In this document: positions 1-64,000 of the stretch, piece after piece
How positions within the stretch are numbered: the stretch's first letter is position 1
Layout of the letters: each line of letters begins with the position of its first letter
Source of the DNA: Planktothrix pseudagardhii
Lineage (GTDB): Bacteria > Cyanobacteriota > Cyanobacteriia > Cyanobacteriales > Microcoleaceae
Reading direction: 5' to 3'
DNA: 64,000 nt
Assembly: GCF_904830925.1 (NCBI RefSeq)
Contig: NZ_LR882967.1
Location: forward strand, 3,298,106 to 3,362,105
Made by a program: the position numbers and the translations under genes
Notes under the pieces: generated by a model
What the model saw: only the letters and a program-made list of their open reading frames with translations
Told to the model about the DNA's origin: nothing
Database searches by the model: none

Positions 1-1
1 T

Positions 2-449
2 GTCACCAGTTTAAGCAATGCAAGTGACGGAACTTGGCAGTTTTCTAACGATAATGGCAACAATTGGACAACATTTGGGGCAGTAACAGACAGTTCAGCG
101 ACTCTTTTAAGTAATACAGCCTTAGTTCGATTTGTTCCAAATGCCAACTTTAACGGTAATGTCAGCCTCACTTATCGAGGATGGGATGGCACCAGTGGCA
201 GCAATGGACAAACGGGTGTGAATGTCAGCACCAATGGAGGAATAACAGCTTTTAGTACCGCCACAGCTACCTCTAATTTAAGTATTACTAATATTAACGA
301 CGCTCCTACAGGAACAGTTAGTATTACAGGAACAGCAACACAAAACCAAATTTTAACCGCCACCAATACCTTAGCGGATGCAGATGGTTTAGGAACATTA
401 AATTATCAATGGCAAGAGTCAGGCGATAATGGAGTCAACTGGACAGATA
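2..449 (+). pseudogene. Upstream in-window portion of the giant VCBS/RTX adhesin gene. It enters from before the window and is split from its continuation by an IS630-family insertion.
   Basis: The open frame runs from position 2 and encodes the same GTWQ..NGxxWT / NDAPTGTVSITGTATQNQILTATNTLADADGLGTLNYQWQ repeat sequence as the 1638-11363 ORF. The frame is broken exactly at a TA dinucleotide, where the IS begins. Joining 449 to 1639 restores ...NWTD|ISGATNN..., which matches the internal repeat consensus. Confidence 0.7.
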
Positions 450-1636
450 AGCTGTTGTGTATTTAAACTGTGATTATAGCATTACCTTTGTTTTTAAGTT
501 TACGTCCCCATTTAATAGATAACTGTCCTTCATTTAAAAGCTGATGTAATAAACACTCTAGCTCATCAACTGATTTAAAGAGTCGATGAGCTATATATTC
601 TTTAGCTGAATGCCAGACTAATTCAATTAAATTATAATCTGGACTATATGCTGGAAGAAATTCTAAATAGACATTCGGCATTTCTGCTTTAATTTTTTCT
701 AGGTACTCTTCTTTTTTGTGAAAACTTGCATTGTCAAGAATAATCAGGATCTTAGCTCCTTTTTCTACAAATTCTTCTGCTTGATTTCCCGCTAATACCC
801 ATTCATAAATTAGCTCTTGATAAAAACTTTTTAACACTTGATAAAAATTATCTGCATTTCCTTTATCCAGAAATTCTACAAATCTTTTTTTATCCGAGTA
901 CCTCAATCCTCCCATCACATTAACTCTTCCTTTCCTCCTGTCTCCTCTAATCTGTTTCCTCTTCCCTTTTTTACACCAATTCTTTCTTTTTATCACTCTT
1001 AAATTAAATCCACTTTCATCCCAAAACCATACCTGTAATTGTTCTGGACTTTCTTTTGCTATTTTCAAATATTCTTCTATTTTATCTTTAAATAATTTTC
1101 TTTTTTCTGGATCTCTTTTCTCTTCTAAGCTATACTTTGCCCACAAATAAACATACTTTTTTTCCTTTAATATCTTTCTCACTTGTGAACTACTTAATTT
1201 GATTCCTGTGATTTGTTCTAAATAAGTTGCCAATCTTTCTCCTGTCCATCTCCCAAATTCATATCCTAATTCTTCCGGTTCTTTTTCTACTGTTTCTAAT
1301 AATATCTCTATATATTTGTCTGTGGCTTTTCTATAATTTCCTTTCATTCTTTCATCTTTTAGGCTTTCTAATTTGTCAGGGTCTCCATGTACACACCAAT
1401 AACATACTTTGTTTAATGAGCAGCCCAAAAACTTGGCAATTTCACTTTGCTTTTTACCATCATTTAGCAATAATAAAATCAAGATTCTTTCTCGGATTTG
1501 TCCATTTTCTTCCTCTTTCAATCTTTTCTGTAGTTTCTCTACTTGCTTTTCATTTAAATGATTTTTAGCAGGCATCTTTTGATTGATTTTTCTAAACTTG
1601 GTTTTTCATTATACCCTATTTAGATGCTTAACAGCT
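450..1636 (-). mobile_element. IS630-family (Tc1/mariner-like) insertion sequence, about 1.19 kb, flanked by a TA target-site duplication.
   Basis: A single transposase ORF fills the element. Its ends are imperfect inverted repeats (AGCTGTTGTGTAT... and ...AGCATCTAAGCAGCT-like, sharing the AGCTGTT terminus). A TA lies directly on each side, at 448-449 and 1637-1638. Removing the element and one TA restores the adhesin reading frame. Confidence 0.85.
463..1575 (-). CDS. IS630-family DDE transposase (370 aa).
   Basis: The N-terminus has a helix-turn-helix region (KQSEIAKFLGCSLNKVCYW). The C-terminal DDE-type domain carries IS630/Tc1 hallmarks (WFWDESGFNL ... ILDNASFHK ... YSPDYNLIELVW). Size and organisation are typical of the family. 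Confidence 0.85.
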   Translation of the reverse strand: MPAKNHLNEKQVEKLQKRLKEEENGQIRERILILLLLNDGKKQSEIAKFLGCSLNKVCYWCVHGDPDKLESLKDERMKGNYRKATDKYIEILLETVEKEPEELGYEFGRWTGERLATYLEQITGIKLSSSQVRKILKEKKYVYLWAKYSLEEKRDPEKRKLFKDKIEEYLKIAKESPEQLQVWFWDESGFNLRVIKRKNWCKKGKRKQIRGDRRKGRVNVMGGLRYSDKKRFVEFLDKGNADNFYQVLKSFYQELIYEWVLAGNQAEEFVEKGAKILIILDNASFHKKEEYLEKIKAEMPNVYLEFLPAYSPDYNLIELVWHSAKEYIAHRLFKSVDELECLLHQLLNEGQLSIKWGRKLKNKGNAIITV

Positions 1637-1637
1637 T

Positions 1638-4600
1638 ATTAGTGGAGCGACTAATAATACTTTGACCTTATCTCAAACACAAGTGGGGAAAACGGTACAA
1701 GTAAAAGTTAGTTATACTGACCTATTAGGAACAGCAGAAACAGTTAATAGTAGTCCAACTGCTGTAGTTACTAATATTAACGACGCTCCTACAGGAACAG
1801 TTAGTATTACAGGAACAGCAACACAAAACCAAATTTTAACCGCCACAAATACCTTAGCAGATGTTGATGGTTTAGGAACATTAAATTATCAATGGCAACA
1901 GTCAGCAGATAATGGAGTCACCTGGACTAATATTAGTGGAGCGACTAATAATACTTTCACCTTATCTCAAGCACAAGTTGGGAAAAAGGTACAAGTAAAA
2001 GTTAGTTATACTGACTTATTAGGAACAGCAGAAACAGTTAATAGTAGTCCAACTGCTGTAGTTACTAATGTTAACGACTTACCGACAGGTAATGTTAGTA
2101 TTACAGGAACAGCAACACAAAACCAAATTTTAACCGCCACCAATACTTTAGCGGATGTTGATGGTTTAGGAACGTTTAATTATCAATGGCAAGAGTCCTC
2201 AGATAATGGAGTCACCTGGACTAATATTAGTGGAGCGACTAATAATACTTTCACCTTATCTCAAGCACAAGTTGGGAAAAAGGTACAGGTAAAAGTTAGT
2301 TATACAGACCTATTAGGAACAGCAGAAACGGTTAATAGTAGTTCGACTTCTGTGATTTCTGGACTTTTGAATAATGCTCCTACAGGAACAGTTAATATTG
2401 CGGGTACAGCAAAACAAAATCAAACCTTAACGGCAACCAATACCTTAGCAGATGCAGATGGTTTAGGAACGTTTAATTATCAATGGCAAGAGTCCTCAGA
2501 TAATGGAGTCACCTGGACTAATATTAGTGGAGCGACTAATAATACGTTCACCTTATCTCAAGCACAAGTAGGGAAAACGGTACAAGTAAAAGTTAGTTAT
2601 ACAGACCTATTAGGAACAGCAGAAACGGTTAATAGTAGTCCAACTTCTGTGGTTACTAATATTAACGACGCTCCTACAGGAACAGTTAATATTACAGGAA
2701 CAGCGACACAAAACCAAATTTTAACGGCAACCAATACCTTAGCAGATGCAGATGGTTTAGGAACATTAAATTATCAATGGCAAGAGTCATCAGATAATGG
2801 AGTCACCTGGACTAATATTAGTGGAGCGACTAATAATACTTTTACCTTATCTCAAGCACAAGTTGGGAAAACGGTACAAGTAAAAGTTAGTTATACAGAC
2901 CTATTAGGAACAGCAGAAACAGTTAATAGTAGTTCGACTTCTGTGGTTTCTGGACTTTTGAATAATGCTCCTACAGGAACAGTTAATATTGCGGGTACAG
3001 CAACACAAAACCAAATTTTAACGGCAACCAATACCTTAGCAGATGTTGATGGTTTAGGAACGTTTAATTATCAATGGCAAGAGTCAGCCGATAATGGAGT
3101 CACCTGGACTAATATTAGTGGCGCGACTAATAATACTTTTGCCTTATCTCAAACACAAGTTGGGAAAAAGGTACAAGTAAAAGTTAGTTATACTGACCTA
3201 TTAGGGACAGCAGAAACAGTTAATAGTTCACCTACAACTACCGTTACTAATGTTAACGACTTACCCACAGGTAATGTTAGTATTACAGGAACAGCGACAC
3301 AAAACCAAATTTTAACGGCAACCAATACCTTAGCAGATGTTGATGGTTTAGGAACATTAAATTATCAATGGCAAGAGTCAGGCGATAATGGAGTCACCTG
3401 GACGAATATTAATGGAGCGACTAATAATACTTTCACCTTATCTCAAACACAAGTAGGGAAAAAGGTACAGGTCAAAGTTAGTTATACTGACCTATTAGGA
3501 ACAGCAGAAACAGTTAATAGTAGTCCGACTTCTGTGGTTACTAATATTAACGACGCTCCTACAGGAACAGTTAATATTACAGGAACAGCAACACAAAACC
3601 AAATTTTAACCGCAACCAATACCTTAGCAGATGCAGATGGTTTAGGAACATTAAATTATCAATGGCAAGAGTCAGCCGATAATGGAGTTACCTGGACAGA
3701 TATTAGTGGAGCAACTAATAATACTTTTGCCTTATCTCAAGCACAAGTTGGGAAAAAAGTACAGGTCAAAGTTAGTTATACCGATGGACAAGGGACAGTA
3801 GAAACTGTTAATAGTAGTCCGACTTCTGTGGTTACTAATATTAACGACGCTCCTACAGGAACAGTTAATATTACAGGAACAGCAACACAAAACCAAATTT
3901 TAACCGCAACCAATACCTTAGCAGATGCAGATGGTTTAGGAACATTAAATTATCAATGGCAAGAGTCAGCCGATAATGGAGTTACCTGGACAGATATTAG
4001 TGGAGCAACTAATAATACTTTTGCCTTATCTCAAGCACAAGTGGGGAAAAAGGTACAGGTCAAAGTTAGTTATACAGACCTATTAGGAACAGCAGAAACG
4101 GTTAATAGTTCACCTACAACTACCGTTACTAATGTTAACGACTTACCCACAGGTAATGTTAGTATTACAGGAACAGCAACCCAAAACCAAATTTTAACCG
4201 CCACTAATACCTTAGCGGATGCAGATGGTTTAGGAACATTAAATTATCAATGGCAAGAGTCAGCCGATAATGGAGTCACCTGGACTAATATTAGTGGAGC
4301 GACTAATAATACGTTTACCTTATCTCAAACACAAGTGGGGAAAAAGGTACAGGTCAAAGTTAGTTATACTGACCTATTAGGGACAGCAGAAACGGTTAAT
4401 AGTAGTCCGACTTCTGTGGTTACTAATATTAACGACGCTCCTACAGGAACAGTTAATATTACAGGAACAGCGACACAAAACCAAATTTTAACGGCAACCA
4501 ATACCTTAGCAGATGCAGATGGTTTAGGTACTTTTAATTATCAATGGCAACAGTCATCTGATAATGGAGTCACCTGGACTAATATTAGTGGAGCGACTAA

Positions 4601-5300
4601 TAATACTTTGACCTTATCTCAAACCCAAGTGGGGAAAAAGGTACAGGTCAAAGTTAGTTATACTGACCTATTAGGGACAGCAGAAACGGTTAATAGTAGT
4701 CCGACTTCTGTGGTTACTAATATTAACGACGCTCCTACAGGAACAGTTAATATTACAGGAACAGCGACCCAAAATCAAACCTTAACCGCCACAAATACCT
4801 TAGCAGATGCAGATGGTTTAGGTACTTTTAATTATCAATGGCAACAGTCAGCCGATAATGGAGTCACCTGGACTAATATTAGTGGAGCGACTAATAATAC
4901 GTTCACCTTATCTCAAACACAAGTTGGGAAAAAGGTACAAGTAAAAGTTAGTTATACAGACCTATTAGGAACAGCAGAAACGGTTAATAGTTCACCTACA
5001 ACTACCGTTACTAATGTTAACGACTTACCCACAGGTAATGTTAGTATTACAGGGACAGCAAAACAAAATCAAACCTTAACGGCAACAAATACCTTAGCAG
5101 ATGTTGATGGTTTAGGAACATTAAATTATCAATGGCAACAGTCAGCCGATAATGGAGTCACCTGGACTAATATTAGTGGAGCGACTAATAATACGTTCAC
5201 CTTATCTCAAACACAAGTGGGGAAAAAGGTACAGGTCAAAGTTAGTTATACAGACCTATTAGGAACACAAGAAACGGTTAATAGTACACCCACAGCTACC
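1638..5300 (+). repeat. Array of about 12 near-identical 297-bp (99-aa) tandem repeats (VCBS-like adhesion repeat). Two more copies lie upstream of the IS.
   Basis: The motif GTTACTAATATTAACGACGCTCCTACAGG recurs every 297 bp (for example 1780 and 2077). The protein consensus is NDAPTGTVNITGTATQNQILTATNTLADADGLGTLNYQWQESADNGVTWTNISGATNNTFTLSQAQVGKKVQVKVSYTDLLGTAETVNSSPTSVVTNI. Confidence 0.85.
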
Positions 5301-8300
5301 GTTACTAATGTCACTGCCGTTAACCATGCTCCCGTATTAGATAATACCAACTTCACCTATAGCCTCACCCCTATTAACGAAGATGACAGCAACTCCAGTG
5401 GGGATACTGTCGGGAATCTTATTCCTCCACCTTTAGGTATCAAAGAAAACACCAACGTCTCCCTCCCCGGTGTTTACAGAAGTTCCGTCACCACAGCCGA
5501 CTTTGACAAAGATGGGGACACCGACATCCTACTCACGGGCAAAGATGGTTTTAATAACCGCATCAGCAAAATCTATAGCAACAATGGCAGTGGCGGTTTT
5601 AGCGAAAACACCAACATCTCCCTCACCGGTGTTTACAGAAGTTCCGTTACCACAGCCGACTTTGACAAAGATGGGTACACCGACATCCTGCTCACGGGCT
5701 CCTCTAGTTCTGGCCCCATCAGCAAAATCTATAGCAACAACGGCAGTGGCGGTTTTAGCGAAAACACCAACATCTCCCTCACCGGTGTTATATGGAGTTC
5801 CGTCGCCACCGCTGACTTCGACAATGATGGGGACACCGACATCCTGCTCACGGGCCAGGATGGTTCTGATAACCCCATCAGCAAAATCTATAGCAACAAC
5901 GGCAGTGGCGGTTTTAGCCTCAACACCAACGTCTCCCTCACGGGTGTTCGCTATAGTTCCGTCACCACCGCCGACTTTGACAAAGATGGGGACACCGATA
6001 TCCTGCTCACGGGCCGGGATAGTTCTAAGAAACCCATCAGCCAAATCTATAGCAACAACGGCAGTGGCGGTTTTAGCGAAAACACTAAGGTCTCCCTCAT
6101 CGGTGTTGACAGAAGTTCCGTCACCACCGCCGACTTTGACTCTGATGGGGACACCGACATCCTACTCACGGGCTACGCTGGTTATAATAACCCCATCAGC
6201 CAAATCTATAGCAACAACGGCAGTGGCGGTTTTAGCGAAAACACCAACATCTCCCTCACCGGTGTTTACAGAAGTTCCGTCACCACAGCCGACTTTGACA
6301 AAGATGGGTACACCGACATCCTGCTCACGGGCTTGGATGGTTATGGCCCCATCAGCCAAATCTATAGCAACAACGGCAGTGGCGGTTTTAGCCTCAACAC
6401 CAACGTCTCCCTCACGGGTGTTCGCTATAGTTCCGTCACCACCGCCGACTTTGACAAAGATGGGGACACCGACATCCTGCTCACGGGCAAGGATAGTTCT
6501 AGTAACCCCATCAGCAAAATCTATAACCATCTTTTCCCGATATCCGATGTAGACACCACCACCATCACCGAAGCCATTGCTATCACTGCTGCCGACAATA
6601 ACGGCACCTGGCAATATTCCACCGACAACGGCACAACCTGGACAAACTTCCCCGTTGTCAGCAACAGTAACGCCCTATTATTAGATCCGAGTAACAAAGT
6701 CCGCTTCCAACCCAACGCTGACTACAACGGGACTATTACCACTGCCCTCACCTTCCGCGCCTGGGATCAGTCCACAGGTACAGCCGGAACTACAGCCGAC
6801 ACTCGCATTAACGGCGGTACAACAGCCTTTAGCACCAACACCGCCACCGCCTCCATTGTGGTAACAGCCTTTAACAATACTCCCACTGCCACGGACAAAA
6901 CCCTAACCGTTAACGAAGACAACAACTACACCTTTACGACGGCGGACTTCGGTTTCAGTGATGTAGACACCACAGATACCCTAGCATCAATAAAAATCAC
7001 CCAACTGCCCACAGTGGGGACATTACAACTGAATGGCACTGCTGTTGCAGCTAACCAAGTGATCTCTGCTGTTGATATTCCCAGCTTAGTCTTCACCCCA
7101 GTTGCTAATGCTAACGGTAGCAGTTATGCCAACTTCAAGTTCACCGTTAATGACGGCATTATTGATAGTGTGGCAGCTAATACAATTACTATTGATGTTA
7201 CTGCCGTTAATGATATCCCTGTATTAAATACAGCTATTACCGCCCAGACCGCCAATCCAGATAGCAATTTCAATCTGAATATTGTTAATAACTTTAGCGA
7301 TATTGATGCAGGGGATAGTTTAACCTATAGCGCCACCTTAGCGGATGGTACAACCTTACCCAGTTGGTTAACTTTCAACACCACAACCGGAACATTTACC
7401 GGAAAACCCACTAATGCAGATCTCGGTAATCTTACTATCAAAGTTACAGCTAAAGATAGTAGTAATACTACAGTTGAAAACAGTTTCCAACTGACGGTTA
7501 ATAATACCAATACTCCGCCCACAGCCGCCAACAAAACCCTAACCGTTAACGAAGACAACAACTACACCTTTACGACGGCGGACTTCGGTTTCAGTGATGT
7601 AGACACCACAGATACCCTAGCATCAATAAAAATCACCCAACTGCCCACAGTGGGGACATTACAACTGAATGGCACTGCTGTTACAGCTAACCAAGTGATC
7701 ACTGCTGCTGATATTCCCAGCTTAGTCTTCACCCCAGTTGCCAATGCTAACGGTAGCAGTTATGCCAACTTCAAGTTCACCGTTAATGACGGCATTATTG
7801 ATAGTGTGACAGCTAATACAATTACTATTAATGTTATTGCCGTTAATGACTTACCCACAGGGAATATTAGTATTACAGGAACAGCCGAACAAAACCAAAT
7901 TTTAACGGCAACAAATACCTTAGCGGATGCAGATGGTTTAGGAACGTTTAATTATCAATGGCAAGAGTCAGCAGATAATGGAGTCACCTGGACTAATATT
8001 AGTGGAGCAACTAATAATACGTTTACCTTATCTCAAACCCAAGTAGGGAAAAAGGTACAGGTAAAAGTTAGTTATACCGATGGACAAGGAACCAAAGAAA
8101 CCGTTAATAGTAACCCAACCAATGCAGTCCTTTTGGGGGATATTATCGTCACCAAAGACACAGATAACGGTAAGGGAGATACCGAAGGAACTCTGAGTTG
8201 GGCGATAGACAGAGCCAATAAGAGCCCTGGAGCCGATACCATCAAACTCAATACCGATGTGCGTCTGAATTTTGGCGACGATGTGATACGGATGTGGAGT

Positions 8301-11300
8301 TTGATTGATAGCGATATGACTGTTGATGGGCAAGGACATACCATCAATGGGGATAATAATAATGATGGTACTGCGGATCAAGATGACCGTCCGATTTTCT
8401 TTGTCAAATCAGGGAATGTGAAATTTAAGAACCTGACCCTGAAAAACGCAGTTGCTAAGGGAGGCGATGGCTATAACTCCGGTGGTGGTGCGGGGATGGG
8501 AGGGGCACTGTTTATTTATCAAGGGAATGTCACGGTTGATGGGGTGAAGTTTGAGGGGAATGAAGCTAGAGGTGGTAATGGTACAGGGGGCAACGAGCAG
8601 TTTGGTGGTGGAATTGGGTTGCAGAAGATAGCAGCTAACAACGGTAGCAATGGTGGCTACGGTAGGAAGGGCATCAACGGCAGGAACGGCGAATGGGGCG
8701 ACAACGGCGGCAACGGCGGCGAAGGCGGCTGGGGCGGCTGGGGCGGCAGTGGCGGCAAAGGCGGCGAAGGCGGCAGAGGCGGCATCGGCGGCGACGATGC
8801 CATCGTCGGCATCGGCGGCAGTGGCGGCAAAGGCGGCGAAGGCGGCAGTGGCGGCTTCGGCGGCAGAGGCGGCTTCGGCGGCAAAGGTGGCAGAGGCGGC
8901 ATCGGCGGCAGAGAGGGCATCAGCGGCGTTGAAGGCACCGGCGGCCTTGGCGGCAGAGGCGGCTTCGGCAGCGGCGGCGGCAATGGCGGCAGTGGCGGCA
9001 TCGGCAGCGACGGCAGTGGCGGCTTGAGCAACTACGGCGGCAGAGGCGGCTTCGGCGGCGGCAGTGGCGGCATCGGTGGCAGCGACCTCATCTTTGGCGG
9101 TGCAGGGATGGGAGGAGCGATTTTTGTCCGGGAAGGCAACCTCACCATCACAGGCTCCAGTTTCTCAAATTCCAGAGCCGTTGGAGGATCAGGAACTGAC
9201 GATCGTGTCACCTCCGATGATGGACAAGGGTTTGGAGGAGCTATATTTGCCATCACCCAAGCAACGATAGATGCTCAGAAGGCGATTAATGACCAAGGTT
9301 TACCCACCTCACCCCCAACCGTCACCATTAGCAGTGACACCACCTTCTCAGGGAACTATGCCTTCAATGCAGCCACCAAAACTCAAGACTTTCAAGGAAC
9401 TAACCTTAACACTTATGCTGTGTTCAGTGGCGATATTAAAGTTGCCACCCCCGCAGCTATCTCCCAAACCATCAAAGCCAAAGCTTTAGATGGCCCCATC
9501 TCTGGAGCCACAGCCTTCCTAGACACCAACTTCAACCGCACCCAAGATAGCGATGAACCTGGTGCAACCACAGATGCTGCGGGTAATTTCACCCTGGAGA
9601 TTGCGGGTAACTTCGACCTCAACAGCAATGGCACTCTCGACTTCGATGAAGGGGAATATGTGGTCGTCGGTGGCACCGATGCCATTACCGGACAAGCCTT
9701 TACAGGCACACTGCGGGCAGTTCCCGGTTCTACGGTAGTTACCCCTCTAACGACTTTAATTTCTACCCTCGTCGATACAGGACTCACCCCAGAAGCATCC
9801 GAAACCCAAGTCAAAACTGCTTTGGGACTCCCCAGCACCATTAATTTAGCCACCTTTGATGCCATCGCAGCCGCCCAAGCGGGTTCTCCTGAAGGTTTAG
9901 CGGTGTTAGCGGCACAAGTGGCAGTGCAAACCCTGATTAGTCAAATCAGTAACTCCCTGCAAACGGTTATCGGTGTTAGCAGTAATAGCTTAGATGCTCA
10001 GGTGACTGGGAATCTAGCCCAACTCCTGCAAAGTGGCAGTTTCAATCTCAGTGATAGCACAGCGATTCAAACTTTGATTACTAACACAGTTGGTAATATA
10101 AACAGTTTATTAGCAGAGGTAGACCCAGCAGACAACACTATTAACCTAGAGGCGATTACCAACAATGCGGCTCAATTATCCCAAGTGATTGCCGCCAGTA
10201 ACCAGCAAATCCTGACCTCCACCACCACTGATGGCATCTTCCAAGCCCAAAAAGTCGCCCAAACCAGCGTCACAGAAGATTTAAGTGCCGCCTTCAGTGG
10301 TACAAAATCCTTTGACGAAGTCGTAGCTGAGAATACTGGAGAAGCCCTAACCACTCAAATTGCTACCACCACCATCGATACTTCTGTTATTGACCAACCC
10401 CCAACAGATCCCAACAACCCAGACACAGGAGGAACCATCATTGATAACGGTAACATTGACCCGAATCAAGAGGTTATTAATAGTAGCACCGTTGGGTTAA
10501 TAAATTCCGTTAATCCCACAACTCCAACTCCCTCAACTCCCACCCCAAAAACAACAAATCCCTCATCCCTGAGCGACCCCATCGAACAATTTATCGCTCG
10601 GAAAAATCTAACCTCCATTCCCACCAGTAACCCCCCCGATGACCTGCTCTTAGGAGATGAGCGTCCCAACTCCCTCAGTGGTGGTATCGGTCAAGATACC
10701 CTACTCGGTTATGGTGAAGTTGATTTCCTCTCAGGAAACCTAGGTCAAGATGTGATTTATGGTTTCCTTGGAAACGACCTAATTTATGGTGGAGCCGATG
10801 AAGACTGGGTGGGAGGCGGTAAAGACAATGACCTGATTTTCGGAGGTTTAGGAAACGATACCCTCAGTGGCGATTTAGGCAATGATACCGTATTAGGAGA
10901 AGTTGGAAACGACCTGTTAGTTGGTCATACTGGAGAAGATCTGTTGTCAGGAGGTACAGGGAACGATAACCTTTACGGTGGCGACGATAACGATCTGATT
11001 CATGGCGGTCAAGGCGACGATTTTGTAGATGGAAGTAACGGCGATGATTTAGTCACAGGAGATTTAGGCAATGATACCCTTAATGGTGGAGTCGGAACAG
11101 ATTCCCTCATTGGCGGTCAAGGAGCCGATATCTTTATGTTAAATCCGGGTGAAAATGGTGATTTTATCCTAGATTTTGTTGGAGGTAAGGATCTGTTAAA
11201 ATTGACGCAAAATTATAATTTTAATCAGCTTACCATCCTTCAAGGGAGTGGAACTCAAGCCGGAAATACCTTGATTCAAGTCGCAGCCAATAATGAACTT

Positions 11301-11363
11301 TTAGCCACTTTAATCGGTGTTCCTGCTAACTCAATTACCGCTAATTCTTTTACCCTTAATTAA
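1638..11363 (+). CDS. Giant secreted repeat adhesin, continuation after the IS (about 3240 aa in the window). Domains in order: VCBS-like tandem repeats, FG-GAP propeller, cadherin-like and dystroglycan-type Ig-like domains, parallel beta-helix region, Gly-rich region, C-terminal RTX calcium-binding repeats.
   Basis: One continuous ORF. The ORF track starts it at an internal TTG at 1662, but the frame is open from 1638. The domain order is read directly from the translation. The C-terminal GGxGxDxLx nonapeptides (about 18) and the non-repeat tail are typical of T1SS substrates. Confidence 0.8.
   Translation: [3241 protein letters not shown]
5440..6535 (+). repeat. Seven FG-GAP repeats of about 53 aa each, predicted to form a 7-bladed integrin-alpha-like beta-propeller.
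   Basis: There are seven copies of ...[27 protein letters not shown]...[18 protein letters not shown]..., each with the Ca-binding-like DxDxDG signature (DFDKDGDTD). Confidence 0.8.
6886..7843 (+). repeat. Two nearly identical copies (about 320 bp each; 6886-7210 and 7519-7843) of a cadherin-like domain. A dystroglycan-type putative Ig domain lies between them.
   Basis: The sequence ACCCTAACCGTTAACGAAGACAACAACTACACCTTTACGACGGCGGACTTCGG...CAACTGAATGGCACTGCTGTT is identical at about 6899 and about 7532. The protein reads [49 protein letters not shown]...FKFTVNDG. The interdomain [30 protein letters not shown] is a He_PIG/CADG-type motif. Confidence 0.7.
8690..9075 (+). repeat. GGC-rich, low-complexity region of about 390 bp encoding GG-x-GG-x glycine repeats. 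Local GC far exceeds the 40% background.
   Basis: The DNA is GGCGGCNNNGGCGGC 15-nt units encoding [29 protein letters not shown].... Antisense frames translate as PPLPP artefacts. Confidence 0.8.
10640..11150 (+). repeat. RTX (hemolysin-type) calcium-binding nonapeptide repeats.
   Basis: The translation reads [73 protein letters not shown]..., with GGxGxDxLx periodicity. Confidence 0.8.
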
Positions 11364-11374
11364 CGAAGAAATCC

Positions 11375-11425
11375 CGAAACCCGGTTTCTTCAAGAAATCG
11401 GGTTTCTTTAACAATTCCTAACAAC
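11375..11425 (+). terminator. Candidate rho-independent terminator after the adhesin gene.
   Basis: The GAAACCCG...CGGGTTTC inverted repeat is followed by a T-rich run (TTTCTTTAAC). It starts 12 nt after the stop codon. Confidence 0.4.
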
Positions 11426-11439
11426 TTCAACATTTTTTT

Positions 11440-12261
11440 ATGCTCCATCATCGTTACCTTTATTTAACCGGACTTCCTTGCTCTGGGATGTTTTTTGTTA
11501 GTCAACTGTTAGCCCAACATCCTGAAATTAATAGTAATTATTTGCGATCGCCTCTTTGTGACTTACTGCTGAACTTTCGCAACTTTTTGACCACTAACCC
11601 CGAATTAATTAACCAATTAAATCAGGATTTTAAGGGGACAATGGAGCGATCACTCTTAGGAATGAGAGGGTTTATCAACGGATGGTCTGAACCGATCTCT
11701 CAACCTTGGATTGTTGATTTTCATCCCCAATGGTTGGAGCATTTAGAGTTAGTTAATTTAATTGATCCTGATTTTAAAATGGTTATTTTTGTCAGAGAAT
11801 TAGGTCAAATCTATGGTGCGATAGAAACACAACATCAAAAAACATTACTATTAGATTTTCCTGATAAATTAGCTTCTATTTCACGAGTAGAACGCGCTCA
11901 AAAATTATTTATTCCTCCAGGGATTATCGGTTCAAGTCTCAAGGCTTTAGAACAAATTCAAGACTTAGAAATTAGTTTACAGGAACGATTATTTTATGTC
12001 GTTTACGAGCATTTAATGACGAATCCTCAAGAAGTCTTAACAGAATTATTCAGTTGGTTAAACCTCCAACCCATTACACCGAATTTAACCTTAATTAATT
12101 TTGAATTATCTAATTATTCCCAGTCTTTTGGTAAATATGTCGAAGAACCCTATAATCCCCATCAGCCATTAGTGAATTATCTGCTACCCAAACGTTTTGA
12201 AACCACAATTCAACAGAATTTTACTTGGTTTTATCAAACGTTTTACCCCGGTTTATTGTAA
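11440..12261 (+). CDS. Sulfotransferase-family-like protein with divergent PAPS-binding motifs.
   Basis: The N-terminal LTGLPCSGMFFVSQLLAQHPEI resembles the 5'-PSB loop (PKSGTT-like) of sulfotransferases. A later IFVRELGQIYGAIET resembles the 3'-PB RDPRD..S motif. The assignment is tentative. Confidence 0.4.
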   Translation: MLHHRYLYLTGLPCSGMFFVSQLLAQHPEINSNYLRSPLCDLLLNFRNFLTTNPELINQLNQDFKGTMERSLLGMRGFINGWSEPISQPWIVDFHPQWLEHLELVNLIDPDFKMVIFVRELGQIYGAIETQHQKTLLLDFPDKLASISRVERAQKLFIPPGIIGSSLKALEQIQDLEISLQERLFYVVYEHLMTNPQEVLTELFSWLNLQPITPNLTLINFELSNYSQSFGKYVEEPYNPHQPLVNYLLPKRFETTIQQNFTWFYQTFYPGLL

Positions 12262-12299
12262 TTCTCTATGTTTTGTTAACTATTCCCTGCTATAACCCT

Positions 12300-13040
12300 A
12301 TGACTTTAAATCCTCTCATTCTGCATCAAGGATGTTCTCTAACCCTCAAACGCACAACTCCCGATGATGCTATTTTTCTATTTGAAAAAATGTATTCTTG
12401 TTATGAATTTATGCGTTTATTTCGTTTGAATGATACAGCAGAAACCGTAGAAGAAGTTAGAGAAAAATTAATCAGAAGATCCCGTTTAACACCTGCTGAA
12501 AGTGGTTATTTAGAATGTTTAATGATTCATAAACATCATGGCATCATTGGAATTATTGCCGCCGCCGACTATAGTGCTCTCCATAAAAGGGCTGAACTGT
12601 TAATTGGAATTTTTGAAGAAAAATATCGTTCTATTTCCTATGGGATTGAAGCGGGTTTATTAATGACAGATTTAATTTTTAATGCCTATCATTTACATCG
12701 CTATTATGCCTATTGTTATGGTTATAACCATCCTGTCCATGCAGCTTTAATTACCGCAGGATTTCAATTAGAAGGAATCATGAAAGAACATTTATATGAT
12801 CCGATCGCTCAACAATATATTGATCTGCACATTTATGCTATGAATGAAACTCAGATGCGACAAAATCCTCGGATTTCTCGTTTATCTAAACGATTAGTTG
12901 GGCGTGATATTACCCAACCTTTAACAGCACCCCTTCCTCCTCCTGATGAATCAAAAATTCCGGGTCTGGGTCGTATTTCCCCATCAGAAAATCAACCTTA
13001 TTTTGCTAAATCAGGAATACTTAAACGAATAAGTTCTTAA
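12300..13040 (+). CDS. GNAT-family N-acetyltransferase (RimJ/RimL-like).
   Basis: The C-terminal ...HPVHAALITAGFQLEGIMKEHLYDP...QYIDLHIYAM is the classic GNAT motif B and C-terminal region. The in-frame ATG at 12300 is a more plausible start than the overlapping upstream start at 12225. Confidence 0.6.
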   Translation: MTLNPLILHQGCSLTLKRTTPDDAIFLFEKMYSCYEFMRLFRLNDTAETVEEVREKLIRRSRLTPAESGYLECLMIHKHHGIIGIIAAADYSALHKRAELLIGIFEEKYRSISYGIEAGLLMTDLIFNAYHLHRYYAYCYGYNHPVHAALITAGFQLEGIMKEHLYDPIAQQYIDLHIYAMNETQMRQNPRISRLSKRLVGRDITQPLTAPLPPPDESKIPGLGRISPSENQPYFAKSGILKRISS

Positions 13041-13129
13041 TTATTTTAGAGTGTTGTCGCAATTACCAACCTTAGATAGATTTTAATTCCACTCAATTTG
13101 ACTAACATCAGTAACGACGCATGAGTTCA

Positions 13130-13320
13130 AAAGTCTGACGATTAGCCCAAGGCACAACAATCCTGGTCGGTTTGTTTATCGCATTATCGATTATTATTCC
13201 TTCTTTGAAAGCGGGAGATTTAGTCCAATTATTGGGTATTAGTGGGGTAGCAATTGGGTTTGCCTTTCGAGATATTTTACAGAATTTCTTGGCAGGTATT
13301 TTAATTTTATTATTTGTAGC
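13130..13320 (+). pseudogene. Fragment of a small-conductance mechanosensitive channel (MscS) gene, pore-lining TM3 region only.
   Basis: The frame encodes ...AQGTTILVGLFIALSIIIPSLKAGDLVQLLGISGVAIGFAFRDILQNFLAGILILLFV, the MscS TM3 signature. No start or downstream beta domain is present. It is truncated where the ATPase remnant begins. Confidence 0.5.
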
Positions 13321-13626
13321 GGAGTTCTCAACCGTTTAGCCAGCACATCAATCGCTTCTGTTGTGATCAGATTTTCTAGTTGCCAAACTCGCCCGACTTT
13401 TATCCACTGACAAAGATTTGGAAACCAAAATCTTGCCACCTTTCCTCAAGGTCTCTTGTAGCCGTCGCAGCGTTAAAGTTTTGCCACAACCCACCACTCC
13501 AGACAGAGCAATCAGTTTTCCTGAAGCAATCGCTGCCTTAATTTCTTTGAACAACTGCCGCAGTTGCTCAGTTTCGTAATAACCAGCCCGTCGAAAATCC
13601 TTGACCAAGCCATAAAATTCCATCAC
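13239..13626 (-). pseudogene. Remnant of an ExeA/AAA_22-type ATPase gene (transposon-associated ATPase) with an internal deletion or frameshift.
   Basis: ORF 13348-13626 encodes the N-terminus MMEFYGL...FRRAGYYETEQL...LIALSGVVGCGKT (Walker A). ORF 13239-13439 encodes a C-terminal-like ...TTEAIDVLAKRLRTPLQI. The central ATPase core is missing. Confidence 0.5.
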
Positions 13627-13864
13627 TGAGCGTCAACATTCCCTGTCCTCTCGTCCGGTTTTAAAGTAAGCTGCTACGCAGCTTATTCTTGCCTGACTTG
13701 TTAATAAAAATGGAAACATCAGAAACATAATAGAAACATTGAAAAATTTTATTGACACTCCCAGGAAGCAGATGCCAAAATGATTCGCATCCATTAGACA
13801 TCTCCAAAATAGAAAAAAGGAGGGGTAAAAAGATGATAAAATTAAATTTTACCCCGGATTAGAG

Positions 13865-14785
13865 ATGAGTAAATTAAGAGACTATCTGGACAAGAATCCC
13901 CAGCAAGCAAAAAGGCTATTAGGGATGGAATATGAACAGATGATAGAACTCATTCAAGCTGCGGAGTTATTAGAAGAAGAAAAACGACAGGAAAAAGAAA
14001 AAACTAAAATCAGGTTGATTAAAGCAGGTGGGGGTCGTCGGCAGAAATTATCTGTGGAGGAACAAATCTTACTGACTCTAATTTATCTGCATCAAATGCC
14101 GACATTTCAAATGTTAGGGTTACAGTTTGAAGTCAGTGAATCAACAGCGAATGATATTTTCCATAACTGGATAAAAATCTTGAGAGAATTACTACCAGCG
14201 AGTTTGCTAGAGCAAGTAAAAAAAAACGAGAGTGATTGGGAGTGGGTAGAAAAAATTCTGGTGGAATTTGAGTTAGTAGTAGATAGCTATGAACAGCCCA
14301 GGGAAAGACCAACAGACAATGAAGAGCAGAAAAAATATTACTCAGGAAAGAAAAAGACACATACCTTTAAAAATCAAGTCATTGTCATGCCAAATGGAAA
14401 AGAAATAGTGGATGTAGCTGTGGGTTATACCGGAGCAACAAGTGATCTGAAATTGTGGAGAGAAAGAAGCCAGGAATTGGGGAATAATCAAAAATACAGA
14501 GGGGATAAAGCTTATGTAGGAGAAACAGCAATTAATACACCGTATAAGAAACCGAGGAATCAAGAGATGTCGGCGGAAAAGCGAGAAGAAAATCGGTTAA
14601 AAGCCCAACAAAGGATTGTAGTTGAACATTTAATAAGACTGATAAAAATTTATCGAGTTGCTTCAGAAAGATTTCGGTTAAAGAGGCAAAATTATGAAGC
14701 AGTAATCTTGACAGTATGTGGATTAATAAGATGGCGAATAGGAGCGATTGTATTACCATCTAAGAATTGCCCAGAATTCTTTTGA
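13865..14785 (+). CDS. IS5-family (DDE_Tnp_4 / Harbinger-like) transposase.
   Basis: The central motifs YSGKKKTHTFKNQVIV...VAVGYTGATSD...YRGDKAYVGE...NTPYKKPRNQEMSAEKREENRLKAQQRIVVEHLIRLIKIYR fit DDE_Tnp_4. A short GGGGTAAAA...TTTTACCCC inverted repeat sits just upstream (13826-13858). Confidence 0.75.
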   Translation: MSKLRDYLDKNPQQAKRLLGMEYEQMIELIQAAELLEEEKRQEKEKTKIRLIKAGGGRRQKLSVEEQILLTLIYLHQMPTFQMLGLQFEVSESTANDIFHNWIKILRELLPASLLEQVKKNESDWEWVEKILVEFELVVDSYEQPRERPTDNEEQKKYYSGKKKTHTFKNQVIVMPNGKEIVDVAVGYTGATSDLKLWRERSQELGNNQKYRGDKAYVGETAINTPYKKPRNQEMSAEKREENRLKAQQRIVVEHLIRLIKIYRVASERFRLKRQNYEAVILTVCGLIRWRIGAIVLPSKNCPEFF

Positions 14786-14830
14786 GAAATAATTGTATAT
14801 CAGAGATAAAATTCATTAGTTATTATTAAT

Positions 14831-15295
14831 GTGACTGAAAAAGCCTATGAATCCGTTACTTTTGGAGAAGCCGGCACAGGAGTGCTAGAGATTCCAAAAG
14901 TAGCGATAGAGGGCATTTGGAGATTTTCGGAGATGTCTAGTGGTGAAAGTGATCAAGTTGCATTAGCGGAAATCGGGGACTGGTTGAAGCGATGGCTAGA
15001 GGCTGTGAATATTTCTCTAACCGATAAAACCCAGTTCGAGGAAGCAACGCGCCATTTACAGTTCGCCATCTTGGTGACAGTGTTAGCGAATCGGTTAAGC
15101 TTTGTGCTTGACCACCTCAGTGCTTTAATGCGATCGCAGGTGATCGACTTTCACGACACTAGCTTATCCCTGGTCAATCGCCCACCACGAGACTATTTAG
15201 CCATTGTCCCTTCGTCACCAGTGGGCAATATCCTCGGCTTTCGATATACCAGCGATCGCCGCCTGCTGGGCAGTTATAATGATGGAAGGAGTTAG
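14831..15295 (+). CDS. Hypothetical protein, possibly a fragment.
   Basis: This is an ORF only. I recognise no motif. It lies in the IS/fragment-rich region. Confidence 0.25.
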   Translation: MTEKAYESVTFGEAGTGVLEIPKVAIEGIWRFSEMSSGESDQVALAEIGDWLKRWLEAVNISLTDKTQFEEATRHLQFAILVTVLANRLSFVLDHLSALMRSQVIDFHDTSLSLVNRPPRDYLAIVPSSPVGNILGFRYTSDRRLLGSYNDGRS

Positions 15296-15647
15296 CATTC
15301 TCGCCCTAGTTTTTTCGCCGTTAGTCATCGGAATATTCAGTAACGACACTGAAGTCATAGCAACCACTACTACCATTCTGCGTATTCATATTTTTTACCA
15401 AGCTGGCGATGCTATTTTTATGATTTACCGAGCCGCTTTGGTGGGATTAAATGATACTTTTTATGTGCGAAATATTAGTTTATTAGGCGGTTGGTTTGTA
15501 ATGATACCTGTTTCATTATTACTAACAAGCGTTATGTCTTTCGGCGTAGTAGGGGCTTGGCTTAAACTAACCCTTAATGTGTTAATCAGTGCGATATTCT
15601 ACGCAGGACGTTTTCACTTTAAATTGAGAGATAGAATAAACAATTGA
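15290..15647 (+). pseudogene. C-terminal fragment of a MATE-family efflux transporter gene.
   Basis: ...ILALVFSPLVIGIFSNDTEVIATTTTILRIHIFYQAGDAIFMIYRAALVGLNDTFYVRNISLLGGWFVMIPVSLLL... matches the last TM helices of NorM/DinF-type MATE proteins. The N-terminal two-thirds are absent. Confidence 0.6.
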
Positions 15648-15880
15648 GAAAAGTTAAAAACTGATTTTGATGTATTTTTACAAATCCTCTTTAATGTTTA
15701 TTTAAGCCGCGGGAAATTGGAATCTATTCAAAATGATAAACTGGTTGTTCAATGTCATACAATGTTCGGGATGATAACGTACCAACTTCTCAATCAGATT
15801 ATCAAATCGGTTCATACCCGGTTTTAAGGCAGAACGAGATAAACGATATAATGGCATCGGGACAGGAACCCCCTTCAAAT

Positions 15881-16999
15881 TCAGGGCTGTTTCATTTTCC
15901 CAAATTGGGGAGTCAAATTGAGTCCCCAATTTTTAGGAATGAGGCGAAAAAGTTGTCCTTCTGTTATTGATACAAAACCCCAACTTCTGAAAAGATTGAT
16001 TACCAGAGTTTTAAGAGTTGAAAAGTTGCTAGCTGCTTGAAAGTTACGAATTCGGCTTTTATCTTCTTGAAAAATTACATCTTTTACCCAATGGTATTGA
16101 TTCTCAATCCCCCAATGTCCTTTAATGATTTGAGCTAAGGTTTGAGCTTCGTTAACGGCACTACTGATATAATATACTTTTTCTTGATAGGGTTTTTTTC
16201 CTCTGTTGCCACTTCTTTCTATCTGAATCACAAGTTTCAGATGTTTCCAGCCTTTGTGAAAGTTGTTATTGACTTGATAAATGGAAACTTTTCGAGTCAC
16301 TTTTCTGCCATGGCTGTGTTCATGAGTCACATCTACACTCACAGGATTTTCACTTTTTATTACCGCTTCAACTTGCTCATATAACTTTTTTTGATTTTTC
16401 TTTAAAGCCATTATATAATCATTCCCGCTCTCAATAACTAGGGCAGCAGTTTTCTGATTACAGTGCAACGCATCAAAGGTTATTACTTTTCTTTTTAACT
16501 GGCAATCCCTTACTATCTTTTGGGCTTGGCTGATTTCTGATTCTTTTTTGTTCTCCATCTTTCTCAGGTTTAATACGCATCCTGTTCTTTGACTAAACAG
16601 TGCAACAATCATCACAAAATTTTGGGATTTATCTCCAAAATCTTTGAGAGTGCTTCTCAGGCTTTTTCCATCTACTGCTAACCAATCTAGTTCTTCTTGA
16701 TGCGGATAATTACAAGTAGCCCATTCATTAAATATCTCAATTAAATTTAACCAATCTACTCCTTGTATTACTCTTCTTATTGTTGAGTATGATGGCAGTT
16801 TTTCTAGCTTGATTTTTAAAACTTGACTCAGTTGGTATTGATTGATTTTCGCAAAATTTTCGAGTTCTCTGTACCCTAAATTTCTCGACATTAGCCCCAA
16901 AATGACTATTAATAATACTAGCCATATTGGATGCCTTGTTCCCTGGGCTTTCCGGTAATCCTTGACTTTTTTCAGTTTTTCTATTAGAGTTGTTAGCAT
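15881..16999 (-). CDS. ISAs1-family transposase (H-repeat-associated, DDE_Tnp_1 with N-terminal DDE_Tnp_1_assoc domain).
   Basis: The N-terminus KDYRKAQGTRHPIWLVLLIVILGLMSRNLGYRELENFAKIN is the ISAs1-associated domain. The DDE core includes ...LAVDGKSLRS...ITFDALHCNQK...HWGIENQYHWVKDVIFQEDKSR. Confidence 0.8.
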   Translation of the reverse strand: MLTTLIEKLKKVKDYRKAQGTRHPIWLVLLIVILGLMSRNLGYRELENFAKINQYQLSQVLKIKLEKLPSYSTIRRVIQGVDWLNLIEIFNEWATCNYPHQEELDWLAVDGKSLRSTLKDFGDKSQNFVMIVALFSQRTGCVLNLRKMENKKESEISQAQKIVRDCQLKRKVITFDALHCNQKTAALVIESGNDYIMALKKNQKKLYEQVEAVIKSENPVSVDVTHEHSHGRKVTRKVSIYQVNNNFHKGWKHLKLVIQIERSGNRGKKPYQEKVYYISSAVNEAQTLAQIIKGHWGIENQYHWVKDVIFQEDKSRIRNFQAASNFSTLKTLVINLFRSWGFVSITEGQLFRLIPKNWGLNLTPQFGKMKQP

Positions 17000-17253
17000 C
17001 TTTATTTTTACAAAAAAATCAGCGACCGCTTTTGATTTTATCAGCTAGCAATCGCTATTTCTTTACTCTTTTCCCCCCGACTTTGAAACAGCCCTGGTTC
17101 AAGTCGGGGGTGATGCCTGTTATGAAAATTATGGAGGGTGTGAGCATTTCCTCTCTAGCAGAGCTAATGCTAGAGCAATGGGCATTGGCTCTGCTCCAGT
17201 CAGCATCCCCATCCACTGAACTCGATGACAGTATGGAGGAAATCGCTCTATGA
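16990..17253 (+). pseudogene. Probable 3' remnant of an upstream biosynthetic gene cut off by the ISAs1 insertion. Its stop overlaps the NRPS start codon (ATGA).
   Basis: The ORF ends ...SISSLAELMLEQWALALLQSASPSTELDDSMEEIAL. Its TGA overlaps the ATG of the NRPS at 17250-17253. Its 5' part runs into the ISAs1 element, so only the last 65 or so codons can be native. Confidence 0.3.
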
Positions 17254-20200
17254 ACCTTAAGCAATTTGTAGCTGAACTCGCCCTAGCTGGTGTGAAGTTG
17301 TGGGTCGAAGACGACCAGTTGCGCGTGCGGGCACCAAAGAAGGTACTGACACCAGAGGTACGTAATTTATTGGCATTGCATAAGGCAGAACTTGTAAAGT
17401 TGCTACAGAACAGCAATGCGATCGCCAATGATACTGACCTACCCCTTCTAAGAGTTTCGCGAACTGGTAACTTGCCTCTGTCTTTTGCCCAAGAAGGACT
17501 GTGGTTCTTGAGCCAGTTGGAGCCAACTAACCCCTTCTACAACGTACCACTAGCTCTGCGACTTAATGGTTCTCTCAACGTTGTCGCTTTAGAGAAAAGC
17601 CTCAACAAGATAATTCAACGCCACGAGGTCTTACGCACCAACTTCACAACGGTTGAGGGGCAACCCGTTCAGGTTATTGCTCTTGGCTTGACCTTGAGTG
17701 TGCAAGTCATAGATTTGAGTGAGCTACCTGAGAGTGAAAGAGAAATTGCTTGGGGGCTAAAAGCCAGGGCACAAATCCAGCAACCCTTTGACCTCAGTAG
17801 CTCTGGGTTGATTCAAGCTTCTGTGCTAAAGCTAACACCGACAGAACATATCTTGTTACTAACAATACATCACATTGTCTGGGATGCTCCTTCAGAGGGC
17901 GTATTGGTCAAGGAGTTAGCAGCTTTCTACACAGCCTACTGCAATGACTTGCTACCAGAGCTACCAGAGCTACCGATTCAGTACGCCGACTTTGCTGTTT
18001 GGCAGCGGCAGTGGTTACAGGAAGACATACTAGAGTCTCAACTTGCTTATTGGAAGCAACAACTGTCTGGTGCGCCAGAAATATTGGAACTGCCAACTGA
18101 CCGAGTGCGAAAAGCAACTCAAACGTTTCGAGGGGCGTGTCACCGACAAGCACTCTCAAAAGAACTAACAGAGGCTTTGATGATTTTAAGTCAACGCAAA
18201 GGAGTTACTCTGTTTATGACGCTGTTGGCGGCGCTCTTCACATTGCTTTACCGTTATACAGAGCAGACCGATATTTGCGTAGGCACGCCTTACGCAGGCC
18301 GGGAGCGCCGTGAGCTTCAGGGATTGATTGGATTGTTTCTCAATACGTTGGTTCTGCGGACTGATATATCAGGTAATCCGAGTTTTGAGGAGCTACTCTC
18401 AAGAGTCCGGGACGTGGCTTTGGGAGCATACGCTCATCATGACCTACCGTTTGAAAAGTTATTAGAACAATTGCAGCCAGCGCGTAACTTAAGCTACACA
18501 CCGTATTTCCAAGTGAGGTTTGTGCTTTACCCAGCGATGCAGATAGACATGGAAGGCTTAACGGTGAGTCCAGTAGCGGTAGAAACAGCTACGGCGAAGT
18601 TGGATTTGTTTGTAGCTTTCGTCAACAGCGACTCTGGACTAATCGGGACGTGGGAATACAATACTGACTTGTTTGATGCCAGTACGATCAATCGCATGGC
18701 TCAACATTTTCAGACCTTACTAGAGGGAATTGTTGCTAATCCTCAACAGAAGGTTTCAGAATTGCCATTGCTCACAGAGCCAGAGCGACACCAGCTATTA
18801 GTAGAGTGGAACAACGCCACAAAAGAGTATCCCTTCAATAAGTGTATCCACCAGTTATTTGAGGAACAGGTGGAGCGATCGCCTGATGCTATTGCGGTGG
18901 TTTTTGAAGGGGAGCAACTGACCTACCAAGATTTGAACCAACGGGCGAACAGAATAGCACATCACTTGAAAACTCTAGGTGTGGAGCCAGAAGTGCTGGT
19001 GGGCATCTACGTTGATCGCTCCTTAGAGATGGTAGTGAGTCTACTTGGCATCCTCAAAACTGGAGGGGCTTATGTGCCTTTAGACCCATCCTATCCCAAA
19101 GAGCGCTTAGCGTTCATGTTGCAAAATTCACAACCAAAGGTGTTGTTGACTCAGGAGTGCTTGATAACAGAACTGCCTGAACATACGGCACAAGTTGTTT
19201 GCTTAGATACAGATAGGCATCTCATTGCTCAACACTCAGAAGAAAATTTAAACCAAACAGCAACAGTTGCTAATTTAGCCTATGTCATTTATACCTCTGG
19301 CTCAACGGGAAAGCCAAAGGGAGTACAGGTGACACACGCTAATTTGTGTCACTATGCCCAAGCAATGAGTCAAGTGCTAAATATCACAGCAGAAGATGTA
19401 TATTTGCACACCGCATCGATTGCTTTCTCATCTTCTGTCAGACAGTTGATCGTGCCTCTGGCTAGTGGGGCAACTGTCAAAATTGCAACTTCTGAACAGA
19501 GAAAAGACCCACAATCACTATTTACGACAATTAAACAACATAGTGTGACAGTTATTGATATTGTCCCCTCTTATTGGCGTAACTGCATTCATACACTTGC
19601 TAGCTTAGAACCTGTTACGAAACAAGCACTGTTAGATAACAAACTGCGTTTAATTGTGTCGGCGAGCGAACCGCTGCTGTCCGATCTTCCTACTCAGTGG
19701 ACGTTTGGTTTTCAGCACAAAGCACGATTAATCAATATGTTTGGTCAAACTGAAACTTGTGGAATTGTTGCCACTTATCCAATTCCGGCACAACAGGATG
19801 AGCCAATCAAAATTGTCCCTATCGGTCGCCCGATCACCAACACACAAATTTATCTGCTCGACTGCCATCTGCAACCAGTCCCTGTTGGTGTACCTGGGGA
19901 AGTGCATATTGGTGGTTTTGGACTGGCGCGAGGCTACCTCAACAGCCCAGAATTGACAAAAGAAAAATTCATCCCCAACCCCTTTAGCCAAGAAGAAGGA
20001 ACACGCCTCTACAAAACCGGGGACAATGCCCGCTACCTTCCAGACGGTAACATTGAGTTCCTTGGTCGGCTGGATCGTCAAGTGAAGATTCGCGGTTTCC
20101 GTATTGAACTCGGAGAAATCGAAGCAGCGCTAGCTCAACACCCAGAGGTACGGGAGACAGTAGTTTTAGCAAGGGATGACCAACCAGATAACAAACGACT

Positions 20201-21503
20201 GGTAGCTTATGTTGTTCCCAACCATGAACCTCCTGCCACCATTGAACTGCGGCACTTCCTCCAACAAAAGCTCCCAGACTACATGGTGCCGGGAGCCTTT
20301 GTGATGCTTTCTTCTTTACCTCTCACCCCCAATGGTAAGGTAGACCGTCGCGCCTTGGAGACACCAGATACGGAATTAAGTAACTCAATGGGCTTTGTCC
20401 CTCCCCGTGACACAGTTGAACAGCAACTACAGCAAATTTGGTCAGAGGTTTTGAAGCTTCCGACTGTTGGAATGAAGGATAACTTCTTTACTTTCGGAGG
20501 TCATTCTCTTTTAGCTGTACTCTTAATGGCTCAAATTTCGCGGCATTTTGGGAAAAATCTGCCCATAGCAACGCTTTTCTCTAGCCCAACTATCGAACAG
20601 CTAGCTAGTTGTCTTCGATCCGAAACTCATTCCTTGCCTTGGTCTCCTTTGGTAGCAATTCAGTCTGGCACCGAGAAGCGACCTTTCTTCTTTGTGCCTG
20701 GAGTTGGGGGAAATGTGATTTACTTATATGAGCTAGCGCGTCATCTTGGATCTGAGCAACCCTTCTACGGTCTGCAAGCACGGGGACTGGATGGCGAATC
20801 AGAGCCTTTTACACAGTTGGAAGAGATAGCCACCTACTATATTGAAGCAATACAGACAGTTCAGCCCTCTGGTCCGTACCTGCTGGGAGGGCATTCGTTT
20901 GGAGGTGTAGTTGCCTTTGAGATGGCAACTCAGTTGCTCAAACAGGGGCATGAGGTCGCTCTACTTGCAATTATTGACGTTGTTGCGCCAATTGTTGCTA
21001 ATAAGCCGAATTATTCTGATGAAGATGAGGTGGCATATCTTTTTGATTTTGCCAGCTATATTGAATATATGTTCTCCCTCAAGTTGGAGGTATCTAAAGA
21101 AACTCTTGCTTCCCTATCTCAGGAGGAGCAATTGAACTATCTCAAAGAACGGTTGATACGGGTCAATTTGCTACCCCCTGATGCGGGAATAGGGTTAGTA
21201 CGGGGGCTAGTGCAAGTATACATTGCGTCCCTGAAAGCTCATCGTGCTTATTTGCCTTCGGGGCTGCAACAAGCTCCCATTACTCTTTTCCGTTCTAGTG
21301 AGGTTGATGTATTTGAGGGTGATACAGAAGAGTTGAAACAAAGGCGAAAAGAACCTGCTTTGGGCTGGAACGAGTTTTCTTCTACTATAGACATTCATGT
21401 TGTTCCAGGGAACCATAGCACCATGATGCAACAGCCGCACGTACAGGTGTTAGCCACACAACTTCTCTCTTGCCTAAAGCAAACACAGGCTCCATTGGCT
21501 TAG
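17250..21503 (+). CDS. Single-module nonribosomal peptide synthetase: N-terminal TubC-type docking domain, then C, A, T (PCP) and TE domains.
   Basis: Docking domain: MNLKQFVAELALAGVKLWVEDDQLRVRAPKKVLTPEVRNLLALHKAELVKLL. C domain: HHIVWDA motif near 17868. A domain: A3 LAYVIYTSGSTGKPKGV near 19290, A5 NMFGQTE, A7 YKTGDNARY, A8 GRLDRQVKIRGFRIELGEIE, A10 PNGKVDRRAL. T domain: FFTFGGHSLLAV, Ser near 20503. TE: GGHSFGG near 20889, with a C-terminal GNHSTMM His. Confidence 0.85.
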   Translation: MNLKQFVAELALAGVKLWVEDDQLRVRAPKKVLTPEVRNLLALHKAELVKLLQNSNAIANDTDLPLLRVSRTGNLPLSFAQEGLWFLSQLEPTNPFYNVPLALRLNGSLNVVALEKSLNKIIQRHEVLRTNFTTVEGQPVQVIALGLTLSVQVIDLSELPESEREIAWGLKARAQIQQPFDLSSSGLIQASVLKLTPTEHILLLTIHHIVWDAPSEGVLVKELAAFYTAYCNDLLPELPELPIQYADFAVWQRQWLQEDILESQLAYWKQQLSGAPEILELPTDRVRKATQTFRGACHRQALSKELTEALMILSQRKGVTLFMTLLAALFTLLYRYTEQTDICVGTPYAGRERRELQGLIGLFLNTLVLRTDISGNPSFEELLSRVRDVALGAYAHHDLPFEKLLEQLQPARNLSYTPYFQVRFVLYPAMQIDMEGLTVSPVAVETATAKLDLFVAFVNSDSGLIGTWEYNTDLFDASTINRMAQHFQTLLEGIVANPQQKVSELPLLTEPERHQLLVEWNNATKEYPFNKCIHQLFEEQVERSPDAIAVVFEGEQLTYQDLNQRANRIAHHLKTLGVEPEVLVGIYVDRSLEMVVSLLGILKTGGAYVPLDPSYPKERLAFMLQNSQPKVLLTQECLITELPEHTAQVVCLDTDRHLIAQHSEENLNQTATVANLAYVIYTSGSTGKPKGVQVTHANLCHYAQAMSQVLNITAEDVYLHTASIAFSSSVRQLIVPLASGATVKIATSEQRKDPQSLFTTIKQHSVTVIDIVPSYWRNCIHTLASLEPVTKQALLDNKLRLIVSASEPLLSDLPTQWTFGFQHKARLINMFGQTETCGIVATYPIPAQQDEPIKIVPIGRPITNTQIYLLDCHLQPVPVGVPGEVHIGGFGLARGYLNSPELTKEKFIPNPFSQEEGTRLYKTGDNARYLPDGNIEFLGRLDRQVKIRGFRIELGEIEAALAQHPEVRETVVLARDDQPDNKRLVAYVVPNHEPPATIELRHFLQQKLPDYMVPGAFVMLSSLPLTPNGKVDRRALETPDTELSNSMGFVPPRDTVEQQLQQIWSEVLKLPTVGMKDNFFTFGGHSLLAVLLMAQISRHFGKNLPIATLFSSPTIEQLASCLRSETHSLPWSPLVAIQSGTEKRPFFFVPGVGGNVIYLYELARHLGSEQPFYGLQARGLDGESEPFTQLEEIATYYIEAIQTVQPSGPYLLGGHSFGGVVAFEMATQLLKQGHEVALLAIIDVVAPIVANKPNYSDEDEVAYLFDFASYIEYMFSLKLEVSKETLASLSQEEQLNYLKERLIRVNLLPPDAGIGLVRGLVQVYIASLKAHRAYLPSGLQQAPITLFRSSEVDVFEGDTEELKQRRKEPALGWNEFSSTIDIHVVPGNHSTMMQQPHVQVLATQLLSCLKQTQAPLA

Positions 21504-21577
21504 TAATTGGTCTGTTAAGTGGAAATTTTTGAGGTAATTAACAAGCTCTTTCATTTGACTAAAAAAGCTCAATCATT

Positions 21578-22549
21578 ATGAAAATAGGAATTTTCGACTC
21601 GAATCACAATCTACCCTTGCTAGTAGAACCTGACACAAAACGCGAATCGTCTAATTTTGATTATCTCCTTTCATGGTACAAAGATAATAGTGAACTTTTA
21701 TCAAACAAAATTTTGAAACACGGAGCGATTCTTTTTCGAGGTTTTGATGTCAATACAATCTTAGCTTTTGAAAAATTCGTTAAATCTATTTCAGGTAATT
21801 TAATAGATTATGTTGATGGAAATTCTCCCCGAACCCAACTAGCTAGTGGTATTTATACTTCAACTGAATATCCAGCTGAATACTCCATTAGTTTGCATAA
21901 TGAGTTATCCTACTCTAGCCAATGGCCAGACCAACTCTATTTTTGCTGTATTACTGCGCCTAAAGAGGGCGGAGAAACACCAATTGCTGATAGTCGCCAA
22001 ATCCTCAAAAGTCTTAACCCAAAGATTGTGGAAAAGTTCACACTTAAACAAGTGAAGTATATCCGCAATTTACCTAGTAGTAATGGCATGGGAGTTTCAT
22101 GGCAAGATGCTTTTAAAACTTCAGATAAGTCCCTAGTAGAAGAGCATAATAGAAAAGCTGGTATGGATTTTGAGTGGAAGAAGGATGGAGGATTGCGATT
22201 AAGCCAGATTCGTCCTGCTATTGCAACTCATCCTCGTACAGATGAACAAGTTTGGTTTAATCAAGCCGATCTATTTCATCCATCTACTCTTCCTAAAAAT
22301 ATCTACGAAGCTATGATGTTTTATTTTGACGGTAACGAAGAGGAACTCCCTCACTATGCTTGCTTTGGCGACAATACTCCAATTGATGTTTCAATGCTAG
22401 ATGAAATTAGAGAAACTATTGGTAAACAAACTGTTGTTTTTCCTTGGCGGGAGGGTGATGTTCTAGTCATAGATAATATGTTAGTTTGTCATGGACGAAG
22501 ACCGTTTTTTGGTTCGAGAAAAATTTTGATTTCTATGTCACAATTCTGA
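21578..22549 (+). CDS. Fe(II)/2-oxoglutarate-dependent oxygenase of the TauD/clavaminate-synthase-like family. Probably an amino-acid beta-hydroxylase (VioC/AsnO/SyrP-like).
   Basis: The HxE facial triad start (SLHNELSY) and the C-terminal DNMLVCHGRRPF (second His plus 2OG-binding Arg) are typical of the CAS-like branch of PF02668. The gene sits between NRPS genes. Confidence 0.7.
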   Translation: MKIGIFDSNHNLPLLVEPDTKRESSNFDYLLSWYKDNSELLSNKILKHGAILFRGFDVNTILAFEKFVKSISGNLIDYVDGNSPRTQLASGIYTSTEYPAEYSISLHNELSYSSQWPDQLYFCCITAPKEGGETPIADSRQILKSLNPKIVEKFTLKQVKYIRNLPSSNGMGVSWQDAFKTSDKSLVEEHNRKAGMDFEWKKDGGLRLSQIRPAIATHPRTDEQVWFNQADLFHPSTLPKNIYEAMMFYFDGNEEELPHYACFGDNTPIDVSMLDEIRETIGKQTVVFPWREGDVLVIDNMLVCHGRRPFFGSRKILISMSQF

Positions 22550-22574
22550 TTATCTTAGCTATAAGTGTAAGTAG

Positions 22575-24356
22575 ATGTATCAATTCCAAGAGTCTCTTCC
22601 AAAACTACCTTTGCCCAAACTCTCAGACACCTGCGCTCGTTATATCGAGATGGTAACACCGCTGTTGAGTGACACAGAATTAGAGCGAACTAAGACCGCC
22701 GTAAGGGAATTTCAACAAGGGAGTGGAGTCGAACTACAGAAGCAATTGGAGATGATTGACCGCTCAACTAATACTAACTATTTACAACAATTTAAAGAGG
22801 AAACCTATTTAGAAATGCGGTCTTCACAACTAAATATGAGAAGCACAGGGGTGGCTTCGCCCGTCTTGACAACCTCGAAATATTCCTTTACCCGCATTGT
22901 CGCCATCATAATTTTTAATACCCTCCAATTCCACCTGAAAATCAAATATCGGGAACTAGAGCCAGATCGCGATGTATTTCAACGAAACAAACCTCCCCTT
23001 TGTATGGCTCAGTATGACAATTTGTTTGGCAGTGCGCGAATTCCTGGAATCAAATGTGACAGCTTTCAAAGGGCGAAAAATTCTGAGCATATTGTGGTCA
23101 TCCGACGGGATACGTTTTACGTCTTAAAGTTGCTCCCAGGGGATACGTTACCGTCGGTGGAAGCTGTAGCACAGCAAATTGATTGGATTCTGGAAAATAC
23201 TCATCCAGGGGAACTTCCTGTGGGAGTGCTGACATCTCTCCCCAGAGAACAGTGGGCAACAGTTCGCTCCTACCTCACGAACCTAGATGCAGAAAACGCT
23301 TGCTCTCTAGAACTATTGGATAGCGCCTTATTTGTTGTCTGTTTAGACGAAATAACGCCTCCCGATTTGGAAAGGCTAGCAAGAACTGCCTTTACTGGAG
23401 ATGGTGGGCGAAACCGATGGTTCGATAAACCTATTCGGCTCGTTTTTAACTCTGAGGGTCAGTTCGCTGTAACAATTGAACACAGTAATGTCGATGGTTA
23501 TCCGGTAGCACGGTTGATAAGCGAGGTCAACCGGGAGCTTGAACCCCTTGAAGAATCCCTTACATCCTCCAGTTCAGTCGAACTCGAACCCCCACAGCGA
23601 CTGTGGTGGAAATTAGACCAGAAACTCCGAGAAGAAGTAGCTCAAGCATTAACAGATGCAGAGTGTCTGAGCGAACAAATTCAGATGGGGATAATAATTT
23701 TCGACGAATTTGGGTCAGACTTTATCCAGCAACATGGTTTAATTGCTGATGCTGTGTTTCTCCTGTCGCTACAGATTGCTTACACTCGCCTGCATGGTAA
23801 GATTACTACTAGCGCTTGGCAAGCTGTACACAACAGAACCTTCCGGTACGGGCGGCACGACTACGCCTTAGTAGTTACACCCGAATCTGTAGAACTCATT
23901 CAAGCCTTTACTGAGGGAGCTTCAGACGAAGTGCGATATCGGACTCTAAAACGTGCTGTTAACGCTCATTTATGGCGAGTGTTTAACACTAAAAACGGGC
24001 AGGGAGTGGTCATGCACCTTTATGCGCTTTATAACTTAGCTCGCTATAAAGGCAGCAGTGTTCTCGATATTTTTCAAGATAAAACCTTTGAAGAAGTTAT
24101 CTTAGACCCAAGCTTCTCCGCTTCTGCCCTAAGTAATAAAATGGGTGTAGAGATAGCCTGCCCCAGTCCATGTCGCGACTATGGAATCGGCTATGTCATC
24201 GATCGCAACAAGATTACCTTTGCTGTAACGAGTAAACATCTACAGCCGGAAGATTTCATCGCTCTTGTCAAGCAGTGTCTTTCAGAAATCGGAAAATTGT
24301 TAATAGAGCAACGACACCCAGATTCCAATATAAGAATACATTCATCACCACAATGA
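22575..24356 (+). CDS. Choline/carnitine O-acyltransferase family protein (593 aa).
   Basis: The N-terminal LPKLPLPKLSDTCARYIEMVTPLL matches the conserved LPxLPVPxLxxTLxxYL start of carnitine acyltransferases. The catalytic-His region TIEHSNVDGYPVARL matches the EHSxxDG motif. Length fits the family. Confidence 0.7.
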   Translation: MYQFQESLPKLPLPKLSDTCARYIEMVTPLLSDTELERTKTAVREFQQGSGVELQKQLEMIDRSTNTNYLQQFKEETYLEMRSSQLNMRSTGVASPVLTTSKYSFTRIVAIIIFNTLQFHLKIKYRELEPDRDVFQRNKPPLCMAQYDNLFGSARIPGIKCDSFQRAKNSEHIVVIRRDTFYVLKLLPGDTLPSVEAVAQQIDWILENTHPGELPVGVLTSLPREQWATVRSYLTNLDAENACSLELLDSALFVVCLDEITPPDLERLARTAFTGDGGRNRWFDKPIRLVFNSEGQFAVTIEHSNVDGYPVARLISEVNRELEPLEESLTSSSSVELEPPQRLWWKLDQKLREEVAQALTDAECLSEQIQMGIIIFDEFGSDFIQQHGLIADAVFLLSLQIAYTRLHGKITTSAWQAVHNRTFRYGRHDYALVVTPESVELIQAFTEGASDEVRYRTLKRAVNAHLWRVFNTKNGQGVVMHLYALYNLARYKGSSVLDIFQDKTFEEVILDPSFSASALSNKMGVEIACPSPCRDYGIGYVIDRNKITFAVTSKHLQPEDFIALVKQCLSEIGKLLIEQRHPDSNIRIHSSPQ

Positions 24357-24366
24357 GCTTTGAAAA

Positions 24367-25512
24367 ATGGACTTTTCATGGACAGAGGAACAAATTCAGT
24401 TTAGAGAGAAGATTGTTAAATTCGCCCAACAAGAGTTGCAATCAAATCTAATTGACCTAGATTGGCGAGAAGAATTTAACCGAGAAAGTTGGGAAAAATG
24501 TGGGAAATTTGGTCTGATCGGTCTGCCAATTCCTGAACATTATGGGGGAACTGGGACAGATATTCTTACAACGATTTGTGCCTTGGAAGCTTTAGGTTAT
24601 GGTTGTAAAGACAATGGTCTAATCTTTGCCATCAACGCTCATATATGGGCTGGCGAAATACCGATTTTAACCTTTGGCACCGAAGCTCAAAAACAAAAGT
24701 ATCTCCCCAAACTCTGTAGCGGTGAATTCATTGGCGCTCATGGGGCAAGTGAACCAGAAGCAGGTTCGGATATTTACAATCTTAAGACTACTGCCAAAAT
24801 ACAGGGAGACAAGTACATCTTAAATGGTGTTAAGAATTGGGTCACAAATGGTCCAGTTGCTGACCTTTACATTGTATTTGCGAATGTCGCTCCCGAAAAA
24901 GGAAAACGGGGAATTACTGGATTTATCGTCGAAAAAGATTTTGCCGGAGTCGCGATCAATCGTAAAATTTCCAAAATGGGTTTAAGAACGACTCAGTTAG
25001 GTGAACTGTTCCTAGAAAATTGTGAAGTGCCGAGTGAAAATCGTCTTGGTCAAGAGGGTTCGGGACTTGCTATCTTTAATCACAGTATGGAATGGGAGCG
25101 AGGATTCATTCTTGCCAGTGCGATCGGGACTATGGAACGTCTGTTAGAAAGCTGCATTCAATATGCTAGGAAGCGCCAGCAATTTGGTCAATCGATTGGA
25201 AAATTTCAGTTAGTTAGCAGCAAAATTGTTGACATGAAGATGCGACTTGAAACAGCTAGAGCGCTGCTGTATAAAGTAGGATGGTTAAAAAATAATAAAA
25301 AAACGGCGATTATGGAAGCGGCAATGGCAAAACTTTATATTAGTGAATCTTGGGTGCAGTCCTGCCTTGATGCAATTCAGATTCATGGTGGTTATGGCTA
25401 TCTAACTGAGTTAGAACTAGAACGAGAATTAAGGGATGCGTTAGGGAGCAAGCTTTATTCAGGAACCTCTGAGATTCAGTACCAAATAATTGCCCAATTT
25501 ATGGGATTATAG
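24367..25512 (+). CDS. Acyl-CoA dehydrogenase-family flavoprotein. Predicted carrier-protein-tethered prolyl oxidase (PltE/RedW/CloN3/AnaB-like).
   Basis: It has the ACAD fold (MDFSWTEEQ..., GASEPEAGSD, C-terminal ...QIHGGYGY...). It is 381 aa, sits immediately upstream of a stand-alone A domain and a stand-alone PCP, and the stops and starts are closely spaced. Confidence 0.75.
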   Translation: MDFSWTEEQIQFREKIVKFAQQELQSNLIDLDWREEFNRESWEKCGKFGLIGLPIPEHYGGTGTDILTTICALEALGYGCKDNGLIFAINAHIWAGEIPILTFGTEAQKQKYLPKLCSGEFIGAHGASEPEAGSDIYNLKTTAKIQGDKYILNGVKNWVTNGPVADLYIVFANVAPEKGKRGITGFIVEKDFAGVAINRKISKMGLRTTQLGELFLENCEVPSENRLGQEGSGLAIFNHSMEWERGFILASAIGTMERLLESCIQYARKRQQFGQSIGKFQLVSSKIVDMKMRLETARALLYKVGWLKNNKKTAIMEAAMAKLYISESWVQSCLDAIQIHGGYGYLTELELERELRDALGSKLYSGTSEIQYQIIAQFMGL

Positions 25513-25624
25513 AGGGTGATTTTTTGTTTACGCGAGAGCATTTGCGAGATTACGAGACAACGCTGCGGCGCGCTACGAAGAATTGGTACGAATTCATCTC
25601 GCTGTATTATCGTTTGAACATTCT

Positions 25625-27244
25625 ATGGAAGACAGCCCAAAACCCATGCCGTATCTACTGCAACAGCTTTTAGAAATTAGTGCCAAGCAATATCCAGACC
25701 GGGAAGCTGTAATCTATAAAAATAGCAGCATCACGTATCGGGAGTTAGACCAAGTTTCTAATCAGTTAGCCCACCTCTTGATAAGTTGCGGGATATCAAG
25801 AGGCGATCGCGTCGGCATTTACGTGAACAAATCCATTGAAGCAGTCATTGCCATTTTCGGTATCCTTAAAGCTGGATCTGTCTACGTTCCCCTAGACCCC
25901 TTAGCTCCTGCGAAGCGGATAGGCTTTATCATTGACAATTGCCAGATGAAGGCTTTGGTGAGTACCCATAAAAAGATAGCCAGCCTTCAACTGCCAAACA
26001 CCTCTGGTGTCCAGTGCCTGGTACTCGCTGACGATGAAGCACAACAGGACACGGGTAATCTGTCAAATGTCAGGATGGTGTCTTGGCAAGAGGTGTTGCA
26101 AGCACCGCCAAACCCATCACCACCCAGCAATTTGATTGAAGACGATCTTGCCTACATTCTCTACACATCCGGCTCCACTGGCACTCCCAAAGGGGTGATG
26201 ATTAGCCATCGAGCTTCTCTAACCTTTGTCAACTGGGCTTATGATTGCTTTCAGGTACAAAGGAGCGATCGCGTTTCCAATCACGCCCCACTTCATTTCG
26301 ATCTTTCCATCTTTGATATCTTCACCACTATCAAAGCAGGTGCGACTGTCATTCTGGTACCACCGGAACTCTCAGTGTTTCCCAGAAACCTCGCTCAGTT
26401 TATTGAAGAACAACAAATTACCATCTGGTATTCTGTCCCTTCAGTGCTGAGACAGCTAATTGTTTACGGCAACCTGCATCAGGCTCAATTTCCCCATATT
26501 CGGACGATTTTGTTTGCGGGGGAAGTGTTCCCAGTTAAATACCTGCGTCAACTTATGGAGTTGCTACCGCAAGCCAACTACTATAATCTCTACGGACCCA
26601 CAGAAACAAATGTCTGTACTTACTATCCGGTAAAGGAAATTCCTCCTGAAGAGGTAAGAACTCTGCCCATTGGCAAAGCTTGTGCCAACACAGAGGTATT
26701 TGCCGTCAATGAACACAAAGAAATTACCAAACCAGGAGAAGTTGGGGAACTTTACGTGCGTAGCCCCTCCTTAATGAAAGGATACTGGGGAAATCATGAC
26801 AAAACCCAACAGGCTCTCACACCTTTCCCCGTACCAGGTTGCGGATGGTTAGAAAAAGTTTACCGAACTGGGGATTTAGTGAAACTCAATTCTGATGGCA
26901 ACTATATTTATTTAGGTCGTCGCGATAACCAGATTAAGAGCCGAGGATACCGAATTGAACTGGATGAAATTGAAACGACGCTATACGCTCATCCTGCAAT
27001 TGTTGAAGCAGCCGTAATTGCTATTCCCGATGAGGAAATCGGCAAGAAAATCAAGGCTATAATTGCCACACAGGATGGAAATAATCTCAAAAAGAGCGAT
27101 GTAGAATATTTTTGTGCACAGCGTCTACCTAAATACATGATACCGGAGCTAATTGAGTTTCGTTCTGGGTTACCTAAAACCCCTACAGGCAAGATTGACA
27201 AAACCTTACTGCGTACCGAAGAACTTCAAGAGAATTCAAAATAG
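25625..27244 (+). CDS. Free-standing adenylation enzyme (amino-acid adenylation domain). Predicted L-proline activating (PltF/RedM/CloN4/AnaC-like).
   Basis: Core motifs: YTSGSTGTPKGV (A3), FDLSIFDIF (A4, Asp present), NLYGPTETNV (A5), YRTGDLVKL (A7), GRRDNQIKSRGYRIELDEIE (A8), PKTPTGKIDK (A10). The hand-aligned specificity residues are about D-L-F-Y-L-A-L-V-C-K. The ATG at 25625 is preferred over the TTG at 25583. Confidence 0.75.
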   Translation: MEDSPKPMPYLLQQLLEISAKQYPDREAVIYKNSSITYRELDQVSNQLAHLLISCGISRGDRVGIYVNKSIEAVIAIFGILKAGSVYVPLDPLAPAKRIGFIIDNCQMKALVSTHKKIASLQLPNTSGVQCLVLADDEAQQDTGNLSNVRMVSWQEVLQAPPNPSPPSNLIEDDLAYILYTSGSTGTPKGVMISHRASLTFVNWAYDCFQVQRSDRVSNHAPLHFDLSIFDIFTTIKAGATVILVPPELSVFPRNLAQFIEEQQITIWYSVPSVLRQLIVYGNLHQAQFPHIRTILFAGEVFPVKYLRQLMELLPQANYYNLYGPTETNVCTYYPVKEIPPEEVRTLPIGKACANTEVFAVNEHKEITKPGEVGELYVRSPSLMKGYWGNHDKTQQALTPFPVPGCGWLEKVYRTGDLVKLNSDGNYIYLGRRDNQIKSRGYRIELDEIETTLYAHPAIVEAAVIAIPDEEIGKKIKAIIATQDGNNLKKSDVEYFCAQRLPKYMIPELIEFRSGLPKTPTGKIDKTLLRTEELQENSK

Positions 27245-27263
27245 TTCAATAAGGAGATTGATA

Positions 27264-27533
27264 ATGACCGCCGTAAACAAGTACACGGAAGCACAGATAG
27301 AACAGATAATTAAAGAGCATATTGTCCAAAATTTCATGTACGATAGACCCGATATGGTTTTATCAAATGATTTGTCCATAATCGAAGAAGGACTGGTTGA
27401 CTCGCTGGGCATTTTTCGACTGGCTAGCTTTCTGGAAGAAAAGTTTGGTATTACCTTAAATCCAGAAGAATTCTTACTGGAGAATTTTGAAACAGTTAAC
27501 GTTATCAAATCTTTCGTTATCAGCAGACTGTAA
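27264..27533 (+). CDS. Free-standing peptidyl/acyl carrier protein (89 aa).
   Basis: The phosphopantetheine attachment motif is EEGLVDSLGIFRL. A strong RBS AAGGAG lies 8 nt upstream of the ATG. The gene directly follows the A enzyme. Confidence 0.75.
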   Translation: MTAVNKYTEAQIEQIIKEHIVQNFMYDRPDMVLSNDLSIIEEGLVDSLGIFRLASFLEEKFGITLNPEEFLLENFETVNVIKSFVISRL

Positions 27534-27647
27534 CAGTTGTTGCTGCCAATTTCTAACTACCTGCTAGGTTAGATTTTTACAGGCTACGCCATCAAAATCT
27601 ACTTTGACCAAATTAGCTGAAGTTTTAAACAGGCAAACGTTGACGGC

Positions 27648-29015
27648 TCAACCTATGCGTGAATCAGGCAGTTGCTCGGCGACAACCAGAGGTTCATCTT
27701 TCAATGTTCCGGACACCTGCACCGCAAGCACTACCACTCTTATTGCTGCGAACATTGATAGAGCCAACCATAAGAGATGATTGCTCTGATAATGCCATGC
27801 CATGACTGCTAAGGGCGCAAATCCAAACATTGCTCCGCTTAAAGTAGCGTTACGTATAAAATGCCCTTGGGCTAAACCTGCAAAGTATCCATCCAGTATC
27901 ATAGCAATTGAACTAAATCCCAGTCTGGAGAGTAGCCAAGAAACATAGATTTTAACAAGTTCCTTCACTTCACTATGATTGGTTAATAACCCAAAGACTG
28001 TATTCGGGAACAGGATAGACACTCCAGAACAAATTAATGCCGCCAGTAGGCTGGTTGAGACTGCCACCTGCAATAGGGGCAACAATCGATCTATTGTTTG
28101 TTTGCCTTTAAAATTTCCACCCAAAGTCTCGGTAGCAAATCCTATTCCTTCAAAAAAGTAACTGGAAAGCATTATTACTTGTAAGAGTAAGGCATTTTCA
28201 GCCAGGATAGTTGTCCCCATTGCAGAACTTAGAGCCGTGAAAAAGGTGGCGACGAACATATTAGCCGAAGACCTGATAAAGAGATTGCCGTTCAGGGTAA
28301 AAGTCGCTTTAAATGCGCTGGCATCCCAAAACTTTCTGGCTGCACTTCGAGCTTCCTTCCACTCGATATTGAGACTCGCCAAAATTATGCCTACTACTAA
28401 CACCAGATACTGGCTAATTGCCTGAGACAGTCCCGCCCCCGTGCTTGCCCAGTCCCAACGGACAATAAACAGGTAGTCGAACACAACATTAGCTGCATTG
28501 CCTACTAGGGTCATCAGCAACACAAAGCCACTCATTTCTCGTCCGAGAAACCACCCAATCAGAACAAAATTGACGACAACCGCAGGCGCTCCCCAAATTC
28601 GGGCATTGAAATAGTCAATACCTGAAGCCTTAACCTCTGGAGTCACGCTCATTAGACCAAACCACAACTGTTGCAGAGGATATTGCAACAACAGAAGCAG
28701 TCCGCCTATACCCAGTCCGATTAAAGCATTACGCAGTCCCACCAGCAGCATATCTTCGGTGTCATCCCGTCCCACCGCTTGCGCTGTCACTCCAGTGGTT
28801 CCCATGCGTAAAAAGTTCACAATGAAATAGGTGAAGTTAAACAGAGTGGTAGAGAGAGTAACCCCTGCTAAGTGATGGATTTCGGTTAGATGGCCCAGGA
28901 ACGCTAAGCTGATTGTCCCAGCCAGAGGCTCCATAATATTGGACAGGACATTGATGAAAGCTAGTCTAAAGAAGCGAGAAAGGAAGTCGTACCTATTTGG
29001 GAGTGTTATGTTCAT
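27648..29015 (-). CDS. MATE-family efflux transporter, a putative exporter of the cluster product.
   Basis: It has 12 predicted TM helices. The N-terminus ...INVLSNIMEPLAGTISLAFLGHL is typical of NorM/DinF MATE proteins. It is convergent with the biosynthetic genes. Confidence 0.7.
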   Translation of the reverse strand: MNITLPNRYDFLSRFFRLAFINVLSNIMEPLAGTISLAFLGHLTEIHHLAGVTLSTTLFNFTYFIVNFLRMGTTGVTAQAVGRDDTEDMLLVGLRNALIGLGIGGLLLLLQYPLQQLWFGLMSVTPEVKASGIDYFNARIWGAPAVVVNFVLIGWFLGREMSGFVLLMTLVGNAANVVFDYLFIVRWDWASTGAGLSQAISQYLVLVVGIILASLNIEWKEARSAARKFWDASAFKATFTLNGNLFIRSSANMFVATFFTALSSAMGTTILAENALLLQVIMLSSYFFEGIGFATETLGGNFKGKQTIDRLLPLLQVAVSTSLLAALICSGVSILFPNTVFGLLTNHSEVKELVKIYVSWLLSRLGFSSIAMILDGYFAGLAQGHFIRNATLSGAMFGFAPLAVMAWHYQSNHLLWLALSMFAAIRVVVLAVQVSGTLKDEPLVVAEQLPDSRIG

Positions 29016-29039
29016 GGATTTAGGTTCTCCTGTACCTAT

Positions 29040-29600
29040 GGTGATAAGTAAATCTTATAAAGAAAGACAAGCTAGTAGCTTTTCACGCATCATCTCAAAA
29101 TTTTTGAAGCCATAGCTTTGACGAAGAATTAATTTGATCCGGTTGTTTAATCCCTCCATGACTCCACTGGTTGTTCGATTAATAAAATAATGGCAAATAT
29201 CGGGAAGATGGTGTTTAAGAGTTTGGGCGGCTGACGGGGTGACAAAGAAGCTAGAAGGTAGACTGAATCAACATCATAGCTCTCTGACCTCTTTGAAAAA
29301 AAGGGATCTTATTGCATTTAGTTCTCATTAATTGTTGAGCCAAGTCTGCCCAAATTTCCATTCCAGCTATCCATAAAAGCCCATATTGACAAGACCAAAA
29401 GTTGCTGTGCCGTTGAACACTCCGCCCTAATTCTTGAAGGCGGTTGATATATTTTTGTTGCCCAAGTTGTTTGATTTTTAATCCTTGTAAGGCTTTTATG
29501 GTATAAGCGATGGCGCTAGCCGCGCCTGCTGGCGCATCGCTATCAATAAAACCAGACGGGTTAAGCGTCGCCCCTACGATGCACGGTAATTATTGTCACA
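29040..29600 (-). mobile_element. Degraded ISL3-family transposase remnant with no intact ORF.
   Basis: The minus-strand translation near 29050-29240 gives ...HLPDICHYFINRTTSGVMEGLNNRIKLILRQSYGFKNFEMMREKLLACL. This matches the conserved ISL3 transposase C-terminus (..EGxNNKIKxxKRxxYGFRNFxxFRxRIL..). Upstream coding is interrupted by stops. Confidence 0.5.
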
Positions 29601-29620
29601 ATTGATTTAGACTGACTATA

Positions 29621-30616
29621 TCAACCTAAAACTTTTTCTAAAGCTTGCTGAAGAACCTCTACCCCAGCACCCGGAAGATGGGCATTTTCACTAATATATC
29701 GTTTCCAAGCTTTTGTTCCCGGTTGTCCAGCAAAAAGTTCTAATAAATGGCGAGTAATACTATTCAATTTTACCCCTTTTTGTAACCAATATTCAAGATA
29801 AGGATACATCGCTTCTATGACTTCTCGGCGAGTGAGGGGGGGTGTTTTTTCTCCATAGATTTCTTGATCAGCTATTGCAAATAAATAGGGGTGATCATAA
29901 GCAGCACGTCCTATCATAACTGCATCCACAAATTGCAATTGTTCTTTGACTTCTGTTAAGGTTTTAAACCCCCCATTAATTTCAATCAATAAATGGGGAA
30001 ATTCTTGTTTTAATTGATGTACTTCTTGATAGCGTAATGGGGGAATGGTGCGGTTTTCTTTCGGACTTAAACCCTGTAACCAAGCTTTGCGAGCATGAAC
30101 GGTAAAATGTTGACATCCGGCTTCAGAAACAATTCTAACAAAATCCGCCATATCTTCATAACGATCCCGATCATCAATGCCAATTCGATGCTTAACGGTG
30201 ACAGGAATTTGAACAACTTTTTGCATCGCTTTTATGGCTTGTGCAACTAATTCTGGTTGCGCCATTAAACAAGCCCCAAAATTGCCATTTTGAACGCGAT
30301 CACTGGGACAGCCTACGTTTAAATTAACCTGATCATATCCCCAATCTTCTGCTATTTTAGCGCAGGTCGCAAGATGATGAGGATGATCTCCTCCTAACTG
30401 TAAAACTAAGGGTTTTTCTTCAGGAGAAAAGCTCAATAATTTTTCATGATCTCCATGCAAAATCGCTGCGGTTGTCACCATTTCCGTATAAAGTAACGTT
30501 CGCCGGGTGATTTGTCGCATAAAATAACGATAATGGCGATCAGTGCGATCCATCATGGGAGCAATACTGAGGGGATAGCTTTGATTTAAGGTTGAAATTG
30601 ATCTCAGATTGTTCAT
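29621..30616 (-). CDS. dusA: tRNA-dihydrouridine synthase A.
   Basis: ...LSIAPMMDRTDRHYRYFMRQITRRTLLYTEMVTTAAILHGD... matches DusA (FSVAPMLDWTDRHCRYF...TEMVTT). The catalytic Cys lies in NVGCPSD. The start is probably the internal ATG near 30616 rather than the overlapping upstream start. Confidence 0.8.
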   Translation of the reverse strand: MNNLRSISTLNQSYPLSIAPMMDRTDRHYRYFMRQITRRTLLYTEMVTTAAILHGDHEKLLSFSPEEKPLVLQLGGDHPHHLATCAKIAEDWGYDQVNLNVGCPSDRVQNGNFGACLMAQPELVAQAIKAMQKVVQIPVTVKHRIGIDDRDRYEDMADFVRIVSEAGCQHFTVHARKAWLQGLSPKENRTIPPLRYQEVHQLKQEFPHLLIEINGGFKTLTEVKEQLQFVDAVMIGRAAYDHPYLFAIADQEIYGEKTPPLTRREVIEAMYPYLEYWLQKGVKLNSITRHLLELFAGQPGTKAWKRYISENAHLPGAGVEVLQQALEKVLG

Positions 30617-30621
30617 GAAAT

Positions 30622-33129
30622 TTAGGATTTTGTTGCTTTTAATTCTAAGGTTATTCTGATCTTTCCACTGATTGAAGTTGGAGGTTGCCAAGTTAACAGC
30701 GATCGTCGAATTTGATCAATGATTATCGCTTGTTTTTGATTATCATCTAAATCTAAATTAGAGTCAAGGTCATCAAAAATTGCTCGTTGGACATTGCCTT
30801 GATCAACAATCATTTCAAAACTGACTTTTCCATTAATTGGAATCGATAAATTTAACCCCTGTAAATAACGATTTAAGTCATCTAAAAGGGCGCGATCGCT
30901 AATTCCGGTTAGTTGAACCACTGCAATAGTAGAACCCGTATTTCTAGCTGCCTGAAGCCTTGTATCGAGTCTATCTGCACCTTGAAATGGAGAGGGTGCA
31001 GGCGCAAGTTCTGGGCTTCGTTGACTACTATAATTATTGTAACCCGATGCTGAACGAACTCGTCCTATAGGCATTGAATTTGTAGATTGAAGTTGAAGGG
31101 TTGCAGGTGTGCCAAAAATTCCCTCATAACTGACACCTTCGGGTAATTCTACAGGAACTTCTACGGTATGACGGGTTCCATTTGGATTAACTCGAACTTC
31201 TTCGCTCACAGCAACAAATGCCGTATAATTTGATAATAATTGATACGATAAAGCGGTGCGTGTTACTGCGTCAACTCCAGATTTTGTTTCACCGGAAAAC
31301 ATTTGATTCATCAGTTCTTTGATTTTAGACCGTCCCCACAATTTAGCAATGGCAATATTACCAGATTCCTTCGTATTAACGACTGGAAAATTAACAGGTA
31401 AGGTTTGTTCATAGCGATCGCCGTTTGCTGTGGTTCCTGTAATTTTTAATAAGCCATTGCGTCGATCTAATTTACGTCCAAATAAAACTAAAGGTTGATT
31501 ATCAAATAAATCTGATAAGGTGATGGGGTAAATTTCCGGTTTTAATCCTTCCCCTTGCCAACTAATTTCAATATCGGTTAAAATGGGATTATTAATCTGT
31601 TTAAAAAAGGTTTCCACAACGGTTTGAGTAGGTTCATCTTGACGAACAATTTGTACTGTTCCTCGTCCCATTTCTCCTAAACGATTTAATAAAAATCGAT
31701 TGACTGAACTTCCCACCCCAAAACAATAAAATCGATTTCCAGGTTTAAGTTTATTTTGCACTTCTGCAATGACTTCGGAATCATTTCCAATATAACCATC
31801 GGTGAGTAAAACAATACTGCGTAACCGACCCGTTGGAGGTGAAGGGAAACGCATCACCGCTTGAATACCATTTAATAATTCTGTACCGCCATTAGCTTCT
31901 AATTGATTAATATAATTGAGTGCTTTTTCTCGGTTAGCCGGGGTATTTTCTAGGGGAGTTTCGGATAACGTATTAGTCGTATTTGCAAAATCAATAATGG
32001 TAAAGGTATCTTCAGTATTTAATCCTTGAATAAACCGTTTCATTAATTCTTTGGATTTTGTTAAGGGTTCACCTTCTTGAGAACCGGAAGTATCCATTAA
32101 AAAAATAACGTCTTTGGGAATAATTTGATTAGGATTATAACGAATTGCAGGTAACAGATAAGTGGCAAAATGTCCCCCTTGTTGATCCGCTTCTGTTAAG
32201 ACCGTTGCTCTTGTATTTTCTCCTGAAATTTGATATCTTAGAATTAGATCCTTATTCGGAATTTTATCCGATTCATCTAAACGAACAAAAACTCGATTTC
32301 CTTGTTGTTGGGTAATAATTTTATGGGAAGTTGAACGAATATTTTCAATAGGAATACCTGCATCTATTTCAAGATTAACTTGAATTTTATGGTCTGATTT
32401 TGTATTAGGATCAATAATAGGCGGTGTAATCCGATCTGCATCGGGGACTTGATTCGTATTGGGTTGATTTTTATCAATTAATTGACCCGGAATATAACGG
32501 GGGCCAACCACCATCGGAAAAACAAATTCATAATCTCCCCCTTCAAATTTTAATTGATCAATATAGCGAATCGTTACGGATATTTGCTCACCCGGTTGAA
32601 TATTGGCTACAGACTGAGTAAAAATATTATCTCGTTCCTGTTCTAATAAAGCTGCGGTGCGACCTTGATCTTTAGCACGTTGATAGATTTCTCTCGCACC
32701 TTCTTTGGTTTCAATTCTCGATTTAATCGTGCGATCGCCAATTTTGATTACCATTTGATCAATGGCGGCTTGATCAGGAAGGGGAAACACATAAATCGCT
32801 TCTAAAGGTTCTTTAAACGGATTTTCAAAGGTTTGAGAAACTTCTACTTCAGAAAGATTTCCTGAAATTTTAGCTTTAACCTGGGTTTTTTTGAGGGGAA
32901 AAACTTGAGTTTGAGTAGGAGATTGAACATATAATCCTCCTACAGGTTTCTCAGATAATTGTTGAGGAAATTGTGCTAATTTTAACGTTGAGGATTGCTG
33001 TTCCAACTGTTGAACAGGACTCGCCAATGTGGGAGAAGTATTCCCGATAAAATTGAAACCGCTAAAAATCAGAATTCCCCAGGAAAGTCTTGCTAAAGTC
33101 AATAAAGAGTTCATGAATAAGACTGCCAT
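30622..33129 (-). CDS. Secreted VIT (vault inter-alpha-trypsin) plus von Willebrand factor A domain protein.
   Basis: It has a signal peptide and a VIT domain (...IGDRTIKSRIETKEGAREIYQRAKDQGRTAALLEQ...). The VWA MIDAS region is VIFLMDTSGSQEGEPL...TFTIIDFANT. Confidence 0.75.
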   Translation of the reverse strand: MAVLFMNSLLTLARLSWGILIFSGFNFIGNTSPTLASPVQQLEQQSSTLKLAQFPQQLSEKPVGGLYVQSPTQTQVFPLKKTQVKAKISGNLSEVEVSQTFENPFKEPLEAIYVFPLPDQAAIDQMVIKIGDRTIKSRIETKEGAREIYQRAKDQGRTAALLEQERDNIFTQSVANIQPGEQISVTIRYIDQLKFEGGDYEFVFPMVVGPRYIPGQLIDKNQPNTNQVPDADRITPPIIDPNTKSDHKIQVNLEIDAGIPIENIRSTSHKIITQQQGNRVFVRLDESDKIPNKDLILRYQISGENTRATVLTEADQQGGHFATYLLPAIRYNPNQIIPKDVIFLMDTSGSQEGEPLTKSKELMKRFIQGLNTEDTFTIIDFANTTNTLSETPLENTPANREKALNYINQLEANGGTELLNGIQAVMRFPSPPTGRLRSIVLLTDGYIGNDSEVIAEVQNKLKPGNRFYCFGVGSSVNRFLLNRLGEMGRGTVQIVRQDEPTQTVVETFFKQINNPILTDIEISWQGEGLKPEIYPITLSDLFDNQPLVLFGRKLDRRNGLLKITGTTANGDRYEQTLPVNFPVVNTKESGNIAIAKLWGRSKIKELMNQMFSGETKSGVDAVTRTALSYQLLSNYTAFVAVSEEVRVNPNGTRHTVEVPVELPEGVSYEGIFGTPATLQLQSTNSMPIGRVRSASGYNNYSSQRSPELAPAPSPFQGADRLDTRLQAARNTGSTIAVVQLTGISDRALLDDLNRYLQGLNLSIPINGKVSFEMIVDQGNVQRAIFDDLDSNLDLDDNQKQAIIIDQIRRSLLTWQPPTSISGKIRITLELKATKS

Positions 33130-33404
33130 TATTTAAGTTACAATATGAATCAGGTCTATGAACTAAGACCTAATAAGGATCATAAACGTTCCTGAGCTAC
33201 ATTACTTTTTAGCATTCAGAAGACTTCTGTAGGGACAGCTACAGCTTGCACCTACAATTCATGATTCTATCGTGTTTTGTCCGATATCCTTCCTCAAATT
33301 TTGAATTAAACTCTGGATCAGGTCAGTAAACCCCTATAATTAAAAATTAGGTTAGGAATAGAATTGCTATAGTACGTTCTCTCAAAATTAATTATTGATT
33401 TCCA

Positions 33405-34598
33405 ATGGTTCACAAGACTCCCCCTATTCGTATTTTTATAAGTACCGGAGAAGTTTCCGGTGATTTACAAGGATCACTGTTAATTGAAGCTTTATTCAGA
33501 CAAGCTAAAAAGGCAGGAATATTAATACAAATTATCGCATTAGGGGGAGAAAAAATGGCATCAGCAGGAGCCAAATTATTAGGGAATACCACAGGAATTG
33601 GTTCCGTTGGAATTTTAGAATCTATCCCCTATATTATCCCGACCTATTTAATGCAAAAACAAGTCAAACACTATTTAAAAGAGCATCCTCCTGATTTAGT
33701 TATTTTAATTGATTATATGGGGCCAAATATTGGGATGGGAAATTTTATTAAACATAACTTGCCAACAATTCCTATTTTTTATTATATTGCGCCGCAAGAA
33801 TGGGTATGGTCGTTGGGTTCAAAAAGTACAGCACAAATTGTTAAACTAACGAATCGTATTCTTGCCATTTTTCCTGAAGAAGCACGTTATTTTCAATCAA
33901 AAGGTGCGAAGGTGACATGGGTTGGTCATCCCCTATTAGACCGGATGAAAACAGCACCAAGTCGAGAAGAATCTCGCCGAAAATTAGGCATTCAACCGGA
34001 TGAAATTGCGATCGCTTTACTTCCGGCTTCTCGATGGCAAGAAATTAAATATTTAATGCCCATATTATTTGAAGCGGCTCAACAAATTCAAGCTAAAATA
34101 CCCCAGGTAAAATTTTGGATTCCCTTATCTTTACCTGAGTATAAAATAGCGATTGAAACAGCTATAAAAACCTATCAATTGAATGCCGTTTTAGTTTCAA
34201 CAACGAGTTACTATCAAACCTTAGAAGTCTTATCTGCCGCCGATTTAGCGATCGCAAAATCAGGAACAGTTAACTTAGAAATTGCCTTATTAAAGGTTCC
34301 CCAAGTTGTCGTTTATCGAGTCAGTGCTTTAACGGCTTGGGTCGCTCGTCATCTCCTGAAATTTTCGATTCCGTTTATGTCCCCGACTAATTTAGTGCAA
34401 ATGCAAGCCATTGTTCCTGAATTATTACAAGAAAAAGCCACTCCCGAAAATATCGTTCAAGAGGCGATAGAATTATTAACAAATCCACAAAAACGACAAG
34501 AAATGTTAAATCAGTATCAACAGATGAAGCAAGCGTTAGGAGAGGAGGGAGTGTGCGATCGCGCAGCTTTAGAAATTCTTAAGAGTCTCTCCCTGTAA
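33405..34598 (+). CDS. lpxB: Lipid-A-disaccharide synthase.
   Basis: The N-terminal RIFISTGEVSGDLQGSLLIEAL matches the LpxB signature. Length is about 390 aa. Confidence 0.8.
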   Translation: MVHKTPPIRIFISTGEVSGDLQGSLLIEALFRQAKKAGILIQIIALGGEKMASAGAKLLGNTTGIGSVGILESIPYIIPTYLMQKQVKHYLKEHPPDLVILIDYMGPNIGMGNFIKHNLPTIPIFYYIAPQEWVWSLGSKSTAQIVKLTNRILAIFPEEARYFQSKGAKVTWVGHPLLDRMKTAPSREESRRKLGIQPDEIAIALLPASRWQEIKYLMPILFEAAQQIQAKIPQVKFWIPLSLPEYKIAIETAIKTYQLNAVLVSTTSYYQTLEVLSAADLAIAKSGTVNLEIALLKVPQVVVYRVSALTAWVARHLLKFSIPFMSPTNLVQMQAIVPELLQEKATPENIVQEAIELLTNPQKRQEMLNQYQQMKQALGEEGVCDRAALEILKSLSL

Positions 34599-34640
34599 GC
34601 AACTCTTAATTTTTGTTTTTTACCGAATTGCTGTAAAATA

Positions 34641-35105
34641 GTGATCAATAAACGATTTAGAAGGATAATTCCCTTGCCTATTATCGTAATTCAAGAGTTA
34701 ACCCCAAGCCAAGTACAAGATTTAGAGCAACTTTATAAACAAGGATGGTGGAGTCATCAACGCACCTCAAAAGACATCCAAAAAATGCTAAATCACTCCG
34801 ATATTATAATCGGTCTAGTAGACTCTGATACCCAAAAATTAATCGGATTTACAAGAGTTTTAACAGATTATACCTATCGAGCCTTAATTTGGGATGTTTT
34901 AGTGGAGAGTTCCTATCAAAATCAAGGATTAGGGAAAAAATTAATCGATGAAATTCTGACTCATCCCGCTTTAAAAGATGTGGAAGCTTTTCTATTAATG
35001 TGTTTACCTGAAATGGTTCCTTTTTATGAAAAACTAGGGTTTCATTTATCCGATAGTGTCAAATTAATGAGTCTCGAAAATACAACTCATTATGGGGAAT
35101 TTTAA
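34641..35105 (+). CDS. GNAT-family N-acetyltransferase.
   Basis: The acetyl-CoA binding motif is QNQGLGKKLIDEIL. Confidence 0.6.
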   Translation: MINKRFRRIIPLPIIVIQELTPSQVQDLEQLYKQGWWSHQRTSKDIQKMLNHSDIIIGLVDSDTQKLIGFTRVLTDYTYRALIWDVLVESSYQNQGLGKKLIDEILTHPALKDVEAFLLMCLPEMVPFYEKLGFHLSDSVKLMSLENTTHYGEF

Positions 35106-35234
35106 GAAAAACTAGGGAATAGATAAAAAAATAGGAATCAGACAGAAGTCTCATTCCTCAAGCATAAATAAACTGATATTGAAACCTATTCCTTGTTCGG
35201 TGTTCCCTGTTCGGTGTTCCCTACAAGATGGAAT

Positions 35235-36065
35235 TTATTTTTCAAAATTGGAAGGACTATCAACCTCATCATCAGAATAGTCTACGGGTCGATATTCAAC
35301 ATAATCAGTTGAATTCGTGTTGCGATTGCGATCTTCAGAATAACGATATTCTGAAGAAGAAGAAGAAGAAGAGGAGGGACGACGACGAGAACGGGGTGTT
35401 TCAGAAACGGCCCAATCCTCTTTCTCTACTGAAGGTGATGCGGGAGGACGGTTAGGACGCTTTCTAGCCGATCTTTCTTCCCGTTCTCTGGGGGGTTCTC
35501 CCCAGTCAGATGCAGTGTCAGGACGAGATTCAGGACGGGGACGACGCTTGCGAGGACGATCTTCTACCGGAGGATAGTCAACACTGCTATTTTTGCGGCT
35601 AGAGGGACGCCGACGGACAGCATCATCGTCATAGCTATCGGCTCTACTTAAACGAGTATCCCGACTCCCGCGAATTTGACGAGCCATGGGCATATATTCG
35701 TCGGTGGGTTCGAGTTCGTCTAATTCTGCATCGACCCGATAAACGTTACTGACATAGCGTTCATCATCCACAATGGGGGCTCGTTCTTTAGCTTGGACAA
35801 CGGCAATTCCTCTGAGGCGAATACTTTCCACCGCAAAGAAAATCGCACTTCCCGTTAATAAAAATTGACCAAACGCTAGAATGGGATCAAGTCGCCATCC
35901 CTGAAAGAGCAGAATCCCGCCACAAAGTAACCCGATGGCCGCAAAGAAAATATCATGATCCCGTGCCAGTTTTGGACGCCAGGAACGCAGGAAATATAAT
36001 CCAGCACCAGCAACCGCGAGGATAATCCCGACTAAGCTGCTGAAATTTAAACCTAAATTAACCAT
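35235..36065 (-). CDS. ycf66: Ycf66-family membrane protein with an acidic, Ser/Arg-rich C-terminal tail.
   Basis: MVNLGLNFSSLVGIILAVAGAGLYFLRSWRPKLARDHDIFFAAIGLLCGGILLFQGW matches the conserved cyanobacterial Ycf66 N-terminus. Confidence 0.7.
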   Translation of the reverse strand: MVNLGLNFSSLVGIILAVAGAGLYFLRSWRPKLARDHDIFFAAIGLLCGGILLFQGWRLDPILAFGQFLLTGSAIFFAVESIRLRGIAVVQAKERAPIVDDERYVSNVYRVDAELDELEPTDEYMPMARQIRGSRDTRLSRADSYDDDAVRRRPSSRKNSSVDYPPVEDRPRKRRPRPESRPDTASDWGEPPREREERSARKRPNRPPASPSVEKEDWAVSETPRSRRRPSSSSSSSSEYRYSEDRNRNTNSTDYVEYRPVDYSDDEVDSPSNFEK

Positions 36066-36266
36066 TATTCGTTCTCCTATGCCAGTCCTATCTTAGCGAG
36101 TTCTCTTGAGAATCTCTACTGATCGGCACTTCTGGATGGGTATTGTTGGCAAAATAAACAGGAGGGGCTAGGGATTCAGATTAAGTTCTGACTTCTTAGC
36201 CCCTAAGTTTATCGGTTTAACAAGGATTTTGGCAAGTGTACCAAGACTTGTCTCCAGAGAGTCGGT

Positions 36267-36386
36267 CTAGGAACGAATGATTTTATCCTTCTGGCTGATA
36301 AAAATCAGACCGACGGTGGCGGGAATCACCACAATCAGAATTCCAGCCAGCAAACTATAGAAAAAGTTCATCAATGAAGGTGTCAT
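36267..36386 (-). CDS. psbX: Photosystem II PsbX-like small subunit (39 aa). The 60-aa ORF track misses it.
   Basis: The translation MTPSLMNFFYSLLAGILIVVIPATVGLIFISQKDKIIRS has one TM helix. The MTPSL...ISQKDKI.RS pattern matches cyanobacterial PsbX. Confidence 0.6.
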   Translation of the reverse strand: MTPSLMNFFYSLLAGILIVVIPATVGLIFISQKDKIIRS

Positions 36387-36588
36387 AACAAATGCGATCC
36401 TTGTCTTAGAATAATTTCTTGGTCTACTATTTTAACAATACTTGACACTCCATCGTCCTAGAAAGGCGATAATTCTGAGTTAATCCCGTTTTCGGTTAAA
36501 ATCTGGGGCAGCCATTCCCCGGTTTCTGAGAAAATACCCCAAAACCGTTAAAATTAATCTCAGAAGCAGTAACAAAACTTAAAATATT

Positions 36589-36879
36589 TTGTCTCATCTT
36601 ATGAATACAACCATTTTAATGTGGGGTTTAGGCTTAATTCTAGGTTTAATGACGTTTTTGTTTATTTTCAGAATCGTCCTAACGTGGTATCCCCAAGTCA
36701 ATCAACAGCGTTTTCCTTTCAACTTGATTGTTTGGCCGACAGAACCCTTTTTAGTCGTCACCCGTAAAATCGTTCCTCCTTTGGGAGGTGTAGATATCAC
36801 CCCGATTATCTGGGTGGGGATTTTCAGTCTGCTGCGGGAAATGCTCCTTGGTCAACAGGGACTATTACGAATGCTGTAA
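36589..36879 (+). CDS. YggT/Ycf19-family membrane protein.
   Basis: ...FRIVLTWYPQVN....PFNLIVWPTEPFLVVTRKIVPPLGGVDITPIIWVGIFSLLRE is the YGGT family signature. Confidence 0.7.
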   Translation: MSHLMNTTILMWGLGLILGLMTFLFIFRIVLTWYPQVNQQRFPFNLIVWPTEPFLVVTRKIVPPLGGVDITPIIWVGIFSLLREMLLGQQGLLRML

Positions 36880-36945
36880 CAACCCCTGTAAAAGGCTGGG
36901 AACTCAACCCATATTGTTTTCTAGCTTTTGCCTTTTGCAAACGTC

Positions 36946-37305
36946 CTAATTTTCGTAATAGGTGTAACTCCCACCGTCGCAGACATTAACTCCTGATTGA
37001 ATTAATTCACCCCGTCCGACACTGCCATCATCACTAGGGCCTAATACCCCTTTGAAATCATAGTGGCAATCTTCACGGCCATCATCAATCGTGATTTCCG
37101 TTGACTCTCCTGGGGGAAGAACATCAACTCCCAAAATATCTTCTTCCCAATCACTGGTACTTGGAGGCGAAGCATAGAATGATTCTAAAGTTCGACTGGT
37201 ACCGTTAACGAGAGTGAATTTTACACTTTGAGTCTGGGCTTTCGCTTCAGTTGCAAATAAACTCAGGAGCAAGGTTAGTCCAATTAATACTCTAAATTTC
37301 AACAT
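36946..37305 (-). CDS. Small secreted hypothetical protein.
   Basis: It has an N-terminal signal peptide (MLKFRVLIGLTLLLSLFATEAKA). I recognise no other motif. Confidence 0.4.
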   Translation of the reverse strand: MLKFRVLIGLTLLLSLFATEAKAQTQSVKFTLVNGTSRTLESFYASPPSTSDWEEDILGVDVLPPGESTEITIDDGREDCHYDFKGVLGPSDDGSVGRGELIQSGVNVCDGGSYTYYEN

Positions 37306-37544
37306 GGGTGATAATCCGGTAGAAATTATAGTTGAGTTTATAACAACACAACGACCCTGAACATCCGAGAATTTACTTAACTTTGAGATTGTGGCCTATT
37401 CACCCCAGAGGGTGAGATTGTAAGCTTTTAATATTATTATAGAAGGATTGAATTAAACGGCTGAATCAAAAAGGTGTATTATGTCCGATATCTTGGCGGT
37501 TTTGCCTTGAATCTTCATAACAACTCTATTGTCTAAGCCTATTT

Positions 37545-39209
37545 ATGTTACGCCGAATTATTCAATTTTTCAAACGACTGATTCAACGCCTGTTTGGGAA
37601 ACAGCCCTCTCCTCCATCCCCAACTTCCGAAGCCATTCCTACTCGGACAGATACGGAATATGAAGCACTGTTTCTGCAACTCTTGGACACAGTGCAACAA
37701 GGTGCTAGTCGGGGACAAGTTAAAGGCTGGTTGATTGGGAATAAAGTTCAAGAAGGGGAGTTAGTGGCTTGGTTACAACGCTTTGGAAACCGACTCCTAC
37801 AAACACCTAGCCAACATGAAGAACTCGCACGACGAATGTTACTGTTAGCGAGTTTGGAAATTGGAGAAATAGGAGATATTTCAGCACGCATTGGGAGAAG
37901 TATCTTGGAACAGATAGCTCCACCAACAGAGTCAAAAATCTTAGATAACAGAGAAGCTTATCCAATTATTGATGCGGAATTTGCGGGTGATGGGGTAACG
38001 GTTCCCTCTCCTGCACAACCTTCAGAGAATGTTGGGGTGTATCCAATTATTGAAGCGGAATTTCTGGAAGATGGAGTAACGGTCTCAACGGAGGAAGAAA
38101 CCCCAATTATTGAGGAACCTCTTGTTGATTATCAACCGGAAATTCTGCCAGAAGAAACCCCAATTATTGAGGAACCTCTTGTTGATTATCAACCGGAAAT
38201 TCTGCCAGAAGAAATCCCAATTATTGAGGAACATCCTGTTAATTATCAACCGGAAATTCTGCCAGAAGAAACCCCAATTATTGAGGAACATCCTGTTAAT
38301 TATCAACCGGAAATTCTGCCAGAAGAAATCCCAATTATTGAGGAACATCCTGTTAATTATCAACCGGAAATTCTGCCAGAAGAAACCCCAATTATTGAGG
38401 AACATCCTGTTAATTATCAACCGGAAATTCTGCCAGAAGAAACCCCAATTATTGAGGAACATCTTGTTAATTATCAACCGGAAATTCTGCCAGAAGAAAC
38501 CCCAATTATTGAGGAACATCTTGTTAATTATCAACCGGAAATTCTGCCAGAAGAAACCCCAATTATTGAGAGAACTTCCTCTGAGGTAGAGGAATGGTTT
38601 GAACAAGGCATTAAACAAGATGCAGCCGGGGATTTTGAAGCTGCTTTACTATCCTTTAATACAGCAATTCAACTCCAACCCGATCATATTTGTGTTTGGT
38701 TTTATCGGGGTAATACTCTCAAAAGTTTAGGCCGACTTGAAGAAGCGTTAGACTCCTTTGAACAAGCGATTAGACTGCATCCAGAATATGCTGATGCTTG
38801 GAATAATCGCGGAAGTATCTTAGAGATTTTAAGCCGAATTGAAGAAGCCTTACAATCCTATGAACTGGCTCTGGAGTTAGAACCGAATGATGCCTATGTT
38901 TGGAATAATCGCGGAAATGTGTTGTCCGATTTAGGGAGATTAGAAGAAGCATTAGACTGTTATCAACAAGCCATTGAATTAGAACCCAACTATTTTAATG
39001 CCTTGTATAATCGAGGATTTTCTATGCTCAATTTAGGGAGATTAGAAGAAGGCTTAATTTCTTTTAATCAAGCTCTGGAATTGCAACCTAATGATGCAGA
39101 TGTCTGGTATAATCTGGGTCTAACTTTGCAAGAGTTAGGGCAAACTGAAGAAGCCGTTGCAGCCTTTGAAAAAGCAAAAGAACTGCAACCCGATGAAGAT
39201 GAAAGTTAA
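37545..39209 (+). CDS. TPR-repeat protein with an internal array of 20-aa acidic/proline tandem repeats.
   Basis: The C-terminal half has at least six TPR units (AWNNRGSIL...ALQSYELALELEPN...). The middle has 8 copies of EETPIIEEHPVNYQPEILPE. Confidence 0.7.
   Translation: MLRRIIQFFKRLIQRLFGKQPSPPSPTSEAIPTRTDTEYEALFLQLLDTVQQGASRGQVKGWLIGNKVQEGELVAWLQRFGNRLLQTPSQHEELARRMLLLASLEIGEIGDISARIGRSILEQIAPPTESKILDNREAYPIIDAEFAGDGVTVPSPAQPSENVGVYPIIEAEFLEDGVTVSTEEETPIIEEPLVDYQPEILPEETPIIEEPLVDYQPEILPEEIPIIEEHPVNYQPEILPEETPIIEEHPVNYQPEILPEEIPIIEEHPVNYQPEILPEETPIIEEHPVNYQPEILPEETPIIEEHLVNYQPEILPEETPIIEEHLVNYQPEILPEETPIIERTSSEVEEWFEQGIKQDAAGDFEAALLSFNTAIQLQPDHICVWFYRGNTLKSLGRLEEALDSFEQAIRLHPEYADAWNNRGSILEILSRIEEALQSYELALELEPNDAYVWNNRGNVLSDLGRLEEALDCYQQAIELEPNYFNALYNRGFSMLNLGRLEEGLISFNQALELQPNDADVWYNLGLTLQELGQTEEAVAAFEKAKELQPDEDES
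38095..38570 (+). repeat. Eight near-perfect 60-bp tandem repeats inside the TPR protein gene.
   Basis: GAAACCCCAATTATTGAGGAACATCCTGTTAATTATCAACCGGAAATTCTGCCAGAAGAA recurs with a few point differences. Confidence 0.9.
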
Positions 39210-39344
39210 CCCAATACAATAGGGTGCGTGATCCTTCGCTTCGCTCCCCACAGCGCACGCACTCTATTCGTAATATGAAGTCCTTAAATATTGGCTACAA
39301 ATAATTGTCAGATGGCTAATCACTTTTTCTCACCCCCTATTCCC

Positions 39345-39430
39345 TATTTTCTTTTCCCTTCTGTTCCCGGTTCGTAATTCGTAATTCCCTATTCCCTATT
39401 CCCTATTCCCTATTCCCTGTTCCCTACTAG
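39345..39430. repeat. STRR-like heptanucleotide tandem array (CCCTATT / TTCGTAA units).
   Basis: The array reads TTCGTAATTCGTAATTCCCTATTCCCTATTCCCTATTCCCTATTCCCTGTTCCCTACT. Related GGGAACA arrays lie at 41801-41865, 57511-57530 and 35190-35225. A CAGTTAT x6 array lies at 43571-43610. Confidence 0.8.
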
Positions 39431-39502
39431 ATCTTAAAAATAACCCTTGATTTTCTACCCAGAACACTGCACAATAGTTGAGGTTGAATATCCTAAAATC
39501 TT

Positions 39503-40012
39503 GTGAAACCTTCTGAGGACTTGCATTTTCAATCTTCTTTATCTTTTTCCATTCCTATAAGGATCGTGGCTGTTGTTGCGATCGCCTTTTCCCTCATTAG
39601 TTGTAGCAGTAAATCTGCCGAATGTACAAAACTGATTAGTGCTATTGGTGAAGGTCAAACCTTAGTGGTTAATCTCAGTCCTCAAGGGGATGCAATAACA
39701 ACCCTAAAACTCTCACAACAATTAAATCAAATTTCTCAGGACATTGAAACCTTAAAAATTCAAGATAAACCTTTACAAACCATTCAAAAAAACGCTACCC
39801 AACAATTTAGAGACCTATCCAACAGCCTCAAACAACTCGGTGAAACCTTAACGACTGCGGAGAAAGCCTCTATTACCCCAGAGGGAAAACAACAACTCTT
39901 ACAAGCGCAACAAACCGTCCAAGAAGTCGGAGAAAAAGCCAAACAAACTGCTTCTCAAAATGAAGCTTTATTTAAAGAATTAGTGAATTATTGCCCGAAG
40001 AAAGAAACCTGA
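39503..40012 (+). CDS. Hypothetical lipoprotein.
   Basis: A lipobox (AFSLISC) follows a hydrophobic signal segment. The rest is Q/K/E-rich with coiled-coil character. Confidence 0.4.
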   Translation: MKPSEDLHFQSSLSFSIPIRIVAVVAIAFSLISCSSKSAECTKLISAIGEGQTLVVNLSPQGDAITTLKLSQQLNQISQDIETLKIQDKPLQTIQKNATQQFRDLSNSLKQLGETLTTAEKASITPEGKQQLLQAQQTVQEVGEKAKQTASQNEALFKELVNYCPKKET

Positions 40013-40317
40013 ACAGGGGTATTGACTATTGCCTTTTATTGAGTACCAAGTGCAGAGCCAGAAGCTAATGATTTCCCCTCCCCCTCCTCTTCTCCCCTTG
40101 CTCCCCTTTCCTTCTCCTTGTCCCTAATATTCAAGGTAATAAACTCTTAAGGCTCCATCCGGCAACTACCCCAATAAAAAATGCCCAGAGTTGACCTGTT
40201 TTCAAGATATGGTTCCAAGTTCTGACAAAATCAGCAACAATATCCACATCCACTTGTTGAGCTAAAATCGGGGCTTGGGTTATCAAGTCTAAACTGTGAT
40301 AAAAACTATTAACTCCA

Positions 40318-41790
40318 TCAATAGGATTCAGTATCAGAACCGTGATCATCAAGATTACCTCCGTTGTTGGGTTGAACTTGCAACACCACAAGGGTCATAT
40401 CATCTCCATTTCGATTTCCTGAACCAATAAATTGTTGAACTTGTTCAAACAAATATTCCAGAATCAATTGGGGATTTCTACAATTTTGACACGCCCAATG
40501 AAAAGCTTTACTAAGATTTTCCTCATCAAAGCGATCGCCCCGTTGATTCATAGCATCGGTAAATCCATCCGTATAATAAATTAGGGTATCCCCAGGAGAA
40601 AGTTGGATTTGAGCTTCATAATAGCAACTATCCGCATCTAAACCAATCAACATTCCCAGAGTATCTAACCGTCGAATAGTATTCGTTGCTACTTGCCATA
40701 ATAACGGGGGATGGTGAGCGGCATTGCTATAGGACAACATTCGAGTTGCCGGATCATATTCTGAATAGAATAACGTCACAAAGCGGTTAGAGTTTTCTAA
40801 ATCCGCATACATGACTTGATTCAAATGCCCCAAAATTTGAGCCGGAGAATGGCGGTTTAGAACTTCAGCCCGCAGCATTCCCCGTGTCATGGTCATAATT
40901 AAACCCGCCGGAACTCCTTTACCCATGACATCCCCAATCACAATACTCCAGCGTTCATCCTGATGAATAGAGGGATGATCACCCCGTTTGTCAAAATTAG
41001 AGGGAATAAAATCATAATAATCCCCACCCACTCGGTTAGCCGTTTGACATTGGGCAGCAATATCTAAACCGGGGATAGTCGGGCATTTTCGAGGTAGTAA
41101 TTGTAACTGAATTTCTGCCCCAATTTCTAACTCTCGATCTAAGCGTTCTTTTTCCCGCAGGGATGTTGCTAACTCATCATTAGCGATCGCAACGGCGGTT
41201 TGATCCGCGACTAATCGAATTAATTTTTGACGGGTCGGTGTCCAAACGTAATTGGCATCATGACTAAAAACATATAGCCGTCCCCGTTCCGTATTATTGA
41301 CCAAAATTGGTGTGCCAAATAGCTGCACATCAGAACCCAGGTAGCGACTCACCTGATAATCTAAATTCGCTGTATAGGTTTGTAAAGCCGATTCAGACAA
41401 GTCTCCCAGGCTGGTTTTTGGCATCAACGAGATTTGTCGGGTCACAGTTTCAATTGCTTGTCGAATATCTTGACACTGGCGTCCTTCCTGACAATGGAGC
41501 CGTTGAAATCGGACTTGTCCGTTGGGTTTAAATAGGACTAATGCTCCCCCATCGGCATCTGTTACCCGACTGGCTACTAAGGGAGTTAACTCTAAAAATT
41601 GATTCAGGTTGTTGAAGCTACGCAGGGCATACCCCAAGGAACTTAACAACTCGTTCACGTTTTGCTGTTCTCGATGCAAACGCGCCACCAGTTCTTTCAG
41701 GGTGAAAACTGGTGTGGTCTCTGGTGTTGCAGAACCCGAAATCGAGTCAGCAAATTGATCGGAGCGTCTGGGTAGGGGCAAGGCTGTCAT
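40318..41790 (-). CDS. GAF-domain-containing PP2C/SpoIIE-family serine phosphatase (RsbU-like).
   Basis: The C-terminal PPM domain has ...IVIGDVMGKGVPAGLIMTMTRGMLR... and ...TLIYYTDGFTDA.... The start is probably the internal ATG (MTALPLPRR) at 41790, which leaves the heptamer array outside the CDS. Confidence 0.7.
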   Translation of the reverse strand: MTALPLPRRSDQFADSISGSATPETTPVFTLKELVARLHREQQNVNELLSSLGYALRSFNNLNQFLELTPLVASRVTDADGGALVLFKPNGQVRFQRLHCQEGRQCQDIRQAIETVTRQISLMPKTSLGDLSESALQTYTANLDYQVSRYLGSDVQLFGTPILVNNTERGRLYVFSHDANYVWTPTRQKLIRLVADQTAVAIANDELATSLREKERLDRELEIGAEIQLQLLPRKCPTIPGLDIAAQCQTANRVGGDYYDFIPSNFDKRGDHPSIHQDERWSIVIGDVMGKGVPAGLIMTMTRGMLRAEVLNRHSPAQILGHLNQVMYADLENSNRFVTLFYSEYDPATRMLSYSNAAHHPPLLWQVATNTIRRLDTLGMLIGLDADSCYYEAQIQLSPGDTLIYYTDGFTDAMNQRGDRFDEENLSKAFHWACQNCRNPQLILEYLFEQVQQFIGSGNRNGDDMTLVVLQVQPNNGGNLDDHGSDTESY

Positions 41791-41963
41791 GTTCAGTTTG
41801 AGGGAACAGGGAACAGGGAACAGGGGGCAGGGAGCAGGGGGAGCAGGGGGAGCAGGGGGAGCAGTGACCGCAGGGGAGAAATAATTAATTTCTGACTTCT
41901 GACTGCTGACTGCTTCTTTGCACTCTGCACATTCTTCCCTCACACTTTACATCTTTCATATCT

Positions 41964-43541
41964 CTACCCACTTAAGAGGGCTTCAATGAACTCGTAGCTG
42001 GAAAAGGGGCGCAAATCTTCGATACTTTCCCCAACTCCGATAAATCGAATCGGTAAGCCGAGTTGTTGGACAATCGCTAGGGCAACACCACCTTTAGCAG
42101 TTCCATCAAGTTTTGTCAAGACCACCCCACTGAGTTGAGCAACTTCAGAAAAAACTTCCGCCTGTCGTAACCCATTTTGGCCCAAGGTAGAATCTAAAAC
42201 TAATAATGATTGTATTTTGGCTTCTGGGGCGCGTTTATCAATCACTCGACGGATTTTATTGAGTTCCTCCATTAAATTCTTTTTATTTTGCAAGCGGCCG
42301 GCTGTATCAATAATTAATAATTCTGTATTTCGGGCTCTGGCTGCTTCAATGGCATCATAAACCACCGCCGCCGGATCGGTATTTTTTCCGGGGTTCGCCA
42401 CGACTTCAACGCCACTGCGATCGCCCCAAACTTTCACCTGATCAACGGCTGCTGCTCGAAAGGTATCTCCAGCAGCAATTAAACACCGATAATCGGATTT
42501 TTGGGCTAAATGGGCAATTTTGCCAATCGTTGTGGTTTTCCCGGCTCCATTGACTCCGGTGACTAACCAAATATTTAAGGTATCTTTCTCTGGTGCAAAG
42601 GTAATGGGATACCCCTTTTCAAAGGGTTCTTCTAAAATTCCCCTTAAAATTTGTTTGAGATAAGCGATCGCTTGTTCTGGGGGTAAGGCTTCTTGGCGGA
42701 GTTTACTTTGTAACGCTTCAATCACGCGATCCGTTGCGGCTACACCCACATCCGCTTGTAATAGCATGGATTCAATTTCATCAACAGCTTGTTGATTTAA
42801 GGGGCCTTGACCAACAATCGCTTTTAATTGGTTGAGTAAGTTGCGTCGTGTCCGTCCTAACGCTTTCCAGAGTTTCTGTAACCAGGTAATTTCTTCTAAA
42901 GCAACTTCATCGGGACGACGACCTTGATCCGCTAAGACCTGGGCCGACCACATAAACATCTCATCAAACACCATTCCTGCGTTTGAGGATGCCGTTTCGC
43001 TGGGTTCGGGTTCTTCTTCCTCAATGGCGGTTTCTTTTAACCGTTCCACCCTGGCTTGACGTTCCGTAGCTGCTGTTGCCCAAAATGGCAAGGGTTCGGA
43101 CGTTTCTAGGGTTTCTGACTGAGTTGTATCGGTTTGAGGGGTGACAACGGGTTCGGGTACTTTTACGTCCGTTTCAGCTACTTCTACAACCGTTTCAATA
43201 CTCGCTTCCGCCTCTGGTATTTCTGGGGTTAAAACCGTTGGTTCAACTTCCGGCTCTGTGATAGCTTCGGGTTCAGGTTCAGGTTCAGGTTCGGGTTCAG
43301 GTTCAGGTTCGGGTTCGGGTTCAGGTTCGGGTTCCTGTTGTTTTTGAATATTTTGATAAGCCGCTTTTGCCCACTGTAAATAATCTTCAGCAATTTGAGG
43401 TGCGGGTGGAGACGCGCTCGTCTCTACGGCTGTTTCAGTCGGTTTCTCTACCTTTTCAGGTTCAGATTTAACCTCTGGTTGTGACTCCTGAGTTTGATCC
43501 GTTTTTTCATTAAATTGACGACGAAACCAATTAAATACCAT
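41964..43541 (-). CDS. ftsY: Signal recognition particle receptor FtsY with an acidic (EP)n N-terminal region.
   Basis: The NG domain has ...IWLVTGVNGAGKTTTIGKIA...DTAGRLQNKKNLMEEL...VLTKLDGTAKGG.... The (EPEPEP)x10 segment is encoded by GGTTCAGGTTCGGGTTC repeats at about 43255-43335. Confidence 0.85.
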   Translation of the reverse strand: MVFNWFRRQFNEKTDQTQESQPEVKSEPEKVEKPTETAVETSASPPAPQIAEDYLQWAKAAYQNIQKQQEPEPEPEPEPEPEPEPEPEPEPEAITEPEVEPTVLTPEIPEAEASIETVVEVAETDVKVPEPVVTPQTDTTQSETLETSEPLPFWATAATERQARVERLKETAIEEEEPEPSETASSNAGMVFDEMFMWSAQVLADQGRRPDEVALEEITWLQKLWKALGRTRRNLLNQLKAIVGQGPLNQQAVDEIESMLLQADVGVAATDRVIEALQSKLRQEALPPEQAIAYLKQILRGILEEPFEKGYPITFAPEKDTLNIWLVTGVNGAGKTTTIGKIAHLAQKSDYRCLIAAGDTFRAAAVDQVKVWGDRSGVEVVANPGKNTDPAAVVYDAIEAARARNTELLIIDTAGRLQNKKNLMEELNKIRRVIDKRAPEAKIQSLLVLDSTLGQNGLRQAEVFSEVAQLSGVVLTKLDGTAKGGVALAIVQQLGLPIRFIGVGESIEDLRPFSSYEFIEALLSG

Positions 43542-43670
43542 AGGATTTATTTAATATTTGTTGGCTGGAATCAGTTATCAGTTATCAGTTATCAGTTATC
43601 AGTTATCAGGATAAGAGGGAACAGTTTGGGTTTTGAGAAATCCCCCTGAAATTATGATAGCTGTTGACGG

Positions 43671-44312
43671 TTAACTCTCAACTGTTAATTCTGGAACAGT
43701 CGTTTTTAATTTATCGACAAATCGACGTAGAACACCATTAATAAAGCGATAACTTTCTTCATCGCTGTAGCGTTTTGCCAGTTCAATCGCTTCATTAATT
43801 GCCACTTGTTCTTTTAAGTTTAAATACATTAATTCGGCAACGGCAATTCGTAAAATATCTCGATCAATACGGGCGAGTCGATTCAGTTGCCAATCTACCA
43901 TAGCATCGGTTAACAACTGATCAATTTCAGCTTTATGGCTATTGACTTGAATTAAAATATCAAGGGCATAATCCCGGACTTCTTGTTGATTTGCCAGTTG
44001 AACTAATTCCGGTAATTCCAGGGCGGTACTTAAGCGATTAATCGCGCCTTGAACTAATTCAATGGCTTCATGTACCATCGCTCGTGCAATGTCTAAATCA
44101 TTCGCCCGAATTTGGCTTCCTAAAAGGCGATCGCTACTGCGTTGTAACTCAGAAACAGCCGTTTCTAAAGATTCTTGACCTTCAGCAGTCAAGGTTCTGA
44201 CAGCAGCAATTAAAACATCATGTAATTCTTGAGGTTCTAGGCGCTCTGAAGTTGCTGGGAGTTGACTAATTCCCAGTAAAGCGAGTTCACGAGCAGTACG
44301 ACGAGCTTGCAT
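43671..44312 (-). CDS. nusB: Transcription antitermination factor NusB.
   Basis: It reads MQARRTARELALLGISQLP...LNRLARIDRDILRIAVAELMY.... Size is typical. Confidence 0.8.
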   Translation of the reverse strand: MQARRTARELALLGISQLPATSERLEPQELHDVLIAAVRTLTAEGQESLETAVSELQRSSDRLLGSQIRANDLDIARAMVHEAIELVQGAINRLSTALELPELVQLANQQEVRDYALDILIQVNSHKAEIDQLLTDAMVDWQLNRLARIDRDILRIAVAELMYLNLKEQVAINEAIELAKRYSDEESYRFINGVLRRFVDKLKTTVPELTVES

Positions 44313-44524
44313 AAGTTTAAGAATTTAAGAATAAGGAATAGGGAACCACAACATTAAAGAAGAATCCCTGAAAATTCAGGAAAAATTTAGAATTTTTCAC
44401 ACTTTAATGAGTGTAAAAACTTGAAATTGGAATCACCACTTTAGTCTAGTCAAAAAAATAAGGGGTTATTATTAGGGAATTTTCCCCAACCCTTGAACGT
44501 TTAATGAATCTAAACTCTAATCCG

Positions 44525-45397
44525 TTAATTTTCACTAATCCCAACGCCCTCATCTTCTAGGACAATAGATTGCAATCTATTTTCGCTGGGAAGAAGGGGT
44601 TCTAATTTAGGATTGGGTTTAGGAGGAAGAGCTTTTACCGATGAGGATGTTGAATTAACAATCCCACCAGATACGATAATTTTAAACGCATCTTCTACTG
44701 AAAGAGTGAGGTTGAGTACCTCATGTTCTGGAACAATAGCATACCATCCACTGGTGGGGTTCGGGGTAGTGGGAATAAACACACTCACCATTTCCTCAGA
44801 CAATTCTGACTGGATATCGCGGTTGACCGAACCCGTTACAAAAGCCAGTGACCAAACTCCTCGACGGGGATATTCAACTAAAACCACACGACGAAATTTA
44901 TCATTAGAATCTCGTAAAAGGGTTTCTAAAAGTTGTTTGAGAGTTTTGTAAACCGAACCCGCTAAGGGAATGGCTTGTAAGATTTTTTCGCTCACAGCCA
45001 AAAGCCACTGTCCAGCAATATTGCGAGCCATTAAACCGATAAATAATATCCCTAACAGGGGTACTGCCAACCCGACCAAAACATTAAGCAGGTTGACTAA
45101 AATCGGATGCAAACCATCAAAGGGATTAATTTGCTTAGGAATGCGGGTCAGAAACTCAATCACAGAACTGGAGATGGTGATGGTCAACCAAATCGTGGTT
45201 GCCAAAGGAATCACGACCAACAGACCTGCAATCAAGTCATTTTTTAAGTCCTGCTTCAAGCGTTGGAACACAGAGCGTCCACTCTCCTGTTTATCTAAGG
45301 GGCTGATACTTATTGTTAACGATTGTAAAGAATCATTGCAAGTACAAGCATTGTACCCAGGCTCCTCAACTCGGTCTGTACCACAAAATGGGTTCAA
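44525..45397 (-). CDS. DUF502-family membrane protein.
   Basis: ...FRRVVLVEYPRRGVWSLAFVTGSV...GWYAIVPEHEVLNL... is characteristic of DUF502. The true start may be an internal Met. Confidence 0.55.
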   Translation of the reverse strand: MNPFCGTDRVEEPGYNACTCNDSLQSLTISISPLDKQESGRSVFQRLKQDLKNDLIAGLLVVIPLATTIWLTITISSSVIEFLTRIPKQINPFDGLHPILVNLLNVLVGLAVPLLGILFIGLMARNIAGQWLLAVSEKILQAIPLAGSVYKTLKQLLETLLRDSNDKFRRVVLVEYPRRGVWSLAFVTGSVNRDIQSELSEEMVSVFIPTTPNPTSGWYAIVPEHEVLNLTLSVEDAFKIIVSGGIVNSTSSSVKALPPKPNPKLEPLLPSENRLQSIVLEDEGVGISEN

Positions 45398-45607
45398 ATC
45401 GATTTAAAAGGGTTGAGAGATAATTTATTTATTATGTCAGCTTTTGTATATTCTGAAACAAAAGTCGGTTTTCTCGTCAACTTCTGCGGCTTTCTGGTTT
45501 CAAAAGTCCTCCTCACCTTTTGTTCTTCCCGACAACCGACACCCAAATTTAACCACAAAAAAACGCCCTCCTTTCGGAGAGCGTCTTTTGTTAGCGTGGG
45601 TTAAAAA

Positions 45608-46690
45608 TTAACCGTTGATAGAAGGGGCAACTAAAGCCACAGGAGTCAATGCACCGGATGCTAAATCTAAGGGGAAGTTATGGACGTTGCGTTCGTGCAT
45701 GGCTTCAATCCCTAAGTTGGCACGGTTGATCACATCCGCCCAGGTATTGATCACGCGACCTTCTGAATCCAGTAAGGACTGGTTAAAGTTAAAACCATTC
45801 AGATTGAAAGCGAAGCAAGCCACCGCCAGAGAGGCACACCAGATGCCCACTACAGGCCAAGCTCCCAATAAGAAGTGTAAGCTGCGGCTGTTGTTGAAAC
45901 TGGCATATTGGAAGATTAAACGTCCAAAGTAACCGTGGGCTGCAACAATATTGTAGGTTTCTCCTTCTTGACCGAATTTGTAACCACAGTTTAAAGATTC
46001 GTTTTCGGTGGTTTCACGAACTAAAGAAGAAGTCACTAACGATCCGTGCATTGCACAGAATAAAGCACCACCAAAAATTCCCATTACACCCAACATATGT
46101 AAGGGGTGCATTAAAACGTTATGTTCGGCTTGCAGAACGAGCATAAAGTTGAATGTGCCGGAAATTCCCAGGGGTAAACCATCGGAGAAAGAACCTTGAC
46201 CGATGGAATAAATCAGCAACACCGCAGTTGCAGCCGCCACAGGAGCACTATAGGCAACGGCGATCCAAGGTCTCATTCCTAAGCGATAGGAGAGTTCCCA
46301 CTCTCGACCCATGTAACAAAAGATGCCGATCAGGAAGTGAAAGACAATCAATTGGTAAGGGCCACCGTTATAAAGCCATTCATCGACGTTAGCGGCTTCC
46401 CAGATGGGATAAAAGTGCAAACCAATTGCATTGGAACTCGGTACCACCGCAGCCGAGATGATGTTATTTCCGTAGAGCAGTGAACCGGACACGGGTTCGC
46501 GGATGCCGTCGATATCAACGGGGGGTGCAGCAACGAAAGCCAGAACGAAACAGATGGTAGCAGCAAGCAGAGTTGGAATCATCAGAATCCCAAACCAACC
46601 CACATAGAGGCGGTTTTCGGTGCTGGTGATCCAGTTGCACAACCGCTCCCATGGGTTTCCTCTTAACTGCTGTTGAATGGTTGTTGTCAT
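45608..46690 (-). CDS. psbA: Photosystem II reaction-centre protein D1.
   Basis: The ORF is a full-length D1 (360 aa): ...[23 protein letters not shown]...[35 protein letters not shown]..., including the C-terminal extension. Confidence 0.95.
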
Positions 46691-46895
46691 TGGAGTTATG
46701 TATTGCGTATGTATTTTTCGAGGTTCGGTGTCTCGTTATTTGGTTTTATAACCATATAGTTATAATAACCTACTGTTAAAGATTTGTCGAGCCGTTTATA
46801 TTAATATTTCCTTGTATTGAAGTTTTTTATATTAAAAAAAGTAATATGATTGCACACCCGACACCCTACTTAACAGGCAAGATGCCTGTTCCACG

Positions 46896-48299
46896 CTATA
46901 CCATTTCTTCCAGTTCCTTACCTCGTGTTTCCTTGATGAGTAGGAGAACAAAAAATAGAGAAATCGCCGCCGCCGTTGCATATAAACCGTAAGCAAACCC
47001 TAACCCCACATCCTTAAGGGGCGGAAACGTTGTGGAGACCACGAAATTAGCGATCCATTGGGCTGTAGCTGCCACGGAAAGAGCGGCACCGCGAATCCGA
47101 TTATTAAACATTTCTCCTAACATCACCCACACCACCGGCCCCCAAGAAAAGCCGAAACAAAAAACGTAGATATTCGCAGCGAATAGGGCAATGAGTCCAG
47201 CGTTTCCGGTTAAATTGGGATTTCCAGCCGCATCTAGGGGCGCACTTCCAAACACAGTCGCCAGAGTTCCTAACGTGATGGTCATGCCAATCGAACCCAG
47301 AATCAATAACGGTTTGCGGCCAAACTTATCCACCACAGAAATAGCAACGAGGGTAGTAATAATATTGGTCACACTGGTAATTACCGTAATCCACAAAGAA
47401 TCCTGTTCAGAAAAGCCCACAGCTTGCCACAACACACTGCTGTAATAGAAAATTACGTTAATTCCCACTAACTGTTGCAGCACGGATAACCCTGTTCCGA
47501 TCCATACCACAGGTAATAGTCCGTGACGACCCAGCAAATCTGACAATCGAGGCTTGGTTTCTCGCACCACCGAAGCCCGGATTTCCATCACTTTAGTTTG
47601 AGTATCTCCCCCAACCACTCGCGCTAAGATCACCTCAGCTTCTGCTTCTCGACCTTGAGCGACTAAATAACGGGGAGATTCAGGAATTTTCAATGATCCA
47701 ATTCCGTAGAGGATAGCCGGAGGGATCTCTGTCCAAAACATCCAACGCCAAGCCGGAATATTAAACCAAAACGGGGCTTCGGCACTTCCAGCCCCTAACG
47801 CAATAAAATAGTCACAAAGTAACGCGGCAAAAATACCGATCACAATCGCAAGTTGTTGGAGAGAACCGAGGCGACCCCGCAGATGGGCTGGTGAGACTTC
47901 TGCAATATAAGCTGGAGCAATTACACTCGCCGCCCCAACGGCTAACCCGCCCACTAATCGCCAAACCATGAAATCCCAAATGGTGAATGCAATACCAGAG
48001 CCCACCGCACTCATTAAGAACAGTCCAGCAGCCGAGATCATGACTTTAATTCGTCCGTAGCGATCAGCGATCTGGCCCGCAAAGAAGGCTCCGACGGCTG
48101 ACCCCAATAAAGCAGAAGAGACTGCCAATCCGATTTGTGAACTATTGGCTTGAAACTCTTTCCCTAATGCTCCGACAGCACCATTAATGACGGCGGTATC
48201 AAAACCAAATAAGAAACCGCCAAGGGCTGCCACAATTGCCAGCATCAGCACATAATAAGCACTGGGTTGATTTAAAGCAGGAGGATGGTGAACCGTCAT
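46896..48299 (-). CDS. MFS sugar porter (glucose/fructose:H+ symporter, GlcP-like).
   Basis: It has 12 TM helices and the sugar-porter signatures GRIKVMISAAG, PESPRYL and ...GPVVWVMLGEMFNNRIRG.... Confidence 0.75.
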   Translation of the reverse strand: MTVHHPPALNQPSAYYVLMLAIVAALGGFLFGFDTAVINGAVGALGKEFQANSSQIGLAVSSALLGSAVGAFFAGQIADRYGRIKVMISAAGLFLMSAVGSGIAFTIWDFMVWRLVGGLAVGAASVIAPAYIAEVSPAHLRGRLGSLQQLAIVIGIFAALLCDYFIALGAGSAEAPFWFNIPAWRWMFWTEIPPAILYGIGSLKIPESPRYLVAQGREAEAEVILARVVGGDTQTKVMEIRASVVRETKPRLSDLLGRHGLLPVVWIGTGLSVLQQLVGINVIFYYSSVLWQAVGFSEQDSLWITVITSVTNIITTLVAISVVDKFGRKPLLILGSIGMTITLGTLATVFGSAPLDAAGNPNLTGNAGLIALFAANIYVFCFGFSWGPVVWVMLGEMFNNRIRGAALSVAATAQWIANFVVSTTFPPLKDVGLGFAYGLYATAAAISLFFVLLLIKETRGKELEEMV

Positions 48300-48658
48300 T
48301 TTTTTTGTTAAGGTTCATTAATTTGTGGCTATAGAAATATTGTTTCAGTTCCACAGGTAGACGCACATCAATCTTTAGACTTATCTTTCTGAAACCTATC
48401 TTTTTCTTTTGGTGAAGAAATATTAGCAATTCTCAGTGATACCCAACTTCGAGAAAATATTATTAACAATGCTTTTGTCTGCGCCCAACAATAGGATTAG
48501 GATGAGATGGAAGTCATGCTATTGAGAGAGGAAAGGCTCAACGATGATAGTTTACCTTATAAAAGAAATGATTGGTCTATCATACTATCTGCTCTGGAAA
48601 TGCGCTCTCATGGCTGGAAGAGTGCATTTTTATTGTGAATTTATCTTAAATGAAAGGG

Positions 48659-49468
48659 TTATTTTAAATTCAGAAAATGATTTAAGGCAAGAACGACTTT
48701 TGGGGGCCATCGTCTAACGGTTTTCACCCAATCAATATTTTTATATCGGGGATCAAGTCCAACTACAGCTACCCAATTACTTTCCGCTTCTCCGGGTTTT
48801 CCCATATCCCATAAACAGGCGGTTAATGCGGCTCGCATATCGGCAAAATTGGGATATTTCCGCACTAAATTTTTCATGATTTTAATCGCTGCTTCCGGTT
48901 GTCCGACTTGATATAATGTTAAGGCATAATTGGCACGGGCAAAGGAATAGTTTTTATCTAAATCACTGGCGGTTTGATAATCTAAAAGGGCTTCTTCCCA
49001 TTTTCCTAATCCTGCTTCAGCATTCCCTCGATTATTATAGGCGATCGCATCATTGGGGTTTATTTCTAAGACTTTATTATAGTCTGCAATCGCTTTTTCC
49101 CATTCTCCTAATCCTTCATAGGCGACTCCTCGGTTTAAATAGGAATCAGGAAAATCAGGTGCTAATTCTAGGGATTGATTATAATCAGAAATCGCTTCAT
49201 GAAGTTTATTTTGACTGACTCTAACATTGCCTCGGTTACTCCACATCGCCGGATTTTGGGGATATTGATTAATAATTTCTGTCCAGTAGGTTTCTGCTTG
49301 AGCAAATTCACCGGTTTGAGTGGCTGTAAACGCTTGCTGAAGCATCCCATCCAAAGTGGAAGACAGGGGTAGATTTTCGGCCCACAGAGGGGCGACATTT
49401 CCCCAAGTCAGGACGAGGATACTCAATAATAGAGTTAAACTCAGGCAAAATTGGCGAATTTTAGGCAT
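48659..49468 (-). CDS. Secreted TPR-repeat protein.
   Basis: A signal peptide is followed by five TPR units (WSNRGNVRVSQNKLHEAISDYNQSLELAPDF...). Confidence 0.65.
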   Translation of the reverse strand: MPKIRQFCLSLTLLLSILVLTWGNVAPLWAENLPLSSTLDGMLQQAFTATQTGEFAQAETYWTEIINQYPQNPAMWSNRGNVRVSQNKLHEAISDYNQSLELAPDFPDSYLNRGVAYEGLGEWEKAIADYNKVLEINPNDAIAYNNRGNAEAGLGKWEEALLDYQTASDLDKNYSFARANYALTLYQVGQPEAAIKIMKNLVRKYPNFADMRAALTACLWDMGKPGEAESNWVAVVGLDPRYKNIDWVKTVRRWPPKVVLALNHFLNLK

Positions 49469-49653
49469 GAACTGAAATAAGCAAGCTGAAATAACACCAT
49501 TGTACTCAAAGGGGGGGTAAAATCCTTGCTGAAGGATGGGGTAGTCCGTGGACTGTATTTACACACCCTATGGGGAATTTTATCCTTTTCAGTGCCATCT
49601 CGTGAGACAATAAGATGTTAACTCTTAAATGAATAAAGGTTTAACAAGACAAT

Positions 49654-49992
49654 ATGGTCGCTAAAATTCAGTTTTCAAGAGGTATTGATGAAGATGCAAT
49701 TCCTGATGTGCGCCTAACTCGTTCACGAGATGGGAGTCAAGGAACAGCAACATTTTATTTCCTCAATCCTAAAGCATTAGCGGATGATTCTACGGAAGAA
49801 ATCACGGGAATGTATATGATTGATGATGATGGGGAAATCATAACCCGTGAGGTTAAAGCTAAGTTTATTAATGGAAAACCTACGGAAATTGAAGCGATCC
49901 ATTTAATGAAATCTCCCGAAGAATGGGAACGTTTTATGTTGTTTATGAAACGTTATGCAGAAGCGAATGGGTTAGAATTTAGTAAATCCTAA
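49654..49992 (+). CDS. psb28: Photosystem II assembly factor Psb28.
   Basis: The 112-aa product begins [36 protein letters not shown]..., the conserved Psb28 N-terminus. Confidence 0.85.
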
Positions 49993-50081
49993 TTTCTCAG
50001 GAGTTAGAAGTTAAATTCTATAAGAAATAGAGAAAGTTTGGCTTCTAACTTCTCATCGGTGTTGTTCTGGATCTACAGTTT

Positions 50082-50588
50082 ATGAATTCAACCATTCCTC
50101 ATCCAGATAGTTCAGAAATTCAGGTTAATTGTGCTGTCATTACAGTCAGTGATACTCGCACTCCAGAAACGGATAAAAGCGGCCAATTAATTCAGCAGTT
50201 TTTACAGAATGCAGGTTATCCTATTCGGCATTATCAAATTGTTAAAGATGAACCGACGGAAATCACAGAATTATTGAAAACCCTATGTCAAATTCCTGAA
50301 CTGAATGCTTGTATTTTCAATGGGGGTACGGGAATTTCGCCACGAGATACCACCTATGATGCCATTGAGACATTATTAGAAAAAACCTTACCCGGTTTTG
50401 GGGAAATTTTTAGAACATTGAGTTATGCTGAAATAGGCTCAAGGGCGATGGCTTCTCGTGCTGTTGCTGGCGTTTGTCAAGGAAAATTAATTTTTTCAGT
50501 TCCAGGGTCTTCTAATGCAGTGAAGTTAGCAATGGAACAATTAATTATACCCGAATTAGCTCATTTAGTTAAAGTCTTAAATCAATAG
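50082..50588 (+). CDS. mogA: Molybdenum cofactor biosynthesis protein MogA/MoaB.
   Basis: The GGTGISPRDTTYDAIETLLEK...FGEIFRTLSYAEIGSRAMASRAVAG motifs are the MoaB/MogA signatures. Confidence 0.75.
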   Translation: MNSTIPHPDSSEIQVNCAVITVSDTRTPETDKSGQLIQQFLQNAGYPIRHYQIVKDEPTEITELLKTLCQIPELNACIFNGGTGISPRDTTYDAIETLLEKTLPGFGEIFRTLSYAEIGSRAMASRAVAGVCQGKLIFSVPGSSNAVKLAMEQLIIPELAHLVKVLNQ

Positions 50589-50627
50589 AAATTTTGTTTC
50601 TGAAGTCTATCTTTTTCTTAAATTTAA

Positions 50628-50766
50628 TATGAAATCCTTCAATCGACGCTACAGATTATAACCCTAAACCCCACATAGAGACGCGCCTGGGCGAAGCTAT
50701 GCCGAAGGCTATTGGCGCGTCTCTACACAATACGGATGCGTAACAAACATTTAAGGATTTCATATA
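50628..50766. mobile_element. Small palindromic MITE-like element, copy 1 (139 bp).
   Basis: It has terminal inverted repeats TATGAAATCCTT...AAGGATTTCATA and an internal long stem (TAGAGACGCGCC...GGCGCGTCTCTA). A second copy with the same arms lies at 59556-59671. Confidence 0.6.
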
Positions 50767-50777
50767 AGATTACCTTC

Positions 50778-53700
50778 TCAAGCAACACGGGTATAAATAC
50801 TTTTTCCCTGACCAAAATAAGAATCGTAAACGTGTTGATATACCTCTTGACATTTCTGCTGATATAATTCCGTTGAGTAACGCTGGGGTAAGCGATCTAA
50901 AATCTCCTCAACTGTTAGTTGTACCGCCGCACGGGTTCGCTGTCGCTTGCGCCAGTCCAACACCAATTTTTCCCGTTTGAGGGTTTCTAATAACTGTTGG
51001 GCGACCTTCTTAACGTCTTGCTTCTCTTTTTCTGTTAAATCAATATTGGGTTTCGTCAGTAAATCTAAAATTGCTAATTCTTCCTCTTCCAGATTTTCCG
51101 AAATAGCCCGTTGATCTTCAATATTTAATTCTTGGGCAAATTCTACTAAATCTTGAAAGAATGTTTCGATATTGCGACAACCTGCATTATATTCATCTAT
51201 CATTTGCTGAAACTTGTTTAAATAATTCATCCGGCTTTTATTAAGATTAACCATCTGGGTTAGCTTGATGCTAATTTGTCCTTTAAGTTTTTCGGCTTCC
51301 GTGCGTTGATAACCTGTGGCAAATTTAGCCTTCAATGCTTCAAAATCAACTTGACTTAAATCGATGATTTGTTCAGATTCAGAAATCACATATTTTAAAG
51401 TTCCAATGGATTGATCTAAAATTTCCTCAACGGCTTGTTTCACTTCTGAGATATCGACTGCTGGTGTTAACGAACGAATGCGATCGCTAATTACAGTAAA
51501 TAGATACTGCATTGAGGTAAAATCATCAGCAACGGGATCAGGTAGAATTGCTTTATACAGTTTAATTACATTTCTAACGAGGGCAAAATAACGCTGTTTG
51601 GATTCCTCATTAATTAGAATAGCTTCTCCTGCATCACAGATTAATTTAATGCGTTCAAATACTGGCGCAGATTGCAGTTTTTCTAAATTAATTTCTCGTT
51701 CTGTACAAAAATTAGTCGCTTCTAATATTGCCTTTCGCAACTCTTCTATTAATGCCGTTTTTGCTTGTACTGGGGTGTCTCCTTCTTGGACTCCTCCGCC
51801 AGAAGCTGAACCATAAATGGCTAAGGCTTTTTGCAAGTTGCAAAATACGCCAATATAATCAACAATTAACCCATTAACTTTATCTTTAAATACCCGATTT
51901 GCTCTGGCGATGGTTTGCATTAAGGTATGGTTCAACATCGGTTTATCGAGGTAAATGGTTGAACAACTGGGAACATCAAAACCCGTAATCCACATCGCAC
52001 AAACAAACACAATTCGCAGGGGATGATCTGCATCTTTGAATTTTTCGTCTAATTCTTCATTAACTAACCGTTTTCGGTGGGGTTGAATGTCTAAATTTTT
52101 TTTCTGAAATGCGTCTATTTCATTCTGAGATTGAGAAATGATCACCGCCATATCGGTTGTTTGCATATAATTAATCTGTGCTTCCAGACGTTCTCGTTCT
52201 GGGGCTTCTGCGGTGTCTAATTGACTTTGTAAGGTGGTTAAATATTGTTGCCAATATGCCTGTACTTTGTTGTACATTTTAACGGCTGTAAAGCGGTCAA
52301 TGGAAATCACCATTGCTTTTCCTTGGTGTCCCCGTCCTAAAAAATGAGTAACAATATCTTGGGCAATTGTTTCTAACCGTTCATCACGGGTAATTAAATG
52401 ATATTCCCGCGAAAATTCCCGTTCTAATTTATGTTCTGCTTCTTCATCTAAATTAGCAGATTCTATCGCGTAGGCTATATTTTCATTGACTTCTGTATTG
52501 GTTATTTGTAATTGTGGAATGCGGTTTTCATAATATAATGGAACTGTGGCGTTATCTTCGATGGATTGTTTGAAATTATAAACACTAATATAATCGCCAA
52601 ACTCTCGTTTAGTGGCTTCTTCTCCAATCATTAAGGGTGTACCCGTAAAACCAATAAATCCAGCGTTGGGTAAGGCGCGTCTCATATTTTTTGCAAAGGT
52701 ATCATATTGGCTGCGGTGGGCTTCATCTGCGATAACAATCACATCTTCTCGGTCGGAAAGTTGCGGATAGTTTTCGCCTTTAGCGGTGCGGAATTTCTGA
52801 ATTAATGTAAAAATATAACGGTGATCTTCTTGTAACAGTTGTTTTAAATGGTCGCTACTTTTCGCCCTAACTTCTTTTTCGGGTTCGGTAACAGCGCCCG
52901 TTTTGGCGAAATTTTTATAAATTTGGTTGTCTAAATCATCTCGGTCGGTGATAATAACAAACGTCCAATTTCCGGTAATTTGGCGATGCACTTTTTGAGA
53001 AAAGAACTGCATCGAAAAGCTTTTACCGCTTCCTTGGGTATGCCAAAATACCCCTAAACGTCCTTGATTTTCCCGAATTTGTTTAACGGCTTCTATGGCA
53101 TTATTAACACCGAGATATTGATGATTTTTGGCGACAAGTTTAATAATTTGCCCTTTTTCTTCACTAAATAACGTAAAGTTTTCGATAATATCTAATAATT
53201 TATTTTTCTCGCAGGTTCCCCGAATCATGGTATCGAGAGAAATAATCCCTGTTTCCCCTTCTGAGTTGATTTTTTTCCATTCGGCGAAGTGTTCCCAATT
53301 GGCGGTAACGCTACCAATACGGCTATCTGACCCATTGGAGAAGATAACAATTCCGTTATACCAAAACAGTTGAGGAATAGTGTTTCTATAATCACAGAAG
53401 TTATCCTGATAAGCTAAATCTAAGCGTTTATAATGGGCTTTTAATTCAATAAATAATAGGGGAATTCCGTTTACAAAACCAATTAAATCAGCGCGGCGAG
53501 TGTACATTTCCCCGGATACCCAGAATTGAGAGGCGAGGAAAAAGTCGTTTTCCGTTGGGGTTTTCCAGTTGATAATTTGGACTTTTTCGGTAATTTCTTC
53601 GTTGTCGGTGTTGCGGTAGGTGACGTTTACGCCATCTTTGAGGAGTTTATAAATTTCGCGGTTAGCGTTAGCGAGGCTTAAGGCGCTTCTGTCACTAATG

Positions 53701-53927
53701 AGTTTTTCAATAGCAAGGTTAATGGCTTCGGTGGGGAGGGTGGGGTTGAGTTTTTCTAAGGCGGGGCGCAGTTTGGAAATTAGCACAACTTCGGCTTTTG
53801 TTTCTCGTCCTAATGTGCTGTTATTGCCGATTTTTTCAGAATAGCAATTAGCGGTGGTATAGCCGAGTTGTTCAAAAAGTTTAAGGGTTTCGAGTTCTAG
53901 GGCTGGTTCTGAGTCTGGGTTAAGCAT
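50778..53927 (-). CDS. hsdR: Type I restriction enzyme R subunit.
   Basis: It is 1049 aa with an N-terminal nuclease region and SF2 helicase motifs (...WHTQGSGKSFSM..., DEAH-like IADEAHRSQ, QTIARANR). It lies downstream of hsdS and hsdM on the same strand. Confidence 0.9.
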   Translation of the reverse strand: MLNPDSEPALELETLKLFEQLGYTTANCYSEKIGNNSTLGRETKAEVVLISKLRPALEKLNPTLPTEAINLAIEKLISDRSALSLANANREIYKLLKDGVNVTYRNTDNEEITEKVQIINWKTPTENDFFLASQFWVSGEMYTRRADLIGFVNGIPLLFIELKAHYKRLDLAYQDNFCDYRNTIPQLFWYNGIVIFSNGSDSRIGSVTANWEHFAEWKKINSEGETGIISLDTMIRGTCEKNKLLDIIENFTLFSEEKGQIIKLVAKNHQYLGVNNAIEAVKQIRENQGRLGVFWHTQGSGKSFSMQFFSQKVHRQITGNWTFVIITDRDDLDNQIYKNFAKTGAVTEPEKEVRAKSSDHLKQLLQEDHRYIFTLIQKFRTAKGENYPQLSDREDVIVIADEAHRSQYDTFAKNMRRALPNAGFIGFTGTPLMIGEEATKREFGDYISVYNFKQSIEDNATVPLYYENRIPQLQITNTEVNENIAYAIESANLDEEAEHKLEREFSREYHLITRDERLETIAQDIVTHFLGRGHQGKAMVISIDRFTAVKMYNKVQAYWQQYLTTLQSQLDTAEAPERERLEAQINYMQTTDMAVIISQSQNEIDAFQKKNLDIQPHRKRLVNEELDEKFKDADHPLRIVFVCAMWITGFDVPSCSTIYLDKPMLNHTLMQTIARANRVFKDKVNGLIVDYIGVFCNLQKALAIYGSASGGGVQEGDTPVQAKTALIEELRKAILEATNFCTEREINLEKLQSAPVFERIKLICDAGEAILINEESKQRYFALVRNVIKLYKAILPDPVADDFTSMQYLFTVISDRIRSLTPAVDISEVKQAVEEILDQSIGTLKYVISESEQIIDLSQVDFEALKAKFATGYQRTEAEKLKGQISIKLTQMVNLNKSRMNYLNKFQQMIDEYNAGCRNIETFFQDLVEFAQELNIEDQRAISENLEEEELAILDLLTKPNIDLTEKEKQDVKKVAQQLLETLKREKLVLDWRKRQRTRAAVQLTVEEILDRLPQRYSTELYQQKCQEVYQHVYDSYFGQGKSIYTRVA

Positions 53928-54146
53928 ATTAATTTTAAAGGTTAGATTTTAGGCATTTTCGGGGTAGTCGATTTTAAGCTGGTAGGTCATAGGGGAATAA
54001 TGGGGTTTGTAATTAGTGGTTTAAGCAGCAATGTTTCCGGTGTTGATGTCGAGGTTTTCAACATCTATTTCACCGGAGATGAGTTTGGGGAGGAGGAGAT
54101 CGCGGGTTTGGCGAAGATTTGCATTTTTAAGCTTCAGATGTTTAAC

Positions 54147-55163
54147 CTAAGTTAAAAGACTATCGATAATGTTGTTAAATTGTTTCAATAGTATTTCTCT
54201 GGGGACAATTACAGGAATACGATTTAGATTAGTTTGGTTAATTTTAGGTTGGGCTGCACCTGTAATGTATCCAGAAATATCTAAATCTGACATAAATAAG
54301 TACAAATAATTTGTTGATATTGGTTCTTTTCCCTGGATAACATGAGTATGATTGTTAGCCCAAAATTTTTCATCAACTAATTGTAGAACAGGATGCCTAT
54401 CTTTTGTAATTACACTGCCATCTTCTGCCACTAATAAATATCTACCTTCAAAAATATAGTTATTGATGTAATCAAAAATTTTAGCCGCACCATAGTATGG
54501 ATATTTCCCCTGAATCTTAGCTCTCTGGAGCGATGAAAGAGGCTTCCTTTTCTTGTCAAAATTCAGTGAGACTTCGCCGAAATTTTTAACTTCCCAACCT
54601 TCAGGAATTAAACCCAATTCTGAATCAACCATTTTGACTTGTTCGTGTCCGGGGAAACGGAAGTTAACGAACCATTCACGATAGAGCGATCGCGCCATTT
54701 CTTCTAATATCTTTATTCGCCGCGTATTGTTTTCGATTAGGTCATCATAAGTTGAGAGAATAGCAGCAATTTTGCGTTGTATTGGGAGAGGAGGAAACCT
54801 AACAGGGATTGTATGAATATGGTTTCTGTTCAATGTTGGATTTGCTGCACCACAATCATACTGCTCTAAATGTAGAGTTTGAAGGAAATAGTATGCAAAC
54901 TTTTCATGGTTTCCGTGAAAATCTTTTACCCAAAGCGTAGTGTCAGTCGGCCAAAAATCCTGAGTAGCAAAAAAAACCGTACCCAGGGTTCCTTTTCTAC
55001 CTATAACAACACCAGGAGCTTTCACTTTAAAATCGCTATGTTTACCACCAAAGCCAGATGAAAAAATTACATCATATTTTCCAGGTGTTAATTCTTTCTT
55101 GGTGATATCAAAGCCTCTTTGAAAGGTAATTAATTCACCTAGATTTGCTTCTTTCCAATTCAT
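54147..55163 (-). CDS. hsdS: Type I restriction-modification specificity subunit (338 aa, shorter than a typical two-TRD subunit).
   Basis: It has target-recognition-domain architecture with conserved central and C-terminal helices (..[40 protein letters not shown]...). It sits between hsdM and hsdR. Confidence 0.75.
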
Positions 55164-55191
55164 TAAATTTATCCTTTTCCCTCATTAACTT

Positions 55192-55605
55192 TTAAGAACT
55201 AGCATCAATGACCAACTGTTTAAACAAAGAAACTGAAATAATTTTAGTATCTTCCCAGGTTTTTACTTCAGTTAAATCTCTATCTCCTGTAATCAAAAAA
55301 TCAGCCTTAGCCACCACAGCACAAGCCAGAAACTTAGCATCTTTTCTATCTCTAGGGAAATCTACCTCAACATTTACTTCTAAAACTGTAGTAAATTGCT
55401 CTATAAAAGTTAACCACTCTGTCCGTATTTCTTCCGTTAAAGGAAACTTGGGACGATTTAAAACTTCCTTGTATTCAGTTAAAATCTCTGGTGATATAAT
55501 CCATTCATAATTAGGATGATCAGCCACAAACTGAATCACAATTCTCGGATTGCGTCCTTTTAGAACAGCAGATACTAAGACATTGGTATCAATAATAACT
55601 TTCAT
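55192..55605 (-). CDS. PIN-domain ribonuclease toxin (PIN_3 / TIGR00305-type).
   Basis: The N-terminus MKVIIDTNVLVSAVL and the C-terminal acidic residues (...ADFLITGDRDL) are PIN signatures. The start overlaps the upstream small ORF by 4 nt (ATGA). Confidence 0.7.
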   Translation of the reverse strand: MKVIIDTNVLVSAVLKGRNPRIVIQFVADHPNYEWIISPEILTEYKEVLNRPKFPLTEEIRTEWLTFIEQFTTVLEVNVEVDFPRDRKDAKFLACAVVAKADFLITGDRDLTEVKTWEDTKIISVSLFKQLVIDASS

Positions 55606-55841
55606 TCTCCTCTACGATAAGCCTCAATTTCTGCGGTAATTTCTTCTTCAGTAATATCTTCTACTCCTGGTAAAGCCTGGGTGCGGTCAAATAATTCTCG
55701 TAACTTTCGACTCATTTCTGCACGGGGATTTTCTTCTGCTAAAATAATCACCTCTACTCGCTGTCCAGGTTGAAAAGGTAAATCTGATAAAATCACCTGT
55801 TTCGGGTCTTCTATCGTGATGTAAGCTTTATAAGCATTCAT
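55602..55841 (-). CDS. Putative antitoxin partner of the PIN toxin (79 aa, family unrecognised).
   Basis: This is a small acidic ORF. Its stop overlaps the PIN start, the classical toxin-antitoxin gene-pair geometry. Confidence 0.5.
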   Translation of the reverse strand: MNAYKAYITIEDPKQVILSDLPFQPGQRVEVIILAEENPRAEMSRKLRELFDRTQALPGVEDITEEEITAEIEAYRRGE

Positions 55842-55909
55842 AAATAGTTCCTCTTAATTAACGGCTGAAAGTTTAATCTCATTTTCCTTAACTTAATTAT
55901 ACTCATCCC

Positions 55910-57469
55910 TCAAACCCCTAAAATTTGCGCGATATTCTCAGCAATTCGTTCTTCTAACTCCCTCGCCTCAACATTTAAACTCTCCAATTCCTCATTCAAT
56001 TCTTCCAACTTTTCAGCAAAATCAAAATCCTCCACCGGACGTTCGGCGACGCCCACATAACGCCCAGGATTCAAACTCCAACCCTGCGCCTCAATTTCCG
56101 CCCTTGTCGCCACCCGACATAACCCCGCCACATCTTGATAAGCTCCTTCTGGAAAATAAGTATCGAGTAAAATTTTACTGCCATTTTTTGTGTCCGGTGC
56201 TTCCCCTCGGTACAATCTCACAATATTAGAAATAAATTCTACCTGTTCATCCGTAAACTCGCGGTGGGCGCGGTCAATTTGTCGGTAAATGTGCCGCGCA
56301 TCAATAAATAACACCTTTTCTTTGCGATGGGTTTTCGCCTTTCCTTTATCGAAAAACCACAAGGTACAAGGCAACGTTACCGTATAAAAGAAATTAGAAC
56401 TAACGGCAATCATCACATCCACCGCCCCCGTTTTAATCAATTCCTGCCGAATTTCTAACTCAGAACCCCGTGCATCCGAAGCAGAATTCGCCATCACAAA
56501 CCCCGCCCGTCCCGTAGGATTTAAAGCCGTATAAAATAACTGAATCCACAGATAATTCCCATTGTCTACCTTCGGTTTAGCAAACGGAAATCTAGGATCA
56601 TTTTCCAATCGTTCCTTATCCACTCCATCCACATTAAACGGGGGATTTGCCATCACAAAATCAAACTGTTCTACGCAGTTGTGAATATCCTCATAATAAG
56701 TATTTCCCTGGCGAATATTCCGTAAACCCGAAACCCCATGAACCGCCAAGTTCATCTGACACAATTTAACAGTTCCTTCCGTCTTTTCCTGACCATAAAC
56801 ACTAATAGCAGTATTCGGGTCACGTCCTAACTTTTCCCTGACTCGCATCGCACTTTGCACAAACATTCCCCCCGCCCCACAAGCCGGGTCAAGAATCAAT
56901 CCATGATACGGTTCTATTACTTCTACAATTAACTTAACCACCGAAATCGGCGTAAAAAATTCCCCGCCTTTTTGTCCTTCCTTTTGGGCAAAATTACCCA
57001 AAAAATATTGATAAATTTCCCCAAAGGCATCCTCACCAATTTCTGCTAATTTAATTCGATTAAACGTTTTTAATAACTCTCGCAGCGTTGGTTTTTCTAA
57101 TCGATTATAATCTTTCAGTAAAATTCCTTTTAATTCTTCATTTTCATCTTCTATCGCTTTCATCGCTTGATTAATGGCTGTACCAATATCTTCAGCTTCC
57201 GGCAAATTCAGCAAATAATCAAACCGGGCTTTTTCTGTTAAAAATAACGCCCCTTTCGCCTGATAGTCCAGCTTTCCCACACTGCGGCGACGGGTACTCA
57301 CCCCCGCTAATTCTTGTTCAACCAAACTGAATTTATAATCCGCATAACGTAAGAAAATCAGCCCCAATACGGGTACAGAATATTCCGAGGGTTTGAGTTT
57401 GGAATTCGCCCGCAGTTCATCGGCGGCTTCCCAAAGACGTTTTTCGAGTTCGGTATAATTAGCAGGCAT
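55910..57469 (-). CDS. hsdM: Type I restriction-modification N6-adenine DNA methyltransferase.
   Basis: It has the HsdM N-terminal domain, the AdoMet motif ([12 protein letters not shown]) and the catalytic NPPF ([11 protein letters not shown]). Confidence 0.9.
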
Positions 57470-57562
57470 TTATCAATCGTTAATCGTACAATTATTGTAT
57501 AGCGCTACGCGCAAGGGAACAGGGAACAGTAAGAATTGAAAGGGTTTTATGGAACATATCAA

Positions 57563-59416
57563 TTATCGAGATACAGGTTTAACCTGTTCTAAAAATTGTT
57601 GTAATTCCTCCCCTTCAATGACTTCTGTTTTCAATACTTTGCCAGCAATTTCATCTAATAATTCTCGGTTGTAATTCAAAATTGCTAACGCTTTTTGATG
57701 AGCATTATTAACAATATCTTTCACCTCATCATCAATGGCTTCTGCGGTTTTTTCACTCATGGGACGGCGAAGATTAGCATCAGCATTACCTAAAAAATTA
57801 TTCTGTTTGGCTTTTTCATAAGCTAAGGGTCCCAAGGCTTTACTCATGCCATAATTAAGTACCATTCTTTCGGCTAATTCCGTAGCCCGTTGTAGGTCAT
57901 CCGATGCGCCATTGGTAACAGTTCCAAAGATTAATTCTTCAGCAGCCCGTCCCCCTAATAGCATGGCAATTTGTTCGCGGAATTCCAGTTCATCCATTAA
58001 AAAACGGTCTTCCGTTGGCATTCTTAAGGTATATCCTAACGCGGACATTCCCCTGGGTACAATGGAAATTTTAGTCACTTTTCCCCCTCCCGGCATTAAC
58101 GCCCCGACTATCGCATGACCAACTTCATGATAGGCGACAATTTTCTTCTCTTTTTCATTCAACACACGGCTGCGTTTTTCTAACCCAGCAACCACCCGTT
58201 CAATGGCTTCATAAAAATCCTCTTGCTTCACCGTTTTTCGTTGATTTCTAGCCGCTAATAAAGCAGCTTCATTGACTAAATTCGCTAATTCTGCCCCCCC
58301 AAAACCTGGGGTTCTTGTGGCAACAGCGTGTAAATCAACATCCGTTTCTAATTTAACTTTTTTAACGTAAATATCTAAAACGGCTTTGCGTCCGGCTAAG
58401 TCGGGTCTGTCTACTAAAACCTGTCTATCAAAGCGCCCAGGACGTAATAATGCCGCGTCTAAAGCTTCGGGACGGTTAGTTGCGGCTAAGACAATTACCG
58501 TTGCATCTCCCACTCCAAACCCATCCATTTCTGTTAATAATTGGTTCAGGGTTTGTTCTCGTTCATCACTACTGCCACTTTGGAAACTGCCACTACTTCT
58601 GGATTTACCAATGGCATCTAATTCATCAATAAAAATAATACAAGGAGCTTTCTTTTTCGCCTGTTCAAATAAGTCTCGAACTCTCGCCGCACCCGTTCCC
58701 ACAAATAACTCAATAAATTCCGAACCAGATATACTAAAAAAGGGAACTCCGGCTTCTCCGGCTACGGCTTTTGCTAATAGAGTTTTTCCGGTTCCGGGGG
58801 GGCCGACTAATAACACACCTTTGGGAATTTTAGCTCCAATTTCCGTAAACCGTTGGGGATTTTTTAAGAAATCCACAATTTCTGCTAATTCGGTTTTGGC
58901 TTCGTCTACTCCGGCGACATCTGCAAAGGTAATATTATCCGTTTGACCTTTAACATAAACTTTAGCTTTACTTTTATTAATGGATAATGATCCTTGGGGA
59001 TCTCGTTTCATGAAATATTGAAACGCCACGACTAAAATTAAAGGGGGAATCACCCAATTTAAAATAACACTTAACCAACTTTGTTTCGGGGGTGGAGAAG
59101 CGGCAAATTCAACTCCTTTGGCTTCTAAACGTTTGGGAAGTTCTAAATCAAAAATCGGGGTGGTGGATAAGATGCTTTCAGGTTGATTATTGTCTGCTTT
59201 GATTTGGTAAAGGATTTCGTTTTCTCCGACTAAAACTTTGGAGACTTTACCATCTTCAATTTGTTGGATAAAAAAACTATAGGGAACTTTAGGAAAACGA
59301 GGACGAGTCAGTTGAGGAAACAACCAATTTCCGATTAAAATCACCCCGGCTGAGATTAATAAAATCTGGGCAACTTTTTGAGAACTGGGTAATTTAGGTC
59401 TTTTTTTAATCTTCAT
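57563..59416 (-). CDS. ftsH: ATP-dependent zinc metalloprotease FtsH (paralog 1).
   Basis: It has an N-terminal TM region, an AAA module ([33 protein letters not shown]) and the HEVGHA zinc motif. Confidence 0.9.
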   Translation of the reverse strand: MKIKKRPKLPSSQKVAQILLISAGVILIGNWLFPQLTRPRFPKVPYSFFIQQIEDGKVSKVLVGENEILYQIKADNNQPESILSTTPIFDLELPKRLEAKGVEFAASPPPKQSWLSVILNWVIPPLILVVAFQYFMKRDPQGSLSINKSKAKVYVKGQTDNITFADVAGVDEAKTELAEIVDFLKNPQRFTEIGAKIPKGVLLVGPPGTGKTLLAKAVAGEAGVPFFSISGSEFIELFVGTGAARVRDLFEQAKKKAPCIIFIDELDAIGKSRSSGSFQSGSSDEREQTLNQLLTEMDGFGVGDATVIVLAATNRPEALDAALLRPGRFDRQVLVDRPDLAGRKAVLDIYVKKVKLETDVDLHAVATRTPGFGGAELANLVNEAALLAARNQRKTVKQEDFYEAIERVVAGLEKRSRVLNEKEKKIVAYHEVGHAIVGALMPGGGKVTKISIVPRGMSALGYTLRMPTEDRFLMDELEFREQIAMLLGGRAAEELIFGTVTNGASDDLQRATELAERMVLNYGMSKALGPLAYEKAKQNNFLGNADANLRRPMSEKTAEAIDDEVKDIVNNAHQKALAILNYNRELLDEIAGKVLKTEVIEGEELQQFLEQVKPVSR

Positions 59417-59555
59417 AAAATTTTACTCTGGTTTGCTCTGGTTGGCTTTGATTTTCTCTCATACCAGCCTAGTAAGTTGTTAAGCAGCACGCCCTTTTGA
59501 TTTTTTATACCTGCATTATAGAAATAATAGCATCATCTGGATAGCTTTTCTGTCA

Positions 59556-59671
59556 GATGAAATCCTGAAATCGGTGCTACAGATTATAACCCTAAACCCC
59601 GCGTAGAGACGTTGTATGCAACGTCTCTACGCGGGAATGGATGCGTAGCAAACATTTAAAGATTTCATATC
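59556..59671. mobile_element. Small palindromic MITE-like element, copy 2 (about 116 bp).
   Basis: It has the same arms as copy 1 (GATGAAATCCTGAAATCGGTGCTACAGATTATAACCCTAAACCCC ... GGATGCGTAGCAAACATTTAAAGATTTCATATC). The internal stem is CGCGTAGAGACGTTG/CAACGTCTCTACGCG. It lies in the ftsH / 59821-ORF divergent intergenic region. Confidence 0.6.
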
Positions 59672-59820
59672 AGATACTCTTCAAGACTGTCGGGAGTATT
59701 GCCAACTGTGTCGCACAGCAGATATAATTCATTGGGATTGATCCATTGTGTTAGACTTTACAGATCATAATCGGTGCATAATCAGTCAATAAATCTTATT
59801 CTTAATCAGCCCCATAGATA

Positions 59821-60888
59821 ATGAGTAATCATGTAGAATTGCCTATTTTTCTGGATGAGGTATCATTACCAGAAACCCTTCCTCCCCTAATGATAGTTGC
59901 ATTTACGCGCCCCGATTTGCTGTCACAGGTTCTTCCAGCAATTAGGCAGCAATCTTTACTACCACAAAATATTATTGCCTTTGTTGATGGCCCACGGAAG
60001 GCAGATGACGAACCCTTGATTCGGCAGTGTATTGAGTTACTAAAAGCATTTTCCACATTTATACCCGTTCATATCGTCGCCAGAACAAAAAACTTAGGGT
60101 GCGACCAAAACGTAATTTCAGGTTTGACAGAGGTTTTTTCGACTTACGATTCTCTGGTATATTTAGAAGATGATACAGTTCCCAACCCTCATTTTTATGA
60201 TCGGATGTGCCGACTTTTATCAGCCTATCGTGACTGCCAACAAGTGGGTTCAGTCAGCGCTTATGCCAACTTCCCTTCAGAATGTGATGAACTGTTATCA
60301 AAAGATTTTATGATATCTAACCGTTTATTTTCTTGGGGTTTTGGGACTTGGCGCGATCGCTGGAATGAACTCAATTTAGCCCATCAACCAGCACAATACA
60401 ATCCGTTTGGTAGCTTTTATAAAATTCCAGCAACTAAACAGACGAAAATGACAATGATCAATCAATTTTGGCTGGAAAAAAAACAACAAACAGATTGGGT
60501 AATTACATTTACAGTAGCATCTTTATATCATCAAAAGGTACATATAATTCCGACTACTTCCTTGGTTTACAATATCGGATTTGGACATCCTGAATCTAAA
60601 ACCTATAAAGGGCAAGAGGAGGCGTGGGTAAATTCAAGGTACGATGCCGAGTTTTGTCCGAATAGCTTACCCTCTAATCTTGAATTGTCTGACTGTCTAA
60701 AACTCGACCCAGAAAACGTTGAACTAGCAGAACACTTATGGAAAAATTGTATATGGCTAAGTCCATCGGCTCTAGTTTATTTGTTGCAGAAATATGGTAG
60801 CTTCAGGAGTATGATTTTATTCCTAAAAATTTTCGTAACTCGTTTGCCTGTTCTGTTGAGGCGCTGGCGCAATGGACTACCGATATAA
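59821..60888 (+). CDS. Hypothetical protein, possibly a GT-A-fold glycosyltransferase-like protein.
   Basis: The N-terminal LMIVAFTRPDLLSQVLPAIRQQ resembles the Rossmann-like start of GT-A transferases. A DxD-like motif sits at YLEDDTVP. The assignment is tentative. Confidence 0.3.
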   Translation: MSNHVELPIFLDEVSLPETLPPLMIVAFTRPDLLSQVLPAIRQQSLLPQNIIAFVDGPRKADDEPLIRQCIELLKAFSTFIPVHIVARTKNLGCDQNVISGLTEVFSTYDSLVYLEDDTVPNPHFYDRMCRLLSAYRDCQQVGSVSAYANFPSECDELLSKDFMISNRLFSWGFGTWRDRWNELNLAHQPAQYNPFGSFYKIPATKQTKMTMINQFWLEKKQQTDWVITFTVASLYHQKVHIIPTTSLVYNIGFGHPESKTYKGQEEAWVNSRYDAEFCPNSLPSNLELSDCLKLDPENVELAEHLWKNCIWLSPSALVYLLQKYGSFRSMILFLKIFVTRLPVLLRRWRNGLPI

Positions 60889-60975
60889 TAATCTGGGGTT
60901 CAATCAGGGTTTATTTGTCCATTCCCTATTCCCTGGTAGAACCAGGGAACGAGGCGTCGAGGCGTATGAGATCAA

Positions 60976-62874
60976 TTATGCGATCGCGGCGGGAATTTTA
61001 CCCTCATACTTAACTTGATTTAACAAATGTTGCAAATTGTCCCCTTCAATGACTTCCGTTTGTAAGATTTGTTGGGCAATTTGTTCCATTAACTCTTTAT
61101 TTTGATTCAGGATATCTAGGGCAACTTCATGGGCTTGTTCAACCAATTGTTTAACCTCATCATCAATCGCTTTTGCTGTTTCATCGCTGACATAACGACG
61201 AGGATTCATCATCATATTATCGCCGAGAAAATTGTTTTGTTGACCCTTTTCATAAGCCAACGGCCCTAATACTTTACTCATCCCATAACTGGTGACCATG
61301 CGTTCAGCTAAATCCGTCGCCCGTTGTAAGTCATTTGTTGCCCCTGTGGTAATACTTCCAAACACCACTTCTTCGGCAGAACGTCCCCCTAATAAGGTGG
61401 CAATTTCGGCTTTCATTTCTTCTTCACTGAGCAAGAAACGGTCTTCGGTTGGCAGTTGTAAGGTATATCCTAATGCAGCCATTCCGCGTGGCACAATGGA
61501 GATTTTAGCCACTTTATTTTGACCAGAAACAACAGCGCCAACAATCGCGTGACCGACTTCATGATAAGCCACAATTTTCTTCTCTTTTTCATTGAGAACA
61601 CGGGATTTTTTTTCTAACCCCGCAACTACCCGTTCAATGGCTTCTGCAAAGTCCGCTTGGCTGACGGTTTCCCGTTTATTTCGAGCGGCTAATAAGGCAG
61701 CTTCATTAACTAAATTGGCTAAATCTGCCCCTGCAAAACCGGGGGTACGAGTGGCGATCGCTTTTAAGTCAACATCCGTCCCAATTTTAACTTTTTTAGC
61801 ATAGATTTCTAAAATTAGTAACCGACCGGATAAATCAGGACGATCCACTAAAACTTGACGATCAAATCGACCGGGACGCAGTAAGGCGGGGTCTAACGTT
61901 TCCGGGCGGTTTGTAGCCGCTAAAACGATTACCGTTGCTTGTCCGGCTGCAAACCCATCCATTTCGGTTAATAACTGGTTTAGGGTTTGTTCTCGTTCAT
62001 CATTTCCCCCATACATTCCGCCACTCGACCGTGATTTTCCAATGGCATCTAATTCATCAATAAAGATAATACAAGGGGCTTTCTTTTTGGCTTGTTCAAA
62101 TAAATCTCGAACCCGCGCTGCCCCTGCGCCAACGAACAATTCGACGAATTCTGAACCCGAAATGCTAAAGAATGGAACACCCGCTTCTCCGGCTACGGCT
62201 TTAGCTAATAAGGTTTTTCCGGTTCCAGGAGGGCCGACTAATAATACGCCTTTAGGAATTCTGGCTCCGATTTGTAAAAATCGTTGGGGAGTCTTAAGAA
62301 ATTCCACCACTTCTTCTAATTCGGTTTTGGCTTCTTCAACCCCTGCCACATCTTTGAACGTGACTTTTGTGGCATCATTTTCCACATAAACTTTGGCTTT
62401 ACTCTTACTAATGGAAAGTGCCCCTTGTGGCCCTCCAATTCCTCCCCCTCGGCTTTGTAAGAATTGTCCGACAGCCACCCAAATTCCCACAAAAATTAAG
62501 GGGGGAACTACCCAACCAATTAAACTCGAAAACCAAGTATTCTGAGGAGGTGGGGCAGCCGCAAATTCAACGCCTTTGGCTTCTAAACGTTTGGGTAAAT
62601 CCATATCAAAAATCGGAGTTGTTGATAGGATTTGTCCCGGTTTTTCCTGTTCTCCTTTTACTAAATAGCGAATTTGATCTTGACTGAGATAAACTTGGGA
62701 AACTTGCCCATCTTCCACTTGTTCAATAAATAAACTATAGGGAACACGAGGAATTTGTGGCCCGAATAATCCGGGTAATGTCAGGTTAGCAATTAAGAAG
62801 ATTACACCCAACCAAAATAAAATACTTCCGATGGGAAGATTTCGGGGAAATTTAGGTTTGTCTTTTACACTCAT
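60976..62874 (-). CDS. ftsH: ATP-dependent zinc metalloprotease FtsH (paralog 2).
   Basis: The architecture and motifs match paralog 1, at about 75% identity with a distinct N-terminal/periplasmic region. Confidence 0.9.
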
Positions 62875-63351
62875 GGTATTTAATTAAAGGTTGACTCATT
62901 AAAGGCGTACAGTTTCAAATCAGAGAACGCTCATAATTTAGTTGATTTTAATGGACTTTTGGGATAAACCTCAGAAATAAATTTCCAGGGGACAGGGTAG
63001 AGATTCGGTTTAAGGTTGACAGTAATCTCTTTTGCCTCCTGTCTGCTTTCATATTGGCATAATCTCATGTTTCTATGTTCCTGTAAGGCTCTCCCCAATG
63101 ATCTATAATGTTCACCATAGCGTGATTTCCCTAATCGGTGGGGTGAGGGCAGGCTCATCAAAGGATCGTTTTTTGACACTTGACAAGAGTGAACACAGGA
63201 TCATCTATTGGGCATGATTGCCCGTACAATTACTGTTGTAAAAATAAACTAATTATTGGGTTTTTATTAAAAATTACATCAATTTCTTGACTTAGATTTA
63301 ATTTTGTATCAAATTAGAAGATAGGATTCTGGCTAGACAGAGGAGATTAAA

Positions 63352-63858
63352 ATGCCAACGATTAATTCAACGTGGGATGACTTAATCACCCAATGCGACG
63401 GACGATATTTAACCAATGCAGAACTCAAACCTCTGCATCAGTATGTTCAGACCTTAAATGCTCGAACTAAAACCTATGAAGTGTTGCGGGTAAAATCAGC
63501 AGGTTTAATCAAACAAGCTCTGAAGAAATTCATGCTGTCTCATCCAGAAATCATGCAAAAGCATTCCAAACGCTGTGTTTATGATATGTCGATGACGATG
63601 TGTTTGATGTCTGTTGCCTTGTTACGCGATGACCCTCACTTTTTTAAGGAATCTTTAATGCTGTGGCTGGCAAATATTTTAGCTGCCCACGAAAAAAATG
63701 TCCAGTGCCTTCAAGCTTATACCTATCTTCAAGAAAGCCTACAAGAACAATTACCTAGTGTCTGTAACCAGTTATTAAAACCCTATATGGATATTGTTTT
63801 AGAAGTGTTAGATACTCCCCCTAAACTGATGGCAAATGTTCAACGAAGTGGTGTTTAA
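63352..63858 (+). CDS. Phycobilisome-protein-family (globin-like) paralog of uncertain function.
   Basis: The N-terminal ...LITQCDGRYLTNAELKPLHQYV resembles the phycobiliprotein start (..ITQADAQGRFLSxxELQxL..). It has about 168 aa of helical globin-like sequence. No canonical bilin-attachment context is evident. Confidence 0.4.
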   Translation: MPTINSTWDDLITQCDGRYLTNAELKPLHQYVQTLNARTKTYEVLRVKSAGLIKQALKKFMLSHPEIMQKHSKRCVYDMSMTMCLMSVALLRDDPHFFKESLMLWLANILAAHEKNVQCLQAYTYLQESLQEQLPSVCNQLLKPYMDIVLEVLDTPPKLMANVQRSGV

Positions 63859-64000
63859 AACGGATTGATTGTTGATTTTTTTCAGGGTGTTCCTTCGTTC
63901 CCAGCCACAGGAATGATATTTTCAATCCTCATACAATAGCAGGTAAATTCAGGCTGATTTGGAATATTAATGCACACAGGAGTTTAATTTATTTATGACG

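Follow-up and report, generated by a model that had tools for sequence, protein, structure and literature searches.

Specificity prediction for the adenylation (A) domains of NRPSs rests on the frame formed by Asp235 and Lys517, and domains that fall outside this frame are therefore called "unknown". The module described here lies in a window of 64 kb of the Planktothrix pseudagardhii genome (the whole stretch of DNA that was analysed), and several described systems come close to it. The Asp modules that act with TauD-type beta-hydroxylases (cyanochelin CcsI/CcsL with CcsK or a fused hydroxylase, and the SyrE/SyrP type) share with it a C-A-T(-TE) order and an adjoining TauD oxygenase, but the pocket in the window, SSRDVAMGIK, lacks the Asp235, Lys278 and His322 of DLTKxGHxGK. 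The omega-carboxyl-activating domains McyB-A2, McyE and module 1 of ACV synthetase have Arg239 and a polar side chain at 278, as does the window domain (Arg731 and Asp770), and McyE stands in addition at a PKS-to-NRPS junction as seen in the Microcoleus ortholog of our module; they differ in keeping Asp or Glu at 235, which is never the case in the SSRD family considered below. We take their codes to be DARHVGIFVK, DPRHSGVVGK and EPRNIVEFVK, and their substrates to be beta-methyl-isoAsp, gamma-D-Glu and delta-aminoadipate, respectively; a literature search for these comparison codes gave no match.

Natural exchange of A-domain cores or subdomains is known from the microcystin McyB/McyC variants and from hormaomycin synthetase. 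The window domain is similar in having a segment of ~280 residues, from A2 to A6, of other phylogenetic origin, but the unit apparently swapped here has a non-canonical code and is met again in other phyla and architectures. Cyanobacterial keto-acid A domains (HctE/F, HapC, CrpD, NpnA) combine Val235 with a KR inserted between A8 and A9 (PMC4558948). Like the window domain, such keto/hydroxy-acid domains have Asp235 replaced and stand in-line after a C domain, whereas Ser235, the absence of a KR and Asp-type neighbours set the window domain apart. The downstream genes recall anatoxin AnaB/AnaC/AnaD (~70% identity to AnaB, a stand-alone A domain with a proline code, a small carrier and a nearby MATE protein), but the window lacks the anaE-anaG PKS genes and does not represent an ana cluster.

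Layout of the locus and state of the NRPS gene

The genes and NRPS domains considered are the following (positions in the window).

15881..16999, minus strand: DDE transposase, directly beside the remnant of the truncated PKS (Pfam)
17113..17247, plus strand: PKS remnant, last ~45 codons (ACP end and docking tail), adjoining the transposase
17250..21503, plus strand: NRPS gene, 1417 aa, with TubC_N docking domain, C, A, T and TE (ORF and Pfam)
17466..18800, plus strand: condensation (C) domain, residues 73-517, catalytic motif HHIVWDA at 17868-17888
18858..20339, plus strand: adenylation domain, residues ~537-1030, A1-A10 motifs complete
20421..20615, plus strand: thiolation (T) domain, GGHSL at 20484-20519 (Pfam)
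20682..21443, plus strand: thioesterase (TE) domain, GGHSFGG with the Ser nucleophile (Pfam)
21578..22549, plus strand: TauD-family Fe(II)/2OG oxygenase, H-N-E at residue 107 and H-G-R at 305 (PF02668, 138 bits)
22575..24356, plus strand: homolog of choline/carnitine O-acyltransferases that retains the catalytic His but not the carnitine-carboxylate ligands
24367..25512, plus strand: AnaB-like prolyl-carrier-protein dehydrogenase (4irn, E 1e-176, ~70% identity)
25583..27244, plus strand: stand-alone A domain with a proline code (type II), DLFYLAL(V)CK
27264..27533, plus strand: small carrier protein with its serine site in DSLG and without a docking tail
27648..29015, minus strand: MATE efflux protein

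The NRPS carries PF18563, PF00668, PF00501, PF13193, PF00550 and PF00975, and no recorded protein has exactly the same sequence. Its A domain scores 317 bits with PF00501, 55 bits with PF13193 and 450 bits with TIGR01733 (cutoff 317), and by its motifs, these thresholds and its Lys517 equivalent it is an NRPS amino-acid adenylation domain of the ANL superfamily. An AlphaFold2 model of the domain (pLDDT 91.1) has Txo2, McyB, ApnA and 1AMU as its Foldseek matches. The Microcoleus relative of the window is 93% identical, and compared to this ortholog (locus L011) dN/dS is 0.24 for the A domain and 0.28 for the whole NRPS gene; the NRPS, TauD and acyltransferase genes are all intact, with values of 0.24-0.32. 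A degenerate or inactive A domain was rejected, since the core motifs are intact, dN/dS is low and the code is conserved across phyla. The C-domain subtype is uninformative as a clue to amide or ester formation, as all C domains from cyanobacteria that were compared resemble one another at 47-56% whatever the donor.

Upstream of the NRPS gene, an IS element has cut the native PKS down to a remnant. In L011, the closest relative, a PKS feeds the module through a TubC-type dock, and residues 2158-2202 of this PKS match the remnant in the window with 87% amino acid identity (tblastn). A second transposase is found upstream, and no PKS genes were found across the 64 kb window. At the nucleotide level the window is syntenic with L011 from 17114 to 24282, and the AnaB/C/D-like proline cassette begins at the break that follows, after the acyltransferase gene; its dehydrogenase reaches only 300 bits with the PigA-type 5zw0. 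The cluster is thus a rearranged relative of a PKS-NRPS line rather than a designed pyrrole-ester pathway, and the pyrrolyl or dehydroprolyl donor assumed in the initial annotation, while possible, is not the native one.

Carnitine or gamma-butyrobetaine, brought to mind by a TauD beside a carnitine acyltransferase homolog, was rejected as a substrate. The carnitine-carboxylate ligands of CrAT are Tyr452, Ser454, Thr465 and Arg518; the homolog has Trp, Ala, His and Met at these positions, while the catalytic His (EHSNVDG for EHxxxDG) and the oxyanion Ser (S-A-S aligned with STS) persist. Moreover, the acyltransferase is present in loci L093 and L094, where both the SSRD-type module and the TauD are absent, and many SSRD clusters do without the acyltransferase.

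The A4 motif, the specificity code and the pocket core

The features of the A domain that bear on its specificity are listed below, with GrsA numbering.

19050..19889 (approx.), plus strand: putatively recombined, pocket-bearing A core (SSRD cassette), residues ~601-880, A2 to just before A6
19425..19436, plus strand: A4 motif F-S-S-S, residues 726-729; Ser727 (19428-19430) corresponds to 235 and Ser728 to 236
19440-19442, plus strand: Arg731, position 239 by alignment to GrsA
19557..19559, plus strand: Asp770, position 278 by alignment to GrsA
19656..19664, plus strand: Val803 (299) and Ala805 (301), the corrected code positions
19734..19766, plus strand: A5 motif NMFGQTE; Met830 (322), Gly838 (330), Ile839 (331)
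20337..20339, plus strand: Lys1030, equivalent to Lys517; A10, NGKVDR aligned with SNGKIDR of GrsA

Positions 19413-19445 of the plus strand translate to ASIAFSSSVRQ, inside the A domain, and the A3 motif YTSGSTGKPKG occupies residues 681-691. The loss of the Asp235 that binds the alpha-amine (FDxS), first proposed from a hand alignment, is confirmed, and an error of register that would restore an Asp at this position was not found. A HMMER alignment to both LgrA A domains sets SIAFSSS over SFSFDGS and TYIFDIS without any gap from A3, while a BLASTP alignment to a GrsA segment gives ASIAFSSSVRQL / ASISFDASVWEM, with the substitutions D235 to S, A236 to S, W239 to R and T278 to D. A profile alignment places Ser727 in the column that holds D in more than 50 canonical domains, and in the AlphaFold2 model, the fold of which matches 1AMU, the A4 helix starts exactly at Ser727.

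With the register set by the GGE landmark, by which benchmark canonical domains read DILQLGLIWK, DLYNLSLIWK, DVWHFSLIDK and DLTKVGHVGK, the code of the window domain is S-S-R-D-V-A-M-G-I-K. Eight positions of the code given in the initial annotation (S-S-R-D-I-S-M-G-I-K) stand, among them Arg239 and Asp278, while the I and S at 299 and 301 came from a one-residue shift and are corrected to V and A. The unusual A5 motif likewise belongs to the domain as described, and the M, the G-Q-T-E-T and the next G are invariant in 21 family members. The expectation that the substrate is held without the canonical salt bridge between its alpha-amine and Asp235 is retained.

The same code, SSRD(V/L)AMGIK, is found in dozens of homologs (>100 A domains) at only 52-78% identity, and is for this reason not due to chance. 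In species-representative genomes the family comprises 293 loci from cyanobacteria, Acidobacteriota and other phyla, at least five phyla in all; a search at E<=1e-30 gave 403 representatives, and F[SA][SA]S.RQ occurs in 101 of the 141 new top matches. Residue 235 varies among S, A, V, G, T and N but is never D or E, whereas R239 and D278 are invariant. The FSSS motif accordingly marks an intact, selected A domain of a large orphan specificity class, which occurs in hundreds of loci and is not a one-off. A literature search with both spellings of the code gave no match and no paper naming a substrate. A further Ser235 domain, from Pseudanabaena galeata, was set aside as a separate family (code S-I-F-H-S-G-I-C-M).

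The four nearest orthologous modules, as judged by C, T, TE and TauD identity, have a canonical Asp pocket: DLTKEAHVGK in locus L097, DLTK-GHVGK in L098 and DLTK..HVGK in both P0382 and P0383. An Asp core is carried by Nostoc punctiforme UO1, the source of one ortholog, and by Lyngbya CCAP 1446/10, an SSRD core by Microcoleus sp. D2_18a_B4. The window code does not conform to the canonical aspartate signature DLTK(V/I)GH(I/V)GK. The window module is a mosaic. L097/L098 match the flanks of its core (C, the C-terminus of A, T and TE) and the neighbouring TauD with 70-88% identity (the C domain 70%), while the core itself is only 36-37% identical to these orthologs. The reverse holds for the SSRD-type domain of Scytonema locus L014, to which the core is 86% identical and the same flanks 39-68%. 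The GC content is 0.42-0.43 over the core and 0.46-0.50 in the flanks. As judged from these sequence comparisons, a pocket core of ~280 residues appears to have replaced an ordinary aspartate-specific core in this module. The SSRD core is a widespread, mobile substrate-pocket cassette, which travels as a unit of ~280 residues insertable into an existing Asp module and is linked to carrier-protein hydroxylases. With its substrate assigned, its A2-to-A6 limits would offer a natural, pre-validated boundary for A-domain core swapping.

The TauD oxygenase, the acid loaded and competing explanations

Among NRPS-associated Asp beta-hydroxylases, TBH, IBH and CyanoBH clades have been described (PMC12971057). 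The window TauD has the TauD fold, the His-x-Asp/Glu...His triad and the 2OG-binding Arg, motifs also present in the fused domain of locus L025. It is 85% identical to the TauDs behind the Asp-type orthologs, 44-50% identical to stand-alone TauDs beside SSRD-type modules and 41% identical to the NRPS-fused TauD, and its sequence points to the group of NRPS-associated hydroxylases found alongside beta-OH-Asp modules. The 85%-identical TauDs of L097/L098 and the fused L025 domain adjoin Asp-specific modules, while the partner pocket in the window is the SSRD cassette. A TauD of the window's subfamily is the commonest neighbour of SSRD cassettes (28 of 73 loci), and in the other 45 there is no TauD within ~10 kb; all FkbM-interrupted SSRD-type domains with enough flank have a TauD directly upstream. 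The window TauD is therefore proposed to be a hydroxylase of the carrier-bound substrate.

The Asp pockets in the four nearest orthologs, combined with a TauD of the beta-OH-Asp type, thus indicate an Asp-like, amide-forming substrate; flank orthology is no proof of the same substrate, because NRPS core swaps usually change specificity. For the SSRD cassette, an unusual mode of loading an aspartate-like acid is considered more likely than the use of a hydroxy or keto acid. The complete explanation which we favour, and to which we give about an even chance, is that the SSRD core was swapped into an Asp module, and that an Asp-like acid is loaded by it and hydroxylated on the carrier by the TauD. 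The cassette would load the acid onto the T domain, the TauD would hydroxylate the tethered acid at C3, the C domain would acylate its amine with the upstream chain and the TE would release the product. Natively this chain would be a polyketide delivered via the TubC-type dock; here, where the PKS is deleted, the donor, if any, would be the AnaD-like carrier.

Judging by sequence positions, binding may involve Arg239 and Asp278, possibly with activation of the side-chain carboxyl. More speculatively, the head group may be bound one level deeper, with Asp278 facing the NH3+ and Arg239 the COO-, so that Asp235 would be dispensable and the side-chain (beta) carboxyl would be adenylated. This would also explain why the swap was tolerated, since alpha and beta activation would lead to one and the same N-acyl-(3-hydroxy)aspartate where the module is terminal and the product is released by hydrolysis. 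The omega-carboxyl-activating McyB-A2, McyE and ACVS-A1 presumably all carry R239, and in Bacillus Glu domains K239 is, we assume, paired with D278. That SSRD(V/L)AMGIK is in general a mobile cassette for taking up aspartate through its side-chain carboxyl, with the head group read by Asp278 and Arg239, is put forward tentatively, at well under an even chance. SSRD and canonical Asp cores occur together in single clusters (L019, L025, L031 and others) and are hence not simply redundant. An epimerase (E) motif, looked for as a sign of an alpha-amino thioester, follows 0 of 42 SSRD-type modules and likewise 0 of 21 canonical ones, so that this comparison has no power. In the canonical orientation Asp278 would lie near the side-chain carboxylate of Asp, which is unfavourable and counts against an Asp substrate. 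Many SSRD members are A-T-TE proteins or loading modules inside polysaccharide loci, where there is no obvious need for aspartate, and this too counts against it, as do the 45 loci that have no TauD nearby.

The initial annotation instead suggested that the domain may activate an alpha-hydroxy or alpha-keto acid, which the C domain would join in an ester to a pyrrolyl or dehydroprolyl donor. The missing Asp235, a Ser or Ala at 235/236 that could fit an alpha-hydroxyl and the AnaB/AnaC/carrier cassette in the same operon agree with this. However, the keto-acid variant is contradicted by Ser235 in place of Val235 and by the lack of any KR in or near the domain (Pfam), only ~50 residues separating the end of A8 (958) from the start of A9 (1008), while the variation at 235 means that this position is no dedicated hydrogen-bond partner. 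Given also that the nearest modules have Asp pockets and the same TauD, and that the proline cassette lies beyond the synteny break from a natively PKS-fed module, an ester of this kind is very improbable. Somewhat less so, but still unlikely, is an amine-free C4/C5 dicarboxylic acid (malate, succinate, fumarate, 2-oxo- or 2-hydroxyglutarate), the distal carboxylate of which would be held by Arg239 and the hydroxyl supplied or added by the TauD. The invariant R239 without an acidic residue at 235/236 would suit such a diacid, as would the A5 GQTET, a motif reminiscent of acyl-CoA synthetases, and the occurrence of the cassette in starter units and in A-T-TE proteins that have a PIG-L deacetylase and glycosyltransferases as neighbours, in the manner of an N-acyl cap. 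The catalytic C domains upstream of the cassette in the window, L011, L014 and L025-type clusters nevertheless require a nucleophile, the C domain is close to those of the L097/L098 Asp modules, which by their canonical code are expected to form amides, and the invariant Asp278 would have no partner in a pure diacid.

The polar pocket (S, S, R, D) might also accommodate another small polar or distally charged acid on an Arg239-Asp278 floor, such as beta-alanine, GABA, isoserine, glycerate or a sugar acid, and polysaccharide genes, NHL/gluconolactonase-like propellers, FkbM O-methyltransferase inserts and sulfotransferases are among the associates of the family. Beta-amino-acid A domains, including those for beta-Ala, have their acidic residue shifted to 236 (V/G-D-x-V...), but the window domain has Ser236, although a GDWVTSLADK domain in L006/L061 was recovered by the same extraction. 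Glyceric acid, suggested by the sulfotransferase and O-methyltransferase contexts, was rejected, as the glycerate units of known cyanobacterial peptides are installed by FkbH and not by an A domain (PMC6520454). As this group of substrates also leaves the replacement of an Asp core with retention of the TauD unexplained, we regard it as highly unlikely. A more serious contender, though still doubtful, is that the module is an orphan relic in this genome, which has lost its loader and PKS through IS elements and makes no product whatever the substrate. The mere 45 PKS codons beside a transposase, the second transposase, the PKS-free window and a proline-cassette carrier without a docking tail for the TubC_N domain are consistent with such a fate. 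Against it stand the intact NRPS, TauD and acyltransferase genes with their low dN/dS (mostly reflecting the time before the deletion), and the six tightly spaced genes on one strand from 17250 to 27533, which fit a rewired operon; a PKS could also sit elsewhere in the genome.

If the favoured Asp-like substrate is activated through its side chain, this would constitute a new, sequence-predictable recognition logic for acidic amino acids, beyond current predictors, and beta-linked (iso)aspartyl residues, often 3-hydroxylated or O-methylated, would be expected across cyanobacteria and Acidobacteriota, in siderophore-like lipopeptides, PKS-NRPS hybrids and polysaccharide decorations. A substrate assignment would annotate many cryptic clusters at one stroke, among them acidobacterial polysaccharide-linked NRPSs and the widely conserved clusters for siderophore-like lipopeptides of Nostocales. 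In the clusters of the latter, the SSRD-type residue X stands at the position of the beta-OH-Asp of cyanochelin, in the order X-Gly-Asp and with C-like and TauD elements.

Register, code and spread of the A-domain pocket

The A domain of the NRPS in the window carries the sequence ASIAFSSSVRQ (translation of 19413-19445, + strand), and the initial annotation was right to read its A4 motif as FSSS in place of FDxS, with Asp235 absent (GrsA pocket numbering throughout).

NRPS gene and motif positions
17250-21503, + strand: NRPS gene (1417 aa), N-terminal TubC-type docking domain, then C, A, T and TE domains
Residues 681-691 of the 1417-aa NRPS: A3 motif, YTSGSTGKPKG
Residues 726-729 of the 1417-aa NRPS: A4 motif, FSSS

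HMMER aligned SIAFSSS gap-free from A3 with both LgrA A domains (SFSFDGS and TYIFDIS), and BLASTP against a GrsA segment gave D235->S, A236->S, W239->R and T278->D. Across 120 database matches aligned to a profile, every canonical domain has D in the position-235 column. Residues 501-1050 were modelled with AlphaFold2 (pLDDT 91.1, pTM 0.85); in this model, best matched structurally by Txo2, McyB-C1A1, ApnA-A1 and GrsA 1AMU, the A4 helix starts exactly at Ser727. On these grounds the register placing Ser at 235 is secure. With code columns anchored on the GGE landmark of the alignment to GrsA and benchmarked on canonical domains in the retrieved loci (DILQLGLIWK, DLYNLSLIWK, DVWHFSLIDK, DFWNIGMVHK and DLTKVGHVGK), the corrected code is S235 S236 R239 D278 V299 A301 M322 G330 I331 K517, or SSRDVAMGIK; eight positions of the code first proposed stand, and 299 and 301 had been taken one residue too early. 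The A5 motif NMFGQTE is atypical, as had been noted, and within the family its M, GQTET and the next G never vary. The remaining core motifs are intact, as are the serine of the T domain and GxSxG of the TE, and the A-domain dN/dS is 0.24 against the closest relative, at 93% nucleotide identity, in Microcoleus sp. D2_18a_B4 (locus L011).

A database search with the A domain as query returned dozens of proteins with HTAS(I/F)(A/S)FSSSVRQL at 52-68% identity, which by the corrected columns read SSRDLAMGIK (the majority) or SSRDVAMGIK (the SSRD class, its substrate termed X); a sister group reads ALRDV(I/V)IGVK. A scan of one genome per species gave 293 related loci, 80 of which were kept, from Nostocales, Scytonema, Microcoleus and other cyanobacteria, many Pyrinomonadaceae and Blastocatellia, and Chloroflexota, Verrucomicrobiota and others. 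In a library of 1.84 billion proteins, a profile of the A4-A5 region matched 403 representatives (E<=1e-30); F[SA][SA]S.RQ is present in 101 of 141 new top matches. Position 235 may also be V, G, T or N in the family, never D or E, and R239 is retained. The pocket is non-canonical, conserved and mobile. The earlier proposal of a non-canonically anchored substrate is supported. No listing of the SSRD code, in either spelling, was found in the literature searched. The pocket of a Ser235 domain discussed for Pseudanabaena galeata is a different one. A second A domain without Asp235 (STPKTTIGTK) occurs in a TubC_N-C-A-T-TE protein at L001 3048-6749, another related locus, near genes for TauD, an SSRD-type C-A-T, a sulfotransferase, PhyH and an FGE-sulfatase-like protein.

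The SSRD core and aspartate modules

Segment-wise identity of the window protein was computed against the Asp-type protein of Nostoc punctiforme UO1 (L097) and the SSRD-type protein of Scytonema (L014).

Identity of the window NRPS by segment
Residues 1-520, dock + C: 70% to L097, 52% to L014
Residues 521-600, A N-terminus: 76% to L097, 65% to L014
Residues 601-880, A core: 36% to L097, 86% to L014
Residues 881-1045, A C-terminus: 88% to L097, 68% to L014
Residues 1046-1417, T-TE: 84% to L097, 39% to L014

GC is 0.42-0.43 across 19000-19750, against 0.46-0.50 on both sides, and the nearest pocket-containing partial proteins in a search with the C-terminal 528 residues, P0382 (85% in T-TE) and P0383 (74%), both read DLTK..HVGK. 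These segment identities, the GC drop and the DLTK-type relatives show that the pocket core (nt ~19050-19889), which begins at A2 and stops shortly before A6, is a recombination cassette inserted into an otherwise aspartate module that has retained its hydroxylase. This natural A2-A6 swap boundary has value for engineering.

The closest homologs of the window TauD outside Microcoleus (85% identity) are those of L097 and Lyngbya sp. CCAP 1446/10 (L098), each coming after a TubC_N-C-A-T-TE or C-A-T-TE module with a canonical Asp signature (DLTKEAHVGK or DLTK-GHVGK). In the metagenome contigs L093 and L094, which hold PKS-TE and acyltransferase genes and lack the X module, TauD is also absent. 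The TauD-family oxygenase is the most recurrent cassette neighbour (28 of 73 non-redundant loci). Some SSRD A domains are split by an FkbM methyltransferase, and TauD lies immediately upstream of every such member with enough flank; the window TauD is 44-50% identical to these stand-alone TauDs and 41% to an NRPS-fused TauD domain. The SSRD cassette is linked to a hydroxylase subfamily that accompanies Asp modules elsewhere.

A conserved Nostocales lipopeptide cluster has the order FAAL-ACP-C / TauD / C-like(no HHxxxDG)-A(X)-T-C-A(Gly)-T-C-TauD / ...A(Asp). According to the cyanochelin papers, C-like and TauD elements in the same arrangement precede beta-hydroxy-Asp modules in the motif beta-OH-Asp-Gly-beta-OH-Asp/DHABA, although the A domains there are canonical (DLTKIGHVGK) and that of X is of the SSRD class. 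In the Nostocales clusters, X therefore takes the beta-OH-Asp position. The SSRD cassette stands in for Asp cores in two independent settings, and the A-domain core in the window is of an orphan, mobile specificity type without Asp235, found in place of Asp cores and paired with carrier-protein hydroxylases.

The C-like domain N-terminal to A(X) (L025 8057-9400 and Nostocales equivalents) lacks HHxxxDG, has 25% identity to catalytic C domains and may be a non-catalytic 'interface' type recruiting hydroxylases. The cassette also occurs in single C-A-T-TE genes of Scytonema and Tolypothrix, in A-T loading modules, and in A-T-TE proteins adjoining glycosyltransferase, Wzy and flippase genes, the sister (ALRD) type additionally adjoining a PIG-L deacetylase and a UDP-sugar dehydrogenase. 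In acidobacterial polysaccharide loci, A-T-C-T proteins with the cassette lie behind PAP2 and NHL-propeller genes. PAP2 phosphatase, NHL/SGL beta-propeller and A(X)-T-C-T form a conserved trio in L048 (7528-12994) and 20 similar acidobacterial loci, amid genes for an initiating sugar transferase, flippase, Wzy and GT4. In L098 (2305-3009 and 3140-9925), DHDPS and methyltransferase genes, one of the latter guanidinoacetate-N-methyltransferase-like (PF27704), come before the Asp-type ortholog. The first module of that ortholog (DVEFMAQTIK) and the Microcoleus cluster's loader (L011 24-1223) share 85% identity.

The substrate of the SSRD pocket

We infer that X is so similar to aspartate that the unchanged C, TauD and TE can process it, and lean towards aspartate or a close isomer. 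In the family Arg239 and Asp278 are invariant, positions 235 and 236 being merely small. In Bacillus Glu domains the distal carboxylate is held by K239 and D278, and Arg239 is common to the omega-carboxyl-activating domains McyB-A2, McyE and ACVS-A1, as in the SSRD family. The zwitterionic head group could be bound one level deeper, with the ammonium held by Asp278 and the alpha-carboxylate by Arg239, so that the side-chain carboxyl would be the one adenylated. Where a terminal module releases its product by hydrolysis, alpha- and beta-thioesters yield the same N-acyl-aspartate, so the swap would be neutral. Judged from pocket residues, such side-chain activation is a tentative proposal, less likely than not.

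The interpretation in the initial annotation is partly supported: its non-canonical anchoring is, but a hydroxy or keto acid esterified with a pyrrole donor is not, and the case for such an acid is weak. In cyanobacterial keto-acid A domains, position 235 is Val and a KR is inserted between A8 and A9 (PMC4558948); here the residue is Ser235, the A8-A9 spacing is ~50 residues and no KR was found. Neutral residues vary at 235 in the family, so it is no dedicated hydroxyl ligand, which speaks against a hydroxy acid. Glycerate, prompted by sulfotransferase and O-methyltransferase contexts, is disfavoured, as FkbH installs it in known cyanobacterial pathways. A C4/C5 diacid that lacks an amine, such as malate or succinate, is possible and agrees with Arg239 and with the starter or cap contexts of the cassette, but explains neither Asp278 nor the catalytic C domains upstream. 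The SSRD class is large and the substrate, aspartate-like or other, directly testable, the chemistry being so far inferred.

Eight SSRD/ALRD members (P0009, P0021, P0030, P0036, P0075, P0080, P0089 and P0095) bear the JGI name 'aspartate racemase', as does just one canonical-code match in the same database search. This is probably inherited annotation, curious beside the Asp-like reading and not counted as evidence.

The cluster in the window

Synteny between the window and L011 spans 17114 to 24282, ending 74 bp short of the acyltransferase stop codon.

Genes around the NRPS
463-1575, - strand: DDE transposase
13865-14785, + strand: DDE transposase, upstream of the next
15881-16999, - strand: DDE transposase adjoining the PKS remnant
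17113-17247: PKS remnant, last ~45 codons only
22575-24356, + strand: choline/carnitine acyltransferase homolog, catalytic His kept
24367-29015: anaB/anaC/anaD-like cassette and convergent MATE gene, downstream of the synteny end

An A-T loader and a KS-AT-DH-cMT-KR-ACP PKS supply the L011 module, after which come TauD, acyltransferase and SAM methyltransferase genes. No PKS was found elsewhere in the 64-kb window. This strain may have a broken assembly line. The AnaB-like dehydrogenase matches 4irn (E 1e-176, ~70% identity), the stand-alone A domain has the proline code DLFYLAL(V)CK and the small carrier protein has no docking tail. The window shares anaB/anaC/anaD-like genes with the anatoxin starter pathway, but the anaE-G polyketide synthases are absent beside them; the cassette is either a relic of that pathway or related to it. 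The dehydroprolyl or pyrrolyl donor assumed earlier for the window module is possible, if rather doubtful, but is not native, because the L011 module is PKS-fed and the ana-like cassette lies beyond the synteny end.

In the acyltransferase, Trp/Ala/His/Met replace all four carnitine-carboxylate ligands (Tyr452/Ser454/Thr465/Arg518). Homologs at 76-80% identity come after PKS-TE in L093/L094 and more distant ones (38-41%) occur in L095/L096; the enzyme travels with PKS/TE, not with X, and O-acylation or transesterification is a guess at its role.

The three DDE transposases belong to different families. Overlapping sulfotransferase (PF13469) and GNAT (PF13302) genes lie at 11440-13040 (+), two transposases separating them from the NRPS, and no counterpart of the pair was found near any related locus. 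The gene at 1662-11363 (+) encodes a giant, adhesin-like secreted protein of 3233 aa that combines FG-GAP, cadherin-like/Ig and RTX repeats. A type I restriction R subunit and two FtsH paralogs occupy 50778-53927 (-), 57563-59416 (-) and 60976-62874 (-), and the remainder of 30-64 kb is housekeeping (psbA-like, FtsY, NusB, LpxB, Dus).

Follow-up and report, generated by a model that had tools for sequence, protein, structure and literature searches.

A carnitine/choline acyltransferase homologue encoded beside a TauD-family oxygenase in an assembly-line operon of Planktothrix pseudagardhii

Introduction

Ester bonds in bacterial nonribosomal peptides and polyketides are usually attributed to condensation domains, thioesterases and BAHD/GNAT-type enzymes. 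During clorobiocin and coumermycin synthesis, CloN2/CloN7 transfer a pyrrole-2-carboxyl group, bound to a carrier protein, onto a sugar hydroxyl, and in anatoxin synthesis AnaB, AnaC and AnaD yield pyrroline-5-carboxyl-S-carrier, with AnaB stopping at pyrroline-5-carboxyl-ACP. To our knowledge, esterification from a carrier protein by the carnitine/choline acyltransferase (CAT) fold is documented only for the cAT domains of fungal polyketide synthases (PKSs). These domains (Tv6-931, LtbA) release acyl chains from the ACP by transferring them to alcohols (PMC10901484). Hydroxylation of carrier-bound aspartate by stand-alone TauD enzymes is also established (PMC7100376).

Here, a TauD-family oxygenase gene and the adjacent gene of a CAT homologue from the cyanobacterium Planktothrix pseudagardhii were analyzed within a 64-kb stretch of DNA (the window). 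A preliminary description had proposed that the pair hydroxylates an acceptor and then esterifies it, by analogy with the enzymes of carnitine metabolism.

Results

The TauD and CAT genes belong to one NRPS operon

The two genes lie side by side as previously described: the TauD open reading frame (ORF; 21578-22549, + strand, 323 aa) matched Pfam PF02668 at E 5e-40 in a profile search and is followed after 25 bp by the CAT ORF (22575-24356, + strand, 593 aa), which matched PF00755 at E 1e-134. The motifs quoted for them (HxE...DN..HGR in TauD; LPKLPLPKL and the EHSxVDG region in CAT) were all present. The features of the locus are:

15881-16999, - strand: IS transposase (DDE_Tnp_1), the upstream break of the cluster (Pfam match)
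17113-17247, + strand: PKS remnant, last 45 codons (C-terminal docking end), inside an 87-aa ORF at 16990-17253 (tblastn with the L001 PKS)
17250-21503, + strand: NRPS module, TubC_N docking-C-A-T-TE (Pfam matches, motif positions, identity to relatives)
19073-19808, + strand: swapped A-domain subdomain that contains the substrate pocket, NRPS aa 608-853 (identity drop, DNA-alignment breaks, specificity code)
21578-22549, + strand: TauD-family Fe(II)/2OG oxygenase, predicted SyrP-type NRPS-partnered beta-hydroxylase with H107, E109 and H305 (profiles, motifs, orthologue context)
22575-24356, + strand: choline/carnitine-acyltransferase-family enzyme, catalytic H303 kept (profile, solved relatives, residue alignment, AlphaFold2 model)
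24367-25512, + strand: AnaB-like prolyl-carrier-protein dehydrogenase of the acyl-CoA dehydrogenase (ACAD) fold (Pfam, NCBIfam, match to AnaB, 4irn)
25583-27244, + strand: stand-alone proline-activating adenylation enzyme, AnaC-like (code DLFYLALVCK; PltF-type match)
27264-27533, + strand: AnaD-like stand-alone carrier protein of 89 aa (VDSLG with the phosphopantetheine Ser)
27648-29015, - strand: MATE efflux transporter (Pfam match; homologues next to CAT in L081 and L082)

The + strand genes run in the order NRPS(C-A-T-TE)-TauD-CAT-AnaB-like-AnaC-like-AnaD-like, a six-gene operon with spacers of 74, 25, 10, 70 and 19 bp, and the MATE gene faces them on the opposite strand; none of these genes is truncated, and all have intact catalytic motifs. 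The TauD and CAT genes are parts of one small assembly-line operon in P. pseudagardhii. Two further assemblies have the NRPS-TauD-CAT order: Microcoleus sp. D2_18a_B4 (L001), which shares 93% DNA identity with the window over 7.2 kb, and metagenome contig L093, which shares 89.5% with window positions 19809-24580 and has identical 25-bp TauD-CAT and 10-bp CAT-ACAD spacers. The adjacency is thus no chance juxtaposition peculiar to one genome.

The CAT homologue keeps the catalytic residues and lacks the carnitine and CoA contacts

The CAT protein matched the Carn_acyltransf profile over its full length (positions 1-568 of 574) and solved CPT2, CrAT, CrOT and ChAT at E 1e-49 to 1e-56; entry P0001 of the protein database, named Planktothrix pseudagardhii, was 100% identical. 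Its AlphaFold2 model (pLDDT 83.9, pTM 0.87) has the two domains of the family fold, with the active site lying between them, and aligned with the same four enzymes in Foldseek at TM-scores of 0.83-0.89 and 24-27% structure-based identity; the next tier of matches (WS/DGAT, NRPS C/E domains) reached 0.3-0.4. On a neighbor-joining tree the protein sits in a bacterial, mostly cyanobacterial clade (bootstrap 100) of about 60 members, so that the phylogenetic check proposed earlier returned a true homologue and not a member of an unrelated family. The protein is a genuine carnitine/choline acyltransferase homologue, not a fold-level look-alike.

[quoted passage not shown] The catalytic His and Ser are therefore kept (H303, equivalent to H343; S517, equivalent to S554), and D392 is the kept equivalent of D430; residue numbering was verified with fish CrAT at a constant offset. 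Unlike these animal and fungal enzymes, however, the window CAT has a secondary-metabolism context and has replaced Tyr452, Ser454, Thr465 and Arg518, which we take from the CrAT structural literature to be the carnitine-carboxylate binding residues: all four equivalents differ (W415, A417, H428, M480), and the same four replacements occur in its four closest relatives. Lys419 and Lys423, which contact the 3'-phosphate of CoA (PMC11852590), are likewise both replaced (S381, Q385). Conversely, a sister subclade, whose members are partnered by BesD/HalD-like genes, keeps Y452, S454, T465, R518 and basic residues at 419/423. As judged from this alignment, loss of the two lysines suggests, short of proof, a carrier-protein donor, and a carrier-protein thioester is more likely than a CoA thioester.

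The oxygenase is a predicted SyrP-type beta-hydroxylase

The TauD motifs were found as H107-N-E109, D299-N300 and H305-G-R307, with H107-x-E109 and H305 aligning with the 2-His-1-carboxylate triad of At3g21360. Gamma-butyrobetaine, trimethyllysine and taurine dioxygenase identities were rejected on scores below the curated equivalog cut-offs (TMLD, 37.7 bits vs 268; BBOX, 16.9 bits vs 415), and the solved-structure matches of the protein at E<0.01 included no TauD, VioC, AsnO or BBOX chain. Orthologues of 84-85% identity come after terminal C-A-T-TE modules whose code, DLTKVGHVGK, is the canonical one for Asp (L085, L086, L091, L093; Nostoc punctiforme UO1 and Lyngbya CCAP 1446/10 included), and in several genomes orthologues occur without any CAT. 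Because of this context, the window TauD is predicted to be a SyrP-type assembly-line beta-hydroxylase and not a BBOX/TMLH-like enzyme. Its closest relatives come after an Asp-loading terminal module, so its ancestral job would have been to make beta-hydroxy-Asp on a carrier domain.

The enzyme resembles the SyrP-type proteins of syringomycin and of the lipid siderophores cupriachelin and potashchelin in its family, its HxE...H residues, its position beside an NRPS module and the Asp-specific modules of its orthologues. In contrast to those systems, the partner A domain in both the window and L001 is without an Asp code. The adjacent window module instead has the code SSRDVAMGIK, with no Asp235, and 15 substitutions set the window TauD apart from all of the Asp-linked orthologues.

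The cluster has a mosaic history

The NRPS retains intact core motifs, HHIVWDA (aa 207), GGHSL (aa 1083) and GHSFGG (aa 1214), and is 91% identical to the NRPS of L001 and 69% to that of N. punctiforme UO1. Solely within aa 608-853, identity to the L085 NRPS falls to 16-28%, and the DNA alignments of L091 and L093 to the window break at 19072 and 19809. The change of Asp235 to Ser is also visible in an alignment with LgrA. The A-domain pocket has been swapped to a non-Asp code, and the swap is common to L001.

Upstream, synteny with L001 ends at window position 17114, right after the IS transposase gene, and a tblastn search of the whole window with the L001 PKS (AT-DH-cMT-KR-ACP) matched only aa 1514-1558, at 87% identity. 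The upstream PKS has been cut off by the IS in the window and reduced to 45 codons; the L001 PKS runs past the 5' end of the fetched locus, with no truncation seen. The 17 kb upstream contain three transposase genes and a fragment of a MATE gene, and in L081 the same region is further rearranged, with duplicated TauD 3' ends. These alignments show that the cluster has a mosaic history. The PKS truncation and the pocket swap were absent from the preliminary description.

Relatives of the CAT gene occur in three recurrent settings

Members of the CAT clade were found next to Fe/2OG hydroxylases, which come from at least three unrelated families, next to A-PCP pairs, and in fusions with PKS carrier domains. 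In one subclade, 19/19 loci carry a divergent BesD/HalD-like gene whose HxD...H motifs are invariant. Window-type TauD accompanies CAT at L001 and L093; L081 has fragments of it, and on the P0012 contig it is convergent to CAT. A distant TauD of a different subfamily is present in L021 and L096, a JmjC/cupin enzyme in L002, and a weak WelO5-like match with an HxD motif (E 4e-4, below the Pfam gathering score) in L082. No hydroxylase was found nearby at L003, L004, L084, L025 and L094, indicating that the acceptor need not be the product of TauD.

Among the carrier-protein settings, the window AnaD-like PCP is orthologous (71-75% DNA identity) to the PCPs whose genes immediately precede CAT in Nostoc CHAB 5844 (L003) and in L084; ahead of the PCP in L084 there is still a 45-aa remnant of an A gene of the Pro type. 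L004 has the order CAT-A-PCP. Fusions comprise KS-AT-KR-ACP-cAT in L025 and a single ORF, cAT-A-KR-ACP, after a PKS in L094/L095, and in L002 the CAT gene directly follows an NRPS without a TE. Together with the lost 3'-phosphate lysines, the PCP orthology and adjacency and these fusions lend indirect support to a carrier-protein thioester as acyl donor. Unlike the L025 domain, the window CAT (593 aa) is stand-alone and not fused after a PKS ACP. This cyanobacterial CAT branch has been recruited to secondary metabolism; its secondary-metabolism lineages are not resolved as a single group (bootstrap 14). In the searchable literature, neither a bacterial precedent nor an experimental study of a bacterial member was found.

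Within the cluster family of the window, CAT is an accessory cassette to NRPS-TauD. The TauD proteins of L091 and L093 are 99% identical, and CAT with an AnaB-like gene is present in L093 only; both the window and L093 link the CAT cassette to homologues of anatoxin starter enzymes. L001, the closest full relative, has a methyltransferase after CAT and no AnaB/C/D cassette, so the CAT donor there must differ.

An anatoxin-type cassette suggests a proline-derived acyl donor

The cassette downstream of CAT consists of a prolyl-carrier dehydrogenase, a Pro-specific A enzyme and a carrier protein, matching AnaB/AnaC/AnaD of anatoxin-a in all three proteins and in their order, and a MATE gene is nearby in both. 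The best solved relative of the AnaB-like ACAD is AnaB (4irn; E 1e-176, 66% identity, no gaps), at 590 bits vs 300 for the pyrrole-forming PigA. As it is closer to AnaB, pyrrole-2-carboxyl, the acyl group named in the preliminary description, is not the safest guess. The code of the AnaC-like enzyme, DLFYLALVCK, specifies proline, and the protein matches PltF-type L-proline-[carrier protein] ligase at E 4e-105. In contrast to the anatoxin-a cluster, no AnaE-G polyketide synthases follow the cassette, and the 64-kb window holds no PKS beyond the 45-codon remnant; the sole candidate consumers of the acyl-carrier are CAT and the C domain of the NRPS. In L081 and L082, the MATE homologue adjoining CAT is 58% identical to that of the window. 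Betaine transport or catabolism genes were not found among the surrounding genes, which are NRPS, carrier-protein and MATE genes instead.

In our tentative model, the AnaC-like enzyme would load proline onto the AnaD-like carrier protein, and the AnaB-like enzyme would oxidize it there, probably to 1-pyrroline-5-carboxyl and possibly on to pyrrole-2-carboxyl. TauD would install a beta-hydroxyl on an NRPS-bound residue (ancestrally Asp), and CAT would move the proline-derived acyl group from the phosphopantetheine arm of the carrier onto the NRPS product, esterifying one of its hydroxyls, in the simplest case that installed by TauD. We regard this as the best model and as quite possible, if well short of secure: the gene and domain identities, residue replacements, neighborhoods and mosaic history are shown by the data, whereas the acyl donor, the acceptor and the step order are inferred, as would be any present activity of the pathway in P. 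pseudagardhii. The general idea of hydroxylation followed by esterification has gained independent support, with clade members adjoining Fe/2OG hydroxylases of unrelated families, but its analogy with carnitine and BBOX has not: TauD scored 17-38 bits against cut-offs of 268-415, its orthologues partner Asp-loading NRPSs, and CAT is without the carnitine tetrad and the CoA lysines.

Discussion

The nearest known analogue of the window CAT is the fungal PKS cAT domain, which belongs to the same family, keeps the catalytic His and Ser and was likewise recruited to secondary metabolism; its KS-AT-KR-ACP-cAT layout is also that of the cyanobacterial relative L025. Fungal cAT uses a carrier phosphopantetheine thioester as donor and a non-carnitine alcohol as acceptor, and by analogy the same may hold for the window CAT. 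Unlike the fungal domains, the window CAT is bacterial and stand-alone, lies in an NRPS operon that already holds a TE, and appears to be a tailoring enzyme with a dedicated A/PCP/dehydrogenase acyl supply and a hydroxylase next door. The proposed pathway would resemble the CloN2/CloN7 step in its late esterification of a hydroxyl from a proline-derived acyl-S-carrier, although the transferase families are unrelated.

The operon could instead combine two unrelated sub-clusters, placed side by side by an accident of cassette insertion, in which CAT, AnaB/C/D and MATE esterify a small cellular alcohol (polyol, sugar or amino alcohol) and TauD serves the NRPS only. A-PCP-CAT cassettes without NRPS or hydroxylase (L003, L084, L004), the variable presence of the CAT cassette between near-identical NRPS-TauD loci (L091 vs L093), the MATE gene traveling with CAT in L081 and L082, and the free polyols or glycoside accepted by fungal cAT all fit this arrangement. 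We nevertheless consider it unlikely, as the cassette lies in-operon at the same site, with the same short spacers (25 and 10 bp), in two divergent genomes (89.5% DNA identity), TauD-CAT is retained in L001 without AnaB/C/D, and hydroxylase pairing recurs across many other lineages of the clade. Quite improbable is a role for CAT as a release or condensation-like catalyst that moves the NRPS/PKS carrier chain to an alcohol, perhaps a carrier-bound one, with the proline-derived unit on the acceptor side or irrelevant. CAT does occupy the release-domain position in L025, directly follows a TE-less NRPS in L002 and heads the A-KR-ACP protein of L094, the usual place of a C domain, whose fold it shares. 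However, an intact TE with the GHSFGG motif closes the module in the window, in L001 and in L093, so CAT is not needed for release, and pyrroline- or pyrrole-carboxyl-S-PCP has no hydroxyl to accept an acyl group.

A decaying relic that makes no product in this strain, its genes intact merely because the damage is recent, would account for the PKS remnant next to the IS, the transposase genes and MATE fragment upstream, and the duplicated TauD ends of L081. We judge this improbable, given full-length + strand and MATE genes with intact catalytic motifs, and a subdomain swap common to L001, whose PKS shows no truncation as far as fetched; it would in any case bear on activity in this strain only and not on the roles of the enzymes. 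Genuine carnitine/choline metabolism, in which TauD makes a carnitine-like hydroxy-betaine as do BBOX and TMLH and CAT acylates it from acyl-CoA, is largely refuted and carries hardly any weight with us. Carnitine enzymes do belong to both families and the sister CAT subclade keeps the tetrad and basic residues, but the window CAT has none of these, TauD falls far below the BBOX/TMLH cut-offs and has NRPS partners as orthologues, and the neighbors are assembly-line and export genes rather than betaine genes.

Returning to the model of a carrier-dependent acylation, a broader and more doubtful proposal is that CAT-fold proteins, stand-alone or fused, would be an unrecognized ester-forming class in cyanobacterial NRPS/PKS pathways, using carrier thioesters as donors and fresh hydroxyls, made by an Fe/2OG hydroxylase or a KR, as acceptors. 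In this operon, an anatoxin-type starter (pyrroline-5-carboxyl-S-carrier) would be joined to a TauD-hydroxylated residue, giving a depsi-linkage without a condensation domain. The signature of the clade, with the catalytic His kept, the carnitine and CoA 3'-phosphate ligands lost, natural fusions and three recurrent partners, makes the hypothesis directly testable. The window CAT cassette may offer a portable acylation cassette for pathway engineering, and homologues of anatoxin starter enzymes that are used outside anatoxin synthesis are relevant to anaB/anaC-type toxin markers in environmental surveys.

Architecture of the NRPS operon

The TauD-type Fe/2OG oxygenase (TauD) and the choline/carnitine acyltransferase homologue (CAT) occupy exactly the open reading frames assigned to them in the preliminary description. 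They belong to an operon whose genes, from a PKS remnant through a carrier protein, lie on a single (+) strand with short spacers.

15881-16999 (-), IS transposase; synteny with the Microcoleus sp. D2_18a_B4 locus (L001) stops directly after it
17113-17247 (+), PKS gene remnant, 45 codons
17250-21503 (+), NRPS, TubC_N-C-A-T-TE
21578-22549 (+), TauD/TfdA-family protein, 323 aa (PF02668, E 5e-40)
22575-24356 (+), CAT, 593 aa; choline/carnitine O-acyltransferase profile matched end to end (E 1e-134)
24367-25512 (+), acyl-CoA-dehydrogenase-fold gene (AnaB-like)
25583-27244 (+), stand-alone A enzyme (AnaC-like)
27264-27533 (+), carrier protein (AnaD-like), 89 aa, with the ATG at 27264 as its true start
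27648-29015, MATE gene, on the strand opposite to the operon

No PKS beyond the 45-codon remnant was found in the 64-kb window, whose remaining genes are housekeeping, and a promoter and terminator scan of 15500-29500 was uninformative, with fewer matches than in shuffled controls. The three genes following CAT share the order anaB-anaC-anaD with the anatoxin cassette. The dehydrogenase aligns gap-free to AnaB (PDB 4irn) at 66% identity (590 bits), compared with only 300 bits for the pyrrole-forming PigA, and the stand-alone A enzyme has a proline code (DLFYLALVCK). In anatoxin synthesis, AnaB, AnaC and AnaD produce (S)-pyrroline-5-carboxyl-AnaD (PMC3252866). Given the AnaB and PigA scores, the acyl group here is probably pyrroline-5-carboxyl and not the pyrrole-2-carboxyl group originally suggested.

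Elsewhere in the window, a 3233-aa ORF (1662-11363) with FG-GAP, cadherin-like, Ig-like and RTX repeats contains a GC peak (0.54 at 8-10 kb vs ~0.42 elsewhere). The segments 50778-57469 and 57563-62874 encode type I restriction-modification proteins (HsdR, HsdM) and a tandem pair of FtsH paralogues, ordinary genes with no connection to the TauD-CAT finding.

CAT is a choline/carnitine acyltransferase homologue with an altered active site

Assignment of the transferase to the choline/carnitine acyltransferase family was borne out by the full-length profile match, by similarity to solved CPT2, CrAT, CrOT and ChAT chains (E 1e-49 to 1e-56) and by an AlphaFold2 model (pLDDT 83.9, pTM 0.87) that superposed on structures of these four enzymes with TM scores of 0.83-0.89, leaving NRPS condensation domains and wax-ester synthases far behind. 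An exact-sequence look-up gave no match for the window CAT, and homologues were used instead; among these, one database protein with 100% identity to CAT is assigned to Planktothrix pseudagardhii, the source of the window. Its clade comprises ~57 proteins at >=40% identity, nearly all cyanobacterial plus Desulfonema, beyond which identity falls to ~32% (eukaryotes) and 23-30% (other bacteria). Neighbor-joining bootstrap values were 100 for the entire clade, 100 for the immediate group of the window CAT (with those of L001, L002, L081 and L082) and 96 for the Rivularia/Calothrix/Mastigocoleus subclade. The secondary-metabolism lineages were not resolved as one group (bootstrap 14), and a single recruitment event is not claimed.

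Residues were mapped via a fish CrAT whose motifs give mammalian numbering at a constant offset. The window CAT keeps H343 (= H303), D430 and S554. It carries S381 and Q385 where CrAT has two lysines (419/423) that contact the 3'-phosphate of CoA (PMC11852590), and W415, A417, H428 and M480 at the positions of the carnitine-carboxylate tetrad. Judged from sequence, the lost residues argue against carnitine and CoA as substrates, and the overall pattern is the one expected if the donor were a protein-borne phosphopantetheine arm. With the 3'-phosphate lysines replaced, a PCP would thus be favored over the CoA donor first envisaged.

TauD resembles assembly-line hydroxylases

TauD, a member of a family with >7,500 matches, displays the motifs H107-x-E109, D299-N and H305-G-R. 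Its cyanobacterial orthologues (84-85% identity) are encoded directly 3' of a terminal C-A-T-TE module. In four loci, namely those of Nostoc punctiforme UO1 (L085) and Lyngbya CCAP 1446/10 (L086), L091 and the metagenome contig L093, the adjoining module has the canonical Asp code, DLTKVGHVGK. Hydroxylation of carrier-bound Asp by stand-alone TauD enzymes is well established (PMC7100376). The scores of TauD against the NCBIfam trimethyllysine and gamma-butyrobetaine dioxygenase models were far under the cut-offs, and its only relatives of solved structure were At3g21360-like proteins. Because of these three features (orthologues following Asp modules, low scores and At3g21360-like relatives), we classify TauD as a predicted beta-hydroxylase of the assembly line rather than an enzyme of the carnitine pathway. 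Compared with the Asp-linked orthologues, TauD of the window and of L001 has 15 private substitutions.

CAT is absent from three of the four Asp-code loci. L091 and L093 encode TauD proteins that are 99% identical, and only L093 contains the CAT cassette, which is therefore accessory in this cluster family.

Locus history and a swapped A-domain pocket

Window positions 17114-24282 are 93% identical in DNA to L001, where a PKS gene (AT-DH-cMT-KR-ACP) upstream of the NRPS runs past the 5' edge of the retrieved sequence. As synteny breaks at the IS element and the PKS gene is down to its final 45 codons, the assembly line has been decapitated in the window. Downstream, synteny is lost 75 nt short of the CAT stop codon, past which L001 has a methyltransferase gene and the window the AnaB/C/D homologues. 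The window arrangement is not a one-off, since L093 shares the order NRPS-TauD-CAT-AnaB-like and both the 25-bp and the 10-bp spacer; it is 89.5% identical in DNA to window 19809-24580, and its CAT and partial AnaB-like protein are 91.6% and 91.4% identical to those of the window.

The region upstream of the cluster is reshuffled. It contains three transposase genes from different DDE families (463-1575 (-), 13865-14785 (+) and 15881-16999 (-)) and a fragment (15204-15647 (+)) that encodes the C-terminus of an unrelated MATE protein and showed no similarity to the cluster MATE or to those of L081 and L082. Just past the IS elements, sulfotransferase-like and GNAT genes overlap (11440-13040). 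In the related locus L081 (1-5807), TauD and CAT are separated by an insert comprising a MATE gene and a 409-aa gene without annotation, and the TauD 3' end is present on either side of this insert, a footprint of recent rearrangement.

The NRPS itself has been altered. Outside ~aa 600-850, its identity to the L085 NRPS is 54-96% per 50-residue stretch, compared with 46-54% at aa 601-700 and 16-28% at aa 701-850. The breakpoints map by DNA alignment to nt 19073 and 19808 (NRPS aa 608-853), delimiting the specificity-conferring A-domain subdomain. A-domain codes were read by alignment to a GrsA fragment, a method validated by recovery of canonical Pro and Asp codes. The code of the swapped subdomain, SSRDVAMGIK, has Ser at the Asp235 position (Ser was also found in an LgrA alignment), so the loaded substrate probably lacks an alpha-ammonium group. 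Searches with the swapped subdomain returned only short gene fragments with a common signature (FSSSVRQ...DIVPSYW...FGQTE), which define a small A-domain family; the contexts of these relatives, a frameshifted lipopeptide line (L088) and a polysaccharide locus (L089), gave no substrate. A link between the swap and the arrival of CAT was refuted, as L093 combines the Asp code with CAT and the AnaB-like gene; present in L001 but not in L093, the swap is independent of CAT.

Genomic neighborhoods of CAT homologues

The neighborhood survey covered 80 loci from genomes and about a dozen from metagenomes. Carrier proteins recur beside CAT: the order is A-PCP-CAT in Nostoc CHAB 5844 (L003) and L084, with PCPs orthologous to that of the window, and CAT-A-PCP in L004, where a sulfotransferase adjoins the cassette. 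In L084, 45 codons of a former proline-type A gene (9445-9579) survive just upstream of the PCP-CAT pair. Nearby are a different A enzyme (506 aa) and genes for p-amino-aromatic acids (ADC-synthase-like, chorismate-mutase-like and class IV aminotransferase), which suggests that the acid fed to this pair has been exchanged in evolution.

PKS links were also found. A cyanobacterial MAG (L025:4994-11719) encodes a KS-AT-KR-ACP-cAT fusion flanked by NRPS genes, an architecture identical to that of fungal cAT-terminated PKSs. Two JGI metagenome contigs, Ga0136638_10000393 (L094:3459-9383) and Ga0209591_10004062 (L095), contain a 1974-aa cAT-A-KR-ACP ORF (N-terminal CAT, A-domain C-terminal remnant, FAAL-like A domain, KR, ACP) directly 3' of a PKS ending in ACP-TE, placing CAT at the usual position of a condensation domain. 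AprA-type PKS loading modules (MT1-pseudoGNAT-MT2-ACP) adjoin CAT in L021 (741-6100), L082 (8536-19832) and L096 (862-9267), loci that otherwise differ and one of which is from a Pseudomonadota MAG.

Hydroxylase partners vary. Window-type TauD partners CAT in L001 and L093; on the P0012 contig the two genes are convergent, and L081 has TauD fragments. In L021 and L096 the neighbor of CAT is a distant TauD (26-28% identity), a JmjC protein is near CAT in L002, and L082 has a weak WelO5-like match with an HxD motif (E 4e-4, below Pfam's gathering score). All 19 Rivularia-type loci having upstream flank encode a ~284-aa BesD/HalD-like protein divergently from CAT. This partner is related to the lysine halogenase/hydroxylase family, and its invariant HxD...H motif identifies it as a hydroxylase and rules out a halogenase.

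The pair (L005, L006, L008-L013, L015-L020, L024, L026-L028 and L037; in L024, 8850-9710 (-) and 9995-11743 (+)) is conserved in Rivularia, Calothrix, Mastigocoleus, Richelia and related MAGs, with invariant hydroxylase motifs (QHPWH(Y/F)D...SLHRVT). Its CATs keep all carnitine-carboxylate residues (Y452, S454, T465 and R518) and are basic at 419/423. Housekeeping genes (rpoB/C, S20, TatD) surround the pair, with a methyltransferase added in five loci. In cyanobacteria, the pair could provide a route to a carnitine-like betaine or to a hydroxy-amino acid bearing an O-acyl group.

Proposed function and alternatives

In the most economical reading, TauD would be the resident beta-hydroxylase of the NRPS, and CAT, linked to AnaB/C/D homologues in the window and L093, would form a tailoring cassette added to the NRPS pathway. 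CAT may take a proline-derived acyl group off the AnaD-like carrier protein and esterify a product hydroxyl with it, most obviously the hydroxyl made by TauD. The initial proposal of hydroxylation followed by O-acylation would thus survive in modified form, while the analogy to carnitine biosynthesis that motivated it fails; true carnitine metabolism is essentially excluded by the substrate-site residues and the classification of TauD.

Several observations weigh against the proposed acyl transfer. The NRPS carries a TE and some CAT relatives are without a nearby hydroxylase; competing readings are that CAT acts in a release or condensation-like role, or that it serves an independent ester-forming mini-pathway. 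L001 is without AnaB/C/D genes, and in this strain the PKS is truncated and the A pocket swapped; the locus as a dead relic is a further rival. We nevertheless favor the tailoring cassette with acyl transfer, its chemistry being inferred, as the reading that accounts for the locus most economically.

Fungal PKS cAT domains, which offload ACP-bound chains to alcohols (PMC10901484), are the only characterized analogue of the window CAT. Our literature search for bacterial CATs in NRPS/PKS clusters returned only fungal work and no bacterial report, and the one cyanochelin paper examined made no mention of a CAT-type enzyme. The finding of a CAT in this setting matters for natural-product enzymology and is directly testable in vitro.

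Follow-up and report, generated by a model that had tools for sequence, protein, structure and literature searches.

Pyrrole units are built from carrier-bound proline in several described pathways. In those for pyoluteorin (PltF/PltL/PltE with the halogenase PltA), marinopyrrole (Mpy16) and the bromopyrroles (Bmp1-4), proline becomes prolyl-S-carrier protein and then pyrrolyl-S-carrier protein, and halogenation follows on the carrier protein; the four-electron oxidation of prolyl-S-PCP is the chemistry of PltE, RedW and Bmp3, and flavin halogenases of the carrier-protein type require an aromatic pyrrole as substrate. In the clorobiocin and coumermycin pathways, CloN3/N4/N5 make pyrrolyl-S-PCP and CloN2/CloN7 transfer the acyl group onto a hydroxyl, and hormaomycin provides an example of a pyrrolyl-S-PCP that serves as starter for a C domain. 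In cyanobacterial anatoxin-a biosynthesis, AnaB removes two electrons and stops at (S)-1-pyrroline-5-carboxyl-S-PCP (PMC6053186). Which of these does the present locus resemble? In the window, by which we mean the whole 64-kb stretch analysed, a proline cassette sits in an eroded patchwork cluster and not in a clean new NRPS pathway. We put at roughly 55% the probability of our proposal as a whole, that the cassette provides a pyrrole unit to an acyltransferase within a patchwork, partly deleted cluster.

The three cassette genes lie on the forward strand exactly where the sequence-only reading had placed them, and Pfam confirms their domains. A dehydrogenase of the acyl-CoA dehydrogenase (ACAD) fold (24367..25512, 381 aa) has all three ACAD domains; a stand-alone adenylation (A) enzyme (25625..27244, 539 aa) has AMP-binding and AMP-binding_C; and a free-standing peptidyl carrier protein (PCP; 27264..27533, 89 aa), with its serine in GLVDSLG, matches PP-binding at 24.3 bits (cut-off 20.8). 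The open reading frame of the A enzyme begins with TTG at 25583, and its probable start is the ATG at 25625, as annotated in the public genome. NCBI already annotates the ACAD as L-prolyl-[peptidyl-carrier protein] dehydrogenase, and its best NCBIfam models are the prolyl-PCP dehydrogenases PigA (447 bits) and RedW (400.6 bits), both below the equivalog cut-offs of 500 and 650 and both above the top ordinary acyl-CoA-type model (322 bits). AnaB (4IRN) leads the solved structures with 590 bits (66% identity); the second reaches 342 bits. Glu244, identified as catalytic base in PMC11177257, is conserved within MEWE. The A enzyme finds its best single-domain structural match in the proline ligase PltF (6O6E, 356 bits), and alignment to GrsA reproduces the specificity code that had earlier been read by hand, DLFYLALVCK, which is identical in AnaC, the A enzyme of the Kamptonema anatoxin cluster, and in 102 of the 120 closest homologues. 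By these comparisons the trio reads as a genuine cassette for activating proline and oxidising prolyl-S-carrier protein, of the same kind as AnaB/C/D and PltE/F/L.

Trios of ACAD, ligase and ACP also occur in lipopeptide clusters, where friulimicin LipA/B/D is an example, and an ordinary fatty-acyl system of acyl-CoA dehydrogenase, fatty-acyl-AMP ligase and ACP, making an unsaturated lipid tail, would have the same outline. That reading has next to no probability here: the A enzyme keeps Asp235 along with the AnaC proline code and scores 392 bits on the amino acid adenylation model TIGR01733 (cut-off 317), and the ACAD does more than 100 bits better on a prolyl-PCP dehydrogenase model than on any acyl-CoA-type model. 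Short of biochemistry, we reject it on the NCBIfam scores, the AnaB and PltF structure matches and the code.

Does the dehydrogenase make a pyrrole or a pyrroline? Both had been offered as products, and that ambiguity need not persist: the pyrrole can be favoured, because the ACAD shares 94% identity with its counterpart in the metagenomic cluster L101, where a halogenase of the PltA/Mpy16 type (575 bits against Mpy16, 555 bits against PltA) accompanies it, and because the window itself holds a relic of such a FADH2-dependent halogenase gene (25527..25626, forward strand). The 100-nt relic, in frame between the ACAD and A genes with 33 in-frame codons (translation FTREHLRDYETTLRRATKNWYEFISLYYRLNIL), matches positions 13056-13155 of L101, inside its halogenase gene, at 97% nucleotide identity, and has replaced the native sequence upstream of the A gene. 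The ACAD and A enzyme are also 84-87% and 76-80% identical to their counterparts in three further ACAD-halogenase-A cassettes (L009, L012 and L013), and the A enzyme is 76-92% identical to cyanobacterial cassette enzymes overall, against only 66% for the ACAD with AnaB and 62% for the A enzyme with AnaC. Judged by identity, the nearest relatives are cyanobacterial cassettes with a pyrrolyl-carrier-protein halogenase and not the anatoxin genes, and the cassette probably yields pyrrolyl-S-PCP instead of an AnaB-type pyrroline. An ACAD that acts like AnaB is improbable: AnaB is indeed the closest characterised enzyme, and the ACAD-A-PCP order with a MATE gene near by recalls the anatoxin cluster, but the closer relatives (84-94% identity) are tied to carrier-protein-type flavin halogenases and the halogenase relic lies within the cassette. 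An enzyme at 66% identity, AnaB, can stop after two electrons, and we know of no sequence determinant for two- versus four-electron oxidation.

On the pyrrole reading that we favour, the A enzyme would activate L-proline and load it onto the 89-aa PCP, and the ACAD would perform a four-electron oxidation of prolyl-S-PCP to pyrrole-2-carboxyl-S-PCP, not the two-electron outcome of AnaB. This cassette lineage would normally include a PltA/Mpy16-type pyrrolyl-S-PCP halogenase and a methyltransferase, both apparently deleted here, and with the halogenase reduced to its 100-nt relic the pyrrole unit would now be unhalogenated. The idea that every known cyanobacterial use of such a cassette feeds a PKS overlooks many uncharacterised cyanobacterial ACAD-halogenase-A cassettes that lack an adjacent PKS, one of which is widespread in planktic Planktothrix.

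The sole megasynthase is an NRPS (17250..21503, forward strand, 1417 aa), for which Pfam bears out the architecture read earlier, TubC_N-C-A-T-TE with TubC_N as docking domain; its A-domain code is SSRDVAMGIK, without Asp235. By homology it forms the last module of an NRPS-PKS-NRPS line like that of an orphan cluster in Microcoleus sp. B9-D4 and D2_18a_B4 (JAUBTS010000003, JAUBTL010000004). The NRPS and the TauD and acyltransferase proteins encoded after it are 92%, 91% and 88% identical between the two, the docking domain and A code are the same, and a 7.2-kb stretch of DNA, beginning 147 nt inside the PKS gene, matches at 93% nucleotide identity. Only the Microcoleus cluster has an intact first NRPS (C-A-T) and PKS (KS-AT-DH-cMT-KR-ACP) and a methyltransferase after the acyltransferase, and it has no proline cassette. 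In the window the type I PKS survives as 147 nt of its 3' end (17107..17253, forward strand), covering the end of the ACP and a C-terminal docking tail. Its translation (GVMPVMKIMEGVSISSLAELMLEQWALALLQSASPSTELDDSMEEIAL, followed by the stop) corresponds to the C-terminal 44 residues of P0121, the 2203-aa PKS of Microcoleus, and its stop overlaps the NRPS start, as in Microcoleus; the ACP serine is absent, its position lying upstream of the break. Microcoleus homology ends at window position 17106, and directly upstream of the relic a transposase gene (15881..16999, reverse strand; DDE_Tnp_1 and DDE_Tnp_1_assoc by Pfam) marks the left break of the cluster, with MatE fragments and further transposases beyond it. 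The 64-kb window contains no intact PKS gene, and the top database matches to the missing PKS include no close relative from P. tepida. The earlier observation that no PKS is present is correct for intact genes, but the absence is secondary and by this comparison results from a deletion, in which the first NRPS and the PKS would have been cut away beside the transposase, leaving the end of the line.

This origin bears on the docking domain of the NRPS, which had been taken as the recipient of the cassette's unit. If the NRPS derives from a PKS-NRPS line, its docking domain is a leftover of the PKS-to-NRPS hand-over, of which the PKS 3' end remains, and no sign that the PCP feeds it. We consider it unlikely that pyrrolyl- or dehydroprolyl-S-PCP starts the C-A-T-TE NRPS, with the C domain condensing, the TE freeing a small N-acyl amino acid, and TauD and the acyltransferase modifying it. 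Several points favour such use: the C-domain motif HHIVWDA, the T-domain serine and the TE serine are intact; all open reading frames are intact, with zero stop codons at 7% DNA divergence from Microcoleus; the neighbourhood encodes no alternative donor; C domains that take a pyrrolyl-S-PCP starter occur in other pathways; and a C domain without its natural donor could in principle be re-used. However, the 92%-identical Microcoleus NRPS, with the same docking domain, is fed by a PKS ACP in a cluster without the cassette; the PKS tail marks the present arrangement as the result of a truncation; the PCP ends in ...VISRL, without a docking tail; and the relatives of this PCP follow the acyltransferase and not the NRPS.

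The gene for that acyltransferase, overlooked in the sequence-only reading, shows the most consistent linkage to the cassette. The protein has a choline/carnitine O-acyltransferase fold (22575..24356, forward strand, 593 aa), with a full-length Carn_acyltransf match of 450.7 bits. Its gene lies 10 nt upstream of the ACAD gene, a spacer of equal length occurs in L101, and DNA identity between the two loci stays at 88% through the acyltransferase-ACAD junction. L101 is a fuller cluster that has the cassette and acyltransferase without the window's NRPS; its own megasynthase opens with a C domain, which could equally take pyrrolyl-S-PCP as a starter. The PCP is 95.5% identical to that of L101 and 63% identical to one encoded next to an acyltransferase homologue of Nostoc CHAB 5844, where the order is AMP-ligase-PCP-acyltransferase and ten large open reading frames scanned over ~20 kb of the locus contain no C or KS domain; identity to the PCPs of acyltransferase-less cassettes, AnaD included, is 48-53%. 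PCP similarity tracks the presence of the acyltransferase, and comparison of loci points to this directly upstream gene as the conserved partner of the cassette. The MATE efflux gene (27648..29015, reverse strand, Pfam MatE), 50% identical to the MATE of the anatoxin cluster, is placed and oriented alike in L016, L101 and L103 and travels with the A-PCP pair.

Of the two enzymes that might unload the PCP, we favour the acyltransferase over the NRPS C domain. Its catalytic His is retained (EHSNVDG, by alignment to CPT2). In that alignment W, A, H and M occupy the positions where carnitine acyltransferases bind the carnitine carboxylate, and S and Q stand in place of the two lysines that contact the CoA 3'-phosphate in CrAT. 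We infer that the acyltransferase most likely moves the pyrrolyl group from the PCP to the assembly-line product, onto a hydroxyl or an amine. The acceptor could be a position hydroxylated by the TauD/TfdA-family Fe(II)/2-oxoglutarate oxygenase (21578..22549, forward strand, Pfam 138.5 bits; nearest solved structures At3g21360 (1Y0Z) and 9YUT), which reads as a hydroxylase and not a halogenase because its sequence has the HxE motif and the distal His. The acyltransferase is also found without the proline cassette or a free PCP in three Microcoleus loci (L003, L004 and L017), and all 80 metagenomic loci examined with an acyltransferase gene lacked the cassette, so its donor need not be this PCP. 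Our literature searches found no characterised bacterial member of the carnitine-acyltransferase fold.

Is the cluster still functional? The locus, which comes from P. tepida PCC 9214 and is probably the published orphan cluster "PNL3", is a mosaic that would be unable to make the ancestral product, and would yield a shortened molecule at best, if anything. That fragments of two different clusters recombined, were cut by insertion sequences and now make no product is possible though doubtful, and is compatible with either way of wiring the pathway. The PKS relic adjoining a transposase, the deletion of the halogenase and methyltransferase, the MatE fragments and transposases upstream, and an arrangement found only in PCC 9214 and near-identical sequencing runs all fit such a remnant, as does a dN/dS of ~0.3 for the NRPS, TauD and acyltransferase genes. 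On the other hand, none of the seven open reading frames, together ~11 kb, is interrupted, the cassette genes are under strong purifying selection (dN/dS 0.08-0.14), and polarised substitution counts (acyltransferase, 40 N/29 S vs 18 N/23 S; TauD, N/S, 13/14 vs 12/6) give no clear non-synonymous excess on the P. tepida branch. The higher dN/dS outside the cassette, together with the replaced region upstream of the A gene, is compatible with a cluster heading to decay.

Set beside the described systems, the locus does not belong to an anatoxin cluster, in line with the earlier reading, and its cassette has no known product. With AnaB/AnaC/AnaD of Kamptonema/Oscillatoria PCC 6506/6407 it shares gene order, the neighbouring MATE gene, the ACAD fold, Glu244 and the A code, and its ACAD is far nearer AnaB than PigA-type structures (~300 bits). 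The window proteins are nevertheless just 66%, 62% and 49% identical to the three, the anaE-G PKS genes, anaA thioesterase and cyclase are absent, the nearest relatives are halogenase-linked, and the unit is probably a four-electron pyrrole and probably no PKS starter. As in pyoluteorin biosynthesis, proline would be activated by a PltF-like enzyme, but unlike pyoluteorin or marinopyrrole the halogenase is a relic only and the downstream partner is different. The acyltransferase shares with CrAT, CPT2 and ChAT the full-length domain match and the catalytic His of EHSxxDG, whereas its carnitine-binding residues are replaced; like the cAT release domain of fungal PKSs, its cyanobacterial homologues stand at or after the end of an assembly line, one of them fused to an A-KR-T module, although the window protein is free-standing. 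The proposed logic would match that of clorobiocin, where pyrrolyl passes from CloN5 to the noviose sugar: pyrrolyl-S-PCP would be an acyl donor for decoration, not a chain starter, handled here by a candidate transferase whose fold is unrelated to CloN2/CloN7.

The trio of genes at 24367-27533 belongs, in its predicted function, to the prolyl-carrier-protein oxidation cassettes (AnaB/C/D, PltE/F/L, RedW/M/O, PigA/I/G, CloN3/4/5 and Bmp3/4/1). Domain, NCBIfam and structure matches confirm the assignment made in the sequence-only reading: an acyl-CoA-dehydrogenase-fold (ACAD) dehydrogenase (24367-25512), a stand-alone adenylation (A) enzyme (25625-27244) and a peptidyl carrier protein (PCP; 27264-27533), all on the forward strand. 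The dehydrogenase, whose NCBI name is already L-prolyl-[peptidyl-carrier protein] dehydrogenase, has all three ACAD domains in Pfam and groups, as that reading had expected, with prolyl-PCP rather than acyl-CoA dehydrogenases: PigA (447 bits) and RedW (400.6 bits) lead the NCBIfam models, both scores lying under these models' strict equivalog cut-offs, the best acyl-CoA-type model is more than 100 bits lower at 322, and AnaB (4IRN) tops the PDB matches with 590 bits against 342 for the second best. Its MEWE motif holds Glu244, identical to AnaB in position and context, 244 being what we take to be the number of the catalytic residue. That glutamate is described as the catalytic base of AnaB and Bmp3 (PMC11177257). 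The A enzyme passes the NCBIfam amino-acid-adenylation model, and its best single-domain structure match is the proline ligase PltF; alignment to GrsA reproduced exactly the hand-derived code DLFYLALVCK, which is identical in the A enzyme of a Kamptonema anatoxin cluster and in 102 of the 120 closest database homologues. We infer that it is specific for L-proline. The PCP scores 24.3 bits on Pfam PP-binding (cut-off 20.8), carries its phosphopantetheine serine in GLVDSLG and is encoded next to the A enzyme. A fatty-acyl dehydrogenase, ligase and acyl carrier system is ruled out by the profile scores and the proline code. The cassette is thus textbook chemistry that NCBI has already labelled, and its presence is in itself not new.

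The dehydrogenase has a residue-for-residue match on the chromosome of Planktothrix tepida PCC 9214 (LR882970.1; older scaffold LN889812.1), and we call the cluster the P. tepida locus. Upstream of the cassette and on the same strand lie genes for an NRPS of TubC_N-C-A-T-TE architecture (17250-21503), a TauD-family oxygenase (21578-22549) and a choline/carnitine-acyltransferase-fold protein (22575-24356; the acyltransferase); a MATE transporter gene follows on the reverse strand (27648-29015). To the left are two transposase genes (13865-14785, forward; 15881-16999, reverse) and, between them, two overlapping forward ORFs at 14831-15647, the second with a weak MatE match. In a tblastn search at E 0.001 these ORFs showed no similarity to the MATE gene of the cluster itself, and they therefore look like a fragment of a different one. 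The remaining genes of the window have housekeeping or unrelated functions: Dus, LpxB, psbA, FtsH, FtsY, a type I restriction system and a giant adhesin-like protein. The adhesin-like protein, a secreted 3233-aa ORF at 1662-11363 on the forward strand, has FG-GAP, cadherin-like, Ig-like and RTX calcium-binding repeats, and sulfotransferase-like and GNAT-like genes come after it at 11440-13040. A comparison of Planktothrix genomes reported an 11.3-kb orphan NRPS cluster, "PNL3", found in PCC 9214 only and without significant database similarity (PMC5259702). PNL3 is probably the locus described here, a match by size, type and strain only, the paper carrying no PNL3 gene list.

Is this an anatoxin cluster? 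The cassette proteins are 66% (ACAD), 62% (A) and 49% (PCP, against AnaD) identical to those of the Kamptonema ana locus, and they are not nearest to the anatoxin proteins. ACAD-halogenase-A cassettes on cyanobacterial metagenome contigs (L009, L012 and L013), whose ACAD and A genes are separated by one for a flavin-dependent halogenase, are closer in ACAD (84-87%) and A (76-80%), with 48-53% in the PCP, which was not found in the L012 cassette; closer still is a 20-kb metagenomic contig, L101/L102 (ACAD 94%, A 91%, PCP 95.5%). The window holds no anaE, anaF or anaG PKS, no anaA thioesterase and no cyclase; intact genes for a PKS, a type II thioesterase or a Lipocalin_5 cyclase are absent altogether. 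Anatoxin-cluster membership is ruled out by these absences together with the mere 49-66% identity, and the non-anatoxin context claimed in the sequence-only reading is borne out. The MATE transporter is 50% identical to the anatoxin-cluster MATE protein and scores 654 bits on the guanitoxin-transporter equivalog GntT (cut-off 525). We consider a guanitoxin link an over-annotation: on the GntD model TauD reaches a score of only 24 bits, and the window yielded no further gnt gene, so automatic annotation would probably misname this transporter. Outside anatoxin clusters, cyanobacteria widely carry cassettes of this lineage, mostly with a halogenase, and screens for anatoxin potential with anaC-like markers, by PCR or sequence, could detect these paralogues.

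The most informative relative is L101/L102. Its gene order runs from a [C]-A-T-KS-AT-DH-KR-ACP-TE megasynthase through an acyltransferase (78% identical), ACAD, methyltransferase, halogenase, A and PCP to a MATE transporter (80%), and its halogenase scores 575 bits against Mpy16, 566 against ChlB4 and 555 against PltA. Mpy16 and PltA are pyrrolyl-S-carrier-protein halogenases, and such enzymes require an aromatic pyrrole. In P. tepida the 112-nt gap between the ACAD and A genes contains 100 nt (25527-25626) that are 97% identical to the interior of the L101 halogenase gene and preserve 33 halogenase codons in frame. No intact FADH2-dependent halogenase gene accompanies this relic in the cassette, whereas L101, L009, L012, L013 and L105 all have one. 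The relic marks the P. tepida cassette, as we read its sequence, as a deletion derivative of a halopyrrole cassette and itself no longer a halopyrrole cassette. We know of no sequence rule that separates two- from four-electron oxidation; the halogenase-linked relatives and the halogenase relic favour a predicted four-electron oxidation, and from this context the dehydrogenase most likely makes pyrrolyl-S-PCP. Less likely is an outcome of the AnaB type, 1-pyrroline-5-carboxyl-S-ACP (PMC6053186). The planktic Planktothrix cassette L105 (10001-14364) has the order ACAD-A-PCP-halogenase, its ACAD 71% identical and its protein indexed in 267 collection blocks; no PKS or NRPS lies within 10 kb of it, TPR and sulfotransferase genes come after it, and it looks like an uncharacterised halopyrrole pathway of bloom-forming strains.

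A second relic lies at the other end of the locus. In Microcoleus, where we walked upstream from an acyltransferase homologue, a cluster of accessory genes, an NRPS (C-A-T), a PKS (KS-AT-DH-cMT-KR-ACP, 2203 aa), an NRPS (TubC_N-C-A-T-TE, 1416 aa), TauD, an acyltransferase and a methyltransferase shares 93% DNA identity with P. tepida 17106-24282, and the NRPS, TauD and acyltransferase proteins are 92%, 91% and 88% identical; the proline cassette is absent from the Microcoleus cluster, including the 10 kb upstream of its PKS. The homology starts 147 nt inside the 3' end of the PKS gene. Translated, 17107-17253 gives the last 44 residues of the Microcoleus PKS, the end of the ACP and the C-terminal docking tail, and the stop of this relic overlaps the NRPS start as it does in Microcoleus. 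The ACP serine and all upstream PKS sequence are gone in P. tepida, a transposase standing in their place, and the best database matches to the missing PKS included no close P. tepida homologue. The PKS tail and the shared stop/start overlap identify the NRPS docking domain, in sequence terms, as the acceptor side of a transfer from PKS to NRPS that has been lost. The sequence-only reading had the cassette feeding the NRPS without a PKS; there is indeed no intact PKS gene in the window, but the PKS and halogenase relics undermine that reading. The NRPS A domain (18807-20369) shares with the Microcoleus locus L017 (16609-20859) the code SSRDVAMGIK, with FGQTE in place of the core motif YGPTE. 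Asp235, which binds the alpha-amino group, is missing from this code, and its substrate is therefore probably unusual rather than an ordinary alpha-amino acid. The intact HxE motif of TauD rules out a halogenase of the SyrB2/KtzD type.

The locus is thus a mosaic: its left block is Microcoleus-like up to 24282, it is L101-like from 22564 rightwards, and the two homologies overlap in the acyltransferase gene. DNA identity to L101 is 88% through the acyltransferase and ACAD genes, 92% in A and PCP and 84% in MATE. The same right-hand genes or the entire P. tepida arrangement recur on a short metagenomic contig, L016, whose A-PCP-MATE genes are 91% identical in DNA, and in two assemblies of sequencing runs (L103 and L104). 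On L016 the gene upstream of the A gene (3-152) is not an ACAD, and its 49-residue C-terminus has no match in anything else fetched; the cassette has therefore been rearranged more than once at this point. Within the NRPS gene, dS relative to Microcoleus is 0.22-0.35 in the docking and C domains (17250-18800), about twice the 0.10-0.12 of the A, T and TE domains (18800-21503), a difference suggestive of one more recombination break there. A GC-rich hairpin, CCCCCCGACTTTGAA...TTCAAGTCGGGGG (17073-17110), stands exactly at the left end of the Microcoleus homology, between the transposase gene and the PKS relic, and may be an insertion-sequence end; an inverted-repeat search did not define such ends. 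The locus shows clearly how a gene cluster evolves in nature through recombination, truncation by insertion sequences and internal deletion; both scars remain legible, and the locus cautions against predicting products from intact genes alone.

Which enzyme, then, unloads the carrier protein? The acyltransferase, which has close homologues in Microcoleus genomes, matches Pfam PF00755 with 450.7 bits over profile positions 1-568 of 574 and keeps the catalytic histidine, its EHSNVDG aligning with EHSWGDG of CPT2. The carnitine-binding residues, which we take to correspond to Tyr452, Ser454, Thr465 and Arg518 of CrAT as binders of the carnitine carboxylate, are not conserved: W, A, H and M occupy these positions in the CPT2 alignment, making an acceptor other than carnitine likely. 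In a hand-read alignment, S and Q (GSDFIQ against GKEFLK of CPT2) replace two lysines that presumably, as Lys419 and Lys423 in CrAT, bind the 3'-phosphate of CoA, a substitution compatible with a carrier-protein donor. Taken together, the retained histidine and these replacements would fit a donor on a phosphopantetheine arm and a non-carnitine acceptor.

Carnitine-acyltransferase-fold proteins recur as accessory enzymes, so far uncharacterised, of assembly lines in cyanobacteria. Homologues lie directly after an NRPS ending in C domains without a TE (Microcoleus locus L004, 3889-11737), fused to the N-terminus of an A-KR-T module (L021, 3459-9383) and, with a sulfotransferase, next to an AprA-like PKS loading module of the t-butyl type (L022, 639-7930). 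A Nostoc sp. CHAB 5844 locus (L005, 983-18250) encodes an AMP-ligase (code AYGPISLSVK), a PCP and an acyltransferase, flanked by two aminodeoxychorismate/anthranilate-synthase-like genes, a class IV aminotransferase-GNAT fusion, and TrpD-like and histone-deacetylase-like genes. From this gene content, the PCP may be loaded with an acid of the aminobenzoate type, which the acyltransferase would then pass on.

We give a probability of about 0.45 to the reading that the acyltransferase takes the pyrrolyl group off the PCP. P. tepida and L101 share one acyltransferase-ACAD junction, down to the 10-nt spacer; their upstream megasynthases differ. PCP relationships do not track those of the ACAD and A genes: outside near-identical copies, the closest PCP is that of Nostoc sp. 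CHAB 5844 (63%), whose gene has an unrelated AMP-ligase gene on one side and that of an acyltransferase homologue (67%) on the other, in a locus with no condensation or ketosynthase domain among ten large ORFs scanned, and the PCPs of halogenase cassettes without an acyltransferase are only 48-53% identical. Junction, PCP relationships and active-site residues together point to the acyltransferase rather than to the C domain of the NRPS, which we regard as an unlikely unloader, even though the N-terminal C domain of the L101 megasynthase is just as plausible an acceptor of a pyrrolyl starter. Two further observations count against the acyltransferase: Microcoleus clusters have it without a free PCP, and the cassette was present in none of the 80 metagenomic acyltransferase loci kept, nor in the 6 from a genome scan, the combination being found only by walking from ACAD homologues. 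The remaining probability falls to neither route operating or to an inactive locus. All seven cluster ORFs are intact; pairwise dN/dS is 0.29-0.32 for the NRPS, TauD and acyltransferase against Microcoleus and 0.08-0.14 for ACAD, A and PCP against their nearest partners (L012 and L016), and outgroup-polarised counts for relaxed selection on the P. tepida branch gave no clear non-synonymous excess.

Preferring the acyltransferase as unloader, we offer a wider reading as tentative and, as a whole, rather doubtful: that these proteins form a so far unrecognised class of acyl transferases that depend on a carrier protein and work in the NRPS/PKS pathways of cyanobacteria. In clusters of the P. tepida and L101 type, the enzyme would take a pyrrole-2-carboxyl unit (a halogenated one in L101) from its dedicated free-standing PCP and place it on a hydroxyl of the assembly-line product; the acyltransferase-PCP pair of Nostoc sp. 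CHAB 5844 would move a different acid; and the shortened line of P. tepida would still make a small, undescribed pyrrole ester.

The main value of the locus lies in this acyltransferase link and in its legible evolutionary scars, not in the cassette itself. The link points to uncharacterised carrier-protein unloading in bacteria by proteins whose homologues accompany several different assembly lines in cyanobacteria. Full-text literature searches returned nothing relevant on bacterial carnitine-acyltransferase-like enzymes in NRPS/PKS or pyrrole pathways, and a role for this fold as a pyrrolyl-S-PCP acyl transferase is, as far as we searched, not described. There is a precedent for pyrrolyl-S-PCP as the acyl donor of a decorating step in clorobiocin and coumermycin (CloN2/CloN7), although the enzymes there are unrelated to the acyltransferase described here; the closest parallel to its proposed role is the cAT domain with which some fungal polyketide synthases release their products.

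Follow-up and report, generated by a model that had tools for sequence, protein, structure and literature searches.

Genes at the locus

The locus lies in a Planktothrix genome, within a 64-kb stretch of DNA that was analysed as a whole and is here called the window. The minus strand carries, in this order, hsdM, a 79-aa ORF (here AT79), a PIN_3 gene, hsdS and hsdR (Table 1). A sequence-only reading had given this five-gene order with coordinates, and an ATGA motif in which the PIN start overlaps the AT79 stop; all five ORFs were found where it placed them, and its domain calls hold for a PIN_3 toxin with an overlapping small ORF upstream, set between a Type I hsdM and hsdS. The spacers around the pair are 68 and 28 nt. 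A scan for promoters and terminators found no minus-strand site in the spacer between hsdM and AT79, although the scan was of the sigma-70 type, which cyanobacterial promoters may escape. Because the spacers are short, terminator- and promoter-like matches are absent and the ATGA overlap implies translational coupling, transcription from the hsdM promoter probably takes in the pair along with hsdM and hsdS.

Table 1. Features of the hsd locus, in window coordinates.
Feature	Position	Strand	Description
hsdM	55910-57469	minus	519 aa, methyltransferase subunit; N6_Mtase 7e-83, HsdM_N 4e-20, PADLOC MTase_I 3e-224
hsdM-AT79 spacer	55842-55909	minus	68 nt; GAGGA ribosome-binding site 8 nt 5' of ATG
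AT79	55602-55841	minus	79 aa, putative antitoxin, unannotated family
PIN_3 gene (COG1569/TIGR00305)	55192-55605	minus	137 aa, putative RNase toxin
hsdS, truncated ORF	54147-55163	minus	338 codons; TRD1, central helix D1, TRD2, first ~17 residues of distal helix D2
In-frame amber TAG, hsdS codon 339	54147-54149	minus	seen by translation through the stop
Orphaned hsdS 3' end	54021-54146	minus	41 in-frame codons + TAA; conserved end of D2
TRD2 segment without DNA match in sister strain L081	54130-54587	minus	blastn, window vs L081
hsdR	50778-53927	minus	1049 aa, restriction/translocase subunit; TIGR00348 7.6e-153, PADLOC REase_I 2e-174
Zero-difference tract vs sister strain	54793-56297		1,505 bp; hsdM 3' end, AT79, PIN, hsdS 5' part

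Both hsdM and hsdR are apparently intact, the former being equal in length to its homologues at loci L081 and L064, and pN/pS against the sister strain L081 is 0.07 for hsdM and 0.20 for hsdR. HsdR contains HSDR_N, SWI2_SNF2 and T1RH-like_C domains, and its nearest solved relative is the HsdR of EcoR124I (E 3e-33). The operon is classified here as Type IC-like, with an hsdR distantly related to that of EcoR124I.

The putative toxin and antitoxin

The PIN protein matches PF13470 at 1.2e-20 (74.9 bits, cut-off 27) and TIGR00305 at 8e-23. The sequence-only reading had made its toxin assignment depend on the acidic residues of the family; D6, E44, D86, D89, D108 and D110 are conserved and all present, and the assignment stands. 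In its AF2 model (pLDDT 81) the protein resembles VapC toxins, which, from VapBC complexes, are among the top Foldseek matches. Among PADLOC models, HEC-03A and PDC-M11A match the pair weakly (E 1e-4 to 6e-3), and no ATPase or sensor domain was found in either protein.

AT79 has 300 close homologues and falls in a family of 357 clusters at 50% identity (E<=1e-3). The median pN/pS of ~0.21 over 74 comparisons indicates purifying selection on a real, conserved protein. Its family had been called unrecognised, and so it proved: there is no match in Pfam even at E<=10 and no family in NCBIfam or PADLOC. The closest approach is RelN (NF050107), which scores 18.6 bits where the cut-off is 70 and matches at the N-terminus alone; membership of that family was rejected on this score. 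The AF2 model of the monomer is only moderately confident (pLDDT 73, pTM 0.34) and has strands at residues 3-9 and 28-34 and helices at 39-56 and 65-76, a predicted fold with no resemblance among solved structures. How AT79 may bind toxin or DNA we infer from family knowledge.

A nonsense codon in hsdS

[quoted passage not shown] The present HsdS matches Methylase_S over two stretches (1.5e-36) and its alignment with the 376-aa HsdS of L081 and with two-TRD homologues runs along the whole ORF. The gene has 380 codons and is interrupted by a nonsense codon at position 339, which removes ~60% of the distal coiled-coil helix. At the aligned position six of ten homologues with the same TRD2 have Gln, in agreement with one base change from CAG to TAG, and the C-terminus encoded by the orphaned end also closes the intact HsdS of L081, L035 and L064. 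These alignments indicate that the length of 338 aa is due to the in-frame TAG and not to a naturally short gene. The suggestion of a single-TRD or half-size HsdS is ruled out by the two TRDs and the amber codon, as the subunit is a two-TRD protein cut short, and relatives have a longer one.

Comparison with the sister strain and related loci

In the sister strain L081 the same operon is fully intact, with a different TRD2, and the embedded arrangement occupies the same chromosomal site in both Planktothrix strains; the pair can therefore coexist with a working R-M system. The hsdM-AT79 spacer is 100% identical between the two. It lies within the tract of zero differences (Table 1), a length over which the local mean rate would give ~43; diverged hsdM flanks the tract (~60 differences over 56298-57155). 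The two TRD2 segments share 28% protein identity. A second hsdS copy was searched for in the window, among the ORFs and by tblastn with the L081 TRD2, and none was found, nor was a recombinase seen in the operon; the pattern identifies the TRD2 difference as cassette (allelic) exchange and not on-site shuffling.

Most related loci linked to hsd genes keep an intact TA pair while their R-M genes are damaged or lost. L064 has a frameshift in hsdS, L035 has an hsdR split beside an IS200-like gene, and only hsdM debris remains at L066 and L001.

Distribution of the pair and inserts at the hsdM-hsdS junction

The cassette survey covered 80 genomic loci with an AT79 homologue, 77 of which could be evaluated for pairing. 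A full-length PIN gene lies immediately 3' of the AT79 homologue in 53 of these 77, with an overlapping start as here in 45 of the 53, and because of this recurrence the pairing is taken to be no chance juxtaposition of ORFs. In 24 loci PIN is either degraded (15) or missing (9), and 23 of these retain a full-length AT79; at locus L061 the AT79 ATG is lost. Loss of PIN with retention of AT79 is in keeping with a toxin and its antitoxin. Of the 80 loci, 73 have the cassette standing alone, and hsd genes or their remnants adjoin it in seven (~9%), in two unrelated Type I contexts, either between hsdM and hsdS or after hsdS. This distribution marks the AT79-PIN pair as an autonomous mobile cassette. 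Seven in 80 is well above a chance expectation of ~1%, itself a rough estimate that was not computed, so that the cassette may have some functional affinity for R-M loci.

The junction was surveyed separately in 66 loci with close hsdM relatives. Here hsdS directly follows hsdM in 56, and the junction carries an insert in the other 10, half of them other TA-type genes. The inserts include ParD+MNT, ParD+ParE, DUF6883/DUF4926/MNT and a DUF5615 PIN-like gene; AT79/PIN_3 was not among the 10 inserts at these 66 related loci. The hsdM-hsdS junction looks like a recurrent landing site for small TA cassettes.

Relation to known systems

TA modules nested in Type I R-M loci have been published before, as the sequence-only reading had stated; examples are DarTG2, Phd-Doc, and PIN modules linked with Type I subunits, the last in arrangements that are not conserved between close species (PMC5499597). 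A close parallel is Ssr8013-Slr8014 of Synechocystis, a VapBC-type pair on pSYSG. Its PIN3 toxin Slr8014 inhibits growth and degrades mRNA in E. coli, is neutralised by its antitoxin, and has its gene in an island together with Type I R-M genes (PMC4963859). The present pair shares the small upstream antitoxin, the PIN_3/COG1569 toxin, the AT-T order, the cyanobacterial host and the proximity to Type I R-M genes, together with the conserved acidic residues and VapC-like predicted fold of its PIN protein. The present antitoxin, by contrast, is not DUF2281, AbrB/MazE, Phd/YefM, HicB or RHH but belongs to an unannotated family of ~80 aa. RelN (Synechocystis relNEs, ssr1114/slr0664) is likewise a cyanobacterial antitoxin of ~80 aa, with a weak N-terminal resemblance over residues 1-39 in 6 of 38 family members, but it pairs with a RelE toxin and AT79 with a PIN toxin.

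DarTG2 in the EPEC Type I R-M island, regulated by RptR (PMC12255303), is also nested between operon genes, but between hsdS and hsdR, whereas the insert here lies between hsdM and hsdS. Its toxin ADP-ribosylates DNA, where an RNase is predicted here, and its island has a dedicated repressor and demonstrated anti-phage activity, while the present locus shows no regulator gene and has a truncated hsdS. The pneumococcal tvr locus has a Phd-Doc-like pair, tvrAT, between hsdM and hsdR (PMC6265443), and its hsdS TRDs vary between strains as they do here; its phase variation relies on a recombinase and several TRD cassettes, whereas the present operon has no recombinase and the window no second hsdS. 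PrrC in EcoprrI (PMC12707154) is an RNA-targeting toxin inside a Type IC-type hsd operon, comparable to the putative RNase here. It is, however, a single ABC-ATPase/nuclease protein that is silenced by the R-M enzyme itself and occurs almost only in Type I loci, unlike the present toxin, which comes with a dedicated antitoxin and in most loci stands apart from R-M genes.

Interpretation

The R-M system of this strain is probably inactive (r- m-), a prediction that follows from the amber codon and the loss of more than half of the distal helix. Activity would require the TAG to be a sequencing or assembly error or to be read through, or the 338-aa HsdS still to assemble with HsdM, perhaps with altered properties, and we regard it as improbable. 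In its favour, hsdM and hsdR are full-length and under purifying selection relative to the sister strain, so that any inactivation would be recent; a public record (P0241) gives an identical 338-aa HsdS as a normal protein, and some engineered Type I systems can work with split or truncated S subunits (PMC3874165). The known functional truncations, however, drop a whole TRD and not half a helix (PMC3874165), and what is lost here is the best-conserved motif of HsdS together with the greater part of helix D2, the helix that pairs with D1 and adjoins the HsdM C-terminal region in the M.EcoKI model (PMC3874165, PMC2647291). The 41 orphaned codons are still in frame and conserved, pointing to a recent one-base lesion and no designed end, and the TAG position is a sense codon in every examined homologue with this TRD2. 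No tRNA gene, hence no suppressor tRNA, lies in the window, a count that applies to the window and not to the genome.

The sequence-only reading had mentioned that such a pair may stabilise the R-M locus or add an abortive-infection layer. The loci sampled give no sign that this pair stabilises the locus or acts specifically with it: the cassette is standalone in ~90% of them, and in most related hsd-linked ones it is intact beside R-M genes in decay. As an addiction module, the pair would penalise deletion of the locus by post-segregational killing and thereby keep the defence system. Its place inside the operon, the probable co-transcription and the shared site in two Planktothrix strains agree with this, and a stabilising role of TA pairs in defence islands has been proposed in print (PMC5499597, PMC4963859). 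But the R-M genes are broken or lost beside an intact pair here and at L064, L035, L066 and L001, point mutations in neighbouring genes are beyond TA protection, and the only experimental test of such an embedded TA, that of tvrAT, gave no addiction phenotype (PMC6265443). The R-M genes are a ~9x larger mutational target than the pair, which makes the asymmetry of damage weak evidence either way; overall we consider stabilisation unlikely. Still less probable, and in our view quite doubtful, is a PrrC-like guardian, in which the PIN protein would be restrained by the Type I enzyme, or sense its state, and would fire as a second line of abortive infection once a phage anti-restriction protein inhibits that enzyme. 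PrrC sets the precedent, the R-M system here is likewise broadly Type IC-like, and the cassette recurs beside Type I genes in two architectures. Against it stand the pair's own antitoxin and largely independent occurrence, the lack of an ATPase or sensor domain with only weak PADLOC matches, and the intact pairs where R-M is lost, while the unrelated TA families found at the same junction elsewhere point to a junction that tolerates insertion and not to a co-evolved partner.

We favour, as reasonably probable, that the pair is an autonomous mobile type II TA cassette which inserted between hsdM and hsdS of a Type IC-like R-M operon in Planktothrix. From family knowledge, the PIN_3 protein would be a Mg2+-dependent, VapC-like RNase, neutralised by AT79 probably through its two C-terminal helices wrapped over the active site, and AT79 may use its N-terminal beta-region to dimerise and/or to bind the operator. 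A halt in antitoxin synthesis, as upon phage-induced shut-off or when the locus is lost, would free the toxin and arrest growth. Pair and enzyme would have no dedicated molecular link; the junction would instead capture TA cassettes repeatedly, as in the co-localisation seen in defence islands.

Organization of the operon

ORF calling reproduced all five minus-strand genes at exactly the coordinates listed in the sequence-only reading of the locus. HsdM combines an N6-adenine methyltransferase domain with the HsdM N-terminal domain, and HsdR joins an N-terminal nuclease domain to an SF2 (SWI2/SNF2) ATPase motor, as in Type I restriction-modification (R-M) systems. The nearest solved relative of the HsdR is that of EcoR124I (E 3e-33), which makes the system distantly Type IC-like. 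Between hsdM and hsdS lies a cassette of two small genes, encoding AT79, a putative antitoxin, and the putative toxin PIN. The AT79 stop codon and the PIN start share an ATGA, the AT79 start is preceded at a distance of 8 nt by a GAGGA ribosome-binding site, and the spacers are 68 nt (hsdM-AT79) and 28 nt (PIN-hsdS). No terminator-like or promoter-like matches were found between the operon genes in a scan that used the sigma-70 consensus only, and the sites returned by consensus promoter and terminator scanning were no more numerous than in shuffled sequence. The cassette is probably co-transcribed with the operon. Genes for FtsH, a MoCF_biosynth-domain (MoaB-like) protein, and Psb28 are neighbours of the locus, and proteins identical to AT79, PIN, and HsdS are recorded from Planktothrix (tepida/pseudagardhii). 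No Rfam or tRNA match was found anywhere in the window, so its G+C-rich stretch is not an rRNA or tRNA cluster.

Features of the locus and of the surrounding window (window coordinates)
Feature	Position	Strand	Description
G+C-rich stretch	5001-11000		G+C 0.47-0.55 (most of the window, 0.36-0.45); strong GC-skew swings
hsdR	50778-53927	-	1049 aa; PF04313 (HSDR_N) 7.5e-43, PF18766 (SWI2_SNF2) 3e-76, T1R_D3-like, T1RH-like_C, TIGR00348 7.6e-153
Downstream stop (TAA)	54021-54023		In frame with hsdS
TRD2 segment	54130-54587		Counterpart in sister strain locus L081 at 8019-8464
Amber codon (TAG)	54147-54149		In-frame stop of hsdS
hsdS	54147-55163	-	338 aa; Methylase_S in two stretches
Identical tract	54793-56297		1,505 bp; 100% identical to sister strain
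PIN	55192-55605	-	137 aa; PF13470 (PIN_3), TIGR00305
AT79	55602-55841	-	79 aa; putative antitoxin
hsdM	55910-57469	-	519 aa; PF02384 (N6_Mtase) 7e-83, PF12161 (HsdM_N) 4e-20, PADLOC MTase_I 3e-224
Flanking part of hsdM	56298-57155		~60 differences from sister strain
Second long identical run	~57438-58513		
ORF between two FtsH paralogues	59821-60888	+	355 aa; no blastn match in L081
Copy of ~100-nt element	60928-61031		Single copy in the window

The putative PIN toxin and the AT79 family

PIN belongs to the PIN_3/COG1569 family, with 74.9 bits against PF13470 (cut-off 27) and 80.9 bits against TIGR00305 (cut-off 29.15). In an alignment of 24 homologues no sequence departs from D6, E44, D86, D89, or D110, and conservation of D108 is at least 90%; all six are present in the window protein, and the acidic catalytic residues to which the sequence-only reading had drawn attention are thus kept. 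The PIN sequence has no match in the PDB at E<=1. Its AlphaFold (AF2) model (pLDDT 81, pTM 0.78) finds among its best structural matches VapC from solved VapBC complexes, namely Rickettsia VapBC2, Haemophilus VapBC-1, and several M. tuberculosis VapBCs. A profile search found no ATPase domain in the protein. The PADLOC matches to HEC-03A and PDC-M11A, at E 1e-4 to 6e-3, are weak and incomplete, and assignment to either was rejected on these grounds.

A homologue search with AT79 found 300 close relatives, with 71-100% identity among the 120 matches listed; those with names belong mainly to Nostocales and further filamentous cyanobacteria, and every one carries a hypothetical annotation. Exhaustive profile searching (E<=1e-3) extended the family to 357 clusters at 50% identity, nearly all of ~80 aa. 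Its antitoxin family had been called unrecognised, a fair description: AT79 matches nothing in Pfam at E<=10 (38 diverged family members gave scattered single matches only) and nothing in PADLOC, and its profile finds only noise among PDB sequences (E>=0.19). The only profile signal is to RelN (NF050107), over residues 1-39, with similar weak matches in 6 of the 38 diverged members. Membership of RelN was rejected, since 18.6 bits is below the curated cut-off of 70. In the AF2 monomer (pLDDT 73, pTM 0.34) two strands at the N terminus are followed by two helices (residues 39-56 and 65-76), and a Foldseek search with it returned Ebola GP2 and ribosomal proteins at probabilities <0.3; such meaningless matches are expected for the low-pTM monomer of an extended antitoxin. 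Neither the sequence searches (Pfam, PDB) nor the model spoke for or against one of the recognised DNA-binding folds of antitoxins (AbrB/SpoVT, RHH, Phd/YefM, HTH), a dimeric beta-barrel-type domain included. The gene is under purifying selection (median pN/pS ~0.21, 74 comparisons).

Conservation and mobility of the cassette

With each species represented by one genome, a scan yielded 161 stretches that encode an AT79 relative, of which 80 were analysed and 77 could be evaluated. A full-length PIN gene lies directly downstream of AT79 in 53 of the 77 loci, and 45 of these 53 share the overlapping start. The upstream position of a small coupled gene (ATGA) and the conservation of the pairing across genomes are those of a VapBC-like type II toxin-antitoxin (TA) system. 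PIN is truncated or frameshifted in 15 of the 77 loci and absent from 9. AT79 is full-length in 23 of these 24 loci, the exception being L061, where the ATG is lost, in a sample that was ascertained through AT79 and in which the reverse case (antitoxin lost, toxin kept) could not appear. Decay of the toxin with retention of the antitoxin is the pattern predicted for a TA system. Together with its position, size, and coupling, this pattern leads us to infer that AT79 is an antitoxin. No universal motif that could mark a shared promoter or operator was found upstream of AT79 in 78 loci, which fell into several unrelated upstream groups.

Genes or remnants of hsd adjoin the pair in only 7/80 loci, a fraction well above the ~1% that we would roughly guess for a random gene, the loci being phylogenetically non-independent. 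The order hsdM-AT79-PIN-hsdS of the window and of the sister strain recurs in L035 (Chlorogloea sp. CCALA 695) and L064, and in L066 and L001 (Planktothrix sp. PCC 11201) with hsdM remnants only. The pair stands downstream of the hsdS of a different Type I family in L042, L050, and L053; L042 and L053 lack PIN and have, after AT79, a ParD/ParE-like pair (10001-10813 in both), recognised by eye through similarity to the metagenomic locus L088. By the same means a ParD-like gene was seen between PIN and hsdS in L064 (2654-2923), and in L088 itself ParD/ParE (2933-3534, Pfam-checked) occupies the hsdM-hsdS junction alone. This suggests that at these sites TA cassettes become stacked or take each other's place. 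In L035 the space between PIN and hsdS holds an extra 339-aa gene (2119-3138), by its look a putative DUF1016/YhcG-type nuclease.

Many standalone AT79-PIN loci appear to lie in TA-rich islands. AT79 in L012 and L024 is flanked by other small paired genes that look, by eye, of TA type. In L001 (9001-9175 and 9953-10664) the cassette (96% DNA identity) occupies a different genomic location, with only two short hsdM fragments upstream and neither hsdS nor hsdR; either the cassette and hsdM debris travelled as one, or deletion removed the R-M genes around the cassette.

The hsdM-hsdS junction

Scanning metagenomes with HsdM turned up 80 loci (54-78% identity), of which 66 have hsdS downstream. 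In 56/66 hsdS follows hsdM directly; the other 10 carry inserts of 0.3-1.2 kb, none with AT79 or PIN_3. Pfam recognised genes in 7 of the 10: ParD with a nucleotidyltransferase (L084, L085), DUF6883, DUF4926, and a nucleotidyltransferase (L087), ParD with ParE (L088), a DUF5615 PIN-like gene (L107), PRiA4_ORF3 (L108), and an IS200 transposase (L155). At least five different TA-type cassettes, AT79-PIN included, thus occur in the junction of this hsdM family, a pattern that favours a permissive or recombination-prone site over a co-evolved partnership.

This reading agrees with published observations on embedded genes, on hotspots, and on PIN-type TA modules beside Type I genes. Embedded genes are frequent in Type I R-M, BREX, and DISARM systems (Payne et al. 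preprint), and in EPEC a hotspot of recombination has been suggested for the hsdS-hsdR site where DarTG2 lies (PMC12255303). Coupling of PIN TA modules to Type I subunits is also on record, the arrangement differing between close species (PMC5499597), and in Synechocystis pSYSG three PIN-type TA pairs share one defence island with Type I genes (PMC4963859).

Truncation of hsdS

The 338-aa HsdS had been read as a possible single-TRD or half-size subunit. Methylase_S, in fact, matches in two stretches, and the second target recognition part (TRD2) aligns to full-length two-TRD homologues. HsdS has the layout S1-D1~S2-D2, in which the conserved helices D1 and D2 form an antiparallel coiled coil (PMC3874165). 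The window protein has both TRDs and D1, with D2 cut after ~17 residues by the amber codon, which deletes ~60% of D2, the most conserved motif included. Past the TAG the frame runs on for 41 codons and encodes the same ending as the intact HsdS of L035, L064, and L081. None of the 10 HsdS proteins that share this TRD2 (60-71% identity) stops at this position, and 6 of the 10 have Gln there, as would be expected if one base had changed CAG to TAG. A half-size HsdS acting as a homodimer was rejected, as two TRDs are present and the TRD1-D1 part is protein-identical to that of the 376-aa HsdS of L081, with five synonymous differences. Annotation of the protein as a pseudogene was likewise discarded; the look-up of the exact product was empty, yet the homologue search returned the same protein as a public record (P0241).

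The M.EcoKI model sets the HsdM C-terminal region against the D1/D2 coiled coil (PMC2647291). We infer that the truncated HsdS would assemble defectively and give an r- m- phenotype; the locus is Type I by descent and probably not a working system. tRNA and Rfam searches found neither an amber suppressor tRNA nor a structured RNA in the 64-kb window. hsdM and hsdR are full-length and under purifying selection (pN/pS against the sister strain 0.07 and 0.20), which makes any inactivation a recent event.

Comparison with the sister strain

The sister strain (L081, GCA_904830955.1) carries this locus in an equivalent chromosomal setting, and its hsdS is intact. The TRD2 segments of the two strains are unrelated as DNA and 28% identical as protein, whereas the rest is 97-98% identical; the strains should therefore differ in recognition specificity. 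The D2 tail is 20% diverged, the hsdS-hsdR spacers are unrelated (93 nt vs 365 nt), and the amber codon is situated within the exchanged segment, 18 nt from its 3' edge. Judged from the sequences, the TRD2 difference is a classic TRD exchange between alleles. On-site phase variation was rejected as its source: the 64-kb window showed no second HsdS-like sequence, and the operon contains no ORF for a recombinase, unlike tvr/ivr-like phase-variable Type I loci, which have extra hsdS or TRD cassettes and a site-specific recombinase.

The tract that is identical between the strains would contain ~43 differences had it diverged at the local mean rate. It has the TA cassette at its centre and takes in AT79 and PIN, with the 3' end of hsdM on one side and the 5' part of hsdS on the other. 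The alternation of identical and diverged segments suggests a recombination mosaic, shaped by recent homologous recombination. Between the two FtsH paralogues, in place of the 355-aa ORF of the window, L081 carries at least four copies, spaced 195 nt, of the ~100-nt element (2374-3054).

Discussion

We favour, with moderate confidence, an autonomous VapBC-like cassette, consisting of an unannotated antitoxin and a PIN_3 RNase toxin, that has entered a permissive hsdM-hsdS junction and probably shares the transcript of the operon. Its function would be a generic one, in TA or abortive infection, with no specific coupling to the restriction enzyme. For Slr8014, the PIN3 toxin of pSYSG, toxicity, mRNA degradation, and neutralisation by its own antitoxin are published (PMC4963859); by analogy with Slr8014/Ssr8013, the sole support for this step, PIN would be toxic and neutralised by AT79 binding.

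The sequence-only reading had proposed that such a pair stabilises the R-M locus. In L081 all R-M and TA genes are indeed intact, but in most loci of the hsdM-AT79-PIN-hsdS type the R-M genes are damaged or lost while the TA ORFs survive: hsdS has its amber codon in the window, hsdS is frameshifted with no adjacent hsdR in L064, hsdR is split in L035 (where a 184-aa IS200-like gene, 4963-5517, lies between hsdS and hsdR), and only hsdM debris is left in L066 and L001. The contrast is weakened by the size of the R-M genes, ~9x the mutational target of the TA pair. Stabilisation of a working system thus finds no support, and we regard it as unlikely. Even less credible is a guardian role for PIN like that of PrrC, which is almost exclusively embedded in Type I R-M loci (Payne et al. 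preprint). PrrC/RloC-type guardians unite an ABC-ATPase and a nuclease in one protein, whereas PIN has no ATPase domain, and the pair is hsd-linked in so few loci. The R-M system of the window strain is probably dead; that it is still active, which would be compatible with the other alternatives, seems improbable to us. The most far-reaching reading is that the junction in this Type IC-like family is a dedicated integration hotspot recruiting interchangeable TA cassettes as functional accessories, which might serve as an abortive-infection back-up upon inhibition or loss of R-M, with AT79 as a new antitoxin class that depends on the Hsd complex for its stability or activity; we hold this to be very doubtful.

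Type I R-M operons with a TA cassette inside them are already a published pattern, of which this locus is one more instance. The locus is only modestly new, adding an uncurated antitoxin family and evidence of repeated insertion at the hsdM-hsdS junction. The AT79 family, although abundant in filamentous cyanobacteria, has no Pfam, NCBIfam, or PADLOC entry, and its curation would let PIN_3 pairs be annotated as TA systems. The two sister strains, which share an identical cassette and differ in hsdS (intact or amber, with another TRD2), provide a ready comparison for methylome and phage resistance, and the junction is a natural system for the study of defence-island growth by insertion.
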